DNA of 64,000 nt from an uncultured Gammaproteobacteria bacterium (GTDB taxonomy: Bacteria; Patescibacteriota; Microgenomatia; Levybacterales; GWA1-39-11). Under the pieces are notes generated by a model. That model searched no databases and was not told the DNA's origin. It saw only the letters and a program-made list of their open reading frames with translations. Within the stretch, counting starts at the first letter, position 1. Every line of letters starts with the position of its first letter. This document shows, in pieces, positions 1 to 64,000 of the stretch. The translations under genes were made by a program, and so were the position numbers. The stretch is from contig CAYMYC010000002.1 of NCBI GenBank assembly GCA_964394645.1, forward strand, positions 28,105 through 92,104. Direction: 5' to 3'.

Positions 1-981
1 AGAAATCAAAGAATCTTTTTGATCTATAGTTTTTTTAAAAGGAACTAGCTCTTTTTCCTTATCAGAAATATTCTGCCTTGTCTCGCGCAGGTTTGACTCT
101 ACGTCCTTTCTTATACTTAGACTTGTACTATTCGCCTCTTCCTCAAGTCTTGCTTTGTCTTTTCTCAAGTCCGCAAGCTCGTTCTCTATTCGCTCCCTAT
201 CTGGTCCTTCCTCCCGAACCTTCTGCTCTACATCTTTCAATTCTTTACCCGCACCGTTTTGCGTATCAGAAAAAGATTCTTTTCTTACTCTATTCTCCTC
301 AGCTTTTCTTACACTTGCCTCAAACTGATCATTTAATGCGTCTGCTTTTGCCTTCTGCCTGTCAAGCCTTCTTTGAATCACCGTTTCGTCTTCCGATACC
401 TCTCTGTCCTTTTCCATAAATGATTTGTACTTTGCCTGAAGAGCTTCCACAAACCTGTTGTCCCCCGGCTTACGCCCTGCGTCTAACTGCTCTGTCACGA
501 AGCGAACCCATTCATTTAAAGAATTAGGACTTGCGTCAATAGCATCCGCGAGATCTTTAAAAACTGGATCTCTCCCCATCATTTCACGAATAGGAGCTAT
601 TAATGAATCGCTTGTCAAATTCGCATGTGCTTCAAGATACGTTTTATCTCCTGAAAATACTGCCCGCAAGACTGCGTCTATCTTCTTTGCTGTATCTTTG
701 TCTTCAGGGGTTACAGTAGCTGATTCAATTACCTTCCCTGCCTTGTCTTCCGTTGGCACTTGCGCTCCTTCATTTTTTTCGCCCCTCATTCCTTCCATAA
801 AAGCATGGTCGTCTCCACCTAATGCTTCACGTCTTTTTTCAAGACTTTTTTTCGCAACATCTGCAGCCTTTTGTTTTTCTTTATTTTGCTGTTCTTGTGG
901 GGTTAGCTCCGTTCTATTTGTAATAGCACGCGCAGTTGCTTCTGCTTGTATTTTTTTTGAGATGTCGGGTGTTGCTATCAT
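1..981 (-). CDS. Hypothetical K/E-rich coiled-coil protein. The start codon (read on the minus strand, at 979..981) and about 325 N-terminal codons lie in the window, and the ORF continues past the window edge.
   Basis: Hand translation of the minus strand gives an uninterrupted ORF from the ATG at 979..981 to position 1. An AAGGAG ribosome-binding site precedes the ATG. It is missing from the ORF track because it has no stop inside the window. The plus-strand ORFs 78..419 and 458..988 are its low-complexity antisense frames. Confidence 0.5.
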   Translation of the reverse strand, partial: MIATPDISKKIQAEATARAITNRTELTPQEQQNKEKQKAADVAKKSLEKRREALGGDDHAFMEGMRGEKNEGAQVPTEDKAGKVIESATVTPEDKDTAKKIDAVLRAVFSGDKTYLEAHANLTSDSLIAPIREMMGRDPVFKDLADAIDASPNSLNEWVRFVTEQLDAGRKPGDNRFVEALQAKYKSFMEKDREVSEDETVIQRRLDRQKAKADALNDQFEASVRKAEENRVRKESFSDTQNGAGKELKDVEQKVREEGPDRERIENELADLRKDKARLEEEANSTSLSIRKDVESNLRETRQNISDKEKELVPFKKTIDQKDSLIS

Positions 982-982
982 A

Positions 983-1324
983 TTATGATACTCCTTCTGC
1001 TGCTTTTAAAACCTGCAGCGCCTGATCTATTTGTCCATTCTTTATAAGATTCTCTGCTTTGTCTACTGACTTTTTATCCTCTGCCTCTTTTGCTTCCCCC
1101 TCAATGAATCGCTCAATCGGCAAGAAAAATGACCATTTTTGAGATAATTCAATTAGAAAAGTCACTAATTCTTCCTCTGTTTTTATGGCATCTATTCTAT
1201 TTAAAATAAAATCAGAAACAACGGTAAGCTCCTCTTCTGAAATAATTCCTGCTCCTACTGCATCTATCATTGAGTCAACCATCATCTTTTCGACTGATTT
1301 TTTCTTGTCAATTGTAAATTCCAT
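983..1324 (-). CDS. Hypothetical small acidic protein (113 aa), first gene of a two-gene minus-strand operon with the downstream coiled-coil protein
   Basis: The ORF track entry is a clean ORF whose stop sits 1 nt before the RBS and start of the next minus-strand gene. No recognisable motif. Confidence 0.4.
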   Translation of the reverse strand: MEFTIDKKKSVEKMMVDSMIDAVGAGIISEEELTVVSDFILNRIDAIKTEEELVTFLIELSQKWSFFLPIERFIEGEAKEAEDKKSVDKAENLIKNGQIDQALQVLKAAEGVS

Positions 1325-1401
1325 ACTTAATTAAACGATTCTAAAACGTAATCTCTTTATCATTCTTATACTCATATTATGGGCTTTTTATTTTATTTTC
1401 C

Positions 1402-1428
1402 TTGACAACAAAATAACAGATATATTAC
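1402..1428 (+). promoter_or_regulatory. Candidate sigma70-like promoter (TTGACA then a TATATT/TTACAA -10 region) in the divergent intergenic region upstream of the T4SS-like block
   Basis: A perfect TTGACA hexamer lies at 1402..1407 with AT-rich -10-like hexamers 13-17 nt downstream. Spacing is not ideal. Confidence 0.25.
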
Positions 1429-1572
1429 AACTATCTTCTTATTCATGGTACGGCAAAACATAAGTGCATGTCAAGAAAACACAGCGCTTTTCACGCTACG
1501 CACAGAATACCTTTATTTTGACCTATTTTGATAATCTTGAAAGCATATGTTTCACGTTATACCCTGTATTAT

Positions 1573-2655
1573 ATGGAAAATCACCCAATCCCGCAGGATG
1601 TTACAGGATTTAAATTTAGGCTTATAGGATCTGTTACGGTAAAACAGTTTTTATATCTTTTAGGTGGCGGAGTGTTTGCGCTTTTGTTTTATTTTTTCCC
1701 AATTCCATTTTTGCTAAAACTTCCATTTATGTTTCTTTCAGGAGGTGTAGGGCTTTGTCTTGCGTTTGTGCCTATTGATGGAAGACCTATGGATAAGATG
1801 CTTGTTAACTTCTTTAAGGCAATTCCTGCGGAAAATCAATATATTTACAAAAAACATGGCGCACAAATGCCATATTTCACGTTTACTCCCCGGTCTCACG
1901 CTACCATTACAAGCTCTGCCTCAGAAGACAGCGCAGCCGTACAAAAAGCAAAGCTTTTTAATCAGCTTGCAAGTTCTTATTTTAAGCCTGATCCTGATGA
2001 AAAATCTCAAGTTGAAAACGTGAGCAATCTCTTTAAAGACGGCACAGCTCAACAGGGCGGATTTACGAATAGAGTTATTAAGGCAGATGAAAACGCTCCA
2101 GTAATACCCGCTTCCGCTAGCTTCACTCACCACCAACCGGAAGCAAAAATAGAAGGAATGTCTACTCCCCATGCGAAAGCTCCTGCGCTTCCTGTTCAGG
2201 AGAATAAAAGTCAAATAGTTACCCCACCTGCTGGCTTATCCCAAGTTATTTCTCCTGTGGTGCCCCCAACAACTCCTATTCAATCTGCAACACCACCTCC
2301 AGCAATGCCTCCGCAAGCATCCGTAGGGGGAATAGACATGGCAAACATCTTACAAGGCAAAATACTTGACCCCAGAGGAAAACCGCTACCTCATATCATT
2401 GTGGAAGTGCTTGACACTCAAAACGTTCCACTCCGAACCTTCCGGACTGACGCAAATGGGTTTTTTAGAGCAGCAACTCCACTCCCAAACGGTATGTATA
2501 CACTACATCTGGAGGACACGTTAAAAAAACAAGACTTTCAAGACAAGAGAATAACGCTTGACGGATCCGTAGCTCAACCTATTCAGGTAATATCTGTTGA
2601 TCAACGTGAGAAATTAAGACGCGAGCTATTTGGAGTTGCTCAAAACACTCCATAA
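1573..2655 (+). CDS. PrgI/VirB3-like T4SS membrane protein: an N-terminal TM hairpin, a Pro/Ala/Gln-rich linker and a C-terminal carboxypeptidase-regulatory-like (transthyretin-fold) domain
   Basis: The N-terminus (FKFRLIGSVTVKQFLYLLGGGVFALLFYFFPIPFLL...) matches the charged-then-two-TM pattern of PrgI-family VirB3 analogues. The C-terminal GKPLPHIIVEVLDTQNVPLRTFRTDANGFFRAATPLPNGMYTL resembles CarboxypepD_reg domains. The ORF track starts at a TTG at 1528, and the first ATG is at 1573. Confidence 0.45.
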   Translation: MENHPIPQDVTGFKFRLIGSVTVKQFLYLLGGGVFALLFYFFPIPFLLKLPFMFLSGGVGLCLAFVPIDGRPMDKMLVNFFKAIPAENQYIYKKHGAQMPYFTFTPRSHATITSSASEDSAAVQKAKLFNQLASSYFKPDPDEKSQVENVSNLFKDGTAQQGGFTNRVIKADENAPVIPASASFTHHQPEAKIEGMSTPHAKAPALPVQENKSQIVTPPAGLSQVISPVVPPTTPIQSATPPPAMPPQASVGGIDMANILQGKILDPRGKPLPHIIVEVLDTQNVPLRTFRTDANGFFRAATPLPNGMYTLHLEDTLKKQDFQDKRITLDGSVAQPIQVISVDQREKLRRELFGVAQNTP

Positions 2656-2664
2656 AATCTGCCC

Positions 2665-3279
2665 ATGGCTAAAATTAAATCGAGCACACAATCATTTATT
2701 GAAATCGAAGATATCCGGGATGACACGGTATTTTTGAAAGGGAAAAATGCATGCTCCATTCTGGAGGTATCATCTGTTAATTTTTTTCTTCTTTCCCAAG
2801 ATGAGCAAAACGCCCGCATATATGGGTATATGTCGCTCTTAAATTCCCTCTCTTTTGCTATCCAAATCGTGATAGTTTCAAAAAGGATCGATCTTTCATC
2901 CTATATCTCATCTCTTGATCACAAAATTACCGTCACTCAAAACGCACGAGTTGCTGAACATTTAAGACTTTATAAGGACTTTATCCAAGAGCTTATAAAA
3001 GAAGATGGTTTGCTAGATAAAAAAACATATGTGGTAATCCCGTTTAACGCGTTAGAGTTAGGACCAACATCAGGAGGAGGAAAGAAAGTGTACGAAACAC
3101 GAATTACCGAGGCGATCAAAAGCAAACGAACAAATGTTATGACGCAAATAGAGCGGATTGGTCTTTCCAGTAGAGTTATTAAGGCAGAGGAATTGGGTCG
3201 GGTATTTTTTGAGCTTTTTAACCAAGCGACCATGAACGTGGACTTCTCAACAAGTGACGTAAAAAATATTATTGTGTAA
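2665..3279 (+). CDS. Stand-alone protein resembling the extreme N-terminal domain of long VirB4/TrbE/PrgJ-type ATPases
   Basis: The pattern FIEIEDIRDDTVFLKGKNACSILEVSSVNFFLLSQDEQNARIYGYMSLLNSLSFAIQIVIVSKRIDLSSY follows the CagE/TrbE/VirB4 N-terminal motif: a DG...a..l.g.d...l.s.eeq block, then a loose LnsL...Qi.v.s.r.d pattern. It stops 36 nt before the VirB4 gene, which has its own AAGGAG RBS. Confidence 0.45.
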   Translation: MAKIKSSTQSFIEIEDIRDDTVFLKGKNACSILEVSSVNFFLLSQDEQNARIYGYMSLLNSLSFAIQIVIVSKRIDLSSYISSLDHKITVTQNARVAEHLRLYKDFIQELIKEDGLLDKKTYVVIPFNALELGPTSGGGKKVYETRITEAIKSKRTNVMTQIERIGLSSRVIKAEELGRVFFELFNQATMNVDFSTSDVKNIIV

Positions 3280-3315
3280 ACATATGCTAAAAAAACAAAG
3301 GAGTAATTTTATATC

Positions 3316-5406
3316 ATGCTAGGACTAGGAAAGAAAAAACAAATAGAAAAAGGTGCACCTGCACAAACGACTCAGGCGGCACCACAAAACGCGCAGGCGC
3401 AAACTACACACGAGGTTGAAAAACTGAAGAACGGATCAGTGTCCCTTATAGATCTTCTTGCTCCCTCATCAGTTGAGGTAGATTTTAAATATATACGCGT
3501 AGGAGACGCATTTTACAGAACCTTTATAGTTATTGACTATCCACGTGAAGTTTCTCCCAATTGGCTTTCAATACTCATAGACTACAAGGAGACCATGAAT
3601 GTGTCTATGTTTATATATCCTGTTGAAAGTCGGGATATTCTCTCCAATTTGAAGCGCAAAATTGGAGAAATGGAGGCAACGATTGAATCTGACATGAAAA
3701 ACGGGATAGAACCTGATCCTAAGGTCAGGGCGTCTCTTGAAGACGCGATAGCGCTGCGTGAAGAATTAGCCCGCGGACTTGAACGATTCTTTCAGTTTGG
3801 ACTCTACGTTACGCTTTCCGCAAAAACGGTTGATGAGCTTGATAAAAAAACGAATGAACTTACTTCCCTACTTGCCTCAAACCTACTTGTCATAAAACCT
3901 GCAACACTCCAGATGGAAGACGGCTTTAAAACAACGCTCCCTCTGGGGGAAGATAAATTATTTATCACCCGAAATATGGATACTACATCCGTTGCCTCAA
4001 CGTTCCCCTTCACATCCTATGAAATATCTCAACCAAATGGTATTTTTTATGGAGTAAACACACTGAATAATTCGCTTATCATAGTGGATCGTTTCTCATT
4101 TGAAAACGCAAATTCTGTTGTCTTTGGAAAATCTGGATCTGGAAAATCTTTCCTGGTTAAGCTTGAGGTACTGCGCCAAATGATGTTTGATACAGAAATT
4201 CTCATCATAGACCCTGAAGATGAATATAGAGCCCTCTGCCACGCCCTAGATGGAGAATATATATCCTTCTCAAAGGACTCTGAAGTAAAAATTAACCCGT
4301 TTGCCCTTCTTTCAGATGACAGAACAGAAGCACAGCTTGGAATAAAATTCCTTGCCCTTCACTCACTTCTTAAAATTATGCTTGGTGAATTTTCCCCAAC
4401 ACAGGAAGCGCTTTTGGACCGCGCGCTCGTGTTGTGCTACAAGCAAAAAGGGATAATTCCTGACCCATCAACTTTTGGACGGGAACCTCCTATTCTTGAG
4501 GATCTATATAAAACTCTTCTAAATATGGAAGAGCCAGACGCAAAGGATCTCGCATTTCGGCTAGAAAAATACATCAAGGGAGGGTTTGCAGGACTCTTAA
4601 ACTCACAAACCAATTATGATGTGAAAAATCAGTTAACTATTTTTTCAATAAAACAACTTGAGGAGTCTCTTCGACCCGTAGCCATGCAGGTGATATTAGA
4701 TTTTATCTGGAATAGAGTGAGAACTAAGTTGAAAAAACGCATTTTAATAGTCGATGAGGCATGGTATCTTATGAAAAATCCTGATTCCGCAGCATTTTTA
4801 CAAGGAATTGCAAAACGGGCAAGAAAATACTATTTGGGAGTTACAACGCTTACCCAGGACATTGAAGACTTTTTATCCTCTGATTACGGGAAGGCAATTT
4901 TATCTAATTCTTCAATGCAGATCCTGTTAAAACAAAATTCTTCGGAGGTAGAAACACTTGCCTCAACACTTAACCTATCAGAGGGAGAAAAGCAATTTTT
5001 ACTAACTGCACAGGTTGGAGAGGGACTTTTTTTTGCAGGGCAAAATCACTTAACAGCTCAATTTCTGGCATCAAATTTTGAGTATCAATTGGTCACCTCT
5101 AAACCACAAGACATTTTAGATGAGGCACAAAGAACAAACACGGGAGCGGCAGAACAATTCATAAAAGAAGCAGACGCGCAGGCAAAAGCATCTTCTGAAA
5201 CAATAGCGACCTCTGAAACTCATACCCCTGTTCCACCCCCATCACAACAGCCTGGCGTTCAACCAATAACACAACAGCCCATTTCCCAACCTACTATGCC
5301 GCCGACTAGTCCTGCGGTCCCTACCCCACCGGCAGCTCAAAACCCACAACAAAATACACCAACAGCACAAGCAGAGATTACGCAAACAAAGATAAATAAT
5401 GGATGA
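3316..5406 (+). CDS. virB4: VirB4/TraE-family type IV secretion ATPase (Gram-positive type) with a Pro/Gln-rich low-complexity C-terminal tail
   Basis: Walker A VVFGKSGSGKSF, Walker B RILIVDEAWYLM and GVTTLTQDIEDF are present. The N-terminal block LIDLLAPSSVEVDFKYIRVGDAFYRTFIVIDYPREVSPNWLS is typical of TraE/PrgJ/TcpF-type VirB4. Confidence 0.8.
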   Translation: MLGLGKKKQIEKGAPAQTTQAAPQNAQAQTTHEVEKLKNGSVSLIDLLAPSSVEVDFKYIRVGDAFYRTFIVIDYPREVSPNWLSILIDYKETMNVSMFIYPVESRDILSNLKRKIGEMEATIESDMKNGIEPDPKVRASLEDAIALREELARGLERFFQFGLYVTLSAKTVDELDKKTNELTSLLASNLLVIKPATLQMEDGFKTTLPLGEDKLFITRNMDTTSVASTFPFTSYEISQPNGIFYGVNTLNNSLIIVDRFSFENANSVVFGKSGSGKSFLVKLEVLRQMMFDTEILIIDPEDEYRALCHALDGEYISFSKDSEVKINPFALLSDDRTEAQLGIKFLALHSLLKIMLGEFSPTQEALLDRALVLCYKQKGIIPDPSTFGREPPILEDLYKTLLNMEEPDAKDLAFRLEKYIKGGFAGLLNSQTNYDVKNQLTIFSIKQLEESLRPVAMQVILDFIWNRVRTKLKKRILIVDEAWYLMKNPDSAAFLQGIAKRARKYYLGVTTLTQDIEDFLSSDYGKAILSNSSMQILLKQNSSEVETLASTLNLSEGEKQFLLTAQVGEGLFFAGQNHLTAQFLASNFEYQLVTSKPQDILDEAQRTNTGAAEQFIKEADAQAKASSETIATSETHTPVPPPSQQPGVQPITQQPISQPTMPPTSPAVPTPPAAQNPQQNTPTAQAEITQTKINNG

Positions 5407-5424
5407 ATATTGTAAAACTATCAT

Positions 5425-8016
5425 ATGGCAAATAATTCTGGCACATACACCACTTCTGAGGATCAGATAAAAAATATTGAATCCTCAATAACACAACTGG
5501 TAAATGATCAGAAGGGTCTGGAAGAATTAGTTACAAATGGCACCATTTCACAGGAAGAAGGGGACACAAGAAAAGTTGAAATACGCAAAAAAATAAATAT
5601 TCTTCAAAACGAAAAGGCTGAAGCCGCAAGTGATCTTACTTTAAACCCAAACACTACTACAGAAAAAGCTAAGGAAGTAAACGACCAGGAAAACACGAAC
5701 GATCACAAAAAAGAGGAGCACAAAAGTACACACTCCACAGAGCACAGCCTTCATTTGGCACATAATAAATCTACCAGTAAAAACGAGAGTGAACCTTCAC
5801 TAGTAGACAGCGCATCTTCCGATGTACCGTCGGACCCATCAGAAAATAAAGAAAGAGGAATGGGTAAAAGCTCATCTATATCCTTTGAGAAGGATAGCTC
5901 ATTCAGGGTAAACGAAAACCGAAACTATGAAGATCAAATAGATAAAACGGCTCAAGCTATTGAAAACACTACAAAGCAGGAAACGCCTCCGTCAACACCT
6001 ACACCTTCTGAAGCAAAGCCGGAAGAATATCAGACAAATTCCCCACAAAAAATTGTACCCTCTCAGGAAGCTTCTACAAACGGTGCGCCTACAGCTACTG
6101 TTTCACAAACGACTTCCCCTATAGAACAATCAGATCAAAACATTCCTTCGCAGGAATCTATAAAAGAGTCATCCCCACACAAACCTACGACACCCCAAAA
6201 AGCTCCTTCTAAAACAAAACAGATAGTTAAAACTGCTGCGAAAAAGGGGGCAAAGGGATATGTGGATATATATAAATACACCCCACTAGGTTTTCTGCTA
6301 GGAAGACTAAGCCCACGCTTAAAAGAATGGGAATTTGGCAAAAAAATTGCGACAAGGATTTCAGAAAAAAGACCCAAAAATAAAGAAAAGCCTGAAGGTA
6401 ACGATGAAAAAAACACCCAACCTGAACCTAAAAAAATACAAAAAAAATCAAAAACACTAACCGCTACTAAAAAGGCGACCTCAATAACGCTTACCTGGTA
6501 CAAAAACGTGTATAAAAATTCGCCTCTTGGAATTTTATATAACAATACTAAGCACTTAATTCCCCCCTCTATTACTGCAGGAATTAAAAAAATATTACCC
6601 CGAAAAAAAATTCCTCCAAGTAAACCTCCTGCTGAGATAGGAAAACCAAAAACAGCAAAGGATTACCAAAGAATAGGAATCAATAGAATATTAACAAAGG
6701 CGATTGCGAATGGGTTTGACAGATTTGAACTTCTAAGAAAAGTTAGAGATGCAAAAGTTTGGCAAAGCAAAGCATGGAAATACGGAAGATATGCAGTTTC
6801 CCCTCTTGGAGCCACAGGCTACGCACTCTATAAACGTCGGAGGGAACAAAGACAAAAACAGGAGGAAAAAACCAATCCATCTTCTCATCAGTCACATATG
6901 CAACCAAGAGTGCTTAGAAGTGGGATACAGAACAGAAGCTCCTTTCCTGCAATGTCAAACCTGAATAAGCACCTAGGAAGAAGTTTAAGAAACAAAAGCG
7001 CGCAAAAAGCACTCTCTGCTGCAGGTAAAAAAGGAGGGCAACAAATCGCAAAAAAAGCGCTAAGTCAAATCACTCTGACTTTTCTTAAAACACCTGCTGG
7101 ATGGGTAACTGTTGGAGTTTCCTGTGTAATTTTACTCTTCATTGTGTTTGTAATGACAGTTATCACAATAGCATCTGATAGCTCAAGTGGTTCCGCACTG
7201 GGTGGCGGGGCAGGAGACGTAGGAGGTGGGGGACAGCCACCAACACAAAACCCCATCCCAAACTTTACGCTACAAAAAACAGTTTCACAAACCGAATTAG
7301 CTGAGATGGGCGAAATTACCTACACCATTTCCTATTCCTTTACTTCTGGCTCAACCGTTAAAAAGGAAGATATTATTATTTTTGATCAAATTCCAGAAAA
7401 CACAAAATTGGTTGATAATAAAACTTCGGGGAATTATACACTTGATACAACAGACCGCACCCTATCATGGAATCTTTCAGATTCAGGAAACGCCGCCGCA
7501 TCAACATTCTCCTTTACTGTTCTTCCTGTAAAAACTGATATAAACGTGGTAAACTCCGCGTGGGCACAGGCAAACGCATCTACCGCAGGACCAGGAGGAG
7601 CGCAATCACCAAATGCATGTACGAGACCCACAGAAGGAACAGGATATTGTTCATATGAACATCTCCTCCCTTATTTTAATAACCAACCCGACCTAGCACT
7701 AACCGCCTCACTGATTTGCAACCTTGAGAGCGGAAGCGATCCTTTTGCCACCAATAAGGTATGTCCAGATTACAGCATAGGACTGTTCCAGATCAATCTA
7801 ATTGCTCACTGTGGAGAAGCGTTTGATCCTCCACCAACCTGTACGGTCCTTAATTCTTCGCTTAGAAACGCGTGCGAACAGAGATTTCTGGATCCTTTAG
7901 AAAACATCCGGTATGCATATCAGCTTTATTTAAGCGGAGGAACTGGTTGGACCGCAAACAAGTGGTCCACATACCCTGCAGCAAAAAGCATTTTAGATTC
8001 CTGTGGTAATATATAG
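5425..8016 (+). CDS. Large membrane-anchored cell-wall hydrolase. It has an approximately 550-aa basic/disordered cytoplasmic N-terminal region, one TM helix, a DUF11-like beta-domain and a C-terminal SLT lytic transglycosylase domain (VirB1-like).
   Basis: The C-terminus (ESGSDPFATNKVCPDYSIGLFQIN ... YAYQLY) matches the family-1 lytic transglycosylase catalytic E-S ... G-L-(M/F)-Q-I motif. The TM helix is WVTVGVSCVILLFIVFVMTVITIA. The N-terminal half is coiled-coil and K/E/S/T/P-rich. Confidence 0.6.
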   Translation: MANNSGTYTTSEDQIKNIESSITQLVNDQKGLEELVTNGTISQEEGDTRKVEIRKKINILQNEKAEAASDLTLNPNTTTEKAKEVNDQENTNDHKKEEHKSTHSTEHSLHLAHNKSTSKNESEPSLVDSASSDVPSDPSENKERGMGKSSSISFEKDSSFRVNENRNYEDQIDKTAQAIENTTKQETPPSTPTPSEAKPEEYQTNSPQKIVPSQEASTNGAPTATVSQTTSPIEQSDQNIPSQESIKESSPHKPTTPQKAPSKTKQIVKTAAKKGAKGYVDIYKYTPLGFLLGRLSPRLKEWEFGKKIATRISEKRPKNKEKPEGNDEKNTQPEPKKIQKKSKTLTATKKATSITLTWYKNVYKNSPLGILYNNTKHLIPPSITAGIKKILPRKKIPPSKPPAEIGKPKTAKDYQRIGINRILTKAIANGFDRFELLRKVRDAKVWQSKAWKYGRYAVSPLGATGYALYKRRREQRQKQEEKTNPSSHQSHMQPRVLRSGIQNRSSFPAMSNLNKHLGRSLRNKSAQKALSAAGKKGGQQIAKKALSQITLTFLKTPAGWVTVGVSCVILLFIVFVMTVITIASDSSSGSALGGGAGDVGGGGQPPTQNPIPNFTLQKTVSQTELAEMGEITYTISYSFTSGSTVKKEDIIIFDQIPENTKLVDNKTSGNYTLDTTDRTLSWNLSDSGNAAASTFSFTVLPVKTDINVVNSAWAQANASTAGPGGAQSPNACTRPTEGTGYCSYEHLLPYFNNQPDLALTASLICNLESGSDPFATNKVCPDYSIGLFQINLIAHCGEAFDPPPTCTVLNSSLRNACEQRFLDPLENIRYAYQLYLSGGTGWTANKWSTYPAAKSILDSCGNI

Positions 8017-8018
8017 CT

Positions 8019-8486
8019 ATGAATAAAGTAAGAATAGTAATTTTTTCTGTATTAGTTACAATCATTGTTATTGTGTCAACAATTATCTTCCTTTTGTCAT
8101 CCGCACCACAAAAAACCACCCCACAAGAACTGATTGTCCCTACAAAAATCCCACCAGTCCTTTCAACAACTGATAAAATTATAATATCCGGAATTCCTAT
8201 TAAAAATCCCTACATTTCCCCGGTCCAACTAGATACACAGGGAGATTCACTCATGACGAGCACCGAGACATATAATCTTGTCTACCTAAAGCCGTTTAAT
8301 GAATTTCTTATATCAATAACCGGTGCTCCATTTGAAGTAAATAGACAACTTGCGGAAAAGGCTTTTCTTGAAAGGGTTGGCATAACACAGGAACAAGCTT
8401 GCCAAATAAAGGTAACTATTACTACTCCTGCCTCCGTCAACCCGACAGAAGCAGGTCAAAAGTATCCATTAAGTTTTTGTCCTTAG
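8019..8486 (+). CDS. Small single-pass membrane protein of the T4SS-like block
   Basis: The N-terminal TM helix is VRIVIFSVLVTIIVIVSTIIFLL. It is tightly coupled to flanking genes with 2-3 nt spacers. Confidence 0.4.
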   Translation: MNKVRIVIFSVLVTIIVIVSTIIFLLSSAPQKTTPQELIVPTKIPPVLSTTDKIIISGIPIKNPYISPVQLDTQGDSLMTSTETYNLVYLKPFNEFLISITGAPFEVNRQLAEKAFLERVGITQEQACQIKVTITTPASVNPTEAGQKYPLSFCP

Positions 8487-8489
8487 CCT

Positions 8490-9134
8490 ATGAAAAAATT
8501 ATTATTCATTTCAGCCATGCTAATTCTTGCCCCTATCTCACAAAGTGCTTTTGCCCAATTTAGAACTGATAGTAACACAGTTGCAACAAAGGTGGGAAAT
8601 CCCTCCAGTGTCAGTTCTAGCATAGGAGCTGTTGCGTCAGAACTGGCTAGTGTTGTAAGCGCTGCCTGTGAGGGCGCTGTTACTAGCAAAAACATTTCCT
8701 GCATGCAGGGCTTGTCTTTACCAAATATTCCGCATAAGCACCTGGCGATAAATGAGATAGTTAGATCTGCGACAGCAAATTATTGCGATGACAATAAAAA
8801 ATCTCTAGGAACGTGTCTACAGTGTGTGGGGTTTGTACAGGGAGCAGTAGGTGGCGCTCTAGGCGCATATTTAAACAATGGAGGGAACGCAAAGGATTTT
8901 GCAACAAATGTTCCATCAGGCTATCAATACATACAAGCTTCAAGTGGAACACTAGTTGCGGAAGGTGATATTATAATAAAAACTGGTGGCGGTTTTGGAC
9001 ATATCGCGGTTGTTACAAAAGTTTACGATTCAAGCTTAATACAAGTAGCTGAGGCTAATTTTAATTACGGAGGACAGATAGGACTTAACAACACTGCTCT
9101 TTCTTTATGGAATGGATGGTTGAGGAAACAATGA
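8490..9134 (+). CDS. Secreted CHAP-domain peptidoglycan hydrolase (amidase/endopeptidase)
   Basis: The signal peptide is MKKLLFISAMLILAPISQSAFA. The CHAP signature has a Cys in CLQCVGFVQGAVGGALGAY and a His in GGGFGHIAVVTKVYD. Confidence 0.65.
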   Translation: MKKLLFISAMLILAPISQSAFAQFRTDSNTVATKVGNPSSVSSSIGAVASELASVVSAACEGAVTSKNISCMQGLSLPNIPHKHLAINEIVRSATANYCDDNKKSLGTCLQCVGFVQGAVGGALGAYLNNGGNAKDFATNVPSGYQYIQASSGTLVAEGDIIIKTGGGFGHIAVVTKVYDSSLIQVAEANFNYGGQIGLNNTALSLWNGWLRKQ

Positions 9135-9832
9135 ATACACGAAAACTACTTTTTATAGGAATTAGTATAACAGCGGTTATTATCATACTGTTTTTGTTTT
9201 TAATCTTCTCCTTTAAGGGAAACTCTCCTGTAACAAACCTGCCCACCCCTTCCATAGGGGTGACAGGAGTAACAACTCCAAGTGTCTTGGGATTTCAACT
9301 AACTTCAAGCACTCCTCAAAACAAAGCAGTGGGTGTACAACTAAACACTCCAATATCTTTTTTGTTTAATAAAGAGGTAGGAAATGCAACCGCAACCATA
9401 ACACCAACCACTAATATTTCTACTACCTTTTCCGGAAGAGCTGTTATCATTAAGCCCAGTACAAATCTTTCACCCTCCACACAGTATGTAGTAGTTCTTG
9501 AGGTAAATTCTCAATCCTTCTTTTTAACTTTTACAACCCAGGGACCTACTCCCACCATAGGACAAAACACGAGACCCATTGACCAGGTAGATACGGAACA
9601 AGAAATTCTCAAACAAACCCATCCCGATGTATTCTTATCTAACTACACGCCCCATACTAGTAGTACCATTTCTATTACTAGCGCATACATCTCAGGTAAT
9701 CCAGGGCACTTCCAATTTACTGTTTCTTCGAGGGGAAATGCAGTGTCTGCAACTGCTGAGTTTCAATCTTGGGCACAGCAAAAAGGATTAAATAACTCCC
9801 AGGTGGCATCACTCGACGTTGTCTACAAATAA
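9131..9832 (+). CDS. Membrane-anchored Ig-like (Big/SbsA-like) domain protein
   Basis: There is an ATGA start/stop overlap with the CHAP gene. The N-terminal TM helix is followed by a beta-rich Ig-like region (VGVQLNTPISFLFNKEVGNATATITPTTN...YVVVLEV). Confidence 0.4.
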   Translation: MNTRKLLFIGISITAVIIILFLFLIFSFKGNSPVTNLPTPSIGVTGVTTPSVLGFQLTSSTPQNKAVGVQLNTPISFLFNKEVGNATATITPTTNISTTFSGRAVIIKPSTNLSPSTQYVVVLEVNSQSFFLTFTTQGPTPTIGQNTRPIDQVDTEQEILKQTHPDVFLSNYTPHTSSTISITSAYISGNPGHFQFTVSSRGNAVSATAEFQSWAQQKGLNNSQVASLDVVYK

Positions 9833-9834
9833 AC

Positions 9835-10935
9835 CTACTCCTGAACGCGGACTGGCATAATAACGTGGAAAAAGTCCGGATCATCATCTGTTGTAAAAAG
9901 CGCAGGCTCAAATGGACTATTTATTTGAAGTGTTATTGTTTTTCCTTCTACGGCACGCAGAAAATCAAGTAAAAATTTGACGTTAAACGCAATGTGATTA
10001 TCATCTCCTACTTGTTCACCGTCAATTTTTGATTCTGCTTCTCCCAAACTTGAGGAGTCAACCTGTAGATGAAGTGCTCCTAGCGCAATGTTGCAGTTTA
10101 TAATGTTTGCGTTTTCTCGGGCAAAAACGGATGTTACCTTCAACAATCGTAATAATTCTTCCCTATCGAGTCTTATACTGGTCTTAAGCTCCTTCGGAAT
10201 AACTTTTTCATAATCAGGGTATTGCCCTTCAATCAGTCTCCCAACCAGCAGCGCTCCTCCTGATTCCAAAATCGCCTGGTTCCCTGTTTTATGAATATAT
10301 AAAAAAATGTTTTGCCCCTTAAGACTTAGACCTTCACTTATCAGTCTTTCCGAAACAATCATTCCCTCAGCCATCTGCGTAACGCCGGTGTCCTTTACTC
10401 TTTTTAGTGAAAGCCTATATCCATCAGTTGCAACATAATCAATGCTTCCTTCTTTTTTAACCACATAAATCCCCGTCAGGTGCGGGCGAGATTCGTCTTG
10501 GGACACTGCAAAAATGAGCTTGCTGAAGACGTTTTTAAATTGAGAGTAGGTATATTCCCCCACTTTATCCCCTTTTTCTTCATATAGTCTTGGGAACTCA
10601 TCACGAGGCAGTGCTTGAAACTTAAATGACCCGCTTCCCGCGGTTAAAACCACTTGATCCTTCTGCTGTTTTATCTTCGCCTTCTCATGTGTGAGAGAGG
10701 AAAGTATTTCAACAAACTGCCGACCTGGAACGAGTACTCCTCCGACCCCCTCTATCTTAGAGGGAATACTTATGCGCACACCAAACTCCAAGTCTGTTGC
10801 TGATAGTGCAAATTCCGATGTTGTAGTCTCCAGAAGAACACTGGATAATATGGGTATCTGTGAATGGGCTGGAACGATCTTTCCTAAAAGAGATAAATAC
10901 TCCGTTATGTTTTCAGTTAAAAAATCTACTTCCAT
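9835..10935 (-). CDS. dnaN: DNA polymerase III beta sliding clamp
   Basis: It is 366 aa, the N-terminus is MEVDFLT...ILSSVLLE...LSATDLEF, and the three-domain length and position downstream of dnaA fit. Confidence 0.9.
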   Translation of the reverse strand: MEVDFLTENITEYLSLLGKIVPAHSQIPILSSVLLETTTSEFALSATDLEFGVRISIPSKIEGVGGVLVPGRQFVEILSSLTHEKAKIKQQKDQVVLTAGSGSFKFQALPRDEFPRLYEEKGDKVGEYTYSQFKNVFSKLIFAVSQDESRPHLTGIYVVKKEGSIDYVATDGYRLSLKRVKDTGVTQMAEGMIVSERLISEGLSLKGQNIFLYIHKTGNQAILESGGALLVGRLIEGQYPDYEKVIPKELKTSIRLDREELLRLLKVTSVFARENANIINCNIALGALHLQVDSSSLGEAESKIDGEQVGDDNHIAFNVKFLLDFLRAVEGKTITLQINSPFEPALFTTDDDPDFFHVIMPVRVQE

Positions 10936-11113
10936 AATATGTTTTTAAATAGTAGTAGCAGTAGTATAGTAGGACAAGTGTAAAAAAGCAAACAGACGTG
11001 CGTAAGAAAATGTGGATAACTTATGGATTACTTTGTGCACAGAATGTTTATATCTTAGAAAAACGTTTTTTGTTATAGTTATCCCCCACCTTTTTCCCAT
11101 CCGACACCACCAC
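10936..11113. promoter_or_regulatory. dnaA-dnaN intergenic oriC-like region with DnaA boxes
   Basis: A perfect TGTGGATAA (reverse complement of TTATCCACA) lies at 11011..11019. An adjacent TTATGGATTA sits at 11021..11030 and TTATCCCCCA at 11079..11088. AT-rich stretches and a TAGTAG-type microrepeat lie at 10950..10973. Confidence 0.5.
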
Positions 11114-12436
11114 TTATCCCGCAAGTAGCTTTCTTAAATGCATTACTTCTTCTTTGAGGCGATCTTCGCGGGTCATTCCTTCCGCCATTTTATCCACACC
11201 GTGCATAACGGTTGTATGGTCCCGCCCGCCCAACAAATTTCCAATCTCTTTAAATGAAAGCCGCAAGTCTTGTTTTAATAGATACATGCAGATTTGTCTT
11301 GGTTTAACGAATATTGCGTCTCTTCGGTCTCCCTTGAGTTGAGTCGACTTAATATTGTAAAAGTTGCACACTGCGTCAACAACCGTGTCTGGATGGAGAA
11401 ATTTTTCTTTCTCCTGTTTTTCTCCTAGCAAGCGAAATACATCAGACCTTGTAATAGGTCCTGATTTTGCTATCTCTACGGTTGCGAGCTTTAATAAAAA
11501 CCCTTCAAGCGCCCGAGTGTTTTCTATTCTTTCGGCAATCATTTTTGCAAGCTCAGGGTCTAGTTCATTTCCTCTCTTCCTACTTTTAAGCATAAGGATT
11601 GCGGTTCTTAACTCAAAATCAGGGGGTTGTATGTCTACCGTTAGTCCCCCTTCAAACCGCGATGCAAGTCTGGCTTCTATTTTTTTTATTTCAGAAGGGG
11701 GTCTGTCTGAGGAGAAAACAATTTGTCCCCCCCCATCAATAAGTGCGTTAAAGGTGTGGAACAATTCTTCTTGGACCTTTTCTTTTCCCGCCAGAAATTG
11801 AATATCGTCAAGAAGCAGAAGATTTGTGTGTCTAAATTTTTTCCGAATATTTTGCGTTGACTTATTCATAATAGCCTCGACCACTTCATTTGTGAACTCT
11901 TCGGTTGTGAGGTATAAGATGTGTGCTTGTGGGTTTTTTTCAAGAACAGTGTTTGCTATAGCATGCATAAGATGCGTTTTTCCAACACCTACATCTCCGT
12001 AGATAAAGAGAGGGTTATATTTTTTCCCAGGGTTTTCAGCTACTGTCATTGATGCAGTGTAGGCAAGTTGGTTTGAGTCAGAAACAGCAAGGGATGAGAA
12101 TTGGTATTCTTTTTTTATCCTTGGGTTGACTACTCTTTCTAGCTCTGGTTGTCTGATTGTGAAAAGTGGACCCTCATCTTTTTTTATCAGGTTTTTAGCT
12201 TTCGTATATGTGAAGATAATACTTGTGCTTGCTCCTGCTCTTTTATCAAAAATAGATTTTATGAGAGGTAAGTATTTCTTTTCAAGTTGGTCAGCTATTA
12301 TGAAAGTGGGAACAGAAATTGTTGCGACATTGTTTTCAAACGAAACAAGCTCTGTATGTTTGAAGAATGTTAAAAACGTTCCTTTAGATACATCAATTTG
12401 TATTTCAGAAAGAATTTGTGTCCATAAGTCATCCAT
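11114..12436 (-). CDS. dnaA: Chromosomal replication initiator DnaA
   Basis: Walker A GDVGVGKTHLMHAIAN, the AAA+ box and the C-terminal DNA-binding helix (DHTTVMH) are present. The ORF track start at 12454 is a TTG, and the first ATG at 12436 gives MDDLW. Confidence 0.9.
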   Translation of the reverse strand: MDDLWTQILSEIQIDVSKGTFLTFFKHTELVSFENNVATISVPTFIIADQLEKKYLPLIKSIFDKRAGASTSIIFTYTKAKNLIKKDEGPLFTIRQPELERVVNPRIKKEYQFSSLAVSDSNQLAYTASMTVAENPGKKYNPLFIYGDVGVGKTHLMHAIANTVLEKNPQAHILYLTTEEFTNEVVEAIMNKSTQNIRKKFRHTNLLLLDDIQFLAGKEKVQEELFHTFNALIDGGGQIVFSSDRPPSEIKKIEARLASRFEGGLTVDIQPPDFELRTAILMLKSRKRGNELDPELAKMIAERIENTRALEGFLLKLATVEIAKSGPITRSDVFRLLGEKQEKEKFLHPDTVVDAVCNFYNIKSTQLKGDRRDAIFVKPRQICMYLLKQDLRLSFKEIGNLLGGRDHTTVMHGVDKMAEGMTREDRLKEEVMHLRKLLAG

Positions 12437-12472
12437 ATTTATATAAGGCAACAAGAGTTAAAAGTATAGTTA

Positions 12473-12481
12473 TGTGGATAA
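12473..12481. promoter_or_regulatory. Consensus DnaA box (TGTGGATAA) 37 nt upstream of the dnaA start. It probably marks the autoregulatory, upstream half of a bipartite origin.
   Basis: Exact 9-mer seen in the sequence. Confidence 0.5.
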
Positions 12482-12589
12482 CTTTCTGTCAAGGGTTAAT
12501 TTATGTTGATTTATGAATATAATGTAAGAGTTCTTCTTTTGCACAAAATCCTATTGACTCGGGATGGCATTTTTGGTTTACTAGTAACC

Positions 12590-13348
12590 ATGCCGGCACG
12601 CAAGAAAACATCCAAAGAGAAACTTTCAAAAAAGCTTCCCCGTAAATTTACTCAGCAGCAAATTCTTTACGCGCTTCTTTTAGTTGCTACATTTTTAGTG
12701 GGTTATCTTTTTGCGACAGTACAGGCATTAAAAGATGCTCCTCAGAAAACAGCAGCAGTTGAGACTCAACAGCCTGGCGCTCAACCGACAACTGATCCAA
12801 ATAAGAAATTTGATGTAGCGGTTGGTCACTTTCCAATTTTGGGAGATGAGAAGGCAAAAGTGACAATTGTTGCATTCGCAGACTTCAGATGTCCTTTCTG
12901 TGAGCGCTTCTTTACCGAAGTAGAGCCTCAAATAATGAAAGACTATGTTGATACGGGAAAAGTAAAATTTGCCTTTCGCCATTATGCATTCTTAGGCTCC
13001 GCATCTACAATTGCGTCTCATGCTGTAGAATGTGCAAATGAACAAGGTAAATTTTGGGATATGTATAAATACCTCTACGAGAATCAACCCCCAGAAACAG
13101 ATACTACTATGTATAATTCTGATACACTGTCTCAAGCAGCCGGTAATTTGGGGATGAATGCTGAGCAATTCAAGGGCTGCATAGACACCGCAAAGTATCA
13201 GAAGAATATAGAAGAGGATATGGCGGATGGTCAAAAAGCCGAAGTGTCTGCTACCCCAACATTTTTTGTTAATGGAAAGATGATTTTGGGAGCACAACCT
13301 TACGAGAATTTTAAGACTGCTATTGAGGAAGCACTAGCAGGAAAGTAG
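12590..13348 (+). CDS. DsbA-family thiol:disulfide oxidoreductase, membrane-anchored
   Basis: It has the CPFC active site (DFRCPFCERF), a thioredoxin-fold length and an N-terminal TM helix. The ORF track's 12503 start adds an unlikely 29-aa extension. Confidence 0.7.
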   Translation: MPARKKTSKEKLSKKLPRKFTQQQILYALLLVATFLVGYLFATVQALKDAPQKTAAVETQQPGAQPTTDPNKKFDVAVGHFPILGDEKAKVTIVAFADFRCPFCERFFTEVEPQIMKDYVDTGKVKFAFRHYAFLGSASTIASHAVECANEQGKFWDMYKYLYENQPPETDTTMYNSDTLSQAAGNLGMNAEQFKGCIDTAKYQKNIEEDMADGQKAEVSATPTFFVNGKMILGAQPYENFKTAIEEALAGK

Positions 13349-13360
13349 TTTTTCTATTCC

Positions 13361-14203
13361 TCAACTCTGGCAGTTCTCACATAAAAACGTTCCCCTTCCA
13401 GCGATTGTAATTCTTTTAATGACCGCTTTACACATGGGACATTTTTCTCCAGTTTTTCCATACACGAGCGTATGTCTTTGGTAGTTTCCCTCCTGTCCAA
13501 GTGCGTTTACAAAAGAAAGCTCTGATGCGCCTCCCTCCTTAAAGCTTTTTTCCATGACTGAAATAATGGCCCTATAAAGAGTTGTTGTTTCAGTTGAAGT
13601 TAGACTCTTTGCCTGTCTTTTTGGGTTAATTTTGGCTTTGAAAAGTGCATCATTTGCATAAATGTTGCCTATCCCTCCTATTTTTGTTTGATCCATGAGG
13701 AGGGGTTTAATTTTGGTTGTTTTGTTTTTTAAAATATTCTCAAAGCGTGCAAGAGTGAGATCTTTAAACGGTTCGGGACCCATATTTTTAAAAAATGAAA
13801 GCTCCATGATGTCTTCCGTTTTTAAAATTTTAATCCACCCGAATCGTCTTTGGTCGTTATAGTACAGTTTTGCTTGTCTATCCAGATCAAAAATTATATG
13901 CGTGAACTTATTTGGAACTGTTCCTACTTTATATTTTGATATTGGCATATTGTGTGTTTCTATCCCTTGGTAGATAAGCTGTCCTGTGAGTTTGATGTGA
14001 ATTGCAAGCGAATAATTATTTGAAAGATCAATTATTAGTCCCTTTCCTATTCTCCGAACCGTTATAACTTTTTGTTTCAGTATTGCTTTTGTATCCCCAA
14101 AGAGAACGCCAGAATGCAAAATTTCAACATTATTTATTGTATGTCCTACTAGATACTTCTCTAGTCCTCGTCTTATGGTTTCAACTTCTGGAAGCTCTGG
14201 CAT
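13361..14203 (-). CDS. mutM: Formamidopyrimidine-DNA glycosylase (Fpg/MutM/Nei family)
   Basis: The N-terminal MPELPEVE catalytic Pro2/Glu3 motif and the C-terminal zinc finger CPMC...CENC are present. Confidence 0.8.
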   Translation of the reverse strand: MPELPEVETIRRGLEKYLVGHTINNVEILHSGVLFGDTKAILKQKVITVRRIGKGLIIDLSNNYSLAIHIKLTGQLIYQGIETHNMPISKYKVGTVPNKFTHIIFDLDRQAKLYYNDQRRFGWIKILKTEDIMELSFFKNMGPEPFKDLTLARFENILKNKTTKIKPLLMDQTKIGGIGNIYANDALFKAKINPKRQAKSLTSTETTTLYRAIISVMEKSFKEGGASELSFVNALGQEGNYQRHTLVYGKTGEKCPMCKAVIKRITIAGRGTFLCENCQS

Positions 14204-14218
14204 GGTATATATTAAGAT

Positions 14219-15352
14219 TCAAGAATGAACAGCTTTTTGAATAAGTGTTTTTATTTTTGAATCAAAAATTGAAGGCATGAATTTCTTTGCTTGAGTTATG
14301 CAAGAACTGGCGCTTATGTTGATCTTTTCAAATTTCAATAAAGCAGAGTTTAAGGCATCAGGCGTGTTTGATTCATAGAACACTCCAGTTTTTCGATCAA
14401 TAACGGTTTCCTGCACCCCCCCGGACCTATATGCTATAACTGGTGTTCCCTGTCCCATTGCCTCAACAGGCGTGATTCCGAAATCCTCATCAAAAGAAGC
14501 AAATATAAACGCCCGGGCATTTTTCATAAGATTTAATTTTTCCTCGTCCGTTACTTCTCCTACAAACTCTATGTTGAGCGTTCCACCCTCCGTCCGCGCA
14601 CTGTTTAGTAATTCTTCCTCAAAGCCCGCAAACCCTTTCCCAAATATCTTAAGAGGCTTTTTGTTTTTTAGAAAAGCTTTAATGATGATATCAGTACCTT
14701 TGGCGCGCGCTAGTCTTCCTCCGGTAAGATAGTAGTCTTTTTTAGCCTGCTTTTTTTGGGGTTTTAGTGTTGTGCTAAGTGGAGTTGCTACTGGCGGGTA
14801 GACAACAATTGCGTCTTTTCTGTAAAACTTTTTAATGCGTGACGCCACTTCTTGCGAGTTTGCTATAAATTGGTCGACATTTTTTGATGAGTTGAAATCA
14901 AATATTCGTAGAAAATGATTTAGAACACTTCCTACGATGAGTTTAAATCTATTGTTTCTCCAATTCCTGGCTGTCATATAGCCATATAAATATCTGGGTG
15001 GCGTATGTGTATAGCAGATAATTTTCGCATTACCTTTTTGGACTAAATTTGGAAAATAGGCGCCTGTTTGGGAGACAAGTATGACATCATAAGATGAAAG
15101 GTTCATTCCCATAAAAACAAAGGGTGCGAGTAGACGAAACGGTGAGATTAATTTTTCTTTAAAAGGAAAGTATTGAAGGACAGACGTATGAATTTTATAG
15201 CTTTTAAAGCGGTTTTTATGTGGACCTAAATATTTAGGCAAGTAGACTGAAGTATAGATTTCAGCGCTTGGAAAAATGTTTAAAAACTCCTCTAATACCC
15301 GCTCTGCTCCACCGAATTCTTTTATGTAGTCATGAACAATTGCGATCTTCAT
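14219..15352 (-). CDS. Glycosyltransferase family 4 (GT-B, group 1)
   Basis: There is an EFGGAERV-type N-terminus, and the C-terminal GT1 region (GTPVIAYRSGG...E) carries the EX7E-like motif. Confidence 0.65.
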   Translation of the reverse strand: MKIAIVHDYIKEFGGAERVLEEFLNIFPSAEIYTSVYLPKYLGPHKNRFKSYKIHTSVLQYFPFKEKLISPFRLLAPFVFMGMNLSSYDVILVSQTGAYFPNLVQKGNAKIICYTHTPPRYLYGYMTARNWRNNRFKLIVGSVLNHFLRIFDFNSSKNVDQFIANSQEVASRIKKFYRKDAIVVYPPVATPLSTTLKPQKKQAKKDYYLTGGRLARAKGTDIIIKAFLKNKKPLKIFGKGFAGFEEELLNSARTEGGTLNIEFVGEVTDEEKLNLMKNARAFIFASFDEDFGITPVEAMGQGTPVIAYRSGGVQETVIDRKTGVFYESNTPDALNSALLKFEKINISASSCITQAKKFMPSIFDSKIKTLIQKAVHS

Positions 15353-15372
15353 TAATAAATATGCTTAAGTAT

Positions 15373-16344
15373 CTATATTAATTTCATTTGAGAGTTATTA
15401 TTTTTTTCATTTCTTCCTTTGCTTTTTTTAGATCCTGAGTCTGTCGAATCTATCCCAAAAGCCTCGTTTAATCTTTTTGGAAGAGTTTTGAAGCTATAAG
15501 ATTCAAATGCTTTTCGCCAATCTTCAAGGGAGATATTCTCTGCCCTACAATCGTTATAATTATACTCAAATGGTACATTTTTAAGAATAGTTGCTAGCTG
15601 ATGTGCGAGAATTGCATGATTGTGACCTGCTGTTAACTTATCGGCAAGCTTTGGGTTTTTGGTTCTGATAGCCTCTAGATTTTTATATATGTTTTCAACG
15701 CTTTTATATGATTGAATGAGTCCTGCTGCAGTTTTAGGTCCAACTCCTGAAACTCCGGGGTAATTATCTGACGCATCTCCCTGAAGTGCTTTTAATTCTA
15801 CGATTTGAGTAGGAAGTACCCCAAATTGTTCCACGACGCGATCTTCGTCAAAGAGTTTCATTTCTGAAATTCCCTTAATAGGTACAAGTACTTTTGTTCT
15901 CTTGTCTACTAATTGCATCATGTCTCTGTCTCCTGTCACAATATACGAGATATCTCCTGCCTGTTCTGCCTTGTCTGCTAATGTTCCAATAATATCATCC
16001 GCTTCAAATCCATCCATGAAATACACGGGTATGCGCGCAATTGTTAGAATATTCTGGATTATTTCAAATTGTGGTGAAAGATCAGATTCCATGCTAGGGC
16101 GTTGAGATTGATACTCTTTATAGAGTTCCTTTCTAAAGTTTGGTTTTGGTCTATCAAAGGCGACTGCTACGTGTGACGGATGCAATTCTTGCATAAGCTT
16201 TAAAAGCATTGAGAAGAATCCGTGAACTGCTCCTGTGGGTATTCCATCAGGCGTGGTAAGAGAAGGCATTGCGTGATAAGCACGATGTACGATAGCGGAA
16301 CCATCAATTACAAGGAAAATATTTTTTTTAAGATCTTTTTCCAT
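15373..16344 (-). CDS. Stand-alone 5'-3' exonuclease / flap endonuclease (Pol I N-terminal domain homologue)
   Basis: LVIDGSAIVHRAYHA and the helix-hairpin-helix region GVSGVGPKTAAGLI are present. It is 323 aa with no polymerase domain. Confidence 0.75.
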   Translation of the reverse strand: MEKDLKKNIFLVIDGSAIVHRAYHAMPSLTTPDGIPTGAVHGFFSMLLKLMQELHPSHVAVAFDRPKPNFRKELYKEYQSQRPSMESDLSPQFEIIQNILTIARIPVYFMDGFEADDIIGTLADKAEQAGDISYIVTGDRDMMQLVDKRTKVLVPIKGISEMKLFDEDRVVEQFGVLPTQIVELKALQGDASDNYPGVSGVGPKTAAGLIQSYKSVENIYKNLEAIRTKNPKLADKLTAGHNHAILAHQLATILKNVPFEYNYNDCRAENISLEDWRKAFESYSFKTLPKRLNEAFGIDSTDSGSKKSKGRNEKNNNSQMKLI

Positions 16345-16391
16345 GTGGAATTATTCTAGTGTGATTTTTAAAAACATGCAAGACAGAATAA

Positions 16392-18278
16392 TTATTTTTT
16401 AGCCTTTGATATAGTCTTTTTTTTGGAGGGTGCGGGATTTTTTGCGGACATAATTTTTATAAACTCTTCTCCCTCAAGTGTTTCCTTTGTGAGGAGTGTT
16501 TTTGCTACTTCATCTAGTTTTTTCCTATTTTCCTTGAGAACCTTTAACGCTTTAGCATGAGCATCTGAAATTATTTTCGCAACCTCCCTATCAATTTTTC
16601 TTTGCATCTCCTCTGAGATTCCATAGTCTTCTCCATATGCGCGTGAACGTTCCCTGTCAAAGTTAATAGGTCCTAGCGCACTCATTCCATAATCTACCAC
16701 CATGGTACGTGCTAGCATTGATGCCTTTTCAATGTCATCAGATGCTCCTGTTGTGATCTCTCCGAATACAACTTCCTCTGCGGTTCTTCCTCCAAGCATG
16801 GTTGCGGCTTGCGCCAACAATCTGGATTTCGTTTCATGTACGCGATCCTGCATGGGCGGGATCATAGTGTGTCCTAGTGACAATCCGCGACCGACAATGG
16901 ATATTTTATGAACCGGGTCCATGTGCGGCATGGAGAATGAGACAATTGCATGACCGCCTTCATGGTATGCAGTGATTCTTCTGTCTTCATCTGACTGTAG
17001 CCGTTTTTTCTCTGGACCAAGTTTTACTTTAGTTGCTGCTTCCTCAAGATCATGCTCATCAATTATCTTTTTATTTAATCTAGCCGTAAGAATTGCTGCT
17101 TCGTTTAACATATTCTCAAGATCTGCTCCTGAGAATCCAACTGTTCGACGTGCTATTTTTTCCCAATCAACATTTTTTTCAAACGGTTTACCCTTCGCGT
17201 GAATAGATAAAATCTCTTTTCTTCCGACAATATCAGGTAGCGGAAGAACTACGCGTCTATCAAATCGTCCTGGACGAACAAGTGCAGGATCCAATACGTC
17301 TGATCTGTTTGTGGCTGCCATGACAACAAGTTGTTCATTTGGGGTAAATCCATCCATCTCTACTAATATTTGGTTTAATGTTTGCTCTCTCTCATCATGT
17401 CCTCCCATAATACCTGCTCCCCGCTGTCTTCCTATTGCGTCTATTTCATCTATAAAAATAATTGCGGGTTGAGACTTTTTGGCTGTCGCAAAAAGATCCC
17501 TGGCGCGCGCGGCTCCTACTCCCACAAGCATTTCCATAAATTCAGATCCTGCAATTGAAAAAAATGCAACCTGAGCTTCTCCCGCGACTGCGCGCGCTAA
17601 AAGTGTTTTTCCGGTTCCGGAAGGACCCACCAGAAGTACGCCTTTTGGTGCGCGAGCGCCAACAGCTTTATATTTTTCTGGATGCTTTAAAAAGTCAACA
17701 ATTTCTGACAGCTCTTGTTTTGCCTCATCTGCTCCTGCTACCTGATCAAATGTAACTTTAGGAAAGTCCTTGTTAAACGCTTTTGCTTTGCTTGAGCCGA
17801 AAGAGAAGATATTTTCTTGTGCTCCACGAGCCTGTCTGAAGATAAAGTAAAAAAACGCAATCATTAAAACTATAGGAAGTACACCTGATAGAATATTTAC
17901 CCATAAAGATACAGAGCTGCTGTCTTTTATGGTTATGTTAACGCTTTCAGGGTTAATGTTTGAGTTTTTTAACACCTCATATATAGAAGCTGAACTTTCT
18001 TTGTCTGCTTGAGCCTTGCGACCGTCTTTATAGATAATATCGAGTTTATTTGTGCTGACAGATATAGTAGATACTTCTTTTGCCCTAATATCTTTAAGAG
18101 CCCGAGTGAGCGAGATGCTCTTAGATTCTTGTCTTGCTGCAAAATCTCCAATTCCAATACTAATAAATATGAAAAACAAAAAAACAAATGAGTACAAGAT
18201 TATATCTTTCCAGGACAACCGTAGGGAGAACCTCCTTTTTTTGCCCTGTTTTTTATTAGATGCTGAGATTTGTTTCAT
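16392..18278 (-). CDS. ftsH: ATP-dependent zinc metalloprotease FtsH
   Basis: The AAA Walker A GPSGTGKTLLARAVAGEA, the SRH motif and the zinc-binding HEGGHA are present, with an N-terminal TM helix. Confidence 0.9.
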   Translation of the reverse strand: MKQISASNKKQGKKRRFSLRLSWKDIILYSFVFLFFIFISIGIGDFAARQESKSISLTRALKDIRAKEVSTISVSTNKLDIIYKDGRKAQADKESSASIYEVLKNSNINPESVNITIKDSSSVSLWVNILSGVLPIVLMIAFFYFIFRQARGAQENIFSFGSSKAKAFNKDFPKVTFDQVAGADEAKQELSEIVDFLKHPEKYKAVGARAPKGVLLVGPSGTGKTLLARAVAGEAQVAFFSIAGSEFMEMLVGVGAARARDLFATAKKSQPAIIFIDEIDAIGRQRGAGIMGGHDEREQTLNQILVEMDGFTPNEQLVVMAATNRSDVLDPALVRPGRFDRRVVLPLPDIVGRKEILSIHAKGKPFEKNVDWEKIARRTVGFSGADLENMLNEAAILTARLNKKIIDEHDLEEAATKVKLGPEKKRLQSDEDRRITAYHEGGHAIVSFSMPHMDPVHKISIVGRGLSLGHTMIPPMQDRVHETKSRLLAQAATMLGGRTAEEVVFGEITTGASDDIEKASMLARTMVVDYGMSALGPINFDRERSRAYGEDYGISEEMQRKIDREVAKIISDAHAKALKVLKENRKKLDEVAKTLLTKETLEGEEFIKIMSAKNPAPSKKKTISKAKK

Positions 18279-18348
18279 GTCGTGTAGAATAACGAATTAT
18301 ATCACAATTCTGCCTCAGTTTGTATGAACTTGTGATAATAGTTGAAAA

Positions 18349-18591
18349 TTACGAAAGTGGTTGATACCCTTTTCCTCCAAGGGGATTACAGGAGGCAATT
18401 CTTCTAAGTCCAATAAGAAGTCCCTTTAACGATCCATATTTTTCAATAGCCTGATATGTGTAGTCAGAACATGTAGGTGTGTATCTACAGGAGGAATAAA
18501 CGGGAAAGATTGTTCCTAGGATATTTGCACGGTAAGGCGCACTTTTCTGATAGATGAGAATAAGTTTTAAGAATACAGACTTCATAGACAA
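18349..18591 (-). CDS. yidD: Membrane protein insertion efficiency factor YidD
   Basis: 80 aa. CRYTPTCSDYTYQAIEKYG ... CNPLGGKGYQP matches the YidD pattern. Confidence 0.7.
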   Translation of the reverse strand: MSMKSVFLKLILIYQKSAPYRANILGTIFPVYSSCRYTPTCSDYTYQAIEKYGSLKGLLIGLRRIASCNPLGGKGYQPLS

Positions 18592-18604
18592 GAAAGTTTT
18601 TAAA

Positions 18605-19627
18605 TTAGAGGAGACCCATTTTTTCTTTTACTTCCCGTACAGTTTTATCCGCGTGCGTGCGAGCGTTTTCATTTCCCTGTTTAATAATTTGATCGACATA
18701 CTCAGGGTTTGCCTCAAGCTCTAGTCTTTTTCCCTGAAAGCCTGTCAGTTCCGCAAAGATAAGCTCTGATAATTCTTTTTTAATTTCTCCGTACCTAATG
18801 CCGGAGGTCTCGTATTGGGCTTCAAATTCCCGTCTTTTGTCTCCACCCATAAATAAATGCACAAAACTCATGAGTGCTCCTGTCCCGGGAGATGGTGTTC
18901 CCGCGTCACTCGTATAAATAGTATCTTTTCCCGCAGGATGCACAGTTCCTTTCCCTGAGTCAGTAGGGATTTTTGCAATTTTTGCTTTAATAATCTCCAG
19001 ATTGTCGCTCAGGTTAATATAGGATCCCTCAATAGATTTGCTCATCTTGCCCGCTCCCAACAATGAGGGTACATATTCTCCTTTGGTTGCAAAACGTTTT
19101 GGTTCCGGAAAGGATGTTTTATAGTCCTGGTTCATGCGGCGGGCAATTTCCCGTGCTATTTCCAAATGCGGTTCCTGGTCTATTCCAACAGGGACAAGTT
19201 CTGCTTTATAGGCTAAAATATCAGCAGCCATAAGGGCGGGATAATTTAAGAGTGCTAGCGTTGCGTGTTCAGGATACTGTTTTACCTTTTCCTTAAAGGT
19301 TGGAAGATGTTGCATTTTAGCAATAGTCGTAACGCTTTCAAGCAAAAACGCAAGTTCAGCGTGTTGGGGTACTTCAGACTGTTGGAAGATAACAGATTTT
19401 TCAGGATCAAGTCCTGCTGCCAGATAGTCCAATATTATTTCGCGTCTGTTTTGTCTTAACTCATCTGTGTTATACGGGGTTGTAATGGTATGAAGATCCG
19501 CAACCATATAAAATGTTTCATAGGTAGGATCGTCTTGTAGGGCTAACATGCCCTTTACTGCACCCAAATAATTTCCTAGGTGGAGTTTTCCTGTTGCTCT
19601 AATTCCTGACAGTACTCTTTTTTTCAT
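18605..19627 (-). CDS. trpS: Tryptophan--tRNA ligase
   Basis: Class I HIGH-region GIRATGKLHLGNYLGA and KMSKS are present, and the length is about 340 aa. Confidence 0.85.
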   Translation of the reverse strand: MKKRVLSGIRATGKLHLGNYLGAVKGMLALQDDPTYETFYMVADLHTITTPYNTDELRQNRREIILDYLAAGLDPEKSVIFQQSEVPQHAELAFLLESVTTIAKMQHLPTFKEKVKQYPEHATLALLNYPALMAADILAYKAELVPVGIDQEPHLEIAREIARRMNQDYKTSFPEPKRFATKGEYVPSLLGAGKMSKSIEGSYINLSDNLEIIKAKIAKIPTDSGKGTVHPAGKDTIYTSDAGTPSPGTGALMSFVHLFMGGDKRREFEAQYETSGIRYGEIKKELSELIFAELTGFQGKRLELEANPEYVDQIIKQGNENARTHADKTVREVKEKMGLL

Positions 19628-19750
19628 TTTTCTTTTAAAATACCTCAAAAGATAGGTAAGTAATTCCCTTTTTGACGGTAAATACCGTTAAGAGCGGTTT
19701 AGATCCGAACTCTGCCCCAAGAATTAACAGCATAGTGTATTGTACCAAAT

Positions 19751-21127
19751 CTAAAGCTTATTAACCTCTTTTTTAAACTGTTGACCACGGTCTTTGTAGC
19801 TTTTGAACATGTCAAAGCTGGCGCAGGCTGGTGAAAGAATCACTATATCCCCCAATGTGGCAAGTTTTGCCGTATTTTCTACAATCTCATGCATATTGCG
19901 ACTTCCCTCTATGACTTTAATTTTTGCGAGCGCCTGACTATTAATTTTCTCCTTAATTCTACTCCATTCCATTCCTCCCACCACAATTGCTTTTATATTT
20001 TTTGCGCTTGATATTGTATTTCCAAGCTCAGAAAAGTCAGAATTTTTAGATGATCCGCCTAAGATTATAACTTCAGGGTCAGAAAACGCTTCAATTGCAG
20101 CAATAGCGGTTTCAGGAGTAGTTGAGAAAGAATCGTCATAGTAGCGTACTCCGTTAACCGTTTTTACTAACTCTAGTCTGTGCTCAAGTCCCTTAAATGT
20201 TTTGAGAACCTCTGTGATAGCTTTCATTTTTACTCCTCCCAAAATAGCAGCCATAATTGCTGCGCATATGTTTTCCAAATTGTGCCGACCAGGAAGTAGG
20301 ATGTCTTTTGTATCCAGTACCTTTTCTTCTTTGCCAGTTATATTTATATAAATTGCATTATCCCTGACAAAGCAGCCCTGGTTTATATCCTGGATTCTGC
20401 TCACTTTATAAATTTTGGCTTCAGTATGCAGATCTGATTCATTGCTTGCGGGGTAGTCTTTATTTACTATCGCATAGTCTCCTTTTTCTTGAAATTTAAA
20501 TATATTTCGTTTTGCGTCTATATATTCATATACGTCTTTGTGGTAATCCAGATGTTCAGATGTAGTCATAAGCATGACTGCAATATGAGGGCTTGATGAT
20601 AAATCTTGAAGTTGGAAAGAAGACATCTCTAGAACCACTTTTGATGTGGGTGTTAGGTTATCCAAAAAAGAGATAGGTGGGGTTCCTATGTTTCCGCCTA
20701 AGTATGCATCATAACCCTCTTTTTTTAACATTTCGTAAATTAAAGAAGATGTGGTCCCCTTACCTTTCGTACCTGTCACGCCAATAATCGGACAAGGGCA
20801 TACATCAAAAAACAGTTGCGTTTGGGAGGTTATAATAGCGCCATTTTTTGAAGCATTAAGAATTGCTTCATGGTCGCCTTTAATTCCAGGGCTTCTGAAA
20901 ATAATATCAAATGATGAAAGATTGGGAAATGTTTTTGCTCCAAACAAAACAGGGATATTGAGGGATTTTATCTTTTGAATCGTGTCATTGTCATGATCTG
21001 TTTCTTTTTTCTGGTCGTAAATAGTAATTTCGCAATTGTATGTTTTTAGAATCTTTACCAATGCTTCTCCTTCTATTCCTATTCCTAAAACTGCTATTTT
21101 TTTATTTTTTAAATCATCAATTTTCAT
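19751..21127 (-). CDS. murD: UDP-N-acetylmuramoylalanine--D-glutamate ligase
   Basis: The N-terminal Rossmann KIAVLGIGIEG and the Mur ligase P-loop GVTGTKGKGTT are present. Confidence 0.85.
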   Translation of the reverse strand: MKIDDLKNKKIAVLGIGIEGEALVKILKTYNCEITIYDQKKETDHDNDTIQKIKSLNIPVLFGAKTFPNLSSFDIIFRSPGIKGDHEAILNASKNGAIITSQTQLFFDVCPCPIIGVTGTKGKGTTSSLIYEMLKKEGYDAYLGGNIGTPPISFLDNLTPTSKVVLEMSSFQLQDLSSSPHIAVMLMTTSEHLDYHKDVYEYIDAKRNIFKFQEKGDYAIVNKDYPASNESDLHTEAKIYKVSRIQDINQGCFVRDNAIYINITGKEEKVLDTKDILLPGRHNLENICAAIMAAILGGVKMKAITEVLKTFKGLEHRLELVKTVNGVRYYDDSFSTTPETAIAAIEAFSDPEVIILGGSSKNSDFSELGNTISSAKNIKAIVVGGMEWSRIKEKINSQALAKIKVIEGSRNMHEIVENTAKLATLGDIVILSPACASFDMFKSYKDRGQQFKKEVNKL

Positions 21128-21912
21128 AGTTTTGTATGCACTGCTTTAATTTGTTTTCCGGTAAGGTTTTTAACTTTATCTTGGAATTCTAGTGTTGCCC
21201 CTGTTGTATAATACCAATCTTCACCCCTTTTTGCAGTGGAAAGCAACTTTTCCTGTGTTAACACCAGTTTTACTTGCCGTGCAACCGCCCCTCCTGAGTC
21301 AAGAATTTGAATATTCTTGCCTGCTGCCTCCTGAAGTTTGTCTTTTAAAAATGGGTAATGAGTACACCCTAGCGCAATTGAGTCAACTCCAAGTTTTTTT
21401 AGCGGTTCCATGTGTTTTTTAAGAATTGTTGAAATTTTAGGATCTGATAGGTCGCCTTTTTCAATTATGCCCTCAAGTCCAGTATCCCCTACTTTATAAA
21501 CAGTTATATTCTGTCCAAACTCTGATATTAAAAGATCTAAGTAAATACTTTTAGTAGTAATGGGAGTGGCAAGAACTGCTGTTTTTTTTGTTTTTGAGAC
21601 TGAGGCAAGTGTTTTTATAACCGGTACGACTCCAATAAGAGGAATAGAGAAATTTTTGCGCAAATATTTAATGGAGCTTGTGCTGGCAGTGTTACAAGCT
21701 ACAACAATGAGTTTCACATTTTTTCCTATGAGAAACTCAGATACCTGTTTTGTTCTTTCTTGCAGTTCAGATATTGTGCGTTTTCCGTATGGAGCGAATG
21801 CTTGATCCGCAAGATATATAAAATTCTCCTGTGGCAATATTTTTTCTATTTCTGAGAGTATTGTTAAGCCTCCAACTCCTGAGTCAAAGATTCCAATTGG
21901 TCTATCCTGCAT
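21124..21912 (-). CDS. murI: Glutamate racemase
   Basis: IGIFDSGVGGLTIL and VVACNTAS are present. The ORF track start at 21981 would overlap the tRNA, so the ATG at 21912 (MQDRPIG) is preferred. Confidence 0.8.
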   Translation of the reverse strand: MQDRPIGIFDSGVGGLTILSEIEKILPQENFIYLADQAFAPYGKRTISELQERTKQVSEFLIGKNVKLIVVACNTASTSSIKYLRKNFSIPLIGVVPVIKTLASVSKTKKTAVLATPITTKSIYLDLLISEFGQNITVYKVGDTGLEGIIEKGDLSDPKISTILKKHMEPLKKLGVDSIALGCTHYPFLKDKLQEAAGKNIQILDSGGAVARQVKLVLTQEKLLSTAKRGEDWYYTTGATLEFQDKVKNLTGKQIKAVHTKL

Positions 21913-21923
21913 ATTATTCAAAG

Positions 21924-21995
21924 TGGCTGGGGTGGGGTTTGAACCCACGACCGCAGGGATATGAATCCTGTGCTCTACCACTGAGCTACCCAGCC
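21924..21995 (-). tRNA. tRNA-Met (anticodon CAU), elongator-type, or possibly the lysidine-modified tRNA-Ile2
   Basis: A cloverleaf was folded by hand. The acceptor GGCUGGG pairs with CCCAGCC, the anticodon loop is UUCAUAU and the T-loop is UUCAAAC. Confidence 0.75.
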
Positions 21996-22051
21996 AAACG
22001 TGTTCTTTATTGTACCAAAAATAGCCTCAAGAAGGAAATTGGGGTAATTTC

Positions 22052-22080
22052 TTGTCCGAAACGGTTGTATTCGTTATAAT
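22052..22080 (+). promoter_or_regulatory. Sigma70-like promoter (TTGTCC, 17-nt spacer, TATAAT) upstream of tRNA-Ser(GGA)
   Basis: There is a perfect -10 TATAAT at 22075..22080, a 17-nt spacer and a 4/6 match at -35. Confidence 0.5.
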
Positions 22081-22086
22081 ATGCAA

Positions 22087-22110
22087 GCTTGGGGGAGTCG
22101 GATAACAACC
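22087..22110 (+). repeat. Partial 5' copy (about 14 nt, 1 mismatch) of the downstream tRNA-Ser(GGA) gene, ending at GGAUA
   Basis: GGGGGAGUCGGAUA compared with the tRNA 5' end GGAGGAGUCGGAUA. It lies in the predicted leader of the tRNA transcript. Confidence 0.5.
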
Positions 22111-22153
22111 ATGATAGTAATCAGAACGTTGACCGATCCTCTGCGTTTTCACT

Positions 22154-22242
22154 GGAGGAGTCGGATAGTGGACCATTCCGATTGCTTGGAAAGCAATTGT
22201 GCTGAAAGGCACGCGCGAGTTCGAATCTCGCCTCCTCCGCCA
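22154..22242 (+). tRNA. tRNA-Ser (anticodon GGA), with a long variable arm and an encoded CCA
   Basis: In the manual fold the acceptor GGAGGAG pairs with CUCCUCC, the anticodon stem is AUUGC/GCAAU, the loop is UUGGAAA, the variable hairpin is GUGCU-GAAA-GGCAC and the T-loop is UUCGAAU. Confidence 0.8.
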
Positions 22243-22244
22243 AT

Positions 22245-22685
22245 CTAACTTTTTACAAGCCTTTCAATTATTGGCATGGCTTCTGTGAACACTTTTTTAT
22301 CTGATTTATAAGTTAATCTTTCCATTACTTTCTCTCTCGGAAGCCATTCTACATTTTCCATCTCATGATCGTGTTTTGTAATATCTCCTCCTGCGTAGCG
22401 CATGATAAAGTAATATACCGTTTTTTTTCTCTTAATTCCTTCCATCATATACCAGTACATGACTGGTTTTACTTCTGTAATAATTTCTCCATCCGCTCCC
22501 GTTTCCTCTTTCACTTCACGCACAGCTGTTTCTTTTTTGCTCTCTCCCTGTAGGTGTTCTTTATCCCCTATTAATCCTTTCGGAAACACCCATCCATGGT
22601 GGAATGAATGCTGTGAGACAAGAATAAAAACTGAGTCGCCTTCAACTTTAAATACTACCCCTCCTGCAGAATATTCAAATATCAT
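22245..22685 (-). CDS. NUDIX hydrolase
   Basis: The Nudix box GESKKETAVREVKEETG (GX5EX7REUXEEXGU) is present. Confidence 0.75.
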   Translation of the reverse strand: MIFEYSAGGVVFKVEGDSVFILVSQHSFHHGWVFPKGLIGDKEHLQGESKKETAVREVKEETGADGEIITEVKPVMYWYMMEGIKRKKTVYYFIMRYAGGDITKHDHEMENVEWLPREKVMERLTYKSDKKVFTEAMPIIERLVKS

Positions 22686-22796
22686 AATACTATTATATCA
22701 TTCTTTAGGCTCAAAAATTGATTTGGAGGTCAAAATACACTAAAATATCACCTACAGTCTGTCCCTTCGTGGTGAGGTAAGACGCGCTTATTGTAT

Positions 22797-22870
22797 GCAC
22801 CCGTAGCTCAATGGATAGAGCATTGGATTGCGGATCCAAAGGTTTGGTGGTTCGACCCCACTCGGGTGCG
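22797..22870 (+). tRNA. tRNA-Arg with an anticodon that reads as GCG (loop UUGCGGA) and is unusual. It is a paralogue of the tRNA-Arg(CCG) 250 nt downstream.
   Basis: In the manual fold the acceptor GCACCCG pairs with CGGGUGC, the D-arm is GCUC-AAUGGAUA-GAGC, the anticodon stem is UUGGA/UCCAA and the T-loop is UUCGACC. Confidence 0.65.
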
Positions 22871-22924
22871 CTTCGATTCTTTAGTGCAGATGTTTCCAGA
22901 TGAGAAAGGAAAGAGCTAGTGAAT

Positions 22925-23009
22925 GGAGGGTTCGCATAGTGGTCAATTGCACGAGTTTCGAAAACTCGATCCCGTAAGGGATTCACAGGTTCAAATCCTG
23001 TACCCTCCG
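22925..23009 (+). tRNA. tRNA-Ser (anticodon CGA), long variable arm
   Basis: The acceptor GGAGGGU pairs with ACCCUCC, the anticodon stem is CGAGU/ACUCG, the loop is UUCGAAA, the variable hairpin is GAUCCC-GUAA-GGGAUU and the T-loop is UUCAAAU. Confidence 0.8.
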
Positions 23010-23058
23010 CTTACATTTTGATTGAATTAAATTTATAAATCCCAAAAGTTGCGAATAT

Positions 23059-23115
23059 GCGCCTGTAGCTCAATGGATAAGGAAACCTTGTCCATTTCGC
23101 AACAAGTGAAAACAT
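23059..23115 (+). repeat. Exact 21-nt copy of the 5' end of tRNA-Arg(CCG) (GCGCCUGUAGCUCAAUGGAUA), then 36 nt of unrelated sequence, directly upstream of the intact gene
   Basis: A direct sequence comparison shows the copy ends after GGAUA, as the Ser(GGA) partial copy does. Confidence 0.6.
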
Positions 23116-23188
23116 GCGCCTGTAGCTCAATGGATAGAGTACAAGATTCCGGATCTTGCGGTTGGTGGTTCGACCCCACTCAGGCGCG
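23116..23188 (+). tRNA. tRNA-Arg (anticodon CCG)
   Basis: The acceptor GCGCCUG pairs with CAGGCGC, the anticodon stem is CAAGA/UCUUG, the loop is UUCCGGA and the T-loop is UUCGACC. Confidence 0.8.
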
Positions 23189-23189
23189 C

Positions 23190-23744
23190 TTAAGAGGACT
23201 TATCGAGTGGGAAATTTTTAGATAACCAATCTCCTGACTTTTCCATAAATGTTTGTTTTACAACCTCCCGATAAGGAAGAAAATTGATTAAAACCCGTCG
23301 CGTATGGTCTCGGGGTACATTACCTAATGTTAGTCTCAACTCTCCGGGGATAAGTGCTTCAGTCCGAATAATGAGAGTATCTACTTTATCAATTTTCTTA
23401 AAAAAGAAATCATACAGTTCCCCCCAAATATAAAAATGGTCTTCTACCTTAACTCCTTCTGTTGAAATCCTATAATGAAAATCTTTTGGAGGAACTAGAG
23501 ATAAGACAATTGATAGGAAGGTGATTGCTGCAACAGCTAGCATCAGTTGGTATTGGGCAAAAAGAAATACAATAACCTCAATAAAGAAAAATATAAGAAG
23601 CGCAGACGTGTAAAACTCTTTCCCTTTTTTTCTCCACGGTCGCCCGGGTGCAGTCCATGATAAAAGCGTTCTTACATCAGTGTAGTTTTGTGGGTAAGAA
23701 GAATCAGGTTGGTTAGCTTCATTCTCCATCTTTTTATCATGCAC
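23190..23744 (-). CDS. Hypothetical membrane protein (two TM helices followed by a possible bacterial PH-like domain)
   Basis: The hydrophobic segments are LLIFFFIEVIVFLFAQYQLMLAVAAITFLSIVLSLV. There is no catalytic motif. Confidence 0.35.
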   Translation of the reverse strand: MHDKKMENEANQPDSSYPQNYTDVRTLLSWTAPGRPWRKKGKEFYTSALLIFFFIEVIVFLFAQYQLMLAVAAITFLSIVLSLVPPKDFHYRISTEGVKVEDHFYIWGELYDFFFKKIDKVDTLIIRTEALIPGELRLTLGNVPRDHTRRVLINFLPYREVVKQTFMEKSGDWLSKNFPLDKSS

Positions 23745-23785
23745 TAAAATAGAGAATAAATCAATACAATACTCAGGAGCGTTGC

Positions 23786-24655
23786 CTAGAGTTCTATAAG
23801 AGTTGTGCTTTCTGTTGGTTTAGCGTCTTTAATGTATTGCAGGTAGCGTTCAGTTGAGGAAAGCCGTTTGTGTCCTAAGACTTTGGATAGGAAAGTAAGT
23901 GAAACACCATTTCTTAAATGATGAGCAACAAAGGTGTGTCTAAGATCATTTATTTTTGCATTTTCTATGCCTCCTTTTCTAAAGTACCGCTCTACTGCAT
24001 CTCTTATGTTGCGAACTAAAAATGGCTTTCCCGTTTTTGTAATAAATACATGGTTATCTGTTGTCTCAGGACGTATGGCAAGATATCTTTTAAGCGCGTC
24101 CTTTGCGCGTCTGTTTAGTTGAACATCACGCGCTGCATGCCCCTCATATGGTGCTATATGAAGCGCGTTTTCTTCAACATCATTCATCTTAAGCCCCGCT
24201 AACTCTCCAATTCTAATTCCAGTTTGTAGAAGAACTTCAATAATCGCATACAATCTTGGGTCAACAGAGGCAGCGTCTCTTAAGGCTCTGTATTCTAAGG
24301 GGGTTAATACTCTGGGAGGTGAAAGTTCATATTTTGGATGAGATACAAGCAAAGAAGGGTCATCAGTAACAAATTCATTAACCTTTAAAAATCTATAAAA
24401 TGTTCTGGTAGAGTTTAACTTTCTTGAAAGAGATTTAGGAGTATACCCTTTTTCTTGAAGGCTCGCCAAAAACGCCTGAATATCCTCTGATGTTACATCT
24501 TTAATATGTTCTTTTTTGAGTTCCTCAAGAAAGAACATTAGCTGGTCAATGTCTTTTCCGTATGCTAATATGGTTGCGGATGCACGTTTCTTTGACCTTA
24601 AGAAGTCGTGAAACTTTGCGTGTGCGTCTCTAGTTTTTACTGGATCAGTATTCAT
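23786..24655 (-). CDS. Tyrosine site-specific recombinase (XerC/XerD/phage-integrase family)
   Basis: C-terminal catalytic residues LRHTFVAHHL ... GHKRLSSTERYL (R-H-R-Y) and an N-terminal SAM-like core-binding domain are present, in 289 aa. Confidence 0.75.
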   Translation of the reverse strand: MNTDPVKTRDAHAKFHDFLRSKKRASATILAYGKDIDQLMFFLEELKKEHIKDVTSEDIQAFLASLQEKGYTPKSLSRKLNSTRTFYRFLKVNEFVTDDPSLLVSHPKYELSPPRVLTPLEYRALRDAASVDPRLYAIIEVLLQTGIRIGELAGLKMNDVEENALHIAPYEGHAARDVQLNRRAKDALKRYLAIRPETTDNHVFITKTGKPFLVRNIRDAVERYFRKGGIENAKINDLRHTFVAHHLRNGVSLTFLSKVLGHKRLSSTERYLQYIKDAKPTESTTLIEL

Positions 24656-24768
24656 AAAAAAGTATTGTATCCTATATGAAAGAATAAGAAAAGATATAAT
24701 TAAAAGCGGCAGAGAAGATTAGTCCCTTTTCTTAAAAGTAAAGCCTATAATATCAGGATCTACGCACA

Positions 24769-25128
24769 ATGTCAAGAACAAACATATTTTCTTACCTCAA
24801 AAAAGTGGCTATTGTAGGCGTATTAATTATTTTGGTAGTGATCATTAAAAACATTCTTACATCTATTCTTTCCACGCATGATAGAGCTCAAATCTTAAAA
24901 GAATTGCAAAACGAACTGTCTCAAAAAAAAGAGGAACAAGCGTTTCTGTCTCAAAAGTTATATTACGCAAAAACTGATGCATTTGTAGAGGAGGAAGCAA
25001 GGCAGAAGCTTGGAATGATCCGTGAGGGTGAAGTTGTAGTAATAGATGAGAAAGTTAAGCCTGTGAAACGACCAGTAGCTCCAAAAAATAAGCAAGTGTG
25101 GCAAATGTGGTGGGAGCTATTTTTCTAA
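24769..25128 (+). CDS. Septum formation initiator (FtsB/DivIC-like) bitopic coiled-coil protein
   Basis: An N-terminal TM helix, a coiled coil (ILKELQNELSQKKEEQAFLSQKL) and the FtsB-like ending GMIREGEVVV are present. Confidence 0.55.
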   Translation: MSRTNIFSYLKKVAIVGVLIILVVIIKNILTSILSTHDRAQILKELQNELSQKKEEQAFLSQKLYYAKTDAFVEEEARQKLGMIREGEVVVIDEKVKPVKRPVAPKNKQVWQMWWELFF

Positions 25129-25405
25129 AAATGGTATCTCTTGCATTTTTTTCTTAAGTTTTATATTATTGCGTAGTAATTTAAAAAATGAAGAAAGAAA
25201 ATTTTTTTGTAAGCCCCATAACTATGAGTCCAGTGGTTATTTCGCAGCCTCCCATGCGGGTTGAGCCATGTGGACAAGACAAAAAGACTGAAGCACTGCA
25301 AAGATATGCTTTCCCAGGCTTGTCTAGCCCAAATTCCCTTCAAAGAAAAGTAAATCCGATTTCGCGATCCAAGCACGGGAATTCCCGCTAAGTCCTCTTC
25401 TTGCT

Positions 25406-26590
25406 CTAGCTTTTTTGCTCTCTTGTTATGGGTAGTTTAACAATAAATTTTGTTCCACCATTTTCCTTACTAGATACATGTATAGTGCCTTTATGTGCTC
25501 GTATTATTTGTTCTGTAATATATAGTCCTACACCCAATCCTTTATAATCCTCAGATGAAACGCCTCGTTCAAAAAGTCCGAAAATATCTTTTTGCTTTTT
25601 CTTTGAGATCCCTATTCCATGGTCTTCTATTAATATTTCGGCAGTATTTCCATGTCTTTTTACCGTAACTTCAATAGGTTTTTTCTCTCCGTATTTTATT
25701 GCGTTTGAAATAAGATTAGATGCTGCTTGTTCAATTCTTATTTTATCCCAAAATCCAATAATAGATTTTTGCGCCTTAAACATAACCTGGTATCCTTCGC
25801 GATCAAATCGTGTTTCAAAATCATTTAAAACTCCCTGTACAATTTTCCCTAAATCACAATTTTCTCGTTCCAAAACTAGATTTCCAGTAGTCATGATGGA
25901 AATATTAAATAATTCAGAAATAATTTTTGATAAACGTTTTGTTTGGTGTTCGACACTCTCTAGCATTTTAAGTAGGCTTTCAATTGAGAAATGAGCTAAA
26001 GATACATTTCTGATATTGTGAAGTGCTGTTTGAGTCTGTAGAAGCATGGATGTAAGAGGAGTTTTTAGTTCATGGGATGCAATTGATAAGAATTCGTCTC
26101 TGAGTTTTATTTCTTTTTTTAAAGACTCGTTTGTTATTGTTAGTATTTCTATTTGTTTTTTTGTTTCTCTTGCCTGGTGCCTATATTTTGCTATGTGTTC
26201 CTGACGTTTCCCAAGATCTATTAAAATACTTAATAGTGCTCCTTCCACAATGAGAAGAATGGATCGTGTAATTATTGCGAAAAGATAAGCGGATGTATGT
26301 ATAGATCCTAAATATAATGTTGTAACTCCTAAGCCACAGGCTAAAAAAATGGAAGCAGCGATGCCTGTTTTATACCCTCCAACCCACGCTGACAGACCTA
26401 TTCCAAAAAGAGCAAGAAGTATTGCCATGGAGGCATCTATTAGCTGTGGGAATAATATATGAAGCAAGATAAGCGTAAAAGATATCGTTGGAGGCAAAAA
26501 AAAGTTTAAAATAACTCTCAGGTTCTTTGTGGGAGATGTTTTTTTCTTGAATAAAACTTCAAATGATCTCACAAGAGTATTATACCCCAC
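25406..26590 (-). CDS. Sensor histidine kinase (multi-TM sensor, HisKA and HATPase_c)
   Basis: The H-box is LSIASHELKTPLTS, and the N, G1 (DHGIGI) and G2 (GLGVGL) boxes are present. Confidence 0.8.
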   Translation of the reverse strand: MGYNTLVRSFEVLFKKKTSPTKNLRVILNFFLPPTISFTLILLHILFPQLIDASMAILLALFGIGLSAWVGGYKTGIAASIFLACGLGVTTLYLGSIHTSAYLFAIITRSILLIVEGALLSILIDLGKRQEHIAKYRHQARETKKQIEILTITNESLKKEIKLRDEFLSIASHELKTPLTSMLLQTQTALHNIRNVSLAHFSIESLLKMLESVEHQTKRLSKIISELFNISIMTTGNLVLERENCDLGKIVQGVLNDFETRFDREGYQVMFKAQKSIIGFWDKIRIEQAASNLISNAIKYGEKKPIEVTVKRHGNTAEILIEDHGIGISKKKQKDIFGLFERGVSSEDYKGLGVGLYITEQIIRAHKGTIHVSSKENGGTKFIVKLPITREQKS

Positions 26591-26674
26591 TTTTCTTTTT
26601 TTGATGATCTTAAGAGAATATTCTTGCCTTTTTCTTGCAAAATCATTACAGATACTATGTAAAATCTAGCTAGA

Positions 26675-27055
26675 ATGCGAACTATGGATAAGTCAGTTGT
26701 TCCAAAAAAAATTTTTGTTGTGGATGACGATGTATTTATAGGTAATATATTGAAAATAATTCTTGAGAGCGAGCGTTACCGGGTGTCCCCTTTTACTACA
26801 GGAAGATCCGCACTTCAACTTTGTTCTAAAAAAATACCTGACCTTTTAATACTTGACTACTTTCTTATGGGAGAAAATTTTAGTGAGATTATCCATGGGT
26901 TTAAGAGTAAAAGAGGGGAAAATTTTCCAATTATATTAATGTCAGCAAATAAAGTGCCGATAGATATTGTTAAGGAGTATAAAATAAGAGAGTTTGTTGA
27001 AAAGCCATTTCAAAGAGACACAATAGTAGCTGCTGTCATAAGAAATTTGAATTAA
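26675..27055 (+). CDS. Single-domain response regulator (CheY-like receiver only)
   Basis: Receiver acidic residues VVDDD and the phospho-acceptor-context D in LLILDYFL are present. It is 126 aa. Confidence 0.7.
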   Translation: MRTMDKSVVPKKIFVVDDDVFIGNILKIILESERYRVSPFTTGRSALQLCSKKIPDLLILDYFLMGENFSEIIHGFKSKRGENFPIILMSANKVPIDIVKEYKIREFVEKPFQRDTIVAAVIRNLN

Positions 27056-27068
27056 GACCTGCTATAAT

Positions 27069-27743
27069 TTGGCGATAATGAACAAAATATTAGTCGTTGA
27101 GGATGACGATGCAATACGGAATGGGATTTGTGATTTTTTGATTTCAAACAATTATCTAGTCGAGTCAGTATCTGATGGGGCATCAGCAATTGGTGCAGTT
27201 AAAAAAAATCTCCCAGACCTAATAATTTTAGATCTTACCCTCCCTAAGATCACAGGGGAATCTGTGTGTAAGGAAATAAAAAAAAGTAATCCTGAACTTC
27301 CAATAATTATTCTTACAGCAAAAAATAAGTCAACAGATGTCCTTGGAGGATTTTCCTTGGGAGCAGATGATTATATTAGTAAACCGTTTGAGCTAGAAGA
27401 GCTTATGGTAAGAATTCATGCTCGAATTAAAAAAAATTACCCAAGCACTAAATTAGAGGCTGGGGATTTGGTTCTTGATCCCCAAACAATGCTTGTAACA
27501 CGGGGAGGAAAAGAGATCATGCTTACTCCTCATGAGTTTAGATTGCTTGAATTTTTACTCATGAATAAAGGAAAGGTATTAACCCGCGATATGATTCTAA
27601 GTAGGGTATGGGAATACTCTTACGATGTAGATACGAGGGTGGTTGATGTTTATGTAGGGTATTTGAGAAAGAAAATAGATTTTGGTCACACAAAAAAACT
27701 CATATCATCCATGCGAGGATTTGGGTATGTCATCAAAGAATAG
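27069..27743 (+). CDS. OmpR/PhoB-family response regulator (receiver plus winged-helix DNA-binding domain)
   Basis: VVEDDD, DLIILDLTLP and the C-terminal LTPHEFRLLEFL...VDVYVGYLRKKID are present. Confidence 0.85.
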   Translation: MAIMNKILVVEDDDAIRNGICDFLISNNYLVESVSDGASAIGAVKKNLPDLIILDLTLPKITGESVCKEIKKSNPELPIIILTAKNKSTDVLGGFSLGADDYISKPFELEELMVRIHARIKKNYPSTKLEAGDLVLDPQTMLVTRGGKEIMLTPHEFRLLEFLLMNKGKVLTRDMILSRVWEYSYDVDTRVVDVYVGYLRKKIDFGHTKKLISSMRGFGYVIKE

Positions 27744-27914
27744 AAGGTTCCCTCTTACAGTCTTCTTTCATTTTTTTTATTTGCTTCTTAGATGCACGCA
27801 CTATACTTTCTATATGTTAATTTTACTTTCAGATATATTTAATTACACATTTTTCAGGTCGTTTTGGGATGTTTTAATGACGAGTCCATCAGAGGATCGG
27901 TACGTTTAATAAAT

Positions 27915-28181
27915 ATGAAAATTTCAATTTCAAACTCAACAGATATTGTGCAGAAAATTCAAAGTATTGACGAGCGGACGCGCGTGGAGATTGCCCGTGT
28001 GCAAGAAAAATTGCAACAAGACATACAATTAATAAAAGAGGCAGCGGAGGGGAAAATTATGACAATTCAAGAGCAAGCTGAAAAGGATAAAAAATTTGAA
28101 GTAGCCTCAGCAGCACAAGTTATAAGAGATGAGTCGCAAGAAATGGTTCAGGAAATAGAAAATCTGGCATACACTGGATAA
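27915..28181 (+). CDS. Hypothetical coiled-coil protein
   Basis: Its charged heptad-rich sequence suggests this, and an internal ATG at 27915 is preferred over the ORF track start. Confidence 0.3.
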   Translation: MKISISNSTDIVQKIQSIDERTRVEIARVQEKLQQDIQLIKEAAEGKIMTIQEQAEKDKKFEVASAAQVIRDESQEMVQEIENLAYTG

Positions 28182-28226
28182 ATGCGTTACGGATATTGTA
28201 GCTTCAAAACTTAAAAGAAAGACTTT

Positions 28227-28760
28227 ATGCAGGATATAATATTAAAACCAATGAGTACGTCTAGGCTTTTTCCTCAGAGAAATTCTGTTTCTGATAAAAC
28301 AGGATACCCACAGAAGGTGGATGAGGATCCGATAGTGCTTGTTGACAAATATCTTAAAAAACAGTTCCTTCCTGCGTCTCTTATCTCTCCCGAACTATTC
28401 AGATTAAAGAGTATTTGGCCGTTTGAACTGCTGCCTGATGTGCTTATCATTGAAGAGAAAAGGATAGTAATACATGAGAAAAGTTTTCCCTACTTTATAA
28501 CTACGCAGACTGTTCCTTTGGATAGGATTTTTGTTTTTCAAATCACTAAATCCTTATTCTTTTCATCAATATACATAAAGGCAGATTACTCAAGCAATGT
28601 TGATCACACCATCAACTGGGTGAAGCATGAAGACGCTAAGCGTGCGAAGGAAATTGTGGATGGATTAAAGTTAAAGCAGGCGGAAAGCGTTAAGGTTCCA
28701 GAAGCAAATTCTGACAAGTACATGCAGACTTTGCAGGTTTTAGGGAATATATATTCTTGA
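28227..28760 (+). CDS. Hypothetical protein, possibly a bacterial PH-domain-like fold
   Basis: A clean ORF with no catalytic motifs. Confidence 0.35.
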   Translation: MQDIILKPMSTSRLFPQRNSVSDKTGYPQKVDEDPIVLVDKYLKKQFLPASLISPELFRLKSIWPFELLPDVLIIEEKRIVIHEKSFPYFITTQTVPLDRIFVFQITKSLFFSSIYIKADYSSNVDHTINWVKHEDAKRAKEIVDGLKLKQAESVKVPEANSDKYMQTLQVLGNIYS

Positions 28761-28801
28761 AATCACAATTTGAAGCAAAATATGCCTCAAATTCAGCTGT
28801 G

Positions 28802-28871
28802 TTGCGGGGCCGGGAATCGCACCCGGCCTAGAAGATTATGAGCCTTCTGTGCGGCTTTACACTACCCCGCG
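28802..28871 (-). tRNA. tRNA-Met (anticodon CAU) with a C1:A72 mismatch at the top of the acceptor stem, suggesting initiator tRNA-fMet
   Basis: In the manual fold the acceptor is CGCGGGG/CCCCGCA with the first pair mismatched, followed by U8 A9. The anticodon stem is GAAGG/UCUUC, the loop is CUCAUAA and the T-stem is CCGGG/CCCGG. The exact ends are uncertain by 1-2 nt. Confidence 0.6.
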
Positions 28872-28957
28872 CGTTGGAGTTATTATAGCTTCTTTTGCGC
28901 CTGATAGCAAGCGTAGACGTTTGCTTTTTGATTTACTTCCTGTTAAAATCTTTTCTT

Positions 28958-29698
28958 ATGGCACAAAGAGAAAAGCTAAAGGCTGAGAAACGAGAGATAA
29001 CAGGTAAAAAGGTTAGGAAATTAAGACGAGAAGGAATTATCCCCGCAAATATTTACGGTGCTGATTTTGCTTCCATGGCAGTGCAACTTCCCATTAAAGA
29101 ATTTGACAAGGTTTTTAGTAAGGTTCATGAGACTGGTTTGGTAGATCTTACACTAGACGGATCAGTAATCCCTGTTCTTATTAAAAATGTTCAAATAAAT
29201 CCAGTCACAGAAATGACTCTTCATGCAGATTTCCATAAGGTTAACTTAAAAGAAAAGATAACTGCTAAAGTTCCGGTTGAAGCAATTGGTGAGGCAACGG
29301 CTCAAACTGACAAGGTTGGTCTATTAGAACAGCCAATAATGGAGCTTGAGGTTGAGGCGCTACCTACCGATCTTCCTGAAAAAATTGAAGTAAATATTAC
29401 TCATCTTGCCGCAGTCGATGAGCAGATTTTAGCGTCTGATATTACGATTCCAACAGGCGTTACTCTTGTAACAGACGGAGGTCAGGTAGTGTTCAAGATT
29501 GGTGAGTTAGTCACAAAGGAAATGGAAGAGCAAATGGCAGCTGATGAGGCAGCAACTGATGCGGCAGTAGAGGCTGAAGGAGAGGCAAAAGAAGGTACGA
29601 CGGAAGAAGTTGAGGGTGAAACAAAAGAAGAAGATGGTAAGAAAGAAGCTCCATCAGAGAACGCCGCAGGAGATTCAAAAGATAAACCCCAAGAGTAA
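28958..29698 (+). CDS. rplY: 50S ribosomal protein L25 / general stress protein Ctc, with an acidic C-terminal extension
   Basis: MAQREKLKAEKREITGKKVRKLRREGIIPANIYG is the typical L25 N-terminus. Confidence 0.8.
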   Translation: MAQREKLKAEKREITGKKVRKLRREGIIPANIYGADFASMAVQLPIKEFDKVFSKVHETGLVDLTLDGSVIPVLIKNVQINPVTEMTLHADFHKVNLKEKITAKVPVEAIGEATAQTDKVGLLEQPIMELEVEALPTDLPEKIEVNITHLAAVDEQILASDITIPTGVTLVTDGGQVVFKIGELVTKEMEEQMAADEAATDAAVEAEGEAKEGTTEEVEGETKEEDGKKEAPSENAAGDSKDKPQE

Positions 29699-29701
29699 CT
29701 C

Positions 29702-30079
29702 CTATAATCTTTGCAGTAGCTTTGTGCTTGGTTCAAAATTTGGATTTAACTGTAGGGACTTTTGTGCATATTCCCGTGCTTTTTCTGTATCCCCTACCCA
29801 CTTCGCGTATACTGCTGCGTTATAATACACTTCAGGGTAATCTTTATATTTTGTAAAATTTTTTTCCCAAAAAACAAGGCGTTGAAGCGTTATTATCCGT
29901 TCTTTCTGGACAGTTTTATATAAGAAGAATAAATACACAGTACAAGATAATAAAAATATGAAGAGCAAAATCGCAAAGCTAAAGGCATACGCAGAATACA
30001 TTTTTTTGTTTTGAGCAATGTGATTTTTGGTTGCGGTAATGATTCGGTAATTATGCGGTAATAACTGTTTTATATTCAT
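29702..30079 (-). CDS. Hypothetical single-pass membrane protein with a TPR-like C-terminus
   Basis: The ORF is convergent with rplY. Confidence 0.3.
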   Translation of the reverse strand: MNIKQLLPHNYRIITATKNHIAQNKKMYSAYAFSFAILLFIFLLSCTVYLFFLYKTVQKERIITLQRLVFWEKNFTKYKDYPEVYYNAAVYAKWVGDTEKAREYAQKSLQLNPNFEPSTKLLQRL

Positions 30080-30167
30080 TGATCTATTATCGCAAGGGGC
30101 AGATTATATGTCAAAGCTTGACAATGTAAGAGTTTATATATATACTATGGGCGGAATTGAGCTTGTT

Positions 30168-30332
30168 TTTTTGAATTAAGAGCGTGTAGATCCCATTTAT
30201 GGGATAACGAGGAGAAGGTCTTTTGCCAACGACGGTAAAAGAGATCGGACCCCACTCACATAAAAAGTGAGGGGAGGATTTGCGGAAACCTTCAGGTTGT
30301 AATGCCAACCTAAAGAATTTTTTAACACTCTT
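30168..30332 (+). ncRNA. Candidate glmS (GlcN6P-responsive) ribozyme in the 5' leader of glmS
   Basis: It lies on the plus strand about 100-260 nt upstream of glmS. An AG-CG(U)G cleavage-site-like start at about 30181 is followed by a P1 hairpin GAUCCCA-UUU-UGGGAUA. The highly conserved core ACGAGGAG, then GG..CGG..GAUCGGACC and a CCCCACUCAC/GUGAGGGG hairpin resemble the P2/P2.1 and P3 regions of Firmicute glmS ribozymes. It was not checked with a covariance model. Confidence 0.4.
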
Positions 30333-30432
30333 TAGTAATAAGGAGAATAAAGAAAAATTTATGCACTACTCGTCTCACTTCCCCAAGGTATTTTTTTTAT
30401 AAATAGCCTTTGTTTTTTTCAATTATTTTTAT

Positions 30433-32199
30433 ATGTGTGGAATATTAGGTTATATTGGACCAAAAAAGAACGCTGCAAATATAGTACTTGATGGTTTAAA
30501 AACTCTTGAATATAGAGGGTATGATTCATGGGGTGTTGCAGTAAACGGTGAAGAAAAAATAGCCATAGAGAAGCATGTAGGAAAGATCGGTGGAGCCTCT
30601 ACTACATTATCCGAAAGTTTCTTGGGAATTGGGCATACCCGATGGGCAACTCACGGCGGAGTTACTGTGGAAAATGCTCACCCTCACTTAGACTGCAATC
30701 ACAGAATTGCCTTAGTTCACAATGGAATCGTTGAGAATTACAAAGAGCTAAAGGAAGGTTTAATGAAGCGAAAACATGTCTTTGTTTCAGGGACAGACAC
30801 AGAAGTAATAGTGCATTTAATTGAGGAGGAATTAAAAAAAGATGATAATCTTTCCCATGCAGTATTTTCTGTATTTCAAAAGCTTCATGGACTTTCAGCA
30901 GTGGTTGTAATGGATCATAAGACACACGCGCTCGTTGTTGCAAAAAACGGATCACCCCTGGTTATTGGAGTTGGAAAAGCTGAATATTTTGTAGCTTCTG
31001 ATATGTCAGCAATTCTTCCTCACACAAAAAATATGATTTTTCTTGAAGATCATATGCTTGCTACCCTTTCAGATTCTATAGAGATTTTGTCATTGAAAAC
31101 CGGTAAAAAAGAAAAACCAAATATACAGGAAATTAATTGGCAGCAGGAATCAGCGCATCTTGGAGAATTTAAGCATTTTATGGTTAAGGAAATTGCTGAA
31201 CAGCCGATTGTTATTGAGCATTTAGCAAATGAGTGTTTACCTGAAATAAAAAAGCTATCAAATGTTGTGAAAAGTGCTCATGGAACATTCTTTATTGCGG
31301 CAGGAACAGCATATCATGCATGCTTATCCGGTATTTATCTTTTTTCAAGAATTGCAAAAATTCATGTGAACTCTGCTATTGCTTCAGAGTTTAATTATGT
31401 TGAAGATTTTTTGAAGAAAAAAAGTTTGGTTATGGCGTTTTCACAAAGTGGTGAAACTATAGATGTTGTTGAACCTTTAACACGAGCACAAGAAAAGGGT
31501 GCAACAATTGCGGCTGTTGTCAACGTTATAGGCTCAACCATTTACAGAATGGCGGATTATAAAATGTTGTTAGGCGCAGGTCCTGAGAAGGCTGTTGCGT
31601 CAACCAAGGCATATATCGCAAAACTTACTACCCTTTTACTGTTAGCATACTCCCTGGACAACAAGACACAGGAGATCCTTCCGTATGTGCACATGGCTGC
31701 AGATGAGATTAGGAGTATGCTGGACAAGAAAAAACTGCAAAAAATAAAACGTTTGGCAGGAAGTCTTGCAAGCACGCAAAGCATGTTTATTATTGGGCGT
31801 GGAATGTCTTACCCAAGTGCTCTTGAAGCAGCTTTAAAAATAAAAGAAGTAACTTATATTCATACTGAAGGGCTTGCTGGGGGAGAGTTAAAACATGGAA
31901 CAATAGCACTTATTCAAAAAGGAACTCCATGTATAGTTTTTGCGCCACTGGATGAGACATATGAGGCAATAATTTCAAATGCTATTGAAATACGGTCCCG
32001 TGGGGCACGAATTATTGGTATAAGTCCTAAGAACTCTGATGCATTTGATGACTTTATAGAAGTTAAGGATTTAAAAGACGCGACTATCCTTACGCAAATT
32101 GTGCCAGTCCAACTGTTATCCTATTACATTGCTCTTGCAAAAGGGATAACTGATCCAGACAAGCCAAGAAACCTTGCAAAGTCCGTTACCGTAAAGTAA
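30433..32199 (+). CDS. glmS: Glutamine--fructose-6-phosphate aminotransferase (isomerising)
   Basis: The N-terminal MCGILGY (Cys1 nucleophile) and two SIS domains are present, in 588 aa. Confidence 0.9.
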   Translation: MCGILGYIGPKKNAANIVLDGLKTLEYRGYDSWGVAVNGEEKIAIEKHVGKIGGASTTLSESFLGIGHTRWATHGGVTVENAHPHLDCNHRIALVHNGIVENYKELKEGLMKRKHVFVSGTDTEVIVHLIEEELKKDDNLSHAVFSVFQKLHGLSAVVVMDHKTHALVVAKNGSPLVIGVGKAEYFVASDMSAILPHTKNMIFLEDHMLATLSDSIEILSLKTGKKEKPNIQEINWQQESAHLGEFKHFMVKEIAEQPIVIEHLANECLPEIKKLSNVVKSAHGTFFIAAGTAYHACLSGIYLFSRIAKIHVNSAIASEFNYVEDFLKKKSLVMAFSQSGETIDVVEPLTRAQEKGATIAAVVNVIGSTIYRMADYKMLLGAGPEKAVASTKAYIAKLTTLLLLAYSLDNKTQEILPYVHMAADEIRSMLDKKKLQKIKRLAGSLASTQSMFIIGRGMSYPSALEAALKIKEVTYIHTEGLAGGELKHGTIALIQKGTPCIVFAPLDETYEAIISNAIEIRSRGARIIGISPKNSDAFDDFIEVKDLKDATILTQIVPVQLLSYYIALAKGITDPDKPRNLAKSVTVK

Positions 32200-32203
32200 G
32201 TAT

Positions 32204-34039
32204 CTAGTCTACCTTCCAGATTTCAGCATTTGCGTTTTGATATATCCTTTTTAGCCCCAAGTCTTGAGGTAAATATGGGAGCGATTCAATATAATCCTCA
32301 TATTTTGAAAGATAAATATATCTGATATTTTTTTTCTTCAGGATACTTTTTGCATTTATACTTGAGCGCGCGAGTAAAAACGATATATCAATCTGAACAG
32401 GCTTATTAGTAAATAGACTAATATAAGATTTCTTACCGGCAGCTGCAGCAGGCTTATATTGGCTCGTAAATGCGCATTTAATGCAGTCTCTATCAAAAGA
32501 GAGCACATTACCCATTTTTTGCTTTTTTAGTACTTGTAGCGCGTCATACTCTGATTGACTGATATAAAATGATTGAGGGACTATAAACGGAATGTTTCCA
32601 GAAAGAAACGGAAAGCGCCTTTTTATGGTAAAGGGAAAAGCAATAGATGCATCTTTGAATACCATACCGTTTTCGGGCACAGAATATTTTTTGCCGAAGG
32701 TAAATGTTTTAGTTGGTAAGGTTACAGAATTATCTCTGAATTCTACAGTTCCCTTTTCAAATACTAATGATTTGTTTGTTACCTTCAATAGTTCACCAAA
32801 ATTATAGTTTTCTTGAGTTCCTGGGTTAATTTCTGTATCTATTAAAAAAGGGAGCGTTATAGGTAGATTATTTTGCATATTTTTTTCACTATAAAATGGT
32901 TCTTTAAAGTTTGAGTAGTATTCCCTCAGGTCAATTATTTGTAGCCTCTTTGTTTTTGAGTCATATAAAAAGCCAATTCTATAATATGGTGTTTGCATCC
33001 AGATAGACTGAGCAGTAGTCTTTTCTAAAAGATCATGAGAATAAACAAGATGATTCGGAGAAATGGAAGGGAATGACACACGATACCACTTTGAAAACTC
33101 CGCCATGGTAAGAGGTTTTGTATTATTTGTTTGCGCGAATTGCTTTATCATATCTAGTTGTACTGCATAGTTAGTTTTATATGTTAAAGGATCTAAGTCT
33201 CCTTCAAGCCCCACCGTTATATGTCCAAATGAGTTTCTATATTGAGGAAGAGCAAACGTAGACAGCAGCTTTTCAAAATAGGAAGAGTTTATCTTTAGCG
33301 TTGAGTAGTCTTGCACGCTATACATGCTTGCCGCGTTGTGGCTTGGGCTGTGATACCCATAAATCGGGTCACGCGCCGCCCACCGTAAAGATACTATATC
33401 CAATTTTTCGCTTTTATTTTTTGCAGGTATAGCAGCATGTGTTTTATTAGGATAGTATGGTACTGACCACCAAGTTCCCCATACTGTGTAGTGGTCAAGG
33501 TCATATTGGTCTGAAACTCCAAGTACGCTTACAATGTTATATTTTTTCTTCATGTATTCGAGTGAATAGGAATCAACCCACCATGCTCCTACAGAAACTG
33601 GGTAATAGCCGAAGTTATCCTTAAAGGTATTAAAGACCGTATCTATCAGTTTCTTCCGGTCGTTTTGTGTGTATCCTGATAGAAATATTGAAGTAGCATA
33701 ATGCCATGATGAAGTGTTGTTATAGGCTACATTTGCCTTTTTTGAAAGTTCAGGAGTTACTTCCAAAAATATGCCGATTTCCTGATCGTGATTTAAGCTT
33801 TTTAATTCCTTCACGAAGTCGTTTTTAGTAAGAACGTTATACGTTACAAGCCAAGTAGCGGGTAAATTTCTGGATTCTACCTCATGCTTTTCCGCCTGAA
33901 AACTCGCAAGATAACTCTTTGTGTAGGAAGAGATTCTTAGTGGGTTAACAATAGTGATAAATGAGTTCTCACTTGCAAAAATTTGTGAGGGGAATAGGAG
34001 AAAAGCAACAAAAAAAAGACAGATGAGTAATTTATGCAT
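32204..34039 (-). CDS. Large secreted hypothetical protein (signal peptide, aromatic-rich, possibly carbohydrate-active)
   Basis: The signal peptide is MHKLLICLFFVAFLLFPSQIFA, and many W/Y-rich segments follow. The function was not recognised. Confidence 0.45.
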   Translation of the reverse strand: MHKLLICLFFVAFLLFPSQIFASENSFITIVNPLRISSYTKSYLASFQAEKHEVESRNLPATWLVTYNVLTKNDFVKELKSLNHDQEIGIFLEVTPELSKKANVAYNNTSSWHYATSIFLSGYTQNDRKKLIDTVFNTFKDNFGYYPVSVGAWWVDSYSLEYMKKKYNIVSVLGVSDQYDLDHYTVWGTWWSVPYYPNKTHAAIPAKNKSEKLDIVSLRWAARDPIYGYHSPSHNAASMYSVQDYSTLKINSSYFEKLLSTFALPQYRNSFGHITVGLEGDLDPLTYKTNYAVQLDMIKQFAQTNNTKPLTMAEFSKWYRVSFPSISPNHLVYSHDLLEKTTAQSIWMQTPYYRIGFLYDSKTKRLQIIDLREYYSNFKEPFYSEKNMQNNLPITLPFLIDTEINPGTQENYNFGELLKVTNKSLVFEKGTVEFRDNSVTLPTKTFTFGKKYSVPENGMVFKDASIAFPFTIKRRFPFLSGNIPFIVPQSFYISQSEYDALQVLKKQKMGNVLSFDRDCIKCAFTSQYKPAAAAGKKSYISLFTNKPVQIDISFLLARSSINAKSILKKKNIRYIYLSKYEDYIESLPYLPQDLGLKRIYQNANAEIWKVD

Positions 34040-36158
34040 ATGTACTTGGCCAAGGAGAAATAATAAGCATTTTGTTCTCAAGTTTTAATTCCTGATTTAT
34101 TTTTTCAGTAATAAATGGCATAAATGGATGGAGTAGAAGCAGGAGGTTTGTATAGAGTAAAATTAGTATGGAATAAGAGTCGTTGTCAATTCTGTTTTTA
34201 ACATCCTCTATATAAATATCTGCAAACTCATGCCAAATAAATTCATACAGTCTTTCCGCTGCTAAATTAAACTGATAGGAGTCAAGATATTTTGTAATTT
34301 CCAAATTTAAATTATTTACCTTTGTAACCCACTCTTGGTCTATTGTATTTTTAGCTTTTACGTTTGAAGTAGTTATTTTCATTTGTGATTTGCTTTCAGT
34401 GATTTTATCTTTTTGCATCTCTATAAAGCGTCCAATATTCCAAATTTTATTGGCAAATTTTCTTGCGGCTTCAAGCTTTGGATATGAAAGGGCTTGATCA
34501 TTTCCGGTTGCGTTTCCATAGATTAGAGCGAAGCGCACTGCGTCAGCACCATATTCATCCACCAATTCAAGTGGGTTGATAACATTTCCCCGGCTTTTAC
34601 TCATTTTTTTCCCATAGGGATCATTTACTATTCCATGGAATAAAACCCTTTTAAAGGGGATATCGTCTGTTATATAAAGTCCAAGCATGACCATTCTGGT
34701 TACCCAGGCTTTTAAGATGTCATACGCTGTTTCCATAACATCTGTAGGATAAAATTTATCAAAGTCGCCTGTCTTCCCAGTATTTAAAGTTAAATAAGGC
34801 CATTGTCCTGAGGAGAACCATGTATCAAAAGTATCTGGGTCCTGAGCTAGCTTTAAAGACTTACACTCATGGCACTGTTTGGGGATTTCACCCTCTGTTA
34901 TAACCCAAGCATCACAATCACTACATTTCCACGCAGGGATTCGTATTCCCCATGCTATTTGTCTGCTTATATTCCAATCGTGTAGATTATCTAACCATTG
35001 AAAGTAGATTGCCTCAAAATTTTTAGGGGTTATCGCAATTTTGCCTGTTTTAACAACAGCTATTGCGTTATCCGCAAGTGTTTTTACTTTTATAAACCAT
35101 TGTTCTCGTGGAAGAGGTTCAAGCTCATGCTTGCATTTATAGCAAGTTTTTCTAATTGTTGTATATGTCCGCTCTCCTTTTAGCAGGTTTTTCTTACGTA
35201 ATAACTGAAGCGTTTTTTCGCGTGCAGGTTTAACAAAAAGCCCGTCTACAAGTCCTGTATTTATCATCTTACCGTCAAAGCCAACCACTTGAACTCCTGT
35301 TAGTTGGTGTCTTATTGCGACTTCCCAATCATCAAAATTTTGCATAGGTGTAACTTTTACAGCTCCAGTACCAAACTCTTTATTTACAAAATTATCTTCA
35401 ATGATGGGAATTTCCCGGTTCGTTAGTGGGAGTAGTACGTTTTTCCCAATAAAATGTGAGTACCTTGTATCAGTTGGGTTTACCATAACTGCTACATCAC
35501 CAAATAACGTTTCTGGTCTACTTGTTGCAACAACAATCTCTCCTCCTCCATCAATTGGGTAAGAAATCTCATAGAGTAATCCTTGGGTCTCTTCAGTAAC
35601 TACCTCAAGATCTGAAAAGGAAGTTCCATCAAATGTACAATAGTTAACTAATTTGTACCCTCTATATATAAGATTATCATTATGCATTCGATGAAACGTT
35701 TTATAGACAAGTTTAATAATTTCTGGATCAAGTGTATATTTTTCTCTTGACCAATCAAGAGAAAACCCAAGTCTTTTTAGTTGTTTTTGAATTCCTCCCC
35801 TATTCTGCTCAACATATTCATGAATCATTGAATAAAGCGTTGTTTGGTCAAAATCTAGTCTGCTCCTTCCTTCTTCTTTCAATTTTTTCTCAAAAACAAA
35901 TTGAGTTTCTATTCCTGCGTGGTCTGTTCCTGGAAGCCATAGTGCTGCGTATCCTTTCATGCGATGGTATCTAATTAAAATATCCTCAACGGTAAACATG
36001 GCATGACCAAAATGAAGAGCGCCATTTGCGTTTGGAGGAGGGAGAATTATTGAATATGGTTTGCCATTTGGATGTACCTCAGGTTTAAAATAACCGTTAT
36101 CTTCCCATGATGCGTATATTTTCTCCTCTGAACCTATGTGGTTGTATGCTTTATCCAT
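34032..36158 (-). CDS. valS: Valine--tRNA ligase, a short form lacking the C-terminal coiled-coil
   Basis: HIGH region PNANGALHFGHA and KMSKS are present. At 708 aa it is shorter than the roughly 880 aa typical of ValS. Confidence 0.9.
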   Translation of the reverse strand: MDKAYNHIGSEEKIYASWEDNGYFKPEVHPNGKPYSIILPPPNANGALHFGHAMFTVEDILIRYHRMKGYAALWLPGTDHAGIETQFVFEKKLKEEGRSRLDFDQTTLYSMIHEYVEQNRGGIQKQLKRLGFSLDWSREKYTLDPEIIKLVYKTFHRMHNDNLIYRGYKLVNYCTFDGTSFSDLEVVTEETQGLLYEISYPIDGGGEIVVATSRPETLFGDVAVMVNPTDTRYSHFIGKNVLLPLTNREIPIIEDNFVNKEFGTGAVKVTPMQNFDDWEVAIRHQLTGVQVVGFDGKMINTGLVDGLFVKPAREKTLQLLRKKNLLKGERTYTTIRKTCYKCKHELEPLPREQWFIKVKTLADNAIAVVKTGKIAITPKNFEAIYFQWLDNLHDWNISRQIAWGIRIPAWKCSDCDAWVITEGEIPKQCHECKSLKLAQDPDTFDTWFSSGQWPYLTLNTGKTGDFDKFYPTDVMETAYDILKAWVTRMVMLGLYITDDIPFKRVLFHGIVNDPYGKKMSKSRGNVINPLELVDEYGADAVRFALIYGNATGNDQALSYPKLEAARKFANKIWNIGRFIEMQKDKITESKSQMKITTSNVKAKNTIDQEWVTKVNNLNLEITKYLDSYQFNLAAERLYEFIWHEFADIYIEDVKNRIDNDSYSILILLYTNLLLLLHPFMPFITEKINQELKLENKMLIISPWPSTYA

Positions 36159-36235
36159 ATTGAGGCTAATTGTAGCACAAAATAAATATTAGTAGTAGTA
36201 AAGTTTTTTAAACCTATCCATTTTAGAATGCTAGT

Positions 36236-36475
36236 TTATATAAAGAGGAAGAACAGAAGAGTAAAGACTCCTAAGAGCAAGAGAGATGCAATTACTTGAA
36301 TTGAAGCAGCTTCCTTAACTAGCAATGGAAGTGTAATATCCAGGCGTTTTGCAATCCTTAGTGTTTCCCTTTGGTGTAAATAATTTACTGCCAGGAGTAA
36401 AAGAAGCGTGACCAATATAATAATTTTTATAAAAAATGCAATTGTCATCATATTAATTATGTAGTTGTGTTCCAT
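36236..36475 (-). CDS. Small two-TM membrane protein
   Basis: Hydrophobic 79-aa ORF overlapping the upstream gene by 23 nt. Confidence 0.3.
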   Translation of the reverse strand: MEHNYIINMMTIAFFIKIIILVTLLLLLAVNYLHQRETLRIAKRLDITLPLLVKEAASIQVIASLLLLGVFTLLFFLFI

Positions 36476-37088
36476 ATTCGCTTATTTGGGATTTTTTTGG
36501 CATAACCCAAATTTGTTGAGATTTAAAGTCTGGCATAGTATGGAGATGGGAAGATAGGTAATTTGCGATTTTTCGGGGCGATCTTATTCCTCTGATAACA
36601 AATTCTTCTTGATGGGTAGGTCTGTCAAATGTTATTACAACATTGCCTAAATCTAAAAGCTCAGAGACAAATCCATAAAGCTCTGCGTCTATTTCAGTAC
36701 ATCTGATTTGATCAAGAAGAACGGAATTTGAAACTTCTGAAAAAAGAGGGTTATATTTTATCTCAATAACTTTTCTGCTTGTGATTATATATAAGTGAAA
36801 ATACCAGTGAATAACTTCCCTTATAATCGTGCCGCTTCCTACTAACGTAAATACAGAAAAAATAGCACAAGAAAGTAGTACATCTCTTAACAGAAAATAA
36901 GAAAGTCCGGTAAAAAGCGTATTTATCAGAAGCGCAAAAGTAGTCATTTGGAGGAGCCTTATAAATAATTCAGCTGCATGTTCACGTACTGCCAGAATTA
37001 GTTTTTCATCAGGAAAAGTTAAGAATTTTATAACCTCATCCTGTTCCAGGGTTTCTTTTAAGAAGGTTTTACTTAATATCTCATTCAT
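36453..37088 (-). CDS. Membrane protein with two TM helices and a PH-like (YdbS/YdbT-type) C-terminal region
   Basis: A TM hairpin (FALLINTLFTGLSYFLL ... LSCAIFSVFTLVGSG) is followed by a beta-rich region, and no motifs are present. Confidence 0.35.
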   Translation of the reverse strand: MNEILSKTFLKETLEQDEVIKFLTFPDEKLILAVREHAAELFIRLLQMTTFALLINTLFTGLSYFLLRDVLLSCAIFSVFTLVGSGTIIREVIHWYFHLYIITSRKVIEIKYNPLFSEVSNSVLLDQIRCTEIDAELYGFVSELLDLGNVVITFDRPTHQEEFVIRGIRSPRKIANYLSSHLHTMPDFKSQQIWVMPKKSQISEYGTQLHN

Positions 37089-37262
37089 GCATTCTATTGT
37101 ATTCCTTGATGAGCAAATCGTCTGTAATATAGATCACTAAATAAGTGTAAGATTAGGCACTTCACAAAAGCAGTATGTAAAAATTGAAGAAACAAATGAA
37201 TAAAATTGTTATAATACTGAAGGGATAGAAAGAATAGTTGGAAAAGTACTATATACGAATAT

Positions 37263-38828
37263 ATGCAGATGTCTATTAATCAATACACAAAAGAATTATT
37301 TAAGTATTTTATTAAGGAGGAAAAGAAGCTTCAAAAGCAAGGTTTAACCGTTAATCCTATTGTTTCAGAAATCGCATCATGGTATGAAAAATTAAGAAAC
37401 GCAATGGAATACCGGCAGGATGAGGTATTGCTTCAATCTACAATATTACGAATAATTAAACGAAGAATTTTATTGGGTGGTGGCAAAGGGGTTGCGGGAC
37501 CACTTGTTCGTGAATTGATATGGGCACGTTACCTTCCAGACGGAAGCGTTACGGAAGATTTAATTCATGCCGCGCAAGACAAAATAGACACATATCTTAA
37601 GTTGAGGCGCTATATTATAGATAATAAAATCCTAAAAGATGGTGAGGCAACAAAGCTAGTATACGATCTTCTTTCATCTGATCTTGAAAATCTTCTTAAT
37701 CCAAGACCTGACCGTGAGGCTATGGCAAACTATATTTTTCATTCGCTACATCCAAATATAACACTTGAGAATGAAACAGAAGATACACTTAATGTGCAAT
37801 TGTTTATTGCAATAAGACGATCTTACACGAAGGATAATTTAGCCCTCTTGCGATTTAACCTTTTCAAGCAATATTTTGGAGGGGTAACAAGTGATAGTTT
37901 TGAAAAAGTCTCAGTAGGTTTTTCAGAAGCGTTTGCGAGTATTGAGCGAGCAATTGAACACCCGCTTAGATATAAAATTGCAAATTATGTAAAAAAATAT
38001 ATCCCTCCTTTTTTAATTCTTGAAGATATTATAAGAACTCAGGAGGGGAATATTTACACACTTATTGAGAATGAAGAAGAATTTTCAAACGTGGTAATTT
38101 CAACATGCGAGAAGAAGTATAGTGGTATTGCATCAAAAGTCAGGCGGGCGATTGTAAGATCAGTTGTTTTTATATTAATATCTAAGGTTCTTTTCGCCTT
38201 TGTTATAGAAGGAACGTATGAGAAATATGCATATGGGCATATTCAGTGGTTGACTTTGGGTTTGAATATTGTAGCTCCTGTGTCTCTTATGATAATTGCA
38301 AGCTTTTTTATAACTACTCCAAACAGAAGTAATTCTTTAAGAATCCTTCATGCTATCCGTGAGTTGATGTTTTCCGTGGAGCCTAGGATTGGATACTCAA
38401 TTACTTTTCAGGATCCTTCAAAAAAGAAAAACACGCTTTCGGACATTATCTTTACCATATTGTGGTTTACCACGTTCCTTATCAGTTTTGGCTTTATTGT
38501 ATTTGTTTTAACAAAACTAGACTTTAATATCATAAGCCAGGGTATATTCCTGTTCTTTATTGCGATAGTATCTTTCCTGTCTTACCGTATAAGTCAAACT
38601 GCTCATATTTATACGCTTGAGGATAAACAAAGTATTAAAACTCTTGTTGCAGACTTCTTTTTCTTACCTGTTGCCCGAGTAGGTATGTATCTAACAGAGG
38701 GAATTTCGCAAGTGAATATAATTCTTTTCTTATTTGATTTTGTGATAGAGACTCCTTTTAAAGGGCTTTTTGGATTTTTTGATCAGTGGTTTTTATATCT
38801 TCATTCAAAGCGAGAGAATCTGGAGTAA
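37263..38828 (+). CDS. Hypothetical polytopic membrane protein (a soluble N-terminal half and about 6 C-terminal TM helices)
   Basis: Call based on hydrophobicity only. Confidence 0.4.
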   Translation: MQMSINQYTKELFKYFIKEEKKLQKQGLTVNPIVSEIASWYEKLRNAMEYRQDEVLLQSTILRIIKRRILLGGGKGVAGPLVRELIWARYLPDGSVTEDLIHAAQDKIDTYLKLRRYIIDNKILKDGEATKLVYDLLSSDLENLLNPRPDREAMANYIFHSLHPNITLENETEDTLNVQLFIAIRRSYTKDNLALLRFNLFKQYFGGVTSDSFEKVSVGFSEAFASIERAIEHPLRYKIANYVKKYIPPFLILEDIIRTQEGNIYTLIENEEEFSNVVISTCEKKYSGIASKVRRAIVRSVVFILISKVLFAFVIEGTYEKYAYGHIQWLTLGLNIVAPVSLMIIASFFITTPNRSNSLRILHAIRELMFSVEPRIGYSITFQDPSKKKNTLSDIIFTILWFTTFLISFGFIVFVLTKLDFNIISQGIFLFFIAIVSFLSYRISQTAHIYTLEDKQSIKTLVADFFFLPVARVGMYLTEGISQVNIILFLFDFVIETPFKGLFGFFDQWFLYLHSKRENLE

Positions 38829-38860
38829 TCCGCGGCATATTTTCGTATAATAAGAAGAGA

Positions 38861-40126
38861 ATGGTTGAGCGGTCTGAGTTAGTTCGAATTTTATTCAATA
38901 CTGTTTCACAGATTACTGTCCGTTTTTCAGGGACTATTACTACTTTTCTGACTACTCTACTTATACTTTCAGTTTTGGGAGTCTCAAGTTTGGGAAGTTT
39001 TGTGAAAATTACATCTTTTGTTGCTCTTTTTTATATTCTTATTGACTTTGGACTAAACACTATATACCTCAGAGATCATTTTGAGAAAACGGAAGATTTT
39101 TTTGGAAATCTAATATTTTTAAGGCTACTTCTTTCATTAGGTGTATTTTTACTTGTTTGCTGTGTTATAGTCTTTACTCCATCCGGTTTTTCTTTTGGGT
39201 TTTCGAATTCTGAGAAATTAGGAGTATTCATATACTCTCTTACTCTTTTTACTGAAGGCATACTTATTTCTTTTTCGGGGCTAACACAAAAAAAACTGCT
39301 TCAAAAAACATTAATTTTTCCAAGCATCATATCTTCAATAGTAGTTTTAATTTTAGTAGTGTTAGGTGTCATATCATCAAACATTTTTCTGATACTACTT
39401 GCATACCCAATTGGTGAGTTGGTGCAAATATTATTCCTTTTGTATTTTGTAAAGAAAAGTATTTTATTTACGATTTTACCAAGCTCGTTTTATTCTTTTT
39501 CAAAAAAAACACTTATAGCAAGTGTTCCGTTGGCTCTCATGTTATTTTTAAATGTTGTTTATTTTAGAGTTGATACTATTATCCTATCAATGTATAAATC
39601 AAATATAGATGTTGGCGTATACGGTTTTTCATATAAGATCTTTGAATTTTTATTAGTTATACCGACATTTCTATCATCGAGTGTTTTTCCAATACTTATT
39701 CTACATAAAAATAACGCATATGAATTTAAGAAAAGAGTAAGGTCATATTTTGCTATTCTGTTAGGAATTTCAGTATGCATGTCAACTCTTGTTTTCCTAT
39801 TAGCTCCTTTTTTAGTTTATTTTAAAAATGATATTGCAGCTTCCCAAACTACGCTTCAAATACTTTCATTTTCACTGCCGTTTTTTTTCTTGACAAGCCT
39901 TATGCAGTGGGTATTATTATTGAAAGGAAAAATATTGAGTTTAATTCTTATATATTTTCTAACAATGTTTGTGAATATAACATTGAATGTGGTGCTTGTT
40001 CCAACTTTTTCGTATAATGCATCAGCTGCAGTTACCGTAGTTACAGAAATTCTTGTTTTTTGCGGTATGATTCCCGCATTTACATTTGCGTGCATGGAAA
40101 AATCTACGAAACGTATGAGCAAATAG
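38861..40126 (+). CDS. MOP-superfamily flippase (Wzx/MurJ-like polysaccharide or lipid II flippase)
   Basis: About 12 predicted TM helices and the characteristic length. The start codon is uncertain, and the ORF track's 38786 start overlaps the upstream gene. Confidence 0.45.
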   Translation: MVERSELVRILFNTVSQITVRFSGTITTFLTTLLILSVLGVSSLGSFVKITSFVALFYILIDFGLNTIYLRDHFEKTEDFFGNLIFLRLLLSLGVFLLVCCVIVFTPSGFSFGFSNSEKLGVFIYSLTLFTEGILISFSGLTQKKLLQKTLIFPSIISSIVVLILVVLGVISSNIFLILLAYPIGELVQILFLLYFVKKSILFTILPSSFYSFSKKTLIASVPLALMLFLNVVYFRVDTIILSMYKSNIDVGVYGFSYKIFEFLLVIPTFLSSSVFPILILHKNNAYEFKKRVRSYFAILLGISVCMSTLVFLLAPFLVYFKNDIAASQTTLQILSFSLPFFFLTSLMQWVLLLKGKILSLILIYFLTMFVNITLNVVLVPTFSYNASAAVTVVTEILVFCGMIPAFTFACMEKSTKRMSK

Positions 40127-40127
40127 T

Positions 40128-40535
40128 ATGATACTTACAATTTTTTGCGATGGAGGTAGTCGAAATAATCCAGGAGATGCTGCGTATGGATTCGTGGTTT
40201 ATAAAGAGGGAAAAGAAATTTTTAAAAATGGAGAAAAGATAGGAATTGCAACAAATAATGTCGCTGAATATACAGCAATTGTAAAGGCATTAATTTGGGT
40301 AAAAGAAAACATGACTACCTCCACAGAAGTTCACTTTTTTTTAGACTCAGCGCTTGCGGTAAATCAAATGAAGGGGATTTTTAAGGTGAGAAATGAAGGT
40401 CTTAGGAGTTTATATTTTACCGTTAAGTCATTGGAGAAAATAATGGGTATTAAAACGGTGTATACAGCAATTCCTCGTGAAAAAAATAAAGAAGCAGATC
40501 GTATGGTTAACCTGGCGCTTGATGGTAAAATTTAA
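40128..40535 (+). CDS. rnhA: Ribonuclease HI
   Basis: FCDGGSRNNPG and ATNNVAEYTAI carry the RNase H catalytic D/E context. It is 135 aa. Confidence 0.7.
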   Translation: MILTIFCDGGSRNNPGDAAYGFVVYKEGKEIFKNGEKIGIATNNVAEYTAIVKALIWVKENMTTSTEVHFFLDSALAVNQMKGIFKVRNEGLRSLYFTVKSLEKIMGIKTVYTAIPREKNKEADRMVNLALDGKI

Positions 40536-40553
40536 TTCTTCTACAATAAGATC

Positions 40554-43190
40554 ATGTCCCACCATCTTGTAGTTGAAGAAGTGCAAAAAACTCTCCCCCC
40601 CATTTTATTAATTGATACGAATTCTGGTCTTAAGAATACACTATTAAATCTACTTGTAAAAAAGATAGGAGATAATAGCAAAATATATGTTTTGAGCTCA
40701 AAGAATGTAGAGGGAATATATGAACGAATATCTCCTTTAGGAGCATATTTTTTTGATCATCTTTCTGATGACCTAGGTCATTCAGTTATATTTCTTGATG
40801 ATATTTCTCAAAAGAAAAAAGTACTTGAAATAATTTCTAAGTTAGCAGTTCGGAAAACAAGGGTAGTAATTGTCATTCCTTACAGAGTAGTTGAGCACTT
40901 TATAGATGTAATGCTCGTTTTAAAGGATAATAAAAACGTAATTATTGCCCTTCTTGGTGATATTTATGGAAATAGTAACCAGAAAACTCCTCTTTCTCAA
41001 ATTATCAAGTCTGCTGTAGTTGATAAGGTGATAACGATTTCAGGGAATGACCTTATGAAAGTTTTTCCTATATCAGACGTTGATGCGGTTACATCAATTG
41101 AGTATTTACTTTTTGGCGTAAGAAATCCTGTTTTTATATACAATCTTTTTTATAAATCTCCTCAAACGTTCACTTCTCTAATTCATATATTAAAGCGACA
41201 AGAGCCCGAGCTTGCGGTAATTTATGATGAGAATTCAGAGAAAGATGCGCTTTTTGTAAAAAAAGACAAGGCGCAACTAATCAAAGAGAGACTTGCAGTT
41301 ACCCCTCAGTATGTAGAGTATGGGACTGGATTTGAGAAAAGTATAGAGCACTTAGATATAATAAAACAGCAGACCACAAAAGGGGAAAATAAAAAAAATC
41401 ATAATAATGTATATTTTTTAAAAAAGTTACTGAAGATATTTAAATTTTTACTTATCGGATTTTTTATTTACGCATTCCTAACGGCTTTTTTATTTTTAAT
41501 AAGTATAGTTACATTTAATATAGGAGCTAAAGAAGTAACAAAGGGAAATTTTTCTGATGCTAGTAAATACCTATCTGTAAGTAATATTTTGTACAATGCT
41601 ACAAATAAAAGTGTTTCAGTATTTGTTGTTTTACCTTCAGAGTTAACGCAAGGTAAAATTAGGGATCAGGTAGTTGTATTTGGAGATATAGTGCAGATTT
41701 CCAATGAAATAATTTTAGTACTTTCGGACTTTGAAAAGAATGACGAGACAATATCGCAGGAGAAATTAAAAAAAGCTTTTTCTACGTTTACTCAATTATA
41801 TTTTCTTCTTGAAAAGTCAGATATCCCCGAATATGGTAAAAGTACTATTCTCTCACTTCTCTCCAGCTCATCAAGTGTTCTTCCTCTTTTGCCAGTTATG
41901 CCATCTTTGCTGGGTTTTGAAGATGAAAAAACATATCTCTTGCTATTTCAAAACAATACAGAGCTTAGACCGACAGGTGGTTTTATTGGATCAGTTGGTA
42001 AATTAACCATTAAAAACGGAAAAATTAAAAACTTAAAAATTCAGGATGTATACGATTTAGACGGACAGTTAAGAGGACATATTGAACCCCATTTTATTGT
42101 TCGTAGGTATCTTCAGCCGCATTTGTATCTTAGGGACAGTAATTTTTCTCCGGATTTTTCTGCGTCAGCGAGTATGTCTGCTTTGTTATACAATTTGGAA
42201 GGTGGAGGAGAGGTGCACGGAGTTATAGCTGTAGATACAACTGTTCTTATAGAAGCATTAAAAATATCAGGACCAATAACTTTACCCTCAGGAGACAAGG
42301 TAACAAGTGAGAACGTTGTTAATCTACTAGACAAAACAATACATGAAGATTTTTTCCCAGGATCTAGCACTAAGAAAGATACGCTCAATACTCTTTTCAA
42401 TAAAATTACTGTTTTGTTTGAAAACGATAAACAAAAAAAAACTAAACTTGCTCGTGCACTCCTGCAGCTTGCATTCCAGAAGCATATACTATTTTCATTT
42501 ATTAATAACTCTACCCAAAAAGCTTTTGTAGGGGCAGGTCTTGCGGGAAGCATGTTAGACCCAAGAGATGAAAATGGGGCAGTAGCCGATTTCTTATCTA
42601 TAAATGAAGCTAATATAGGAGTCAATAAAGCAAACTCGCATATAAAAAGAAAGGTTTTGTATTCTGCATATGTTAAGCCTGGGGTTCTTGAATCTGATGT
42701 TCTTGTTGAATATGCAAACGAAGGGAGTCAGGAGTACAAAGTATATATACGTTTTCTTGTTCCTCAAGACGCACAAGAGATAAGCATATTTATTGATGGG
42801 GTAAAGCAGGAGATTATTCCTGCTGTGACTTCCTCTTCTCAGTATGAGAAGAAAGGGTTTCGACAGCCAGTAGGTCTTGAGGTCGATGAGGAAATTGATG
42901 CAAACAAACACAAAGCAATAGGCTTTATCACTACAATTCCACCACACAAGACAAGCCGGGTGAGGGTTTTGTATGGCAATACGAAGATAGTTCCAAAAAC
43001 AAAAAAGATCCCCTACTCTCTTCTTTATATAAAGCAACCTGGAACAGATAAATATCCGTTAACTATTCAATTGCAATCCGATCCGAGGTTTACAGTAAGT
43101 AGCAAGGGAAGCGAAGATGTTATATTGTTTAATGATTATATTTTAGGAGACAAAGAATTTACAAGAGAATTAATACAGGTAAAGGATTAA
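40554..43190 (+). CDS. Large membrane-anchored extracytoplasmic protein, DUF4012-like
   Basis: A single TM helix at about residue 300 follows a soluble N-terminus. The LLFQNNTELRPTGGFIGSVG motif is reminiscent of DUF4012. Confidence 0.45.
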   Translation: MSHHLVVEEVQKTLPPILLIDTNSGLKNTLLNLLVKKIGDNSKIYVLSSKNVEGIYERISPLGAYFFDHLSDDLGHSVIFLDDISQKKKVLEIISKLAVRKTRVVIVIPYRVVEHFIDVMLVLKDNKNVIIALLGDIYGNSNQKTPLSQIIKSAVVDKVITISGNDLMKVFPISDVDAVTSIEYLLFGVRNPVFIYNLFYKSPQTFTSLIHILKRQEPELAVIYDENSEKDALFVKKDKAQLIKERLAVTPQYVEYGTGFEKSIEHLDIIKQQTTKGENKKNHNNVYFLKKLLKIFKFLLIGFFIYAFLTAFLFLISIVTFNIGAKEVTKGNFSDASKYLSVSNILYNATNKSVSVFVVLPSELTQGKIRDQVVVFGDIVQISNEIILVLSDFEKNDETISQEKLKKAFSTFTQLYFLLEKSDIPEYGKSTILSLLSSSSSVLPLLPVMPSLLGFEDEKTYLLLFQNNTELRPTGGFIGSVGKLTIKNGKIKNLKIQDVYDLDGQLRGHIEPHFIVRRYLQPHLYLRDSNFSPDFSASASMSALLYNLEGGGEVHGVIAVDTTVLIEALKISGPITLPSGDKVTSENVVNLLDKTIHEDFFPGSSTKKDTLNTLFNKITVLFENDKQKKTKLARALLQLAFQKHILFSFINNSTQKAFVGAGLAGSMLDPRDENGAVADFLSINEANIGVNKANSHIKRKVLYSAYVKPGVLESDVLVEYANEGSQEYKVYIRFLVPQDAQEISIFIDGVKQEIIPAVTSSSQYEKKGFRQPVGLEVDEEIDANKHKAIGFITTIPPHKTSRVRVLYGNTKIVPKTKKIPYSLLYIKQPGTDKYPLTIQLQSDPRFTVSSKGSEDVILFNDYILGDKEFTRELIQVKD

Positions 43191-43216
43191 ACTATGGTTT
43201 GCTTGAATAGTACTTT

Positions 43217-44272
43217 TTAGTTGCTAAATTCTTGAACAAACATTTTTCCATATACTCCCGCATCAATAACTCCTACTCCAACTTTAATAAATGATGTATC
43301 CAAAATATTTTTTCTATGTCCATCACTTTTCATAAGCCCTGACATTGCCAGGTCCACCTCTGGTGCAAAAGCTAAGTTTTCAGCTGCGCTTGTGTATGAA
43401 ATTGAGTTATTTTCTAGCCTATCAAAAGGAGATAGGCCCTCAGGTGTATAATGTGAAAAATATCCCCGAACTAGCATATCTTTCGCGTGTGCGCGTGCGT
43501 CTTGTGTGAGTGCCCTATCAAATATGAGTGGGTCTATACCCTTCTTCTCTCTCTCTGCGTTTATAAGAGCAATCATTTTTTTTTCTGATGTACTATCAAC
43601 TGTCCCATTATTTGTTTTAAAATGGAGAGTAACTGTGCTGTCTGCATCAGGTTTTATTGTTAAAAAATTTAGGCTTTCGGATATTGCTCCTCCAAAAATT
43701 CGTCGTGTTGCAAGTTCAAAAGACAGAGTTCTTGTAAATATAAGCCGCCCCGTAAGGGAAGATTTAATTTGAGATTTTATTGCAATCGAAACAGGAAAGG
43801 ATAAAAGGACAGAGACGATAAAGGAGCAAATAAGTAAAAATGAAAGCACACCGAAAGCTCCTCCTAAAAGCCTCGAAGACATATTTGGAAATACCAACGA
43901 TGTTCTTCTGGTAAAGTATGCAATAACATTTGAGGTAACAGCGTATAGTGCTACAGCAATAAGTATAAACGAGAGAGCATCAGATATTCCTTTTGAAAGT
44001 GAAAATGCAGAAATTAATAAAGATGCAAGGTGCGGGTAGAATAACAATCCGCCAATAAACGCTGCTACGGTAGCTGCAAGATTTGTCAGGGCAGGTAGTG
44101 CTCCTAGTGAGGCCTCTTCAAACACATAAAAAATAAATGCGACAATCAGGATGATATCAAAAATATTTATAGGAAGTGAGAATAATAATGATACCAATGC
44201 GTGATAAACGTTTAAAAATTCCATAAAATTTGAATCTTGGTATAAAAACACATATAATTTATCTAAACACAT
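43217..44272 (-). CDS. CvpA-family membrane protein fused to a C-terminal CAP/SCP (PR-1-like) domain
   Basis: An N-terminal 4-TM CvpA-like region is followed by the C-terminal GYFSHYTPEG ... AENLAF ... GHRKNIL CAP-domain motifs. Confidence 0.5.
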   Translation of the reverse strand: MCLDKLYVFLYQDSNFMEFLNVYHALVSLLFSLPINIFDIILIVAFIFYVFEEASLGALPALTNLAATVAAFIGGLLFYPHLASLLISAFSLSKGISDALSFILIAVALYAVTSNVIAYFTRRTSLVFPNMSSRLLGGAFGVLSFLLICSFIVSVLLSFPVSIAIKSQIKSSLTGRLIFTRTLSFELATRRIFGGAISESLNFLTIKPDADSTVTLHFKTNNGTVDSTSEKKMIALINAEREKKGIDPLIFDRALTQDARAHAKDMLVRGYFSHYTPEGLSPFDRLENNSISYTSAAENLAFAPEVDLAMSGLMKSDGHRKNILDTSFIKVGVGVIDAGVYGKMFVQEFSN

Positions 44273-44340
44273 TAGGTGATGCGATATATATTATATACAG
44301 AATTTATATCCAACTCCACCGCGTACATAAGCTCCCTACC

Positions 44341-46503
44341 ATGAAAGAACGAATAAAGAAAACCTATATATATACGCACTGGAAAAGAATAGCAGTTATC
44401 GTTTTCGCTGTAGCGTTTATTATTTTTGCTTACTTTTATGTGTTAAAAGATATTCCAACGACCGCAACTATAGGGAATCGCAATTTCCCACAATCATCAA
44501 AAATTTATGACAGAAATGGAAAATTACTCTATACTATTTATACCTCTAAAAATCAAACATTTGTTCCGTTGTCAAAAATTCCCAAAAATTTACAGAAGGC
44601 AACTATTGCGATTGAAGATAAAGATTTCTATAATCACGGACCAGTAGATATTCGAGGGATAGTAAGAGCCGCATACTCTACTCTTGTAAAAAAACAAACA
44701 CAAGGAGGTTCTACTCTTACTCAACAGCTTGTAAAGACAACATTGCTTACTCCAGAGCAAACAATTCAGCGGAAAATTAAAGAAGTTATACTTTCTTTTA
44801 TTGTTGAGGAAACGCATTCTAAGGATTCAATTTTGGAGATGTATTTAAACCAGGTACCATATGGTGGTACTGCTTATGGAGTGCAGGCAGCAAGCCAAGT
44901 ATACTTTGATAAGCCAGTTTCAAAGCTTAATCTTGCTGAATCAGCATTTTTAGCAGGTCTTCCAGAAGCCCCTTCTCTATACTCGCCTTTTGGGTCACAC
45001 CCGGAGGCGGCAAAGCGACGTCAGGAGGAAATACTAAGAAAAATGTATGAGCAAAAGTATATTTCAAAGAAACAAATGGGAAATGCCCTAAAAGAGAATC
45101 TTAAATTTACAAAAATTAGAGATAGAATTCTTGCGCCCCATTTTGTTTTTTATGTGAAAGACTTGTTGGTGCAAAAATATGGACAAAAGATGGTCGAGCA
45201 AGGAGGGCTTCAAGTAACTACAACTTTAGATCTTGCACTTCAGGAATATGCTCAGGCATCTTTATCTGCTGAAATTGAGGATTCCTCACAGTACAAAATT
45301 ACAAACGGTGCAGCATTGGTAACGCAACCCGGAACAGGAGAGATACTGGCTATGATAGGTTCAAAAAATTATTTTGATACTGAGCAAGATGGGAATGTAA
45401 ATGTTGCTCTTTCAAAAAGGCAACCAGGTTCATCTATAAAGCCAATTAACTACGCAACTGGATTAGTAAAAGGATTTACAGCTGCAACACCATTTGTCGA
45501 TGAAAGGACTTGTTTCAATAATGTCGGACAGCCTGATTATTGTCCTGTTAATTATGATGGTAAATTTCATGGTGTGCAGCAGATGAGGTATTCATTGGGC
45601 AACTCGTATAATATTCCAGCAGTTAAGATGCTTAAGGCAAATGGAATTGATGCGATGATTGCTACAGCTTCTGCAATGGGAATAACAACTTTTACAGATC
45701 CGGAAAGGTATGGATTATCCCTTACTTTAGGAGGAGGAGAAGTTACGATGCTTAATTTGGCAGAGGCATTTGGTGTGTTTGCAAACGGGGGGTATAAAAT
45801 TCCTCTTACTCCAATTTTAAAGGTGACAAATGGCAGCGGGAAAGTATTGGAGCAGTACGTTCCACCAAGCAGTCCAATATTTGGTGAGAAAGTTCTTCCA
45901 AGTGGGGTTGCGTTCATCGTCTCCCACATGTTGCAAGACAATAGTGCAAGAACCGCAGCCTTTGGACCGTCGTCAGTATTAAAAGTTAAAAACTATCCGA
46001 TTTCAGTAAAGACAGGGACAACAAATGACTATAGAGATAATTGGACTATTGGATATTCTCCTTCCTATGTAGTTGCTGTCTGGGTTGGGAATAATGATAA
46101 TACTCCTATGAGTGGGATAGTCTCAGGCGTATCAGGTGCTGCTCCTATCTGGCGATCTGTAATGGACTATATGGTTGAAAAAAATCCTCCGAAGGCTCTT
46201 ATTCAGCCAGACAATGTTGTAGGTCTTACAGTTTGTGCAGATTCAGGTCTTTTACCCCCTCCTGATGGAACACCGGATAGGTGCCCCACTAGATATGAGT
46301 ATTTTGTAAAGGGTACACAGCCAAAACAAACTGATCCTGGAAAACAAAAGGTACAAGTTGATAAAGATACTCATGATCTTCCACCAAAAGGTAAAACTGA
46401 CAATCTAGTAGAGGAGGATCATAGAGTTATAACCGACGTTACTGGAGATAGATATTGCGTTGATTGTCCACATCCTCAACCATCTCCCTCTCCAAATCCT
46501 TAA
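44341..46503 (+). CDS. Class A penicillin-binding protein (PBP1A-type transglycosylase/transpeptidase)
   Basis: The GT51 motifs are EDKDFYNHGPVD and GGSTLTQQL. The transpeptidase motifs are SGSSIKP (SxxK) and KTGTT. The preferred start is the ATG at 44341. Confidence 0.85.
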   Translation: MKERIKKTYIYTHWKRIAVIVFAVAFIIFAYFYVLKDIPTTATIGNRNFPQSSKIYDRNGKLLYTIYTSKNQTFVPLSKIPKNLQKATIAIEDKDFYNHGPVDIRGIVRAAYSTLVKKQTQGGSTLTQQLVKTTLLTPEQTIQRKIKEVILSFIVEETHSKDSILEMYLNQVPYGGTAYGVQAASQVYFDKPVSKLNLAESAFLAGLPEAPSLYSPFGSHPEAAKRRQEEILRKMYEQKYISKKQMGNALKENLKFTKIRDRILAPHFVFYVKDLLVQKYGQKMVEQGGLQVTTTLDLALQEYAQASLSAEIEDSSQYKITNGAALVTQPGTGEILAMIGSKNYFDTEQDGNVNVALSKRQPGSSIKPINYATGLVKGFTAATPFVDERTCFNNVGQPDYCPVNYDGKFHGVQQMRYSLGNSYNIPAVKMLKANGIDAMIATASAMGITTFTDPERYGLSLTLGGGEVTMLNLAEAFGVFANGGYKIPLTPILKVTNGSGKVLEQYVPPSSPIFGEKVLPSGVAFIVSHMLQDNSARTAAFGPSSVLKVKNYPISVKTGTTNDYRDNWTIGYSPSYVVAVWVGNNDNTPMSGIVSGVSGAAPIWRSVMDYMVEKNPPKALIQPDNVVGLTVCADSGLLPPPDGTPDRCPTRYEYFVKGTQPKQTDPGKQKVQVDKDTHDLPPKGKTDNLVEEDHRVITDVTGDRYCVDCPHPQPSPSPNP

Positions 46504-46520
46504 AATTTTTACTGCTAAAA

Positions 46521-47819
46521 CTAATTGTTGTCTTGCACCTGATTTACATATGAAAGTCCCAAAACCATAGAGAAGAGTAACTGTCCTTGCTGAATAGTTA
46601 ATGGGTAATGGTCAAATAGCCCAACAAAAATAAATGAAAGAAGTAGCACAAGAGGTAGTTCATTAAATGAGAATAAATACTTTTCAGATTTTGCTTTTTC
46701 CCACGCTGTTGCTAATACAACGCTTAAAAAATACCCGAAAATGAATAACCCTAATAAACCAAGCTCACTTGCAATTAATAGAAAAATATTGTGAACGGGT
46801 TGCAAATACATGGTTGAAAAGCTCAATTGTTGATTTTCCTCAAAGGAATATGAATTTAATAATCCCACTCCTGTTAAAGGATTCGAGCTTAATGCATTTA
46901 TACTTACGCCTATTAATTTTTCTCTTGGCTTGATGCTGTCTATAAAACTAGTTGGATTAAAGCGCATGCCATAGAAAAAAAGATAGAAAACAGTAAAGAG
47001 AGTAAGCAAAGCAAGGAGTATATAATTTAATTTCCTCTTTTTTGTATCATGAAGAGTTACAAATCCAAATGCATACAGAAGAAACAAAAGATTAAGAAAA
47101 AGAATAACTCTTGAGAAAGTGAGAAATAACCCTGCTTGAATACATATAATTGCCGCAAAAAATAAATATCTTTTCAATTCTTTACTGTTATGCATTCCAT
47201 ATGTTGCAAAAACAGATGCAAGAAATAGAAAAAAACCTAAAACATTTGGATGGGGAAAAGTGCCATATGGGCGTACAAGAATGCCTTGGGGTAAGTTCAT
47301 GGTTGCGATTCCAATACTTAATATGTTGTAGTAACGTTCGCCAAAATAATATAAAAATCCGTTTATGGATTGTTGATTAATAAATTGGAAGACGGAAAGT
47401 GCTGATTCAAGTACCCCAGTAAGCGTAAAAAGAACGCATATTATTACTAGGTCTTTCTTTGACAGCATAGTTGCGGTAAACAATCCTAAATAGAGAAACT
47501 CAAAAAATTTGAGGATTCCAAAAAGCACTGCATATGGAGAACTTACATAAAATAATGAGACAACGCAAAGTGTAATTAATAGCAGAAATAATTTGTTTGA
47601 AAAAAATTTATAAAAAAGTGGCTTTTTTAGAACAAGAGTTATAGAAAATGTAAACAGAACAAATATTAAAATATCTGAGACGTAGAGAGCCGGGGAAAGA
47701 TAGTCAACCCTTATCCCATGTATGTATGAAAAATTTGGCCAAAAATGAGGACCAAATTGCTGGGGTAAAAAAATAATGAGAAGAAAAAAAATAAATTTGG
47801 AGATTCGTAGACGTTTCAA
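46521..47819 (-). CDS. O-antigen ligase/polymerase-like (Wzy_C) polytopic membrane protein
   Basis: About 10-12 TM helices with a large extracytoplasmic loop near the C-terminus. Confidence 0.45.
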   Translation of the reverse strand: MKRLRISKFIFFLLIIFLPQQFGPHFWPNFSYIHGIRVDYLSPALYVSDILIFVLFTFSITLVLKKPLFYKFFSNKLFLLLITLCVVSLFYVSSPYAVLFGILKFFEFLYLGLFTATMLSKKDLVIICVLFTLTGVLESALSVFQFINQQSINGFLYYFGERYYNILSIGIATMNLPQGILVRPYGTFPHPNVLGFFLFLASVFATYGMHNSKELKRYLFFAAIICIQAGLFLTFSRVILFLNLLFLLYAFGFVTLHDTKKRKLNYILLALLTLFTVFYLFFYGMRFNPTSFIDSIKPREKLIGVSINALSSNPLTGVGLLNSYSFEENQQLSFSTMYLQPVHNIFLLIASELGLLGLFIFGYFLSVVLATAWEKAKSEKYLFSFNELPLVLLLSFIFVGLFDHYPLTIQQGQLLFSMVLGLSYVNQVQDNN

Positions 47820-47834
47820 CTAGAACATTGTAGA

Positions 47835-48287
47835 TTACTTCTTTTTGATTATCAATACGCGATCACGTTCATCACCAGTAGATTCTGTCATAACCTCAGC
47901 ATCCTCAGCTAGCGTCATGTGCACATGTCTTCTCTCCCATGGCTTTAGACCTCTTACGGATTTTTCAATTCCAGTTTCAAGCACTTCTTCTTTAAGTCTT
48001 GCGGCAAGGTCTGTAAGGTATGCTTCTCGTTCTTCTCTGTATCCACCAATCTCAATAAGAATTCTTTTACCCTCAGGTAGATCTTTTGCAACCAGAATAT
48101 AAATTACATATTCAAGAGCGGATAATGTATTTCCATGTTTCCCTATAAGTAAAGCGTTATTATCTTTTGCATCTATACCTACGACAAGCGCCTCATCCCG
48201 CTCTGATACAGAGACTTCTGCCTCTATGTCCATAAGGTGCATCAGCTCTTCAATTTTTTCTGTTATTAGTTTAATGTTTTCTTCCAT
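47835..48287 (-). CDS. jag: Jag/KhpB RNA-binding protein (KH plus R3H)
   Basis: An R3H-like ending follows a KH-like core (LIGKHGNTLSALEYV), and it lies immediately downstream of yidC. Confidence 0.7.
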   Translation of the reverse strand: MEENIKLITEKIEELMHLMDIEAEVSVSERDEALVVGIDAKDNNALLIGKHGNTLSALEYVIYILVAKDLPEGKRILIEIGGYREEREAYLTDLAARLKEEVLETGIEKSVRGLKPWERRHVHMTLAEDAEVMTESTGDERDRVLIIKKK

Positions 48288-49131
48288 GTAAGTTTACTTT
48301 TTTGAACCAGGGGTGTGCGCCTCCTGCTCCGACAATCAAATATTGCTGAATTATACCAAAAATTGTGAACGTATTCCAATAGAGAGATAAGCCGAGCGGT
48401 AAATTATATGAAAAGAACGCTATCATAATTGGAAAAATAAATAATGATTGGTTTTGGAAAGCGGTTTGGAAGTCGTCACTTTTTGCGGTTTTTTTAGATG
48501 AATCTTTTCCTTTTTCTTTCTTTACGACATCATCCGGATGGGGAAGCATCATTTTAGAGAGTATAAATTGTAAAAGTCCGGTTATAAGAGGGATTAAAAG
48601 AAAAAGTGGATTTGATGGCATGAGCTTTGCCGGCGTTGAGGAAAGTAAAATACCAAAAAAGTAAACATTCCAATCTGCTTGATTAATATGTAGCCATGGG
48701 AAATATAATACCTTATTTATGCTTTTTAATGTGTTTGGGTCAGTATTTACTACGTGTGTCAAAACGTTATATAGACTCCAAATAATTGGAAGTTGAATGA
48801 GAAGAGGTAGACATCCTGCCATTGGATTTATTCCATGCTCTTTGTAAAGCTTCATAGTTTCTGCTTGTTGTTGCTTTGCGTCTCCTTTGTGCTTTTCTTT
48901 TAATGCGGCTACATGAGGAGCTATTTTCTGCATTTTGTGAGCTGATTTTATTTGTTGAGAAGTAAAAGGATACAGGACAAGTCGAATAAGAATAGTAAGA
49001 CCTATAATTGAAAAACCAAGTGGGTATGGGGCATGTACAAAAAGTAAGAGTTGGTAAATTCCGACTAGAATATTTGTGATCGGATTAATAAATAATATGT
49101 TAAAAAGTGATCCTATTGCCTGGAAGTCCAT
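48271..49131 (-). CDS. yidC: Membrane protein insertase YidC (short form)
   Basis: A 5-TM core, conserved QQ..KMQK.AP....LKEK and its position in the rnpA-yidC operon support this. Confidence 0.85.
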   Translation of the reverse strand: MDFQAIGSLFNILFINPITNILVGIYQLLLFVHAPYPLGFSIIGLTILIRLVLYPFTSQQIKSAHKMQKIAPHVAALKEKHKGDAKQQQAETMKLYKEHGINPMAGCLPLLIQLPIIWSLYNVLTHVVNTDPNTLKSINKVLYFPWLHINQADWNVYFFGILLSSTPAKLMPSNPLFLLIPLITGLLQFILSKMMLPHPDDVVKKEKGKDSSKKTAKSDDFQTAFQNQSLFIFPIMIAFFSYNLPLGLSLYWNTFTIFGIIQQYLIVGAGGAHPWFKKVNLHGRKH

Positions 49132-49133
49132 AA

Positions 49134-49448
49134 TTATTTGTTTAGTCGTGCAACAATGTGTTCCACCTCATCTATTATAGCTGATTTTTTGTACTCTTGG
49201 AAGGGTAATCTTAAAAACACAACAATCGTGTATGAGTTATGTGTATTTTTACATGTATTTATGATAGCTTCACGAACCATGCGCTTAGCCTTATTTCGTA
49301 GTACAGCTTTTTTAGATACTTTTTTCCCCGCGATTACTCCAAAGGTTGGAGTATCAGATTTCTGATATCGAAAAACAAAGAAGGGGGTAATAATTTTTTG
49401 TTTTGGGGCACCACTTTTAAAAGAAAATCTTTGAGATTTTTTAAACAT
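49134..49448 (-). CDS. rnpA: Ribonuclease P protein component
   Basis: A basic 104-aa protein with the RNR-like KAVLRNKAKR motif, between rpmH and yidC. Confidence 0.75.
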   Translation of the reverse strand: MFKKSQRFSFKSGAPKQKIITPFFVFRYQKSDTPTFGVIAGKKVSKKAVLRNKAKRMVREAIINTCKNTHNSYTIVVFLRLPFQEYKKSAIIDEVEHIVARLNK

Positions 49449-49459
49449 GAAGTAGTAAG

Positions 49460-49603
49460 TTAGTTTGAGGGAGCTAATTTCTTTCTTCCCTTAAGTCTTC
49501 TTCTTTTTAAAACCGCTTTTCCGCTGTGGGTTTTATTTCGGGACATAAATCCATGTTTTTTTATCCCCTTCACCTTTTTGTGCTTCATCCGTTTTTCAGA
49601 CAT
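49460..49603 (-). CDS. rpmH: 50S ribosomal protein L34
   Basis: Hand translation of the minus strand gives MSEKRMKHKKVKGIKKHGFMSRNKTHSGKAVLKRRRLKGRKKLAPSN (47 aa). It is absent from the ORF track because it is under 60 aa. Confidence 0.8.
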   Translation of the reverse strand: MSEKRMKHKKVKGIKKHGFMSRNKTHSGKAVLKRRRLKGRKKLAPSN

Positions 49604-49752
49604 ATGTGTATTGTACTAAATTGTAAGTCAGTTGACAATAAGCAGCCTCGGGAGTATGCAGATGAAATATAGTAACCAACTAATCCTGAGATTTTCTTAT
49701 TTCAACAATCTTTCCTCTTTTCATATAGCCTTTTTTTTGTTACTCTGAATAT

Positions 49753-50829
49753 ATGATAAAAGTAGCAATCAACGGATACGGTAGGATTGGTAGAGTAGCT
49801 CACAGAATAATTATTGAAAAACATTCAGATGAAATAGAAGTGGTTGCTATAAATGCAGGATCAAGTACTGACATGCAAGGATGGATGTATTTACTCAAGT
49901 ATGATACCACTTATGGTCCGCTTTCTCATCACGCATTATTTATACAAAAACCTGAAGAGGTAACTATCAAAACATCAACTCCCACAATAGGAGCATTGGT
50001 AGTAGACGACAAGATAATTCCATTTTTTTCCGAAAAAGATCCGACCAAACTTCCATGGAAAGAGTTAGATGTGGATGTGGTAATAGAGTCAACTGGAGCA
50101 TTTACAACACCAGAAAAAATTCAACCCCATCTTGATTCCGGTGCAAAGTCTATTGTCTTGTCAGCTCCCTTTAAGGATGAGGCGGCTTCTGCCACCTATG
50201 TATTAGGGGTAAACTTAGACCCTGATAAAACGGATAATTTGGAAAATGTAATAAGTAATGCATCATGTACGACAAATTGCATAGCCCCCGTTGCAGCAGT
50301 TATGGAGCACGCATTTGGAATAGAGAAGGCGATGATGACAACTATTCACAGTTATACTTCAGATCAAAGAGTGCAAGACGGTGGACATAAGGATTATAGG
50401 CGGGCACGTGCAGCAGCTCAAAACATTATTCCTACATCAACCGGGGCAGCTAAGGCCGCAGCTAAGGCAATACCATCTCTTGAAGGGATATTTAATGGCC
50501 TTGCAGTACGAGTCCCGACAGTTGTAGGATCTTTATCAGATTTTACTTTTTTACTTAAAAAAAATGTTACCGTTGAGGAGGTAAACTCAGAATTTAAAAA
50601 TGCTGCCGATACGCCCAAATGGAAGGGAATATTAAGAGCTACAACTGACCCAATTGTTTCAAGCGATATTATTGGTGATTCACATTCATCAATTGTCGAT
50701 CTTTCATTGACACAAGTAGTAGGAGGCAATATGGTAAAGGTTATTGCTTGGTATGACAATGAATTTGGGTACGCAAACAGGCTTGTTGAAGAGACTGTTG
50801 TCCTCGGAAAAAAATATCAGACAAAATAA
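49753..50829 (+). CDS. gap: Glyceraldehyde-3-phosphate dehydrogenase
   Basis: NGYGRIGR and the catalytic SCTTNC are present. Confidence 0.9.
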   Translation: MIKVAINGYGRIGRVAHRIIIEKHSDEIEVVAINAGSSTDMQGWMYLLKYDTTYGPLSHHALFIQKPEEVTIKTSTPTIGALVVDDKIIPFFSEKDPTKLPWKELDVDVVIESTGAFTTPEKIQPHLDSGAKSIVLSAPFKDEAASATYVLGVNLDPDKTDNLENVISNASCTTNCIAPVAAVMEHAFGIEKAMMTTIHSYTSDQRVQDGGHKDYRRARAAAQNIIPTSTGAAKAAAKAIPSLEGIFNGLAVRVPTVVGSLSDFTFLLKKNVTVEEVNSEFKNAADTPKWKGILRATTDPIVSSDIIGDSHSSIVDLSLTQVVGGNMVKVIAWYDNEFGYANRLVEETVVLGKKYQTK

Positions 50830-50895
50830 TTACTAATTGACCTAATTACTAAATAATGATTTAATACCCAATTATCTCAAGCACTATTAAAAAAT

Positions 50896-51465
50896 ATGAA
50901 GGACACAAGAATAATTACTGTTTCAGGAAGAATTGGAGCAGGCTCAACAACTCTAGCAAATGGAATAGCACACCATTTGGGTTGGAAGCACATAGAAGGT
51001 GGAGAAATATTTTGGGAAGCGATACGTTCTAAAATGAATGTTGACGCGAAGGATACACATCTTCGTCCAGATGAGGAAGATGCGCTTTTTGATGAGCAGC
51101 TTAAAAAAATTCTTAAAGAAAATAGAAACATTGTATTGGAGACAAAACTTGCAGGTTATAATGCGCAAGGAGTTGACGGTGTTTTTAAAATACTGGTTAT
51201 ATGTGAAGATAGAGTGGGAGTAGACCAGACTCAAATGAGAATTGATAGATTAGTAAATCGTGAAGGAAAAGCTATGGAAGATGCAAAAAAAGAAGTTCTA
51301 GAAAGAGAGAAAAACGATTTAGCAAAGTGGAGGCATATGTATGCTCATGATGATCAGGACTGGGTATATTTTGATCCTAAATATTATGATTTTGTGATTA
51401 ACACCTTTGAGCATAGCAAGGAAGAGACTTTAAAAATTGTGCAAGACGTTCTTGAGAAAAAATAG
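50896..51465 (+). CDS. Cytidylate-kinase-like P-loop NMP kinase family protein
   Basis: ITVSGRIGAGSTTLANGIAHHLG is a P-loop in a CMP-kinase-like context. Confidence 0.5.
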   Translation: MKDTRIITVSGRIGAGSTTLANGIAHHLGWKHIEGGEIFWEAIRSKMNVDAKDTHLRPDEEDALFDEQLKKILKENRNIVLETKLAGYNAQGVDGVFKILVICEDRVGVDQTQMRIDRLVNREGKAMEDAKKEVLEREKNDLAKWRHMYAHDDQDWVYFDPKYYDFVINTFEHSKEETLKIVQDVLEKK

Positions 51466-51483
51466 GACCTTGGGGTTTTCGCC

Positions 51484-51945
51484 TTAGCTTCTTTGGTTTT
51501 TTATCCATTTTCTATAAAAATCTTCCCGTTTTATTTCTCTTTCAGATTTTCTTTTCCATGCTGCGTCCATTTGCCAGTTAACCTCTTCTCCTAGAGAAGG
51601 GTTATGTGTTTCGATATAATTCATAGACTCTACAACAAATTTCACACCAGAATCATTTCCCGGAAGTGTGTCGGCAAGACCATCTGCTAGTTGCTCTATT
51701 TTTGCATAAATTTTATCTGCAGCATTTCCTGAAATTACGGTTTTATACCTCCTCATTTCTTCTGTGAATATGACAAATATTTCTTCGCTTGAAGTGTTGG
51801 TAAGAATAGTTGAGGTTTGAATAGGTATGTCTTTAGTTGTTATTAAAGTTCTTCGTTCTCTTCTTATAGGTTCTGTTGCTTTTATAAGCCTTAGTTTTAG
51901 CTCTTTGACATTTGGCTCTATTTGCTTTGGCGGTTTCTCAGACAT
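51484..51945 (-). CDS. Hypothetical protein
   Basis: A clean 153-aa ORF with no recognised motif. Confidence 0.3.
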   Translation of the reverse strand: MSEKPPKQIEPNVKELKLRLIKATEPIRRERRTLITTKDIPIQTSTILTNTSSEEIFVIFTEEMRRYKTVISGNAADKIYAKIEQLADGLADTLPGNDSGVKFVVESMNYIETHNPSLGEEVNWQMDAAWKRKSEREIKREDFYRKWIKNQRS

Positions 51946-52265
51946 GGGTAGATTATATCATTTAGTTAGTTGTGTGTGAAAATTTGAAAGGGTATTTTAT
52001 TATCAATGTATGAGTGAAGTCTCATCTAAAGAAGCGCTATCTGTAAATGCATCAAAACCAGAAGATAAAAAAAATCCAACTGAGCCCAAGAGAGAGGGTT
52101 GACGTCCGCACTTGTACTATCAACTGTTGACAAAAGTGCATCGGGTAAATTATTTGCAAGGTCAACACCAATAACATTTTTATATAGTGGTGCGTTGGAT
52201 ATGAGTCAAAACCCTCTTTATGACTATACAAATACTCCTTTTGACACACCATAAAGTATTGAAAA

Positions 52266-53321
52266 TTACTCAAGTACGCTTATTCCCGGGAGTTTTTTGC
52301 CTGATAGAAATTCTAACATTGCACCTCCACCAGTTGAAATAAAAGAAAAACTACCCAACATGTTGTGCTCTCTTAGCAGTGTTAATGAGTCTCCTCCACC
52401 AACTACCGTATATGCATCTGATTCAGCAATTGCCTTAGCAATTTTTAGAGTATTTGCCTCTGTTTGAGAGTTGCCCATCTTGCCAACCGGTCCATTCCAT
52501 ACAATAGTTTTGGCAAGAGCGAGAATTTGTATAAAGTTTTCTGTGTCTTTTTCTGTGATGTCTTCACCGTTTGGAGTATTATCTGCTACCAATACAGCAG
52601 ATTTTTGACCACTAATTTTTTCATGTTGAACTTTGATTAGAGTTTTTGTTTCATCGGCAATTTTACCCCCTACTAGTACATAGTCTGCTGTGTGGTGCAT
52701 TTTTTCTACCATAGGAAGTTTTGTTTCAATTTTTGCTCCTCCAATAAGAACTGCAAGTGGGCGTTTTGGATTTTTCATAATATTCTCCAATGTTTTCACT
52801 TCTTTTTGAAAATGAAATCCTGCATATGAGGGGAGTAGTTTTGCTAAGCCAACGGTTGTTGCATGCGCCCTATGAGAAACTGCGAAAGCTTCATTTACAA
52901 AAATATCTCCAAGACCTGCCAATTTTTTTGCAAACGCTTTATCGTCTTTCTCCTCACCTTCGTAAAAGCGAACGTTCTCAAGAAGGAATAAGTTGTCTTT
53001 AATTTGCCAACAGGGAAATTCATTTAATGTTTCCTGTTTAATTTCCCCTCCAAAATGCTCCGCATACCACTTGGCTACGATTTCTAAGGTGAGTTTGAGA
53101 GTTACCTTTCCGTCCGGTCGTCCTAAGTGTCCAATAAGAACTGCAATTCCTCCGTGACTTATTATATATTTAATAGTTTCTAGTGAAGACAAAAGTCTTG
53201 TGTCGTCAAGGATGAAGTCATTTTTAATATCTACATCTGAATCAATTCTTACAAGTACAGTTTTATTCTGAAAATTGGATACATCTGAAATGCTTTTGAG
53301 TGTCATAGTACTTTTATACAC
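52266..53321 (-). CDS. pgk: Phosphoglycerate kinase
   Basis: The N-terminal domain is VLVRIDSDV, the hinge follows, and the C-terminal end is GGGAMLEFLSGKKLPGI. Confidence 0.85.
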   Translation of the reverse strand: MYKSTMTLKSISDVSNFQNKTVLVRIDSDVDIKNDFILDDTRLLSSLETIKYIISHGGIAVLIGHLGRPDGKVTLKLTLEIVAKWYAEHFGGEIKQETLNEFPCWQIKDNLFLLENVRFYEGEEKDDKAFAKKLAGLGDIFVNEAFAVSHRAHATTVGLAKLLPSYAGFHFQKEVKTLENIMKNPKRPLAVLIGGAKIETKLPMVEKMHHTADYVLVGGKIADETKTLIKVQHEKISGQKSAVLVADNTPNGEDITEKDTENFIQILALAKTIVWNGPVGKMGNSQTEANTLKIAKAIAESDAYTVVGGGDSLTLLREHNMLGSFSFISTGGGAMLEFLSGKKLPGISVLE

Positions 53322-53330
53322 AAATAATGT

Positions 53331-55745
53331 TTACTGGGCAAGTGCTGTTGCCGGTTTTGTGGGTGATGGGGTAATAGGGGTATATCTACATCCACCCTCT
53401 GTTCCTTTAAGAAAATACATCTCAAATCCGTAGCAAGATTTTTTGGTCAGACTGTCGGGGATAAGAAGTGGACCTTCATTTCTTGTTTCAAGGAGGCTGG
53501 TAATAATTCTGTTCCACATGGGAGCGGCTCCTGTTATTCCAGATGCTAATGCTTGGCTCATGGGAGAATTGTCATTGTTGCCTACCCAGGTTGCAACTAC
53601 TAGATTGGGAGTAAATCCTACGGTCCAATTGTCTCGTTTATTGTCTGTTGTCCCCGTTTTAACAGATACTCTGTGATTTGGTACATTTAACGGAGAATTG
53701 CTGCCAAACTCAATTGATCTTGCCCTGTTATCTGACAAGATGTCTGAAATAATAAATGCAACACCAGCGTCTAGTACTTGGGATCCTTGGGGTATTTTTT
53801 TATAAAGTTCGTTTCCGAACGAATCAGTAATTGAAAGAATCGGATCCATATCAACCCGTTTTCCAGAATTTGCAACTGTTCCGTAAACATTTGCAAGATT
53901 TAACATTGTAGTTTCAGCTCCGCCCAAAGTTATTGATAGACCATATTTTTCAGGTTCATTCCAGGTTTTTATACCCATCCGCTTTCCTTGTTCAATGATA
54001 TTTTCCACTCCCATTTTTTGAGCAACCCGTACTGCAGGAATATTGAGCGAATTTGCAAACGCTAAACGTAAGGGTACATTCCCTCTATAGCTTCCGTCGT
54101 AATTGACGGGAGTGTAAGCAGGACCCTGTGCGGGAGTTATGGTAAGAGGAGAGTCATCTAACATTGTCGCCTGTGTGTATCCTGATGAGAGAGCAAGAGC
54201 ATAGGTTACGATTTTAATCGTAGATCCTGGTTGACGCAGCGAGGTGACTAAATTTACATTTCCATCATGTTCCGTGTCAAAGTAATCTTTTGAGCCAACC
54301 ATAGCAAGCACATCACCGTTTCTTGGATCTGTAACTACTGATGCACCGTTTGATATGTTAAGCGCTGCGTTCCCATCTACTTCATTTTTTACAATTTCCT
54401 GTACCTTATTCTGCATTTTCATATCAAGAGATGTTTTTACCTGGAGTCCTCCATGTTCTACTTCAGATAGACCATATTTTTGAACGAGTAGATCTTTTAT
54501 GTACATTACAAAGTGTGGTGCTTTAATCCCTACGCGTGAACCTGCAAAAATAAGCTTTTTGTCATATGCTTCATCTGATTGTTTTTTACTAATTGCTCCC
54601 ATTCTTACCATTGCTGACAATACATCTTTCTGTCTCTTTTTCCACAGAGTGGGGGTTGTAGAGTAGGGAGAATATATACTGGGTGCCCTGGGAATACCTG
54701 CAAGAAAGGCAGATTCAGCAAGGTCTAACTTTTCTACTGATTTGCCAAAATATATTTCACTTGCAGCCTGAACTCCCCATGCTGTTCCTCCATAAGGCAC
54801 ATAATTGAAGTAAAGTCCTAATATCTGTTCCTTGCTGTAAACTCGTTCTGCCCAAAATGCCAAAAGAACTTCCTTCACTTTCCGCGTAATTGTTGGTTCA
54901 GGAGTAAGAAGGGATGACTTTATGAGCTGCTGTGTAATTGTTGATCCACCCTGAAGATCATTGTGTTTCAGGTTTGAAACGAGTGCGCGTAGCATGCCTC
55001 TCACATCAAAACCTGGGTGCGTATAAAAATCTCTATCCTCAATTGCGATTGTTGCTTGCTGGAGATGTTTGGGGATCTTGCCAAGTGGGACAATTGATCT
55101 GTTTTGATTTGCGAATATCTCATAAAGTAGTACTCCATTTCTGTCATAAATTTTTGTAGTTTTGGGTATGTACGTTGTTGAAATTCCAGACGGATTTGGA
55201 AGGTCAGAGAGAAAGACCAGAGCAACTAGTGGGAGGAAAATAAAAATTGATGCAAAAATTACTCCCCAGAAAAAAATTTTGAATCTGTACCAAAAGGAAG
55301 GGCGTCCCCTATGCGCTTTCCGTAATTTTTTCTCTTCTGATAAAATTTTTTGCTCCAAGATAAACTCATCGCGTTTTTGTTTTTCATATTCGTAAAGCAT
55401 TACAAATGGATACGTCACAAACTTAAAAAGCTTTTTCGTTTTTTTAATGACTTTTTTGGTGTAGTGTTTAATGTAATAGTTGTGTTTTCTTTTTGTTTTA
55501 AATAATATCTGCTTTTTTTTAAGTCGGTGATTTTTATTCTGTAACATTAGATGGGGAAGTCTTGAAGGGTTTTTGTAAATCTTTATTAATGTTCTGTGGC
55601 TTTTTATAAAAATTCTTCCCAAGTGAGATAAAAGGTAAAGCACGCTATCCCCAATTAAAATGAGGATCCAAATAAGAAGATAAAAAAGATCTACTATAAG
55701 TCTCATGGCGCTCCCAATTATCCGATTCATTCGGATAGAGTACAC
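53331..55745 (-). CDS. Second class A penicillin-binding protein with an approximately 170-aa basic N-terminal cytoplasmic extension
   Basis: The GT51 motifs are EDRDFYTHPGFD and GGSTITQQL. The transpeptidase motifs are PGSTIKI (SxxK) and KTGTT. Confidence 0.8.
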   Translation of the reverse strand: MYSIRMNRIIGSAMRLIVDLFYLLIWILILIGDSVLYLLSHLGRIFIKSHRTLIKIYKNPSRLPHLMLQNKNHRLKKKQILFKTKRKHNYYIKHYTKKVIKKTKKLFKFVTYPFVMLYEYEKQKRDEFILEQKILSEEKKLRKAHRGRPSFWYRFKIFFWGVIFASIFIFLPLVALVFLSDLPNPSGISTTYIPKTTKIYDRNGVLLYEIFANQNRSIVPLGKIPKHLQQATIAIEDRDFYTHPGFDVRGMLRALVSNLKHNDLQGGSTITQQLIKSSLLTPEPTITRKVKEVLLAFWAERVYSKEQILGLYFNYVPYGGTAWGVQAASEIYFGKSVEKLDLAESAFLAGIPRAPSIYSPYSTTPTLWKKRQKDVLSAMVRMGAISKKQSDEAYDKKLIFAGSRVGIKAPHFVMYIKDLLVQKYGLSEVEHGGLQVKTSLDMKMQNKVQEIVKNEVDGNAALNISNGASVVTDPRNGDVLAMVGSKDYFDTEHDGNVNLVTSLRQPGSTIKIVTYALALSSGYTQATMLDDSPLTITPAQGPAYTPVNYDGSYRGNVPLRLAFANSLNIPAVRVAQKMGVENIIEQGKRMGIKTWNEPEKYGLSITLGGAETTMLNLANVYGTVANSGKRVDMDPILSITDSFGNELYKKIPQGSQVLDAGVAFIISDILSDNRARSIEFGSNSPLNVPNHRVSVKTGTTDNKRDNWTVGFTPNLVVATWVGNNDNSPMSQALASGITGAAPMWNRIITSLLETRNEGPLLIPDSLTKKSCYGFEMYFLKGTEGGCRYTPITPSPTKPATALAQ

Positions 55746-55937
55746 CTATCGGATAAAACAGGGGAATTTGAATCAGATTATACTGAAGGGATAATATGGA
55801 CGCAAGTGGTAAAAATGTTTGAGCCATGGGTTCTTACGACCTCATACTAGAGGTTCAGTTTTAAAATGTACACAACAAGCATCAGTTGCAAAATTGCAAT
55901 CATACATATTAGAATAAAAGTGCCTCAAAAATATTAT

Positions 55938-56912
55938 ATGTGTACGCTTGTTGTCGGGTCATCTGATATAGACATATTTCTTTCACCAGAGTCAAACACT
56001 TCATATACTCAAACTGATAAAGAAGTTTCTTTTGGACTAGGGGATAAAATTCCCATAAAACTTTCAGAAATGAAACTAGGGGGGAACGGTTCAAATGTTT
56101 CAGTAGGACTTAAAAAGCTCGGTCTTGATGTATCCTTTTATACATATATGGGTGAAGATGTGTTGGGGCATCAGATGAGGGAGACTATTGAGCAGGCGGG
56201 GATAGATCTTATAGAGAGTAAATTAAAAACGAAAAGCTCTTCATTATCTCTTATTTTTGATTTTTCCAAAGACAGAGTTATATTCTCGCATCATGAGGTA
56301 CTTCCTTACGACTTTGACGCAACACGAGTGAGCGATATTCAATCTTTATATTTGACATCAATTGGGGAAGACTGGCAGAAGGCGTATAAAGACGTTTTAT
56401 TATATGTTCAGTCGCACCCCTTATTATTAGCATTTTCTCCAGGCTCACATCAGTTGAAGGACAGCAACGATGTTATTTTTGAGGTATTAGCAGCATCAAA
56501 AATTTTATTTGTAAATAAAGAAGAAGGTGAGAGATTGCTTGCCAAGAAAAAAGAAGTAGCAGGCGACATGCGCGAATTATTGTATAAGTTGTCTCAGTTT
56601 GGTCCAGACATAGTTTCTGTTACTGATGCTCAAAATGGAGCGTATAGTTACTCAGAAAACGCATATTACGCTATCCCCTCATATGACGAAAATCTACGCT
56701 CTATTGATAAAACAGGCGCAGGAGATTCATATGCATCTGCTTTTTTTGGCGCACTTTTACTAGGCAAAAATATAAAAACTGCAATGGCTTGGGGAGCAGT
56801 AAATGCGCAAGGTGTTATGAGTAAAGTTGGTGCTCAAGATGGACTCTTGACGAAAGATAAAATTGAAAGTATGCTAGTTGCGCGTTCAGATTTTCAGGTG
56901 ATGCAGATATAA
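55938..56912 (+). CDS. PfkB-family carbohydrate kinase (ribokinase-like)
   Basis: The C-terminal DKTGAGDSYASAF is the PfkB signature 2. Confidence 0.7.
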   Translation: MCTLVVGSSDIDIFLSPESNTSYTQTDKEVSFGLGDKIPIKLSEMKLGGNGSNVSVGLKKLGLDVSFYTYMGEDVLGHQMRETIEQAGIDLIESKLKTKSSSLSLIFDFSKDRVIFSHHEVLPYDFDATRVSDIQSLYLTSIGEDWQKAYKDVLLYVQSHPLLLAFSPGSHQLKDSNDVIFEVLAASKILFVNKEEGERLLAKKKEVAGDMRELLYKLSQFGPDIVSVTDAQNGAYSYSENAYYAIPSYDENLRSIDKTGAGDSYASAFFGALLLGKNIKTAMAWGAVNAQGVMSKVGAQDGLLTKDKIESMLVARSDFQVMQI

Positions 56913-56918
56913 AAAACC

Positions 56919-57806
56919 ATGACTAATCAAGACTTAGCCCGCTCTCTTTGGATTCGGACACGTCAAGAAAAATTTGCCGTTGGAGCGTTCAATATAGATA
57001 ATCAAGAAACACTTATTGCGATAGCCCGTGCTGCTAAAAATAAAAATTCCCCCGTCTTAGTTGAGGTTTCACATGGAGAGGTTGAGGCTATGGGGCTCAT
57101 AAATGTTCGTAGTCTAGTTGACAATTATAAAAAGGAATATGGTATAGAGATGTATATTAACTTAGATCATTCGCCTTCGGTTGAAGCAGCAAAAGCCGGA
57201 ATTGATGCCGGGTTTGAATTTATTCATATTGATCTATCTCAAGAAAAAAAAGGAGCAACACTTTCTGAAATTATTAAAGCAACAAAAGAAGTAGTTGAAT
57301 ATGCAAAAACTACAAAAGCCTTAGTTGAGAGTGAGCCTCATTATTTTGGTGGGAGCTCGAACGTGCATCATGATGAAATTAATTATGATGAGATTAAAAA
57401 AACGTTTAGTACTCCCACGGGTGCAAAAGAATTTGTAGAAGCAACGGGAATAGATACATTTGCTGCTGCAATTGGAAATCTCCACGGTAAATATCCAGTC
57501 CCTAAAGTACTTGATATTGATTTATTAAAGCAAATTAGGGCAGTGTTATCCTGCGCAATCAGCCTTCATGGGGGGTCAGGAACTCCACCAGAATATTTTA
57601 AGCAGGCTATTGAGGTTGGGGTAAGTAAGATTAATATAAACTCAGATATGCGTTATGCCTTTAGAACAGAATTGGAACGTCAATTAAAAGATAATCCAGA
57701 TGAATATGCCGTGGTAAAACTCATGAAGCCAGTTGAGGATGAGGTACAAAAAGTAGTAGAGGAGAGAATGGATGTATTTGGGTCTACAGGAAAAGCGGTA
57801 ATATGA
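56919..57806 (+). CDS. fba: Class II fructose-bisphosphate aldolase
   Basis: LDHSPS, the metal-ligand His in LHGGSG, and the length support this. Confidence 0.8.
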   Translation: MTNQDLARSLWIRTRQEKFAVGAFNIDNQETLIAIARAAKNKNSPVLVEVSHGEVEAMGLINVRSLVDNYKKEYGIEMYINLDHSPSVEAAKAGIDAGFEFIHIDLSQEKKGATLSEIIKATKEVVEYAKTTKALVESEPHYFGGSSNVHHDEINYDEIKKTFSTPTGAKEFVEATGIDTFAAAIGNLHGKYPVPKVLDIDLLKQIRAVLSCAISLHGGSGTPPEYFKQAIEVGVSKININSDMRYAFRTELERQLKDNPDEYAVVKLMKPVEDEVQKVVEERMDVFGSTGKAVI

Positions 57807-58255
57807 AAAAAGTATATTTGGGAGCGGATCATGCAGGATTTGCATACAAGGAGGAATTGAAGCCAATTATTAAAAAATTAGGATATGATCCAATAGATTG
57901 TGGAGCATTTTTCTATGATAAGGATGATGACTATCCAGACTTTTGTGCAGAAACAGCACGGCAAGTAGCTTCTGAGGCTGGATCTTTTGGTGTTGTTTTT
58001 GGGAAATCAGGTGCCGGAGAATGTATCGTTGCAAACAAAATCTATGGAGTTCGAGCATTTTTGGCAATAAATAAGCAAAATGTGCAGCTTGCAAGAGAGC
58101 ACAATGACGCAAACGTCATGTCAATTGGGTCCGCTTTTATAAAAGAAGATGATCTTGAGACGCTTCTTGCAACATTTCTCAAAACGCCTTTTTCCAATGA
58201 CGAACGCCATATAAGAAGAATCCAGAAGATCAAAGATCTTGAAAAGAGGGTATGA
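57803..58255 (+). CDS. rpiB: Ribose-5-phosphate isomerase B
   Basis: MKKVYLGADHAGF is the RpiB/LacAB N-terminus. It is 150 aa. Confidence 0.8.
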   Translation: MKKVYLGADHAGFAYKEELKPIIKKLGYDPIDCGAFFYDKDDDYPDFCAETARQVASEAGSFGVVFGKSGAGECIVANKIYGVRAFLAINKQNVQLAREHNDANVMSIGSAFIKEDDLETLLATFLKTPFSNDERHIRRIQKIKDLEKRV

Positions 58256-58931
58256 TATAAAAATGAAAGAATTAACAGTTGAAGAGTATGTTTATGAGAT
58301 AGTACCAGGAATTCTTGAAAAGGAATGGGATTCTATTGAGGAAAAACTTGAGCAGGCTAAAAAATTTGCAAAAACTGTTCACATAGACTTGATTGATGGA
58401 AAATTTGCAAGTAATACCACATTTATGGATCCTGCACCTTTTGCGAAGTACTCAAAGGATTTGATTTTGGAAGTTCACATGATGGTGGAAGATCCTAGAA
58501 AATATCTAAAACCCTTTGCAGAAGCAGGCTTTACAAGATTTTTAGGACACATAGAAAAGATGCCAAGCGTTTCCGATTTTGTTGCCGAAGCACAATTATA
58601 TGGCGAGGTAGGACTCGCATTAGACGGTCCAACTGATAAATCTATTGTTGATACAATCCCGCTTTCTGATTTAGATTGTGTGACTGTTTATACATGTCAG
58701 CAGGTTGGTTTTACTGGTGCTCAGTTTGACGAGAGAAAGCTTGATAAGGTAAGGTTAATTAAAACCCGCTCTCAAATCCCTGTTGAGGTAGACGGAGGAG
58801 TAAAGGATACAACTATCTTATTTGGGAAAAGTGCGGGTGCGGTACGATTTGTCGCAACTTCATTTATCTGGAATGCTCAAGATCCGAAGGTAGCATATGA
58901 AAGACTTCGCTCAATTGTAGCTGATCACTAA
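58239..58931 (+). CDS. rpe: Ribulose-phosphate 3-epimerase
   Basis: The HIDLIDG and HMMVEDP metal-ligand motifs are present. Confidence 0.8.
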   Translation: MKRGYDIKMKELTVEEYVYEIVPGILEKEWDSIEEKLEQAKKFAKTVHIDLIDGKFASNTTFMDPAPFAKYSKDLILEVHMMVEDPRKYLKPFAEAGFTRFLGHIEKMPSVSDFVAEAQLYGEVGLALDGPTDKSIVDTIPLSDLDCVTVYTCQQVGFTGAQFDERKLDKVRLIKTRSQIPVEVDGGVKDTTILFGKSAGAVRFVATSFIWNAQDPKVAYERLRSIVADH

Positions 58932-61237
58932 TGGAAGAATCCGCTAAGGTGAGTTGCCGCAAAATACTGAAGTAGGAGAGTGATTACGACTGATACGATT
59001 AAGAATCTATTAATGGGGAACATACCTCCTCTTACAATAAACACAATAATCATTTCTCCTACTACTAGGAGATTAAAGACGAGTGAATCAGGATAAAAAT
59101 TATATTGAAGTGCTAGCATAAAAAGCACGATTAATATCGTGGAGAAGATTCCGGTTATAGTAAGCGTAAACTTAAGTCTTTGTCTATTTAAAATTTGTTC
59201 AGATGCGGGTCTAGGACGCTTTTTTAATAAATTGCGGCGCTTGTTATCTATTGCCAGGGCAAAAGCTGGAAGCCCATCTCCAATAAGGTTTACCCACAAT
59301 ATTTGAGTGGGAGTAAGTGGAAGGGGGAGAGCGAAAACTACAGCAAAAAGTATAAGCGCAAATTCAGTAAGATTTGTCGCAAAAAGAAACATAACAACAC
59401 GAACAATATTTTCATAGATTCCGCGTCCTTCTTCTACTGCCTTTATGACGGTATATAAATTGTCATCTGTTATGATCATATCTGCCTCCTCTTTTGCAAC
59501 ATCAGTTCCTGACTTTCCCATGGCAATCCCAATATGTGCTTCTGAAAGCGCGAGTGCATCATTTACCCCATCCCCAGTTACTGCAACAATTAACCCTGCT
59601 TGTTTGTAGAGTCTCACCAGGCGAAGTTTATCTATTGGAATCATGCGTGCAAAAATTTTAATTCGGGGGAGAAGCTTCAAGAGTTCTTGATCACCCATTT
59701 TATCCAATTCGTCGTGAGTTACTATCAGCTCTCCATCTGTGATAAGACCAATTTCTTCAGCAATTGCCTTCGCTGTGACGGGATTGTCTCCCGTTACCAT
59801 AACAATACTAATCCCCGCATCTCGTGCTTCTTTTATCGCCTGTTCTGCTTCTTTTCGGGGTGCATCGTAAAGTGCTGTAATTCCAAGAAGGGTAAAATGT
59901 GTGCTTTTGGGTGCTTTCTCCGCGAAGGCAATTGCGCGGAGACCTTCGGCTTCATACTCGTTCAATAGTTTTTTTACATCCGCGTGTTCGTTAATTAATG
60001 TAAAGATTGTTTCAGGTGCGCCTCTGACTAAAATGTGCTGTTCACCATTGTTTTCCCAGGTAACTTCAATAGTTTTTGTTTCCGGATTAAAAGGTTTTTC
60101 CTCAGCTATTTTTCCTTCTTTCCGAAGACTTTCAATATCTTGGGATTGCTCATTGGCGAACGCAAGAAGCGCACCGTCTGTTCCGTCTCCTGTTATCTCA
60201 AAACTATTTCCATCCTCTTTTAGCACTAGGTTTGCTGTGTTTCCTAAGACCATGCATCGAAGAAAGAGACTTTCTTTCTCTTTATTGTGAAGATAGAACT
60301 TTTTTACCTTCATTTTGTTTTGCGTGAGCGTTCCGGTTTTGTCAGACAATATAACGTTTGTTGTTCCAAGTGTTTCAACTGCAGCCATTTTACGCATGAT
60401 AGTTTTTCTCTTAACCATTCTGTATGCGCCAACAGCAAGTCCGACCGTAACTATTAACGCAAGCCCTTCAGGGATAAGTGCAACCGCAACGCTTACTGAG
60501 ATAAGGACTGTTTGAGTTAAATCCCGTCCCTGGAGAAAGCCAATAGGGATAAGCGCAAAAGATAGAATAAGTGCTACTGCAGCAAGCCGTTTACTAAGGG
60601 TTGAAAGATTTTTTGTAAGTGGAATTTCTGGTTTTTTAGTTTTCTCCAACTCAGATGCTATTTCGCCTAATTTTGTTTTAAAACCAATCGTTTCAACTAA
60701 AAACATTCCGCGACCACGCACAACAAACGTTCCGGAAAATAAGTGTGAATCTACTTTTTTTTCCACAGGGATTGATTCTCCAGTAAGAATAGATTCATCA
60801 ACCTCCATTGATACATTTGTGATGAGCTTTCCATCAGCGGGTATCTTGTCTCCCTCACGAATTACTACAATATCTGAGGGGACAATATATCGCGCGTCTA
60901 TTTCAGTTTCCTGTCCATCCCGTATAACACGCGCAATCGGGGAAACTAGTTCTTTTAATTTTCCAATCGTGTCGTGAGCCCTATATTCTTGGATAAATCC
61001 AAAAATTCCATTGAAGACGAGCACCATAAAGATAAAGACCATGTCTATGGTATCGCCGATAAAGTATGAGAATATTCCAGCAAGAAAGAGTATGAGCGTT
61101 GTTATGTCTTTATATTGTGCAAGAAGGAGTTTTAGGAAAAAAAACGAGTCTTTTGTTTCAACCGAGTTTTTCCCAAATTGTTTTTGGAGAGCAGGGATTT
61201 GCGACGAGGACAATCCCCTCACATTGTCTATGGGCAT
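58928..61237 (-). CDS. P-type cation-transporting ATPase, probably Ca2+ (type II) given the PEGL motif in TM4
   Basis: The phosphorylation site DKTGTLT, the hinge TGDGVNDALAL, the PEGL motif in ALIPEGLALIV and TGES are present. Confidence 0.85.
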   Translation of the reverse strand: MPIDNVRGLSSSQIPALQKQFGKNSVETKDSFFFLKLLLAQYKDITTLILFLAGIFSYFIGDTIDMVFIFMVLVFNGIFGFIQEYRAHDTIGKLKELVSPIARVIRDGQETEIDARYIVPSDIVVIREGDKIPADGKLITNVSMEVDESILTGESIPVEKKVDSHLFSGTFVVRGRGMFLVETIGFKTKLGEIASELEKTKKPEIPLTKNLSTLSKRLAAVALILSFALIPIGFLQGRDLTQTVLISVSVAVALIPEGLALIVTVGLAVGAYRMVKRKTIMRKMAAVETLGTTNVILSDKTGTLTQNKMKVKKFYLHNKEKESLFLRCMVLGNTANLVLKEDGNSFEITGDGTDGALLAFANEQSQDIESLRKEGKIAEEKPFNPETKTIEVTWENNGEQHILVRGAPETIFTLINEHADVKKLLNEYEAEGLRAIAFAEKAPKSTHFTLLGITALYDAPRKEAEQAIKEARDAGISIVMVTGDNPVTAKAIAEEIGLITDGELIVTHDELDKMGDQELLKLLPRIKIFARMIPIDKLRLVRLYKQAGLIVAVTGDGVNDALALSEAHIGIAMGKSGTDVAKEEADMIITDDNLYTVIKAVEEGRGIYENIVRVVMFLFATNLTEFALILFAVVFALPLPLTPTQILWVNLIGDGLPAFALAIDNKRRNLLKKRPRPASEQILNRQRLKFTLTITGIFSTILIVLFMLALQYNFYPDSLVFNLLVVGEMIIVFIVRGGMFPINRFLIVSVVITLLLQYFAATHLSGFFH

Positions 61238-61267
61238 ACTTTAGTATACCAAATTGTTACAGCCCTA

Positions 61268-62809
61268 TTAGTCACTTGAGGTTTTTGGTCTATAATGAAG
61301 CGCTTCTAAGACATGCTCTTTTTTAATAGTTTCAGATTGCGAGAGGTCTGCAATTGTTTGTGCAACCTTTATGACTTTGTGATATGACCGTGCCGAAAGT
61401 GCGAATTTTGTAACTGCATTTCGCAAAACATCCTTAGCTGCTGCATCTATTTGTATAAATATTTTTATATCCTTGGCAGACATATCAGAGTTTGTGATAA
61501 TTTTTTTCCCTTGAAACCTCTTTAGTTGCCGCTTTCTTGCCTTCTCAACGCGATTTCTGACTACTTTTGACGTTTCTATACTTGTATCATCATCTTCTGT
61601 AATTTTAGAAATATTTACTGCTGGTACATCTATATGAATATCTATTCGGTCTAGCAATGGTCCTGATACACGCTTTTGGTATTTTAAAATTTGCAGCGTT
61701 GTGCAGTTGCACTCACGAGTGCGATCACCATAATACCCACATGGGCAAGGATTGGCTGCTGCAACAAGCATAAAACGACTTGGAAATTTTACCCTTTCAC
61801 GTGCGCGTGAAATAATAACATGTCCGTCTTCCATCGGTTGACGCATAGCCTCCAAAACATGTCTGGGATATTCCGGAAATTCATCTAAAAATAAAACTCC
61901 ACGATGCGCAAGTGATACTTCTCCGGGTTTTGGATTCGCGCTGCCTCCAATAAGTCCTATATGCGAAGTTGTATGATGAGGAGACCTGAATGGGCGTTTT
62001 TTTATAATTGCGTTTTCATTTAAAAGCCCTGAGATACTATAGATTTTGGTGACTTCTATTGCCTCATCGAAAGTGAGATTTGGGAGGATTGACGGGATGG
62101 TTCTGGCAAGAAGTGTTTTTCCTGCGCCTGGTGGACCTTTGAGTAGAATATTATGTCCACCGGAGACCGCTACTTCAACAGCACGTTTTACAAATTCCTG
62201 ACCTTTTATATCTTTTAAATCAAATTCATATAATTCTTCATCTTCTATTTTATCAAACGGGGTATGGATAAGTTTTTCTATAAATTTCACTCCTGATAAA
62301 TGAAGAAAAACATCCTTAAGTGTTTTCGCAGGGTATAAAGATACATCTTGGATCATGCTGGCTTCTGCCGCATTTGCGTGGGGGATAAAAATATGCTCAA
62401 TTTTCTTTTCTTTTGCGAGTAAAACCATGGGTAAAACTCCTTTTGTGTGTCGTAGGGATCCGTCCAGGGATAATTCACCTAAAAATATTGAATTTGAAAG
62501 ATGAGCCTCGTCATTTTTGATTGGGATCTGTTCTGAAGCTGTAAGAATAGAGATTGCAATCGGAAGGTCAAAAGATGGTCCTTCTTTTGGGAGATCTCCG
62601 GGTGCTAAGTTTACGGTGATTCTTTTAGGTGGAATGTCTGCTCCCGTGTTTTTCAGTGCCGATCTAACACGTTCCTTAGACTCCTCAACTGCCTTATCTG
62701 GAAGACCTACGATTGTAAATGTAGGTAGACCATTTAAAATGTCTGTTTCAACTTCAACTAAGACTCCGTCAAGACCAACGACAGCACTTGATAAAACCTT
62801 AGCAAACAT
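61268..62809 (-). CDS. YifB/ComM family Mg-chelatase-like AAA+ ATPase
   Basis: An N-terminal Lon-like domain is followed by Walker A LLKGPPGAGKTLLAR and a C-terminal ChlI-like region. Confidence 0.85.
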   Translation of the reverse strand: MFAKVLSSAVVGLDGVLVEVETDILNGLPTFTIVGLPDKAVEESKERVRSALKNTGADIPPKRITVNLAPGDLPKEGPSFDLPIAISILTASEQIPIKNDEAHLSNSIFLGELSLDGSLRHTKGVLPMVLLAKEKKIEHIFIPHANAAEASMIQDVSLYPAKTLKDVFLHLSGVKFIEKLIHTPFDKIEDEELYEFDLKDIKGQEFVKRAVEVAVSGGHNILLKGPPGAGKTLLARTIPSILPNLTFDEAIEVTKIYSISGLLNENAIIKKRPFRSPHHTTSHIGLIGGSANPKPGEVSLAHRGVLFLDEFPEYPRHVLEAMRQPMEDGHVIISRARERVKFPSRFMLVAAANPCPCGYYGDRTRECNCTTLQILKYQKRVSGPLLDRIDIHIDVPAVNISKITEDDDTSIETSKVVRNRVEKARKRQLKRFQGKKIITNSDMSAKDIKIFIQIDAAAKDVLRNAVTKFALSARSYHKVIKVAQTIADLSQSETIKKEHVLEALHYRPKTSSD

Positions 62810-62834
62810 AAATTTAGTATTAAGTATTACATAG

Positions 62835-62870
62835 TAAGTATCAAGTATGAGTTTAGCGCTATGAATATAA
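62835..62870. repeat. Five tandem heptads (TAGTATT AAGTATT ACATAGT AAGTATC AAGTATG) in the divergent yifB/dnaG promoter region
   Basis: The heptads were read directly, and four of the five match AAGTATN. Confidence 0.4.
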
Positions 62871-62915
62871 GACAGGCTTTGCGTTTGGGTTCAGGTTTGC
62901 TTCGTGTGCTACAAT

Positions 62916-64000
62916 ATGGGCGTGGATGATATTGCGAAAGTAAAACAAAAAATAGATATAGTAGAACTTATTGAAGCCTATATTCCGCTCAAAAAGGCAG
63001 GACGTAATTTCAAGTCTCCCTGCCCGTTTCATAGTGAAAAGTCCCCGTCTTTTGTTGTATCTCCTGATAGGCAGATCTGGCATTGTTTCGGGTGCAATAA
63101 AGGTGGGGATATATTCACGTTTGTGGAAGAATATGAGAAAACAACTTTTTCTGATGCATTAAAGTTTTTAGCACAGAAAGCAGGAATTAAATTAACTACC
63201 TCCGCTGCCCGTTCTGAAATTGAAAAGAAACGCGACCTTTTGTACTCACTAAATCACTTAGCAGCACAATACTATGAATATATCTTGTTTTCTCACACTG
63301 TAGGAAAACAGGCTTTGCAGTATGTGACAAAAGCAAGACATCAGAAAGAAGCACTTCTTAAAACTTTTCAGGTTGGATACGCGCCAAATACCGGGGATTC
63401 GCTAGTCAAATTTATTTTAAGTAAAAAAAAGTATCAACCTCAGGATTTGGTGGATGCGGGTCTCGCATTTAGGCAAGGGGCGCGTGTTGTAGATTTTTTT
63501 AGACACAGAATTATGTTTCCAATAACAGATCCAAGAGGCAACATTATTGCTTTTTCAGGGCGGGCGTTATCTTCTGATCAGATGCCAAAATATGTAAACA
63601 CGAAAGAAACAATATTGTACAAGAAAGGAGAAACTGTTTTTGGGTTGAATCTGGCCCGTGATGAAATAAAAAAACAGGGGAGTGTTATTATCATGGAAGG
63701 AGAGTTTGATGTTATATCAGCGCACAGAGAAGGAATTGGGAATGTGGTAGCAGTTAAGGGCACAGCACTGACGCCTGAACAAATAGATTTGTTAAAAAGG
63801 TATGGTCAAAAATTAGTTTTTTGCTTTGATACAGACCCTGCAGGAACGAGTGCGCAACGACGCTCTATTCAGATGATAGAAAATGCAGGAATAGTCGCTT
63901 CCGTTATCGTGCTCCCTGCTGGAAAAGATCCTGATGAGCTATTGTCCTCTGATCCCATTGCGTTTAAGCAAGCCTTAAAAAAAGACGTTCACATATATGA
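62916..64000 (+). CDS. dnaG: DNA primase, N-terminal zinc-binding and TOPRIM part (the ORF runs past the window end)
   Basis: Hand translation gives MGVDDIAKVKQKIDIVELIEAYIPLKKAGRNFKSPCPFHSEKSPSFVVSPDRQIWHCFGCNKGGD, a CHC2 zinc finger. The ORF is open to 64000 and has no stop, so it is missing from the ORF track. Confidence 0.8.
   Translation, partial: MGVDDIAKVKQKIDIVELIEAYIPLKKAGRNFKSPCPFHSEKSPSFVVSPDRQIWHCFGCNKGGDIFTFVEEYEKTTFSDALKFLAQKAGIKLTTSAARSEIEKKRDLLYSLNHLAAQYYEYILFSHTVGKQALQYVTKARHQKEALLKTFQVGYAPNTGDSLVKFILSKKKYQPQDLVDAGLAFRQGARVVDFFRHRIMFPITDPRGNIIAFSGRALSSDQMPKYVNTKETILYKKGETVFGLNLARDEIKKQGSVIIMEGEFDVISAHREGIGNVVAVKGTALTPEQIDLLKRYGQKLVFCFDTDPAGTSAQRRSIQMIENAGIVASVIVLPAGKDPDELLSSDPIAFKQALKKDVHIY

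Follow-up and report, generated by a model that had tools for sequence, protein, structure and literature searches.

The seven genes analysed here very probably belong to a type IV secretion system (T4SS) that is chromosomal, passed on vertically and of the Patescibacteria-clade type derived from the monoderm (MPF-FATA) machinery of conjugation, and among its possible tasks we favour the transfer of macromolecules on contact with a host. They occupy positions 1573-9832 of a 64-kb stretch of DNA, which was analysed as a whole and is called the window below. Judged from its sequence, this DNA comes from a Candidatus Levybacteria bacterium (Patescibacteria/CPR, class Microgenomatia); among the best 120 VirB4 matches, with at least 68% identity, the named ones are all from Levybacteria or Patescibacteria MAGs. 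This kind of system is already described in papers from 2023-2025, where it figures as a Patescibacteria T4SS that is essential and non-conjugative (PMC12102498; PMC10633639), and the locus adds no new system type. What goes beyond the published papers is a cassette with swapped hydrolases and an unannotated 155-aa family that co-occurs with a lysozyme-like head.

Gene order and membrane platform

All seven open reading frames lie on the + strand and are intact and tightly coupled, with intergenic spacings of 9, 36, 18, 2, 3 and -28 nt, in line with the seven co-directional, coupled genes of the original prediction. There, the first frame was taken to begin at a TTG at 1528; gene callers start instead at the ATG at 1573, giving 360 aa. 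The features of the locus are as follows.

1..981, - strand: 5' portion of a gene for a 652-aa protein, continuing outside the window (ORF reading; full gene in loci L001 and L085)
983..1324, - strand: 113-aa acidic protein, first gene of a divergent two-gene unit
1325..1572, no strand: divergent intergenic region, presumed purely from its position to hold the promoter of the seven-gene operon
1573..2655, + strand: PrgI/VirB3-like membrane protein, 360 aa (PF12666, PF13620)
2665..3279, + strand: TrsD-like protein, the VirB4 N-terminal domain as a separate polypeptide (NF041427, NF045975, PF26593)
3316..5406, + strand: VirB4 ATPase, monoderm MPF-FATA type (NF045971, PF19044, PDB 4ag5)
5425..8016, + strand: predicted single-pass membrane cell-wall hydrolase, 863 aa (profiles and model)
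8019..8486, + strand: 155-aa N-terminally anchored protein (N-terminal TM)
8490..9134, + strand: predicted secreted CHAP cysteine peptidase/amidase (PF05257, signal peptide)
9107..9832, + strand: Ig-like (Big_5) surface protein, N-terminally anchored, last gene of the operon (PF13205)

A consensus promoter scan of 1325..1572 gave nothing better than shuffled sequence. At its other end the operon stops 2 nt from dnaN, with which its final gene is convergent, and dnaA is located past dnaN; perfect DnaA boxes occur in the window only at 11011, 11190 and 12473, roughly 1.2-2.6 kb from the operon. The GC content of the block is about that of the neighbouring genes, and the rest of the window holds housekeeping genes, behind which, 14 kb from the block, lies the sole recombinase, an Xer-like one.

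An identical contig carries, in order, Trans_reg_C, four PF18895 pilin genes, the operon, dnaN and dnaA. The four VirB2-like pilin genes are found 4.3-7.2 kb upstream of virB4, just beyond position 1 of the window; one of them encodes a 470-aa ectodomain, and against the Mbov_0395 pilin-like model the pilins score 37 bits, slightly under the cut-off of 40. The regulator, also past position 1, is of the OmpR winged-helix type (Trans_reg_C). Between pilin array and operon lies the divergent unit, in which 1 nt separates the stop of the 113-aa gene from the start of the gene for the 652-aa protein. The 113-aa protein matched no family in Pfam and NCBIfam profile searches and was found in 15 of the 82 loci counted in our synteny set (80 species-level representatives). 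The 652-aa protein is cytoplasmic, forms a coiled coil and carries a TM at its C-terminus, hence is tail-anchored, and it has only weak SMC/Rad50-like coiled-coil matches; tblastn detected it in only 10 of the 82 loci, and it is uncertain whether it is part of the system.

The product of the first operon gene matches PrgI (PF12666, 32.4 bits, GA 27) and consists of a two-TM hairpin (helices 21-39 and 41-59), a Pro-rich linker and a C-terminal CarboxypepD_reg-like beta-sandwich (PF13620, 31.7 bits). The second gene matches TrsD/TraD (NF041427, E 2.9e-6), with PF26593 TraC-like also on record, and on the Mycoplasma-ICE VirB4 model NF045975 it covers positions 100-276, colinear with VirB4 at 281-892. 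VirB4 itself scores 424.7 bits against NF045971 (CD1110 family, cut-off 325) and matches P-loop_TraG (PF19044, 1e-36). Its Walker A (GKSGSGKS) and Walker B (ILIVDE) motifs are at 271-278 and 476-481, its best PDB match is the Thermoanaerobacter VirB4 4ag5 (E 2.8e-45), and its C-terminal tail is disordered and P/Q-rich. These matches bear out what had been predicted for the three genes, namely a PrgI/VirB3-like TM protein, a VirB4 N-domain-like protein and a VirB4 ATPase with Walker A/B, and the monoderm type of the VirB4 agrees with the proposed Gram-positive-type T4SS.

A variable cell-wall cassette after VirB4

The 863-aa gene sits where VirB1, TraG or PrgK would. Its product has a disordered cytoplasmic tail of about 550 aa bearing three YKx[ST]PLG motifs, and outside the tail a single TM, a DUF11 spacer of the Ig-like kind and a head resembling lysozyme (SLT_3 / c-type-lysozyme-like); the head falls below the Pfam threshold, and its structure model is only moderately confident (pLDDT 66). 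Of the membrane-anchored SLT lytic transglycosylase of roughly 860 aa that had been proposed, the membrane anchor stands; the head is lysozyme-like, and may or may not be a lytic transglycosylase.

The next gene, expected to encode a small TM protein, indeed encodes an N-terminal TM anchor, followed by an alpha/beta ectodomain with two invariant Cys. The 155-aa protein has no Pfam match, was negative when tested for VirB8-like (NTF2-fold) likeness, and belongs to an unannotated family of 150-190 aa with about 2,500 representative clusters. Lysozyme-like head and 155-aa family occur together in 22 loci, the head only in 3, the partner only in 2 and neither in 41 (p 1.4e-12), and in other Patescibacteria a gene of this family follows fusions of a VirB2-like pilin domain with a lysozyme-like head.

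The last two genes were likewise assigned correctly, as a secreted CHAP hydrolase and an Ig-like surface protein. The former has a Sec signal peptide terminating in AFA, a CHAP domain (PF05257, 38.7 bits, GA 26) and the Cys112 and His171 motifs; the latter has a TM at 9-43 and a Big_5 domain (PF13205, 36.7 bits, GA 23.6), and relatives whose VirB4 is 86-92% identical have an unrelated protein of 157 aa in its place.

Across Levybacteria loci the position of this post-VirB4 architecture is conserved and its sequence is not. Most loci have a hydrolase-bearing single-pass protein directly 3' of VirB4. Among 68 proteins encoded by the first gene after VirB4, the ectodomains are SLT (10), SLT_3 (6), M23 (4), CHAP (4), glucosaminidase (2), amidases and others; the small proteins that come next carry Big_5 (16), M23 (7), CHAP (4) and also C39-like and NlpC/P60 domains. 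As far as the compared sequences tell, the genes after VirB4 make up a rapidly evolving cassette in which species exchange the heads of cell-wall hydrolases, and SLT plus CHAP is one variant of this swappable cassette, not a conserved part of the locus across Levybacteria. Since the heads are swapped while VirB4 is nearly fixed, we think that the hydrolases may act at least partly on the wall of the host.

Conservation and possible functions

Apart from the cassette, the locus is stable. The order pilin array, PrgI, TrsD, VirB4, variable cassette, dnaN, dnaA is repeated in most of the 80 species-level loci, and PrgI is present in 77, TrsD in 79, pilins in 55-61, dnaN in 68 and dnaA in 62 of the 82 loci. 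Mean identity is 65.7% for VirB4, versus 56.5% for DnaA and 43.5% for DnaN, and VirB4 identity exceeds DnaA identity in 52 of 56 comparisons. Synteny across dozens of species marks the block as a core system rather than a mobile element, and together with the degree of VirB4 conservation and the published Patescibacteria T4SS it upholds the suggestion of a chromosomally fixed T4SS that serves an episymbiont for something other than plasmid transfer.

The 64-kb window and the 18.5 kb read upstream of it yielded neither a coupling protein nor a relaxase; over the same range the sole match of a VirD4-like model is the P-loop of VirB4 (E 0.013). The window holds no ICE integrase and the operon no VirB6-like polytopic channel subunit. 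The only VirB6 candidate, a conserved polytopic protein of 572 aa encoded some 18 kb upstream of virB4, is without detectable VirB6 homology and matches nothing in Pfam, NCBIfam or the PDB. That no VirD4, relaxase or integrase is visible in the block had already been noted; the flank beyond position 1, singled out as a place to look for VirD4 and relaxases, yielded instead the pilin array and the regulator. Contrary to what had been stated, VirB4, SLT and CHAP do not define the minimal Gram-positive channel; parts like VirB6, VirB8 and VirD4 are required as well. With coupling protein and relaxase absent from the window and 18.5 kb upstream, the machine would therefore not be a DNA donor.

By analogy with VirB3/VirB4 systems and the Southlakia Tn-seq results, VirB3 would dock VirB4 hexamers at the membrane. 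VirB4 would, by the same analogy, pull pilins out of the membrane and polymerise a pilus or channel across the wall, while the lysozyme-like and CHAP enzymes would cleave the glycan strands and the peptide stems at the points where peptidoglycan is traversed. Macromolecules could then pass between epibiont and host on contact, and we favour uptake from the host as somewhat more likely than effector export.

It is possible, though we rate it as clearly the lesser prospect, that the locus is an attack device, whose pilus or channel presents or exports wall enzymes and perhaps other effectors, with the 155-aa partner as an immunity protein or inhibitor. The swapping of hydrolase heads between species around a fixed motor, the co-occurrence of partner and head, and the partner gene behind pilin–lysozyme-like-head fusions in other Patescibacteria all speak for it, and protein export was suggested as one option by Wang 2023 (PMC10633639). 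Equally tentative is the idea that the fast-evolving genes are a host-range cassette, in which the lysozyme-like head, displayed on the membrane or on a pilus, attacks the host wall and its dedicated partner is an immunity protein or inhibitor, or a specific chaperone. If so, the Patescibacteria T4SS locus would be an effector/immunity-bearing weapon locus, and hydrolase swapping would track host cell-wall chemistry.

Working conjugation or DNA export, for which other parts of the genome would supply the coupling protein and a divergent relaxase, is improbable. Most Patescibacteria genomes do have VirD4 homologues, in many of them far from virB4, as is often the case for T4CP genes (PMC12102498), and a relaxase could belong to an unrecognised family; however, of 3,035 Patescibacteria genomes only 103 were found to have relaxases, the T4CP homologue of Southlakia is non-essential while its T4SS is essential (both PMC12102498), and a gene set conserved above DnaA would not be expected for self-transfer. 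A decayed or partial ICE, drifting after loss of relaxase, coupling protein and integrase, would account for the homologues that VirB4, TrsD and PrgI have on conjugative elements of Firmicutes and Mycoplasma and for the lack of a relaxase or T4CP nearby, but has next to no chance of being right and can be considered ruled out by the conserved order and site next to dnaN/dnaA, the constraint on VirB4, the seven intact, tightly coupled frames, the neighbour-like GC and the remoteness of the only recombinase; the hallmarks of a mobile element, namely an integrase, variable presence and foreign composition, are not seen at the locus.

Transfer on host contact remains our preferred reading. The T4SS is one of few machines kept by all genome-reduced, host-dependent Patescibacteria, ultra-small cells that carry it close to their origin of replication, and is essential in the one tractable species. 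The present locus is a clean Microgenomatia example with three features that bear on how epibionts breach their hosts: a motor more strongly constrained than DnaA, wall-cutting genes that are traded between species, and an unannotated partner family that goes along with the lysozyme-like head.

Comparison with known systems

The archaeal Ced system provides a precedent for a VirB4-type importer. Its relation to the locus is a weak one within the VirB4 family (CedB model E 1.8e-11; 43 bits versus a cut-off of 700), and CedA-like partners were not seen at the locus. The Mycoplasma ICE (Mbov_0397 VirB4, Mbov_0395 pilin-like) resembles it in that TrsD and VirB4 are colinear on the 894-position Mbov_0397 model and the pilins come near theirs, but none of the scores reaches its equivalog cut-off, and the present locus divides VirB4 between two genes and lies in a chromosomal context, not in an ICE.

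With the MPF-FATA conjugative T4SSs (CTn2 CD1110, pGO1 Trs with TrsC/TrsD/TrsE/TrsG, pIP501 Tra, pCF10 Prg) the locus shares a VirB4 above the CD1110 cut-off, TrsD- and PrgI-like partners and a membrane-anchored cell-wall hydrolase after the ATPase. Unlike them, it has its glycosidase and CHAP on two proteins, has VirB2-like pilins and is not on a mobile element, and a T4CP, relaxase, oriT, VirB6 (PrgH/TraL) and VirB8-like protein (PrgL/TraM) were not found in it.

For Patescibacteria, whose system a review treats as a distinct T4SS type (PMC12857230), Quinonero-Coronel 2025 (PMC12102498) described a repertoire of VirB4, TrsD, PrgI and VirB2 arrays without relaxase, near dnaA/dnaN in Microgenomatia. 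In that account VirB3 seldom accompanies VirB4 in Microgenomatia (22.6%), and an association with VirB1 is also rare, whereas 77 of the 82 Levybacteria loci compared here have a PrgI-like gene immediately before TrsD, and in most loci the hydrolase-bearing protein follows VirB4. The Saccharibacteria counterpart, pilin genes included, is essential for epibiotic growth of Southlakia epibionticum ML1 (SEML1_0006-0019, Tn-seq) and has no recognisable coupling protein or relaxase (Wang 2023, PMC10633639); it includes an essential VirB6, of which our locus has no recognisable homologue. In its other traits the locus is like the Patescibacteria-clade T4SS: a VirB4 derived from MPF-FATA with TrsD and PrgI/VirB3 adjacent, a VirB2-like pilin array, no relaxase or coupling protein nearby, lysozyme and peptidase genes 3' of virB4, and a chromosomal place by dnaA/dnaN in a CPR host.

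The operon and its conserved neighbourhood

The seven co-directional ORFs that the original prediction placed at 1528–9832 were confirmed, with intergenic gaps of 9, 36, 18, 2, 3 and -28 nt, and the family matches of their proteins lie far beyond chance. The operon and the genes next to it are as follows:

Start ATG 1573, + strand: gene 1, PrgI family, 360 aa (PF12666, 32.4 bits; GA 27)
2665–3279, + strand: gene 2, TrsD/TraD model (E 2.9e-6), also matching positions 100–276 of the Mycoplasma-ICE VirB4 model
3316–5406, + strand: gene 3, CD1110-family VirB4 model, 424.7 bits (cut-off 325)
5425–8016, + strand: gene 4, 863-aa single-pass protein
8019–8486, + strand: gene 5, 155-aa protein
+ strand: gene 6, CHAP enzyme with a Sec signal (CHAP 38.7 bits, GA 26; Cys112 and His171 motifs)
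+ strand: gene 7, N-terminally anchored Big_5 Ig-like protein (36.7 bits, GA 23.6)
9835–10935, - strand: dnaN, 2 nt from the operon end
11114–12454: dnaA, beyond dnaN

On an identical contig, gene callers choose ATG 1573 (360 aa) and not TTG 1528 as the start of gene 1, whose product combines a TM hairpin of two helices with a CarboxypepD_reg-like domain at the C-terminus. Gene 3 aligns to positions 281–892 of the Mycoplasma-ICE VirB4 model, so that genes 2 and 3 cover one model and together constitute a split VirB4. Walker A (GKSGSGKS, 271–278) and Walker B (ILIVDE, 476–481) motifs are present in gene 3, and its nearest solved relative is the Thermoanaerobacter VirB4 4ag5 (E 2.8e-45). Searches of the operon's surroundings for consensus promoters and terminators did no better than on shuffled sequence.

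Two readings of this block had been offered, a chromosomally fixed T4SS that does not transfer plasmids and a decayed or partial ICE. We scanned one genome per species with two peptide patterns from an alignment of Levybacteria VirB4; 406 genomes match both patterns and encode a VirB4 relative, and 80 loci with 51–92% VirB4 identity were retained. Counted over 82 loci by tblastn with the window's proteins, where many absences are contig ends, TrsD was detected in 79, PrgI in 77, dnaN in 68, dnaA in 62, the pilins in 55–61 and the regulator in 43. The loci share a single order: regulator, pilins, PrgI, TrsD, VirB4, a variable stretch, and finally, on the other strand, dnaN and dnaA. Mean identity to the window protein over the 56 loci with full coverage is 65.7% for VirB4, 56.5% for DnaA and 43.5% for DnaN, and VirB4 identity exceeds that of DnaA in 52 and that of DnaN in 55 of these loci. 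The GC content of the block is the same as that of its neighbours. An ICE had been suggested by the tyrosine recombinase at 23786–24655 (- strand), which we rejected as a candidate: it is Xer-like, falling short of the XerC and XerD cut-offs at ~160 bits on each model, and housekeeping genes lie between it and the block. The conserved order, a VirB4 more conserved than DnaA and the neighbour-like GC content all contradict a decayed ICE; the T4SS block is a vertically inherited core locus.

The variable cassette behind VirB4

The four genes behind VirB4 are barely conserved in sequence, yet their layout is kept. Of the 82 loci, 21 have a tblastn match to the 863-aa protein, 8 to the 155-aa protein, 6 to the CHAP protein and 4 to the Big_5 protein. 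Behind VirB4, 68 loci encode a single-pass protein whose tail measures 30–600 aa, with one TM segment and an ectodomain, and after it as many as five small proteins, anchored or secreted. Pfam members among the 68 ectodomains are DUF11 (25), SLT (10), SLT_3 (6), M23 (4), CHAP (4), glucosaminidase (2), phage lysozyme (2), single amidases and M74 (1); among the 136 small proteins they are Big_5 (16), M23 (7), CHAP (4), C39-like (3), PEGA (3) and NlpC/P60 (1). Thus, the pairing of SLT and CHAP, which the original prediction counted with VirB4 as the minimal Gram-positive conjugation channel, is a single version of a cassette whose wall-hydrolase heads are swapped. Even in relatives with 86–92% VirB4 identity the last operon gene is replaced. 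That rapidly exchanged hydrolases stand beside a motor more constrained than DnaA is a hint, though no proof, of an adaptation of these enzymes to host walls that vary.

The 863-aa protein has a K/S/T/E-rich tail of ~550 aa, predicted to be cytoplasmic because it contains no TM segment, followed by one TM segment at about 553–589, a DUF11 beta-sandwich (25.7 bits, GA 24.6) and a C-terminal helical head at about 725–863. It had been taken for an SLT lytic transglycosylase. The SLT model does not match the head, and SLT_3 reaches 21–23 bits, below GA 27; of its five detectable homologues, three score above that GA, and LESGSDPF (Glu768) and DYSIGLFQIN (Asp782) are invariant in their alignment with the head. 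On these grounds we call the head lysozyme-like, and by sequence it would be either a muramidase or a lytic transglycosylase. A word-index search with the ectodomain returned only five proteins; the structural model of the ectodomain is therefore shallow (pLDDT 66) and was used for fold class alone. Within the tail (window 5425–7080), YKx[ST]PLG occurs three times (residues 283–291, 363–371 and 456–464) in otherwise disordered sequence. The diverged tails of the nearest relatives (numbered loci L002–L005 and L008) hold 3–4 copies, and more distant loci have none; the repeat may be a short linear docking motif.

For the 155-aa protein, a confident model (pLDDT 86) places behind a TM anchor a small ectodomain of alpha/beta type (residues 50–155), in which two cysteines are invariant. 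When 1.84 billion representatives were searched with its profile, 2,504 clusters reached E <= 1e-3 and 1,809 reached E <= 1e-10; the family is therefore large, and it is without annotation. Since the full-length profile was inflated by TM-helix matches, the TM region was removed from our local HMM. This TM-free profile finds the family in 25 of the 68 Levybacteria loci, where its member is invariably encoded by the next gene downstream of the single-pass hydrolase. Lysozyme-like head and 155-aa partner occur together in 22 loci, the head alone in 3, the partner alone in 2 and neither in 41 (Fisher p 1.4e-12, without phylogenetic correction). Two distant family members are encoded elsewhere than at virB4, and directly ahead of each is a fusion that joins a VirB2-like pilin domain and the same kind of lysozyme-like head to a signal peptide. 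Taken together, this points to a dedicated enzyme–partner pair, in which immunity protein, inhibitor or chaperone are possible roles for the partner. The fusions, from other Patescibacteria (L087:6811–7986 and L089:4738–5967, SLT_3-like head, 155-aa family member next), look like pilus-displayed wall hydrolases.

Flanking genes and the rest of the window

Beyond position 1, where the original prediction pointed for further components, the identical contig (L085) holds pilin genes and a winged-helix regulator near the operon. From its far end towards position 1 it encodes a 572-aa polytopic protein, a 1059-aa protein (- strand), a 443-aa winged-helix protein, four VirB2-like pilins (PF18895; L085:12349–15219), the first with a 470-aa ectodomain, and two divergent genes, for proteins of 652 and 113 aa, which extend into window 1–1324. 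The 443-aa protein (L085:15261–16592) has a C-terminal OmpR/PhoB-type winged helix, no receiver domain and, in its place, an extended N-terminal part that gives a weak AAA_16-like signal; it is conserved ahead of the pilins in 43 of the 82 loci and is likely a dedicated regulator. The pilins score 37 bits on the Mycoplasma-ICE "Mbov_0395 pilin-like" model (cut-off 40), so pilin-like proteins may already exist within MPF-FATA, which matters for the question whether diderm systems were the source from which Patescibacteria co-opted their pilins. The 652-aa (window 1–981, - strand; L085:10344–12302) and 1059-aa (L085:16668–19847, - strand) proteins flank the pilin array and are kept only in close relatives; each has a single C-terminal TM helix and is thus predicted to be tail-anchored, the remainder being cytoplasmic. 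In 11 loci (L013, L023, L011 and eight others; e.g. L023:6992–7690, - strand) the gene of a polytopic 226–234-aa protein with HExxH and only a faint M50-like signal separates the pilin genes from the T4SS operon. A role in pilin processing, as a protease, is conceivable; the gene is absent from that position in the window's genome.

No VirB6-like polytopic protein is encoded within the operon. A scan of all loci for polytopic ORFs gave only one recurrent family on the T4SS side, A6, found at about -10 kb from virB4 in at least 12 Levybacteria loci. The 572-aa gene (L085:19859–20342, + in window orientation, ~18 kb upstream of virB4) joins A6 at 37% identity (E 7e-19), and neither family nor protein matches Pfam, NCBIfam or PDB sequences; by position only, its product is a candidate for the missing VirB6-like channel subunit. 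The absence of VirD4 and relaxase noted for the block extends to the rest of the window, where the sole recombinase is the Xer-like one; a coupling protein could be encoded elsewhere in the genome, outside the DNA covered here.

The remaining window is housekeeping (FtsH, tRNA synthetases, MurD, GlmS, PBPs, YidC/RnpA, glycolysis, a P-type ATPase). Five tRNA genes (Met, Ser, Arg, Ser, Arg) adjoin the recombinase, the whole cluster spanning 21923–24655. The window's only three perfect DnaA boxes (11011, 11190 and 12473) cluster around dnaA, within 10936–12502; the cumulative GC-skew minimum lies away from them, near 24–25 kb. The rnpA-yidC-jag group, which usually adjoins dnaA, is at 47.8–49.4 kb. 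Further features are:

30170–30370, + strand: glmS ribozyme (57.1 bits, GA 37), directly upstream of glmS (30433–32199)
32204–34081, - strand: 625-aa ORF with weak or no family
36453–37088, - strand: 211-aa ORF, likewise
37263–38828, + strand: 521-aa ORF, likewise
40554–43190, + strand: 878-aa DUF4012 protein, adjoining polysaccharide-export and Wzy-type genes

All named close VirB4 homologues come from Candidatus Levybacteria or Patescibacteria MAGs. Many locus-bearing species-representative MAGs (L005, L006, L008 and others) carry the ENA title "uncultured Gammaproteobacteria bacterium", which appears to be a labelling error.

Proposed function and relation to known systems

Given the observed gene content, topology and conservation of the locus, VirB3 would dock the split VirB4, which would drive pilin extraction and assembly of a pilus or channel, while the lysozyme-like and CHAP enzymes would open peptidoglycan. 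The outcome may be a contact-dependent exchange of macromolecules with the host, in either direction, rather than DNA donation.

The fixed T4SS without plasmid transfer favoured by the original prediction agrees with published work. Among 3,035 Patescibacteria genomes, Quinonero-Coronel et al. (2025; PMC12102498) found VirB4 in 2,417, mostly as one monophyletic clade nested in MPF-FATA, with TrsD, PrgI/VirB3 and VirB2-like pilin arrays near virB4, relaxases almost absent, and the locus close to dnaA/dnaN in Paceibacteria and Microgenomatia. Tn-seq in Southlakia epibionticum showed that growth on the host requires the T4SS cluster, pilins included; neither a coupling protein nor a relaxase is recognisable in that system (Wang et al., 2023; PMC10633639). 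A 2025 review counts the Patescibacteria system as a distinct T4SS type (PMC12857230). In summary, the observation is confirmed and its interpretation supported, but the system is already known: the locus is an instance of the published Patescibacteria T4SS, and its novelty is thus low. The points that go beyond these three papers are the variable cassette and the 155-aa protein family.

Follow-up and report, generated by a model that had tools for sequence, protein, structure and literature searches.

The window analysed here, a stretch of 64,000 nucleotides, is a segment of a Candidatus Levybacteria (Patescibacteria/CPR) chromosome, and it carries a type IV secretion system (T4SS) cluster in which a PrgI/VirB3 gene is followed by a TrsD-like gene (ORF A), a VirB4 gene (ORF B), cell-wall hydrolase genes, dnaN and dnaA:

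1528..2655, forward strand: PrgI/VirB3-like membrane protein, extended at its C-terminus by a long region that includes a carboxypeptidase-regulatory-like domain (Pfam)
2665..3279, forward strand: ORF A, TrsD-like, the detached first ~190 residues of a VirB4 N-terminal domain, 204 aa
3280..3315, forward strand: intergenic spacer of 36 nt (direct sequence reading)
3316..5406, forward strand: ORF B, VirB4-family ATPase, 696 aa (NCBIfam, Pfam)
5425..8016, forward strand: 863-aa protein downstream of VirB4, in a TrsF/TrsG-like position, and weakly matched close to the C-terminus by the lysozyme-like family SLT_3
8019..8486, forward strand: small protein of 155 aa with a hydrophobic N-terminus and no family match (translation, family scans)
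8490..9134, forward strand: CHAP-domain peptidoglycan hydrolase of putative VirB1-type function (Pfam CHAP, E 1.5e-9, 38.7 bits against a cut-off of 26)
9107..9832, forward strand: bacterial Ig-like (Big_5) domain protein, the final gene ahead of dnaN (Pfam Big_5, E 7.5e-9)
9835..10935, reverse strand: dnaN (assigned from translation)
11114..12454, reverse strand: dnaA (assigned from translation)

In the first of these genes, which probably begins only with the ATG at 1573, Pfam places PrgI (PF12666) at residues 20-98 (32.4 bits against a cut-off of 27) and CarboxypepD_reg at residues 275-329, and in two relatives (L006 and L050) a PrgI-like gene likewise precedes the TrsD-like/VirB4 pair. The SLT_3 match in the 863-aa protein is under the cut-off (E 1.7e-3), and its L050 counterpart is a Peptidase_M23 protein of 890 aa. 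With the cluster at its left edge, the window itself contains no VirB2-like pilin genes; in the closest relative, L006, three T4SS_pilin genes are found ~2.5-4 kb upstream of the PrgI-like gene. At the other end, dnaN and dnaA come directly after the T4SS cluster, three perfect DnaA boxes (at 11011, 11190 and 12473) lie in the dnaN/dnaA region, and the equivalent positions in L050 have Pfam matches to DNA_pol3_beta and Bac_DnaA.

ORF B is a short VirB4 of the TraE/TrsE type with intact ATPase motifs, as a sequence-only reading of this DNA had proposed: it scores 424.7 bits with the curated NCBIfam model conju_CD1110 (NF045971; cut-off 325, model positions 171-731), matches P-loop_TraG (E 1e-36) and AAA_10 (E 1.5e-17) in Pfam, and has the Walker A (GKSGSGKS) and Walker B (ILIVDEAW) motifs of a P-loop NTPase, in the company of the VirB3-like PrgI gene (1528..2655), the CHAP gene (8490..9134) and other T4SS genes. 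What the polypeptide does not contain is a complete N-terminal domain, since it is without the first ~170-280 model positions, its matches starting at 171/752 (CD1110), 281/894 (VirB4_plasma) and 240/792 (TIGR00929), and ORF A supplies the missing part. Residues 1-45 of ORF B form a low-complexity N-terminus and a P/Q/T-rich tail runs from ~605 to 696. In a PADLOC scan ORF B resembled HerA/FtsK-type ATPases in a generic way only, and this is not a defence system.

The same earlier reading took ORF A for the extreme N-terminal module of VirB4, and profile alignment agrees, finding homology to the VirB4 N-terminus. Along the 894 positions of the Mbov_0397 VirB4 model, ORF A covers 100-276 (E 6.5e-11) and ORF B covers 281-892, and in hhalign the ORF A profile aligns with residues 10-175 of a 754-aa fused VirB4 (98.5% probability) and residues 19-198 of one of 831 aa (96.7%). 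A phmmer search of ORF A against PDB sequences returned 0 matches, so that a fold comparison was needed; the structure model, of moderate confidence (pLDDT 66, pTM 0.57), has R388 TrwK/VirB4 as its sole match at a modest E of ~1e-3, for which aligned residues are not reported, the assignment to the N-terminal domain resting on the sequence-profile coordinates. Both sequence and predicted fold place ORF A with the N-terminal part of single-chain VirB4s. The best 120 homologues are all stand-alone proteins of 193-227 aa, and PF26593 (TraC-like) stands in the precomputed annotation of nearly all of them, including one that is 93% identical; hmmscan against Pfam found no match to this family in ORF A or three homologues even at E 10, and NCBIfam, hhalign and the fold search were used for identification instead. 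The C-terminal peptide of ORF A is invariant and predicted to be disordered. Its placement by MAFFT had suggested a duplicate of the first strand of the ORF B core, an idea that was rejected when a PSSM scan ranked the site only sixth, with a negative score equalled in 74 of 500 shuffles.

The NCBIfam TrsD/TraD model NF041427 matches ORF A over positions 15-200 of 201 at 27.2 bits (E 2.9e-6), against a curated cut-off of 200 bits, with pSK41 TrsD scoring 227.6 and pRE25 TraD 104.7; on these scores ORF A is best regarded as a remote homologue of that subfamily model and not as a formal member. The ORF A profile matches pSK41 TrsD at E 1.8e-5 across 165 columns, and hhalign gave no significant match to the lone pRE25 TraD sequence, so that the link to TraD rests on the NCBIfam TrsD/TraD model. 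Overall, ORF A is closer to the N-termini of fused VirB4s than to TrsD/TraD, and the TrsD family model itself matches residues 18-199 of a fused B. mycoides VirB4. In the survey of Quinonero-Coronel et al. (2025, Microb Genom, PMC12102498), TrsD is defined by the CONJScan/MacSyFinder MPF_FATA profile, and in that sense ORF A would be a TrsD, to judge from the paper's description and from close Levybacteria/Patescibacteria relatives. I would accordingly annotate ORF A as a TrsD-like protein, the VirB4 N-terminal module, instead of a hypothetical protein, and would not annotate the pair as a broken gene.

Placed end to end, ORF A and ORF B are collinear with VirB4s of a single chain, both in VirB4 model coverage and in nature, where P0143, a fused Patescibacteria VirB4 of 787 aa, is matched by ORF A at residues 6-201 and by ORF B at residues 213-770 (55% identity over the latter) and has the neighbours seen in the window, with PrgI upstream and a large envelope protein, then dnaN and dnaA, downstream. 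Further fused examples that are collinear with the pair come from Carboxydocella pCCELLA01 and a B. mycoides plasmid, and the single-chain monoderm VirB4s of the CD1110 family (CTn2) and the Mbov_0397 family are collinear over their whole conserved length; the two ORFs rebuild the full single-chain model with only ~4-11 residues absent at the junction. The monoderm proteins differ in being one polypeptide and in being without the low-complexity N- and C-terminal extensions of ORF B, and R388 TrwK/VirB4 (cryo-EM structures 7O42, 7O43, 7O41, 8RTB, 8RTD) is a diderm, single-chain protein of ~12-14% sequence identity.

The junction is as it had first been described, with a real stop, a 36-nt spacer, AAGGAG and the quoted motifs ILEVSSVNFFLLSQDEQNARIYGYMSLLNSLSFAIQIVIVSKRID in ORF A and LIDLLAPSSVEVDFKYIRVGDAFYRTFIVIDYPREVSPNWLS in ORF B. 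ORF A starts with ATG and ends with TAA at 3277-3279, AAGGAG lies at 3298-3303, 12 nt ahead of the ORF B ATG at 3316, and the two ORFs share one frame in the window with a further in-frame TAA at 3304-3306 between them. The check on orthologous loci found the split, with a stand-alone ~200-aa gene directly upstream of a short VirB4 as in ORF A (204 aa, 36 nt), at 43 of 43 related genome loci, an arrangement also present in pSK41 and pRE25, and the fused form in one Patescibacteria lineage (P0143). Across the window and these 43 loci, ORF A stops at TAA in 33, TGA in 6 and TAG in 5, the relative frames of the two ORFs divide 19/14/11, and the ORF B start (M[LF]G..KKK) is found 1-39 nt past the ORF A stop in 26 of 44; spacers of 1-39 nt in the relatives carry indels whose lengths are not divisible by three. 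Purifying selection acts strongly on both ORFs (dN/dS of 0.03-0.04 in ORF A, 0.04-0.06 in ORF B), with a median identity of 56% for ORF A versus 73% for ORF B and a median dN of 0.36 versus 0.22.

These observations confirm that the split VirB4 is real and not a sequencing artefact. Most VirB4s across bacteria are fused, as is the VirB4 of one Patescibacteria lineage, which speaks for an error of sequencing or assembly, or for the recent pseudogenisation of a virB4 that is ordinarily a single gene; such a reading is scarcely credible, with 43 independent genomes split at the same place by differing stops and in differing frames, the best 120 homologues all standing alone, and selection strong on both ORFs, and the early judgement that a sequencing frameshift was unlikely stands. 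That the split is only apparent, a full-length VirB4 being made by stop-codon readthrough or programmed frameshifting, might be suggested by the shared frame in the window and by four relatives (L010, L033, L038 and L044) in which same-frame ORFs are separated by one stop and one codon, but it is highly improbable when readthrough in the window would have to pass two in-frame TAA codons (3277 and 3304), when frames fall as by random placement and all three stop codons are used, and when a conserved ATG and N-terminal peptide of its own mark the start of ORF B, preceded in the window by AAGGAG. Nor is the cluster at all likely to be part of an integrated conjugative element instead of a housekeeping-like chromosomal T4SS, even though the closest curated models are conjugative-element VirB4s (the CD1110 and Mbov_0397 ICE families): tblastn of the coupling proteins and relaxases of pSK41 and pRE25 against the window gave a best E of only 0.3, the VirB4 and the 863-aa protein match no coupling-protein or relaxase family at cut-offs, and of the 12 ORFs of at least 500 aa in the window, the nine Pfam-scanned among the ten outside the cluster are all housekeeping or unassigned. 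The position beside dnaN/dnaA is moreover kept across relatives, and the published survey agrees on a chromosomal location (PMC12102498).

By far the most probable account, in my opinion, is that the locus encodes a two-polypeptide VirB4 in a conjugation-derived chromosomal Patescibacteria T4SS beside dnaN/dnaA, with ORF A as its N-terminal module. The VirB4 motor would be built from two polypeptides, ORF A providing the first ~190 residues of the N-terminal domain and ORF B the remainder of that domain together with the P-loop ATPase domain, and the short spacers and conserved ORF B start suggest that both genes are read from one transcript and tightly coupled. Homology, collinearity, conservation, purifying selection and synteny are shown for the pair; its products would most likely assemble non-covalently, at roughly 1:1 stoichiometry, into the equivalent of a VirB4 protomer. 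Solved T4SS structures have the N-terminal domain of VirB4 seated in the membrane, where it holds the protomers of a dimer together and touches both VirB3 and VirB8 (PMC12857230); from these contacts, ORF A can be proposed to anchor the ATPase on the PrgI/VirB3-like protein encoded upstream and on the protomers next to it. For T4SS structural work this would mean that the part of VirB4 responsible for VirB3 contact and protomer pairing is a separate polypeptide in such systems, and the existence of a natural fused relative with identical synteny makes fusion/split complementation easy to design.

An alternative reading accepts the homology of ORF A to the VirB4 N-terminus and sees in it an independent accessory factor (an adaptor, assembly chaperone or regulator) in place of a stoichiometric piece of the protomer. 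The faster divergence of ORF A would fit such a partly independent role, as would the 100-500-residue disordered Q/P/N/S-rich tails that many close relatives add to the TrsD domain, and the invariant, predicted-disordered C-terminal peptide also speaks for it; however, a fused form with identical synteny exists, the two genes adjoin in 43 of 43 relatives with very short spacers, and ORF B alone is without the model positions that ORF A provides, which leaves this reading unlikely. A bolder proposal, which I consider rather doubtful although less so than the accessory factor, is that fission occurred more than once at one VirB4 domain boundary (in Patescibacteria, pGO1/pIP501-type plasmids and C. 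botulinum plasmids), freeing the TrsD-like module to evolve into an adaptor that could tune how the essential Patescibacteria T4SS assembles or recruits its partners. It draws on the pace of ORF A evolution relative to the ATPase, the frequent long disordered tails and the conserved terminal peptide, and, if true, the rare fused lineage P0143 would be its natural control. A neighbour-joining tree of the ATPase core does not discriminate between one and several fissions, most deep nodes having 22-45% bootstrap and the one deep grouping with support (100%) placing the split ATPase of C. botulinum pCBH with those of Patescibacteria.

Returning to the two-polypeptide VirB4, the expectation that a stably split VirB4 would be an unusual architecture has to be given up, given that the TrsD and VirB4 pair is published as the commonest T4SS feature of Patescibacteria (PMC12102498). 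In that phylum no T4SS component is more abundant than TrsD, which is presented as remotely homologous to the N-terminus of VirB4 and usually adjoins virB4 (1,664 of 2,272 homologues lie beside VirB4). Microgenomatia T4SS are located near dnaA/dnaN, and TrsD is an essential protein of Ca. Southlakia epibionticum ML1 according to work that the same survey cites (Quinonero-Coronel et al., 2025). TrsD is absent from the main text of Guglielmini et al. 2014 (PMC4027160), the paper cited there for TrsD-VirB4 homology. The present locus is one more Levybacteria (Microgenomatia) instance of TrsD plus VirB4, sharing with the chromosomal systems of its phylum a TrsD-like gene directly upstream of virB4, an adjacent PrgI/VirB3 gene, dnaN/dnaA neighbours and no relaxase or coupling protein nearby; it differs in nothing essential. 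Its PrgI-like gene adjoins the pair, where Microgenomatia VirB3 homologues show only 22.6% adjacency (PMC12102498).

The sequence-only reading had compared the locus with pIP501 TraE and was right that ORF B is of the TraE type, but it missed that the TraD/TrsD encoded upstream of TraE/TrsE is the same N-terminal module. The pELF plasmid TraD, considered as a comparator, is irrelevant, being a VirD4 homologue. Annotation of the plasmid prototype, TrsD/TrsE, goes back decades, and with the architecture and distribution in Patescibacteria published in 2025, the finding adds little to what is known of the arrangement. The pSK41 pair (TrsD of 227 aa, TrsE of 672 aa) and the pRE25 pair (TraD of 209 aa, TraE of 653 aa) have the same two-gene layout as ORF A and ORF B, and their ATPases enter the VirB4 model at 265 (TrsE) and 294 (TraE) as compared with 281 for ORF B. 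The likeness extends to gene order, with a VirB3-like gene, TrsD, VirB4, a membrane protein and a CHAP/lysozyme hydrolase in pSK41/pGO1 (TrsD-TrsE) and pIP501/pRE25 (TraD-TraE), all MPF_FATA systems of the pGO1 subclass; these are, in contrast, plasmid conjugation systems with a relaxase and coupling protein, and their similarity to ORF A is remote. A VirB4 encoded by two genes is thus already known, as the documented norm in Patescibacteria and in pSK41/pGO1-type plasmids alike.

In this Candidatus Levybacteria chromosome, VirB4 is divided between a TrsD-like protein that corresponds to the detached VirB4 N-terminal module (ORF A) and a VirB4-family ATPase (ORF B), and this two-gene VirB4 is real but already known. 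The pair and its neighbours are arranged as follows:

1528..2655, + strand: PrgI/VirB3 family protein, 360-375 aa, upstream of ORF A
2665..3279, + strand: ORF A, ATG start, 204 aa, TAA at 3277-3279
3280-3315: 36-nt spacer between ORF A and ORF B, AAGGAG at 3298-3303
3316..5406, + strand: ORF B, 696 aa
5425..8016, + strand: 863-aa protein with a weak C-terminal match to the lysozyme-like SLT_3 domain
downstream of ORF B, between the 863-aa protein and the CHAP hydrolase: 155-aa protein
8490..9134, + strand: CHAP hydrolase, 214 aa
after the CHAP hydrolase, before dnaN: Ig-like-domain protein
after the Ig-like-domain protein, opposite strand: dnaN and dnaA

The coordinates from the sequence-only reading all match the ORF list and the raw sequence, and the peptide motifs it quoted are present in the translations of ORF A and ORF B, the latter also carrying the Walker motifs A (GKSGSGKS) and B (ILIVDEAW). 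The two ORFs share a frame but are separated by another in-frame TAA as well, at 3304-3306. ORF B is extended at its N-terminus by a K/Q/A-rich stretch (residues 1-45, 3316..3450) and at its C-terminus by a P/Q/T-rich tail (residues ~605-696, about 5130..5403), both of which are missing in fused Patescibacteria and Firmicutes VirB4s and differ in length among relatives.

Although ORF A found no match in the Pfam scans run in this analysis, the NCBIfam models are informative: ORF A covers positions 100-276 of 894 of the long Mbov_0397 VirB4 model (E 6.5e-11) and ORF B positions 281-892, so that the two tile one VirB4 model with a four-position gap. A second ORF A match is to the model of the stand-alone TrsD/TraD family (E 2.9e-6, positions 15-200 of 201), and ORF B scores 424.7 bits against the CD1110 VirB4 family (curated cut-off 325), matching only from model position 171 onward. 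A profile built from a 22-sequence ORF A alignment found residues 10-175 of the fused 754-aa VirB4 of Carboxydocella pCCELLA01 (98.5% probability), residues 19-198 of a fused 831-aa VirB4 from a B. mycoides plasmid (96.7%), which the TrsD model itself matches at residues 18-199, and pSK41 TrsD (78%, E 1.8e-5); against the single pRE25 TraD sequence it gave no significant match. The earlier interpretation of ORF A as a VirB4 N-terminus, and of the locus as a structurally split VirB4, is correct.

Could the split be a sequencing error, a pseudogene, or a site of conserved readthrough or frameshifting? Each of the best 120 homologues of ORF A is a separate protein, 193-227 aa long, and those with a named source belong to Candidatus Levybacteria or Patescibacteria. 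Scanning species-representative genomes yielded 43 loci, in every one of which a stop separates an ORF A-like gene from the ORF B-like gene that follows. Across the window and these loci the ORF A stop is TAA in 33, TGA in 6 and TAG in 5, and the relative reading frames are distributed 19/14/11. In the junction DNA alignment the C-terminus of ORF A and the beginning of ORF B (ATG YTA GGA) are both conserved, and the spacers between them run from 1 to 39 nt and differ in length by amounts that are not divisible by three; in 26 of 44 loci the conserved ORF B start peptide is found 1-39 nt past the ORF A stop (median 3.5 nt). ORF A has a dN/dS of 0.026-0.038 and ORF B one of 0.04-0.06 among the closest pairs. 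Taken together, these observations rule out all of those explanations in practice, and the initial judgement that a sequencing frameshift was unlikely stands.

An exhaustive profile search gave 2,588 representative clusters at E <= 0.001, and among the best 150 of these the only full-length fusion identified was P0143, a 787-aa TrsD-VirB4 from a Patescibacteria MAG (locus L050, 6001..8364) that several independent assemblies carry at full length. Residues 4-188 of ORF A align with P0143 residues 6-201 (40% identity, E 6e-44) and ORF B residues 48-603 with 213-770 (55% identity), leaving a gap of only 11 P0143 residues, and L050 repeats the gene order of the window, with PrgI and VirB4 followed by a large envelope protein, a small protein and, on the opposite strand, dnaN and dnaA. 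That envelope protein carries Peptidase_M23 instead of the weak SLT_3 match seen in the 863-aa protein. Other long ORF A relatives (374-715 aa) were rejected as fusions, being a TrsD-like domain with a long low-complexity tail; in P0256, P0217, P0188, P0150 and P0130 this Q/P/N/S-rich C-terminal tail spans 150-500 residues, and three of the five share a similar terminal PPIxEI peptide. With no such tail, the ORF A of Levybacteria is the minimal form.

How the two halves might work together can be considered in light of a 2025 review citing R388 cryo-EM (PMC12857230), according to which the N-terminal domains of VirB4 link the two protomers in each dimer, are embedded in the membrane and make contact with VirB3 and VirB8. 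ORF A would then be the detachable part of this domain, joining ORF B non-covalently and tying the ATPase to the PrgI-like product of the preceding gene, and the shortness of the spacers points to translational coupling and to roughly equal amounts of both proteins. The ORF A C-terminal peptide VDFxxxD[VI]KNII[VLI] (residues 187-204, 3223..3276) is nearly invariant across relatives, has pLDDT < 50 in the predicted model and is a possible docking motif; when the junction strand at the start of the ORF B core was tested as a possible duplicate of it, the similarity was not significant. Faster ORF A evolution, the disordered tails of relatives and this invariant, low-confidence peptide may point to an added adaptor role.

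In the PrgI/VirB3-like protein a proline-rich linker joins the PrgI domain (residues 20-98) to a carboxypeptidase-regulatory-like domain (275-329), and from this layout its C-terminal part would be expected to be extracellular. Three T4SS pilin genes lie further upstream in the closest relative. Perfect DnaA boxes (TTATCCACA) occur only three times in the 64-kb window, at 11011, 11190 and 12473 (span 11011-12481), around dnaA, and this cluster likely marks a replication origin beside the T4SS cluster; with one mismatch allowed, counts across the window were not enriched over shuffles. Plasmid coupling proteins and relaxases, searched by tblastn against the window, gave nothing better than E 0.3. 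The remainder is housekeeping (including FtsH, a class I aminoacyl-tRNA synthetase, two PBPs, MurD, a P-type ATPase and a ComM-like protein), together with a glmS ribozyme at 30170..30370 (+; Rfam RF00234, 57.1 bits, gathering score 37) upstream of a 588-aa ORF (30433..32199), and two large ORFs, 32204..34081 (-, 625 aa) and 37263..38828 (+, 521 aa), without a Pfam match at E 1e-5. Many MAG records with a Levybacteria-type locus (L007-L044) are titled 'uncultured Gammaproteobacteria bacterium', which looks like mislabelled taxonomy.

Gram-positive plasmids offer parallels. On pSK41, TrsD (227 aa) sits directly upstream of TrsE (672 aa), as ORF A does of ORF B, and pIP501-type pRE25 has a 209-aa protein in the TraD position upstream of a 653-aa TraE; in both plasmids the pair is preceded by a VirB3-like gene and followed by genes for a membrane protein and a CHAP/lysozyme hydrolase, and their ATPases enter the VirB4 model at 265 (TrsE) and 294 (TraE), close to the 281 of ORF B. 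Lysozyme-like and CHAP domains are joined in one protein in TraG, TrsG and PrgK, whereas the window has them in two, and its PrgI-like protein, at 360-375 aa against 117 residues for pCF10 PrgI (PMC12857230), bears an unusually long C-terminal extension. Other Firmicutes plasmids include both split and fused forms; C. botulinum pCBH (L002) encodes a split VirB4 of 257 aa and 620 aa (4803..5576 and 5566..7428, 11-nt overlap) behind a prgI gene. In a small neighbour-joining tree the pCBH ATPase groups with those of Patescibacteria (100% bootstrap, very few taxa), while most deep nodes bearing on one versus several fissions (Patescibacteria, pGO1/pIP501) are without support. The 2025 nomenclature review, in its section 'The translocon', places pIP501 traC immediately adjacent to traE, skipping traD (PMC12857230), and the TrsD/TraD module appears under-recognised in the T4SS field. 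Quinonero-Coronel et al. [quoted passage not shown] They also state that a TrsD homologue is essential for Ca. Southlakia epibionticum ML1, that the T4SS of Microgenomatia and Paceibacteria is located close to dnaA/dnaN, and that relaxases are mostly absent. In that survey only 22.6% of the VirB3 homologues from Microgenomatia are near virB4, whereas the PrgI/VirB3-like gene here is adjacent. With pSK41 and pRE25 sharing the layout and Patescibacteria TrsD and VirB4 already published, the split is not the unusual architecture first supposed, and the window is a further instance of exactly this Patescibacteria system.

Follow-up and report, generated by a model that had tools for sequence, protein, structure and literature searches.

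Prophages and genomic islands that use tyrosine integrases duplicate a part of a tRNA gene; the gene thereby stays complete, and the duplicated part is found at the far end of the insert. In Allomyces mitochondria, double-hairpin elements consisting of short GC-rich paired hairpins are associated with mobile endonuclease ORFs. Fungal mitochondria also contain mORFs (Allomyces atp6; Glomus atp6, atp9, cox2 and nad3), which give rise to "gene hybrids": a free-standing LAGLIDADG ORF (GIY-YIG in atp9) has entered a host gene along with a second copy of that gene's terminus, the host gene stays functional and its native terminus remains alongside as a fragment (PMC3630166). The distribution of mORFs is patchy and their horizontal transfer has been inferred (PMC3630166). 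Among tRNA genes, phage T4 carries segB, a GIY-YIG homing-endonuclease gene which is located between tRNA-Arg and tRNA-Ile and targets the tRNA region of related phages (PMC2988022), and which promotes segmental amplification according to a 2026 paper (PMC13096335). Stand-alone GIY-YIG proteins of the Slx1/URI-like "minimal variant" are probable repair or structure-specific nucleases, and one of them is fused to a TrmH-like tRNA G18 methyltransferase (PMC1564403). In the literature searched we found no report linking this family to tRNA genes, to partial tRNA copies (stubs) or to double hairpins, and no published description of the stub-hairpin-GIY-YIG tRNA architecture presented below.

The analysis of a 64-kb stretch of DNA (the window) from a Levybacteria (CPR) genome revealed stubs upstream of two tRNA genes on the + strand, tRNA-Ser(GGA) at 22154-22242 (encoded CCA; 52.4 bits) and tRNA-Arg(CCG) at 23116-23189 (62.3 bits), both located with ARAGORN and Rfam. 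The Ser stub (22091..22104, +, GGGGGAGTCGGATA) is a pseudo-copy of nt 1-14 of the gene with one mismatch (13/14), and the repeat is 15 nt long when the preceding T is included. The Arg stub (23059..23079, +, GCGCCTGTAGCTCAATGGATA) is an exact copy of nt 1-21, extending to 23 nt from position 23057 with the shared preceding AT. The partial 5′ copies described in an earlier note are therefore real: the number of chance matches to either pattern was 0.00 in 100 shuffles of the 64-kb window. In both cases the displaced terminal fragment has the same orientation as the intact gene beside it. Ten independent metagenome contigs carry the identical sequence, and the stub region is therefore not an assembly artefact. 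The note had further stated that both copies stop at the same D-loop position after GGAUA. This proved incorrect, as GGAUA corresponds to nt 10-14 in tRNA-Ser (the start of the D-loop) and to nt 17-21 in tRNA-Arg (its end).

Each copy had also been described as followed by about 40 nt of unrelated sequence. The Ser spacer measures 49 nt and the Arg spacer 36 nt, and "unrelated" does not apply to part of the former. Here the stub is followed by a 23-nt hairpin-forming insert at the D-loop position (22105..22127, +, ACAACCATGATAGTAATCAGAAC) and by a putative resumed pseudo-tRNA segment (22128..22139, +, GTTGACCGATCC), which matches nt 15-26 of tRNA-Ser (GTGGACCATTCC) at 9/12 positions (p ~0.06 by shuffling) and in the predicted fold forms a pseudo D-stem with the stub. 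A 14-nt tail (22140..22153, +) connects this pseudo-5′ fragment to the intact gene. The Arg spacer (23080..23115, +) is predicted to pair both with the stub and with the sequence 5′ of it: CCTTGTCCATT (23086-23096) pairs with the stub D-loop AATGGATAAGG (23072-23082) and TTCGCAAC (23096-23103) with GTTGCGAA (23048-23055). A sigma-70-like promoter, TTGTCC-17-TATAAT, was found where the earlier note had predicted it (22052..22080, +; 10/12 consensus positions). It lies about 10 nt 5′ of the Ser stub, a spacing expected directly before a tRNA gene, and the region is conserved in two related loci (L016 and L099).

To a search of relatives, which the note had proposed, the answer was that such fragments are recurrent in Levybacteria. 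The survey comprised 359 tRNA genes from 80 Candidatus Levybacteria loci and the window. The 13-mers of tRNA 5′-ends gave 39 matches outside annotated tRNAs, ~27 of them on the same strand and 45-160 nt upstream of the gene, and those of 3′-ends gave 17, of which ~12 were on the same strand and 27-125 nt downstream; mid-gene 13-mers matched only four times, always at distant places. The recurrent pattern is thus one of 5′ fragments upstream and 3′ fragments downstream of tRNAs, with breakpoints in the cloverleaf loops. The Ser stub is exact in L016 and has the same mismatch as the window in L099. The 32-nt core of the Arg hairpin, GCTCAATGGATAAGGAAACCTTGTCCATTTCG, is identical in the window, in L011 (three copies) and in L016. 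Stubs are polymorphic among close relatives: in L011, the nearest one (~85% DNA identity), no stub precedes the same tRNA-Ser gene, and the Arg module is present once in the window, twice in L016 and three times in L011. The gap between the Ser(CGA) and Arg(CCG) genes is 4-8 nt in L012-L014 versus 105 nt in the window, and in relatives with non-inverted gene order the Ser stub occupies the usual tRNA start site after the NUDIX stop codon. Together with the stubless L011 gene, this indicates that the stubs mark insertions.

In a number of relatives, ORFs are found at the corresponding places. We identified 22 small ORFs of Pfam family PF01541 (GIY-YIG) in the Levybacteria loci, three of which are pseudogene-like; for 21 of them a tRNA gene is no more than 100 nt away, as compared with 6.6 expected. 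The encoded protein is minimal (~85 aa), consists of a single domain with an invariant Y...Y.G...R...H...E pattern and in this respect matches the Slx1/URI-like minimal variant. The order of elements in such a cassette is a stub, one or two D-loop hairpins, a few resumed tRNA nucleotides, a GIY-YIG ORF of ~250 bp which abuts or runs into the tRNA gene, and the intact tRNA. In Levybacteria locus L029, a Ser(GGA) stub of nt 1-13 is followed by hairpins, the ORF and the intact tRNA. In a Daviesbacteria locus (L192) the order is NUDIX, stub GGAGGAGTCGGAT, double hairpin, GIY-YIG ORF and tRNA-Ser(GGA), and L193 has the same layout before tRNA-Ser(ACT). In L128 a GIY-YIG ORF occupies the slot between Ser(CGA) and Arg(CCG). 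In metagenomes, 34 tRNAs follow a GIY-YIG ORF at a distance of no more than 400 nt; in 22 of these cases the ORF is itself preceded by a 5′ stub, which comprises exactly nt 1-21 (Gln, Gly) or nt 1-12/13 (Ser, Cys). Over all cassettes the stub runs from nt 1 to nt 12/14 in tRNA-Ser and to nt 21 in class I tRNAs. The ORF-bearing cassettes carry a 30-nt double hairpin at nt 12/13, after which tRNA sequence is resumed; its pairs are 100% formed, with compensatory changes in 6/12. A GC-rich CCCGCC...GGCGGG hairpin is kept in the ORF-less leaders of L055 and L090, and the L055 leader resumes nt 22-33 of the tRNA at 9/12.

The Ser leader of the window has the same plan as these cassettes, nt 1-14, a 23-nt hairpin and then nt 15-26 at 9/12, and its 14-nt tail is placed where L029, L192 and L193 carry the GIY-YIG ORF. 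The junctions agree as well: nt 14 as compared with nt 12-13 for Ser and nt 21 as compared with nt 21 (Gln, Gly) for Arg, each typical of its tRNA class in ORF-bearing cassettes. In the window itself, hmmsearch detected no GIY-YIG ORF or remnant in either spacer or elsewhere in the 64 kb. Identity among GIY-YIG proteins from different CPR classes (Taylor-, Nomura-, Davies- and Wildermuthbacteria) is 60-78%, whereas the NUDIX gene beside the L192 cassette is 42% identical to that of the window, a difference which we regard as a sign of mobility. A tblastn search with a Levybacteria GIY-YIG protein found no match in 50,697 phage records.

The agreement of the stubs with the left junctions of nuclease cassettes points to a seemingly undescribed selfish element which inserts into tRNA genes and leaves them functional. 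On balance, the stubs of the window are probably ORF-less remnants or non-autonomous relatives of such a homing-endonuclease-like cassette, and from the comparison of sequences we infer their descent from ORF-bearing copies. According to the proposed scheme, a small cassette would have lodged in the D-loop-coding part of a tRNA gene and displaced the original 5′ end, which would be left as the stub at its native promoter and leader position. The cassette would bring or regenerate a new 5′ segment, with which the intact tRNA gene continues downstream. The versions seen in the window, a stub, a hairpin and a further 14-36 nt with no ORF, could result from decay after loss of the nuclease gene, which is the usual life cycle of homing endonucleases, or could represent a non-autonomous relative. 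The nuclease would cut empty tRNA alleles and the cassette would spread by their repair (homing); the tRNA promoter would drive transcription of the stub and hairpin as a 5′ leader, which RNase P would then cleave off; and the insert could be lost cleanly when stub and gene recombine.

An endonuclease ORF, a duplicated terminus and a displaced native fragment beside a functional gene are also the components of mORF insertions. The differences are that the hosts here are bacterial tRNA genes rather than protein genes, that 5′ ends are duplicated as well as 3′ ends with breakpoints in cloverleaf loops, and that the nuclease is a minimal GIY-YIG domain of ~85 aa, the window holding ORF-less junctions only. 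The hairpins of the window also differ from the Allomyces double hairpins in being single and AT-rich. SegB is similar in that a GIY-YIG gene has been inserted among tRNA genes, but it is a two-domain phage protein, for which no architecture of tRNA stubs and D-loop hairpins is described.

Several observations count against a cassette origin of the window stubs. The two adjacent 6-bp GC-rich hairpins in the D-loop are absent from the window, where one AT-rich hairpin is found at the equivalent site. In sequence the window hairpins bear no resemblance to the GC-rich double hairpin of the cassettes. Resumption of the tRNA in the Arg spacer is only 6/12, which is insignificant. Over ~8-kb loci the presence of a stub was not significantly correlated with that of a GIY-YIG ORF (odds ratio 2.2, p = 0.22), and L057 and L090 have a GIY-YIG ORF upstream of tRNA-Ser without a stub. 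In addition, the minimal GIY-YIG family lacks a DNA-binding domain, and neither homing nor cleavage has ever been demonstrated for it (PMC1564403).

A wider and more tentative reading is that minimal GIY-YIG nucleases may constitute a large undescribed Patescibacteria family of tRNA-gene homing elements. These would lodge at D-loop, anticodon-loop or T-loop coding positions, employ sequence that is conserved in all tRNAs as portable homology arms, ride on tRNA promoters and keep the host gene alive through the duplicated end. The covarying double hairpin may then be the structure by which a structure-specific nuclease recognizes its target or which confers immunity to it, and the window leaders may derive from such elements, as non-autonomous or domesticated forms, and still influence the processing of pre-tRNA. 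If this is true, a compact, unnoticed selfish element inhabits the tRNA genes of CPR bacteria. This would account for the unusual tRNA-like pieces near tRNA genes and for structured leaders and trailers there, for local inversions and replacements of these genes, and for the many small genes annotated as "GIY-YIG nuclease family protein" in CPR genomes. It would also provide a candidate nuclease whose specificity may come from DNA structure or the tRNA cloverleaf and not from a DNA-binding domain. The stubs can mislead tRNA annotation and the prediction of att sites and islands, and they could serve as marks of past invasions.

Of the other explanations, plain local duplication by slippage or unequal crossing-over at tRNA genes would leave neutral leader debris without participation of a mobile element. 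It has counterparts in relatives: in L011 a 47-nt unit beginning from tRNA nt 10 occurs three times in tandem upstream of Arg(CCG), and L013 has a 44-nt direct repeat made up of ~30 nt of upstream flank and nt 1-13. The variation in copy number between the window, L016 and L011 is also in its favor. Tandem duplication requires the spacer to be a copy of the sequence 5′ of the stub, as is seen in L013 and L011; the window spacer is no such copy, and simple tandem duplication does not fit it. The confinement of breakpoints to cloverleaf loops, in positions specific to the tRNA class, the presence of identical junction classes on the flanks of a nuclease ORF elsewhere, and the same-strand arrangement of 5′ fragments upstream (~27/39) and 3′ fragments downstream (~12/17) likewise speak against local duplication, and we consider it unlikely.

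The stubs could alternatively be selected pre-tRNA leaders, in which a tRNA-like hairpin 5′ segment would help to process, stabilize or regulate the precursor, for instance by protecting its 5′ end or by offering RNase P a decoy or an entry site; the origin of such a leader may itself be a co-opted cassette scar. Judged from the promoter and the predicted folds, the stub copies are very probably transcribed as structured 5′ leaders. The Arg leader folds with -23.2 kcal/mol (z = -4.6) and the Ser leader with -20.5 kcal/mol (z = -2.2). The tip of the Ser hairpin changes from TGATagtaATCA to TGATCtatGATCA in L016 with pairing kept, and in L099 a U-to-C change strengthens the stem. The second Arg copy of L016 has a paired change from AAGG/CCTT to AAGC/GCTT. 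The Arg core is identical across three species with flanks ~85% identical, for which selection or recent spread is a better explanation than a decaying scar; this observation argues against the cassette-remnant reading. In three lineages (GCGCCTG, GCACCCG, GCGCTCG) the acceptor sequence of the stub also follows that of the tRNA beside it. However, compensatory-looking changes in DNA hairpins can also arise by template switching in quasi-palindromes. The leaders are patchy even at ~85% DNA identity, L011 having no Ser leader, their copy number varies, they are missing from the majority of Levybacteria tRNA genes of this type, and no Rfam family matches them. Selection as the primary explanation thus appears improbable. 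As to a fold-back or template-switch origin of the Arg hairpin, it works only when an extra 17-nt deletion is assumed.

The earlier note had proposed att scars of an element crossing over in the D-loop. The part of this proposal that an element broke the gene in the D-loop region is supported in essence, as the same junctions flank a mobile-looking cassette in relatives. The agent is a different matter. tRNA genes are classic integration sites, and a tyrosine-recombinase gene (23786-24655, - strand) does lie 597 nt downstream of tRNA-Arg(CCG), in agreement with the ~600 nt reported; but attL/attR-like repeats left by this recombinase are a very improbable explanation, since its best model scores are for XerC, XerD and XerA (160, 156 and 143 bits, all below cut-off), its context (DivIC-recombinase-179 aa-tRNA-NUDIX) is kept in relatives without the Arg(CCG) copy and is not that of a variable element-borne integrase, the repeats are separated by just 36-49 nt, and the relatives' gene is a GIY-YIG one. 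Integrase islands duplicate the 3′ part of the tRNA gene, flank a kb-scale element and carry an integrase; none of this holds for the window copies, which repeat the 5′ part. A scan of viral contigs for attP-like matches to both stub-spacer junctions, a check suggested in the note, brought up nothing beyond ordinary tRNAs or a fortuitous match within a coding sequence.

With Rfam 15 covariance models, only tRNAs and glmS reached the gathering score in the window; no credible sub-threshold match was detected in 22081-22153 and 23011-23115 or in 17 related loci, and a known RNA family or ribozyme was rejected for leaders and trailers alike. A trailer motif, GAUGAGAAG...GAAA, is hammerhead-like, but it has neither the CUGAUGA core nor an Rfam family. 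The 8-mers GTGAAAAC and GTTTTCAC are located directly 5′ of the two tRNA genes; the Ser-side 8-mer is kept in L016 and the Arg-side one in neither L011 nor L016, so that their pairing as a shared motif is probably due to chance. Finally, the Arg-Ser-Arg cluster and Ser(GGA) of the window are inverted relative to the common Levybacteria order. The stubs are not scars of this inversion, as they share the orientation of the inverted genes and the same leaders are present in non-inverted genomes.

ARAGORN identified six tRNA genes in the window, five of which were confirmed by Rfam. Both tRNA-Ser(GGA) at 22154-22242 and tRNA-Arg(CCG) at 23116-23189, found by the two methods alike, are preceded by a partial copy (stub) of the 5′ end of the gene. 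The Ser stub GGGGGAGTCGGATA (22091-22104) matches nucleotides 1-14 of tRNA-Ser with one mismatch and the Arg stub GCGCCTGTAGCTCAATGGATA (23059-23079) matches nucleotides 1-21 of tRNA-Arg exactly, the two preceding bases being shared as well; both copies are as the earlier note described them. Neither pattern occurred in 100 shuffles of the window, and the stub region was identical base for base across ten contigs from independent metagenomes. Contrary to the earlier claim, the copies do not stop at the same D-loop position: they end at nucleotide 14 (Ser) and nucleotide 21 (Arg), both of which are edges of the D-loop. The description of the spacers as some 40 nt of unrelated sequence suits the 36-nt Arg spacer, in which clear resumption of the tRNA sequence was not seen, but not the 49-nt Ser spacer. 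The Ser leader consists of the stub, a 23-nt hairpin insert, resumed tRNA nucleotides 15-26 (9 of 12 matching) and a 14-nt tail before the gene. A good promoter is located about 10 nt upstream of the Ser stub, in agreement with the earlier prediction.

The stubs are surrounded by genes for TrpRS, MurD, MurI, a NUDIX protein, a 184-aa membrane protein, a tyrosine recombinase and DivIC; named homologues of the NUDIX protein are mostly from Candidatus Levybacteria (Patescibacteria/CPR). For comparison, 80 NUDIX-anchored loci were used, one per species-representative genome (these and the metagenome loci carry L-numbers). The usual order in most Levybacteria is Arg(GCG), Ser(CGA), Arg(CCG), NUDIX, Ser(GGA) on a single strand. 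When positions 21923-23189 of the window are set against L011-L090, the Arg-Ser-Arg cluster (22797-23189) and, separately, Ser(GGA) (22154-22242) prove to be inverted with respect to NUDIX. Both inversions are shared with L016, while L011 has the cluster inversion only; flanking DNA is about 85% identical among the three. L038, L046, L073, L077 and L087 show additional, independent inversions of the cluster or of individual tRNA genes. The Ser(CGA)-Arg(CCG) gap is 105 nt in the window versus 4-8 nt in L012-L014, and in non-inverted genomes the Ser copy occupies the site behind the NUDIX stop codon at which the tRNA usually begins. From this it follows that the copies mark insertions. About nine of the closest genomes carry the Ser(GGA) leader copy; L011 and most others lack it.

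Larger gaps beside Levybacteria tRNA genes contain 80-90-aa ORFs with a GIY-YIG domain. With hmmsearch, 22 such ORFs (three truncated) were found in the Levybacteria loci, and 21 of these are no more than 100 nt away from a tRNA gene, as compared to 6.6 expected under random placement; co-occurrence of stubs and ORFs within the loci of about 8 kb was not significant. L029 has a 13-nt tRNA-Ser(GGA) stub, then hairpins, the ORF and the complete gene; in L024 tRNA-fMet is followed by the ORF and a 13-nt 3′ stub. A metagenome scan with an alignment of the Levybacteria GIY-YIG proteins yielded 80 loci, 44 of them with a tRNA no more than 200 nt away. Where a tRNA was situated within 400 nt downstream of the ORF, a copy of its 5′ end was present upstream of the ORF in 22 of 34 cases. 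Such stubs span exactly nucleotides 1-21 in the Gln and Gly cases, nucleotides 1-12/13 in the Ser and Cys cases, and nucleotides 1-20/24 in L124.

The canonical cassette comprises the stub, a 30-nt GC-rich double hairpin at nucleotide 12/13, resumed tRNA nucleotides, the ORF and the intact tRNA; alternatively, a similar hairpin pair follows nucleotide 21. Every pair of the double hairpin forms in each of the seven aligned examples, and 6 of the 12 pairs carry compensatory changes. In L029 and L192 the ORF runs into the tRNA gene, its TAG stop being tRNA nucleotides 13-15. The L192 locus (Daviesbacteria) reads NUDIX, stub GGAGGAGTCGGAT, double hairpin, GIY-YIG ORF, tRNA-Ser(GGA), and is the occupied equivalent of the window Ser locus. 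In L128 the Ser(CGA)-Arg(CCG) slot holds a GIY-YIG ORF. Homologues of these ORFs with 60-78% identity were found in many CPR lineages, and the NUDIX protein beside the L192 cassette is only 42% identical to that of the window; we read both as signs of mobility.

The Ser leader of the window follows the canonical plan minus the ORF, and the Arg leader combines a class I junction (a break at nucleotide 21) with a strong hairpin (z = -4.6). No GIY-YIG ORF was detected by hmmsearch in either spacer or elsewhere in the 64-kb window. The GC-rich double hairpin is absent from both spacers and the remainder of the window, and the hairpins found there bear no sequence resemblance to it. The ORF-less leaders of L055 and L090 retain the GC-rich hairpin, and L055 resumes tRNA nucleotides 22-33 (9 of 12 matching). 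The reading with the best support treats the two window copies as junctions, without the ORF, of a cassette that invades tRNA genes and in its complete form encodes a minimal GIY-YIG nuclease. They would derive from ORF-bearing cassettes, the nuclease of which would cut empty alleles. The leader would be transcribed from the tRNA promoter and then taken off by RNase P, and recombination between stub and gene could delete the insert cleanly. The interpretation in the earlier note is partly right: the copies are probably scars of an element, the element being a GIY-YIG cassette and not of the integrase type.

We scanned 359 tRNA genes from the 80 Levybacteria loci and the window with 13-mers from the 5′ end, 3′ end and middle of each gene. 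Partial copies proved to be common. The 5′-end 13-mers gave 39 extra sites, of which about 27 lie 45-160 nt upstream of the gene on its own strand. The 3′-end 13-mers gave 17 extra sites (about 12 same-strand, 27-125 nt downstream) and the middle 13-mers four, all distant. The breaks are located in the D-loop, the anticodon loop or the T-loop.

The window has one copy of the stub-plus-hairpin module of tRNA-Arg(CCG), L011 has three tandem copies and L016 has two, ahead of both Arg genes; L028 has a variant. The acceptor-stem portion of the module agrees with the neighbouring tRNA in every lineage. Because the 32-nt hairpin core is better conserved than its flanks, the Arg leader may have a function under selection within the pre-tRNA, or may have spread recently as a small unit that is not autonomous. 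Plain slippage accounts for copy-number variation in L011 and L013 but explains neither the junction classes nor the association with ORFs. Mobilisation by an integrase, with the copies as att scars, is essentially excluded, since the adjacent tyrosine recombinase suspected earlier scores highest against XerC, XerD and XerA models (all under cut-off) and keeps its position in relatives, even in those that lack the Arg(CCG) copy, and is therefore a resident Xer-like gene and no part of the inserted element.

In L016, the tRNA-Arg genes (2904-2977 and 3693-3767, each taken with some 160 nt of upstream sequence) share an identical double stub module and identical first 26 nt, as a result of which tRNA-Arg(CCG) has a C4/A69 acceptor-stem mismatch. 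The two loci may thus have undergone gene conversion recently.

The general arrangement of such nuclease cassettes is already known from mobile endonuclease ORFs of fungal mitochondria, which bring along a second copy of the host gene's terminus while the original terminus stays behind as a fragment (PMC3630166), and from T4 segB, a GIY-YIG homing-endonuclease gene between tRNA genes (PMC2988022). What appears to be new is the use of bacterial tRNA genes as hosts, the involvement of the 5′ end, breakpoints in cloverleaf loops, the covarying double hairpin and a minimal Slx1-like enzyme (PMC1564403) as the nuclease. A limited literature search found no published description of the stub-hairpin-nuclease architecture. 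The feature exposes an undescribed, probably widespread association of tRNA genes with GIY-YIG cassettes in CPR bacteria.

Several other arrangements were observed. In L192 (GCA_016198195.1, 1201-2661) two different GIY-YIG ORFs flank one tRNA-Ser(GGA), and an HNH endonuclease gene directly follows the downstream one, a pile-up of homing-endonuclease-like genes. In L187 (Taylorbacteria GCA_002793555.1, 1462-1760) the order is GIY-YIG ORF, tRNA-Ser 5′ stub GGAGAGATGGCAGAGTG, complete tRNA-Ser(GGA), 3′ stub CCCTCTCTCCGC. Both stubs fit one tRNA-Ser allele and the complete gene is a different one; an incoming gene appears to have replaced the resident one. Nested tRNA-Met genes (L033 4674-4882, L035 4766-4990, L024 4640-4990) consist of a complete tRNA between perfectly complementary, species-specific 14-16-nt arms (CATTAACAATTTGCAG, CATTCAAATTTGATAC, TTTTTAAATTTGTG), beyond which lie older tRNA-Met halves, 5′ (nucleotides 1-34/35) and 3′ (from TAACGC); in L035 the sequence of the inner gene is not identical to that of the outer one.

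A trailer module of tRNA-Ser/Met recurs in L017, L025, L035, L038, L047, L052, L056 and L085: T-stem complement, GAUGAGAAG, variable hairpin(s), (G)AAA and a copy of the tRNA 3′ end, often CCA-terminated even when the functional gene has no encoded CCA. It had no Rfam match. A second junction type, located directly 3′ of tRNA genes in L056, L085, L086, L029 and L128 and linking the tRNA 3′ end to a GIY-YIG ORF further downstream, is formed by two hairpins on ACGT-containing stems (A[A/G]CGTA...ACG[C/T]TGCTGG[A/G]ACGT...ACGT[T/C]C) and is conserved over tRNA types. At 28801-28871 (-) of the window ARAGORN called an initiator-type tRNA (CGCGGGG...CCCCGCAAC, anticodon CAT) below the Rfam gathering score, with neither ORF nor stub after it; its orthologue is followed by a GIY-YIG ORF in L019, L024 and L025, with a 3′ stub as well in L024. 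Other RNA elements were a glmS ribozyme/riboswitch at 30170-30370 (+) of the window (RF00234, 57 bits), also present in L026, and a group I intron in the Levybacteria locus L014 at 1032-1241 (RF00028, 53 bits).
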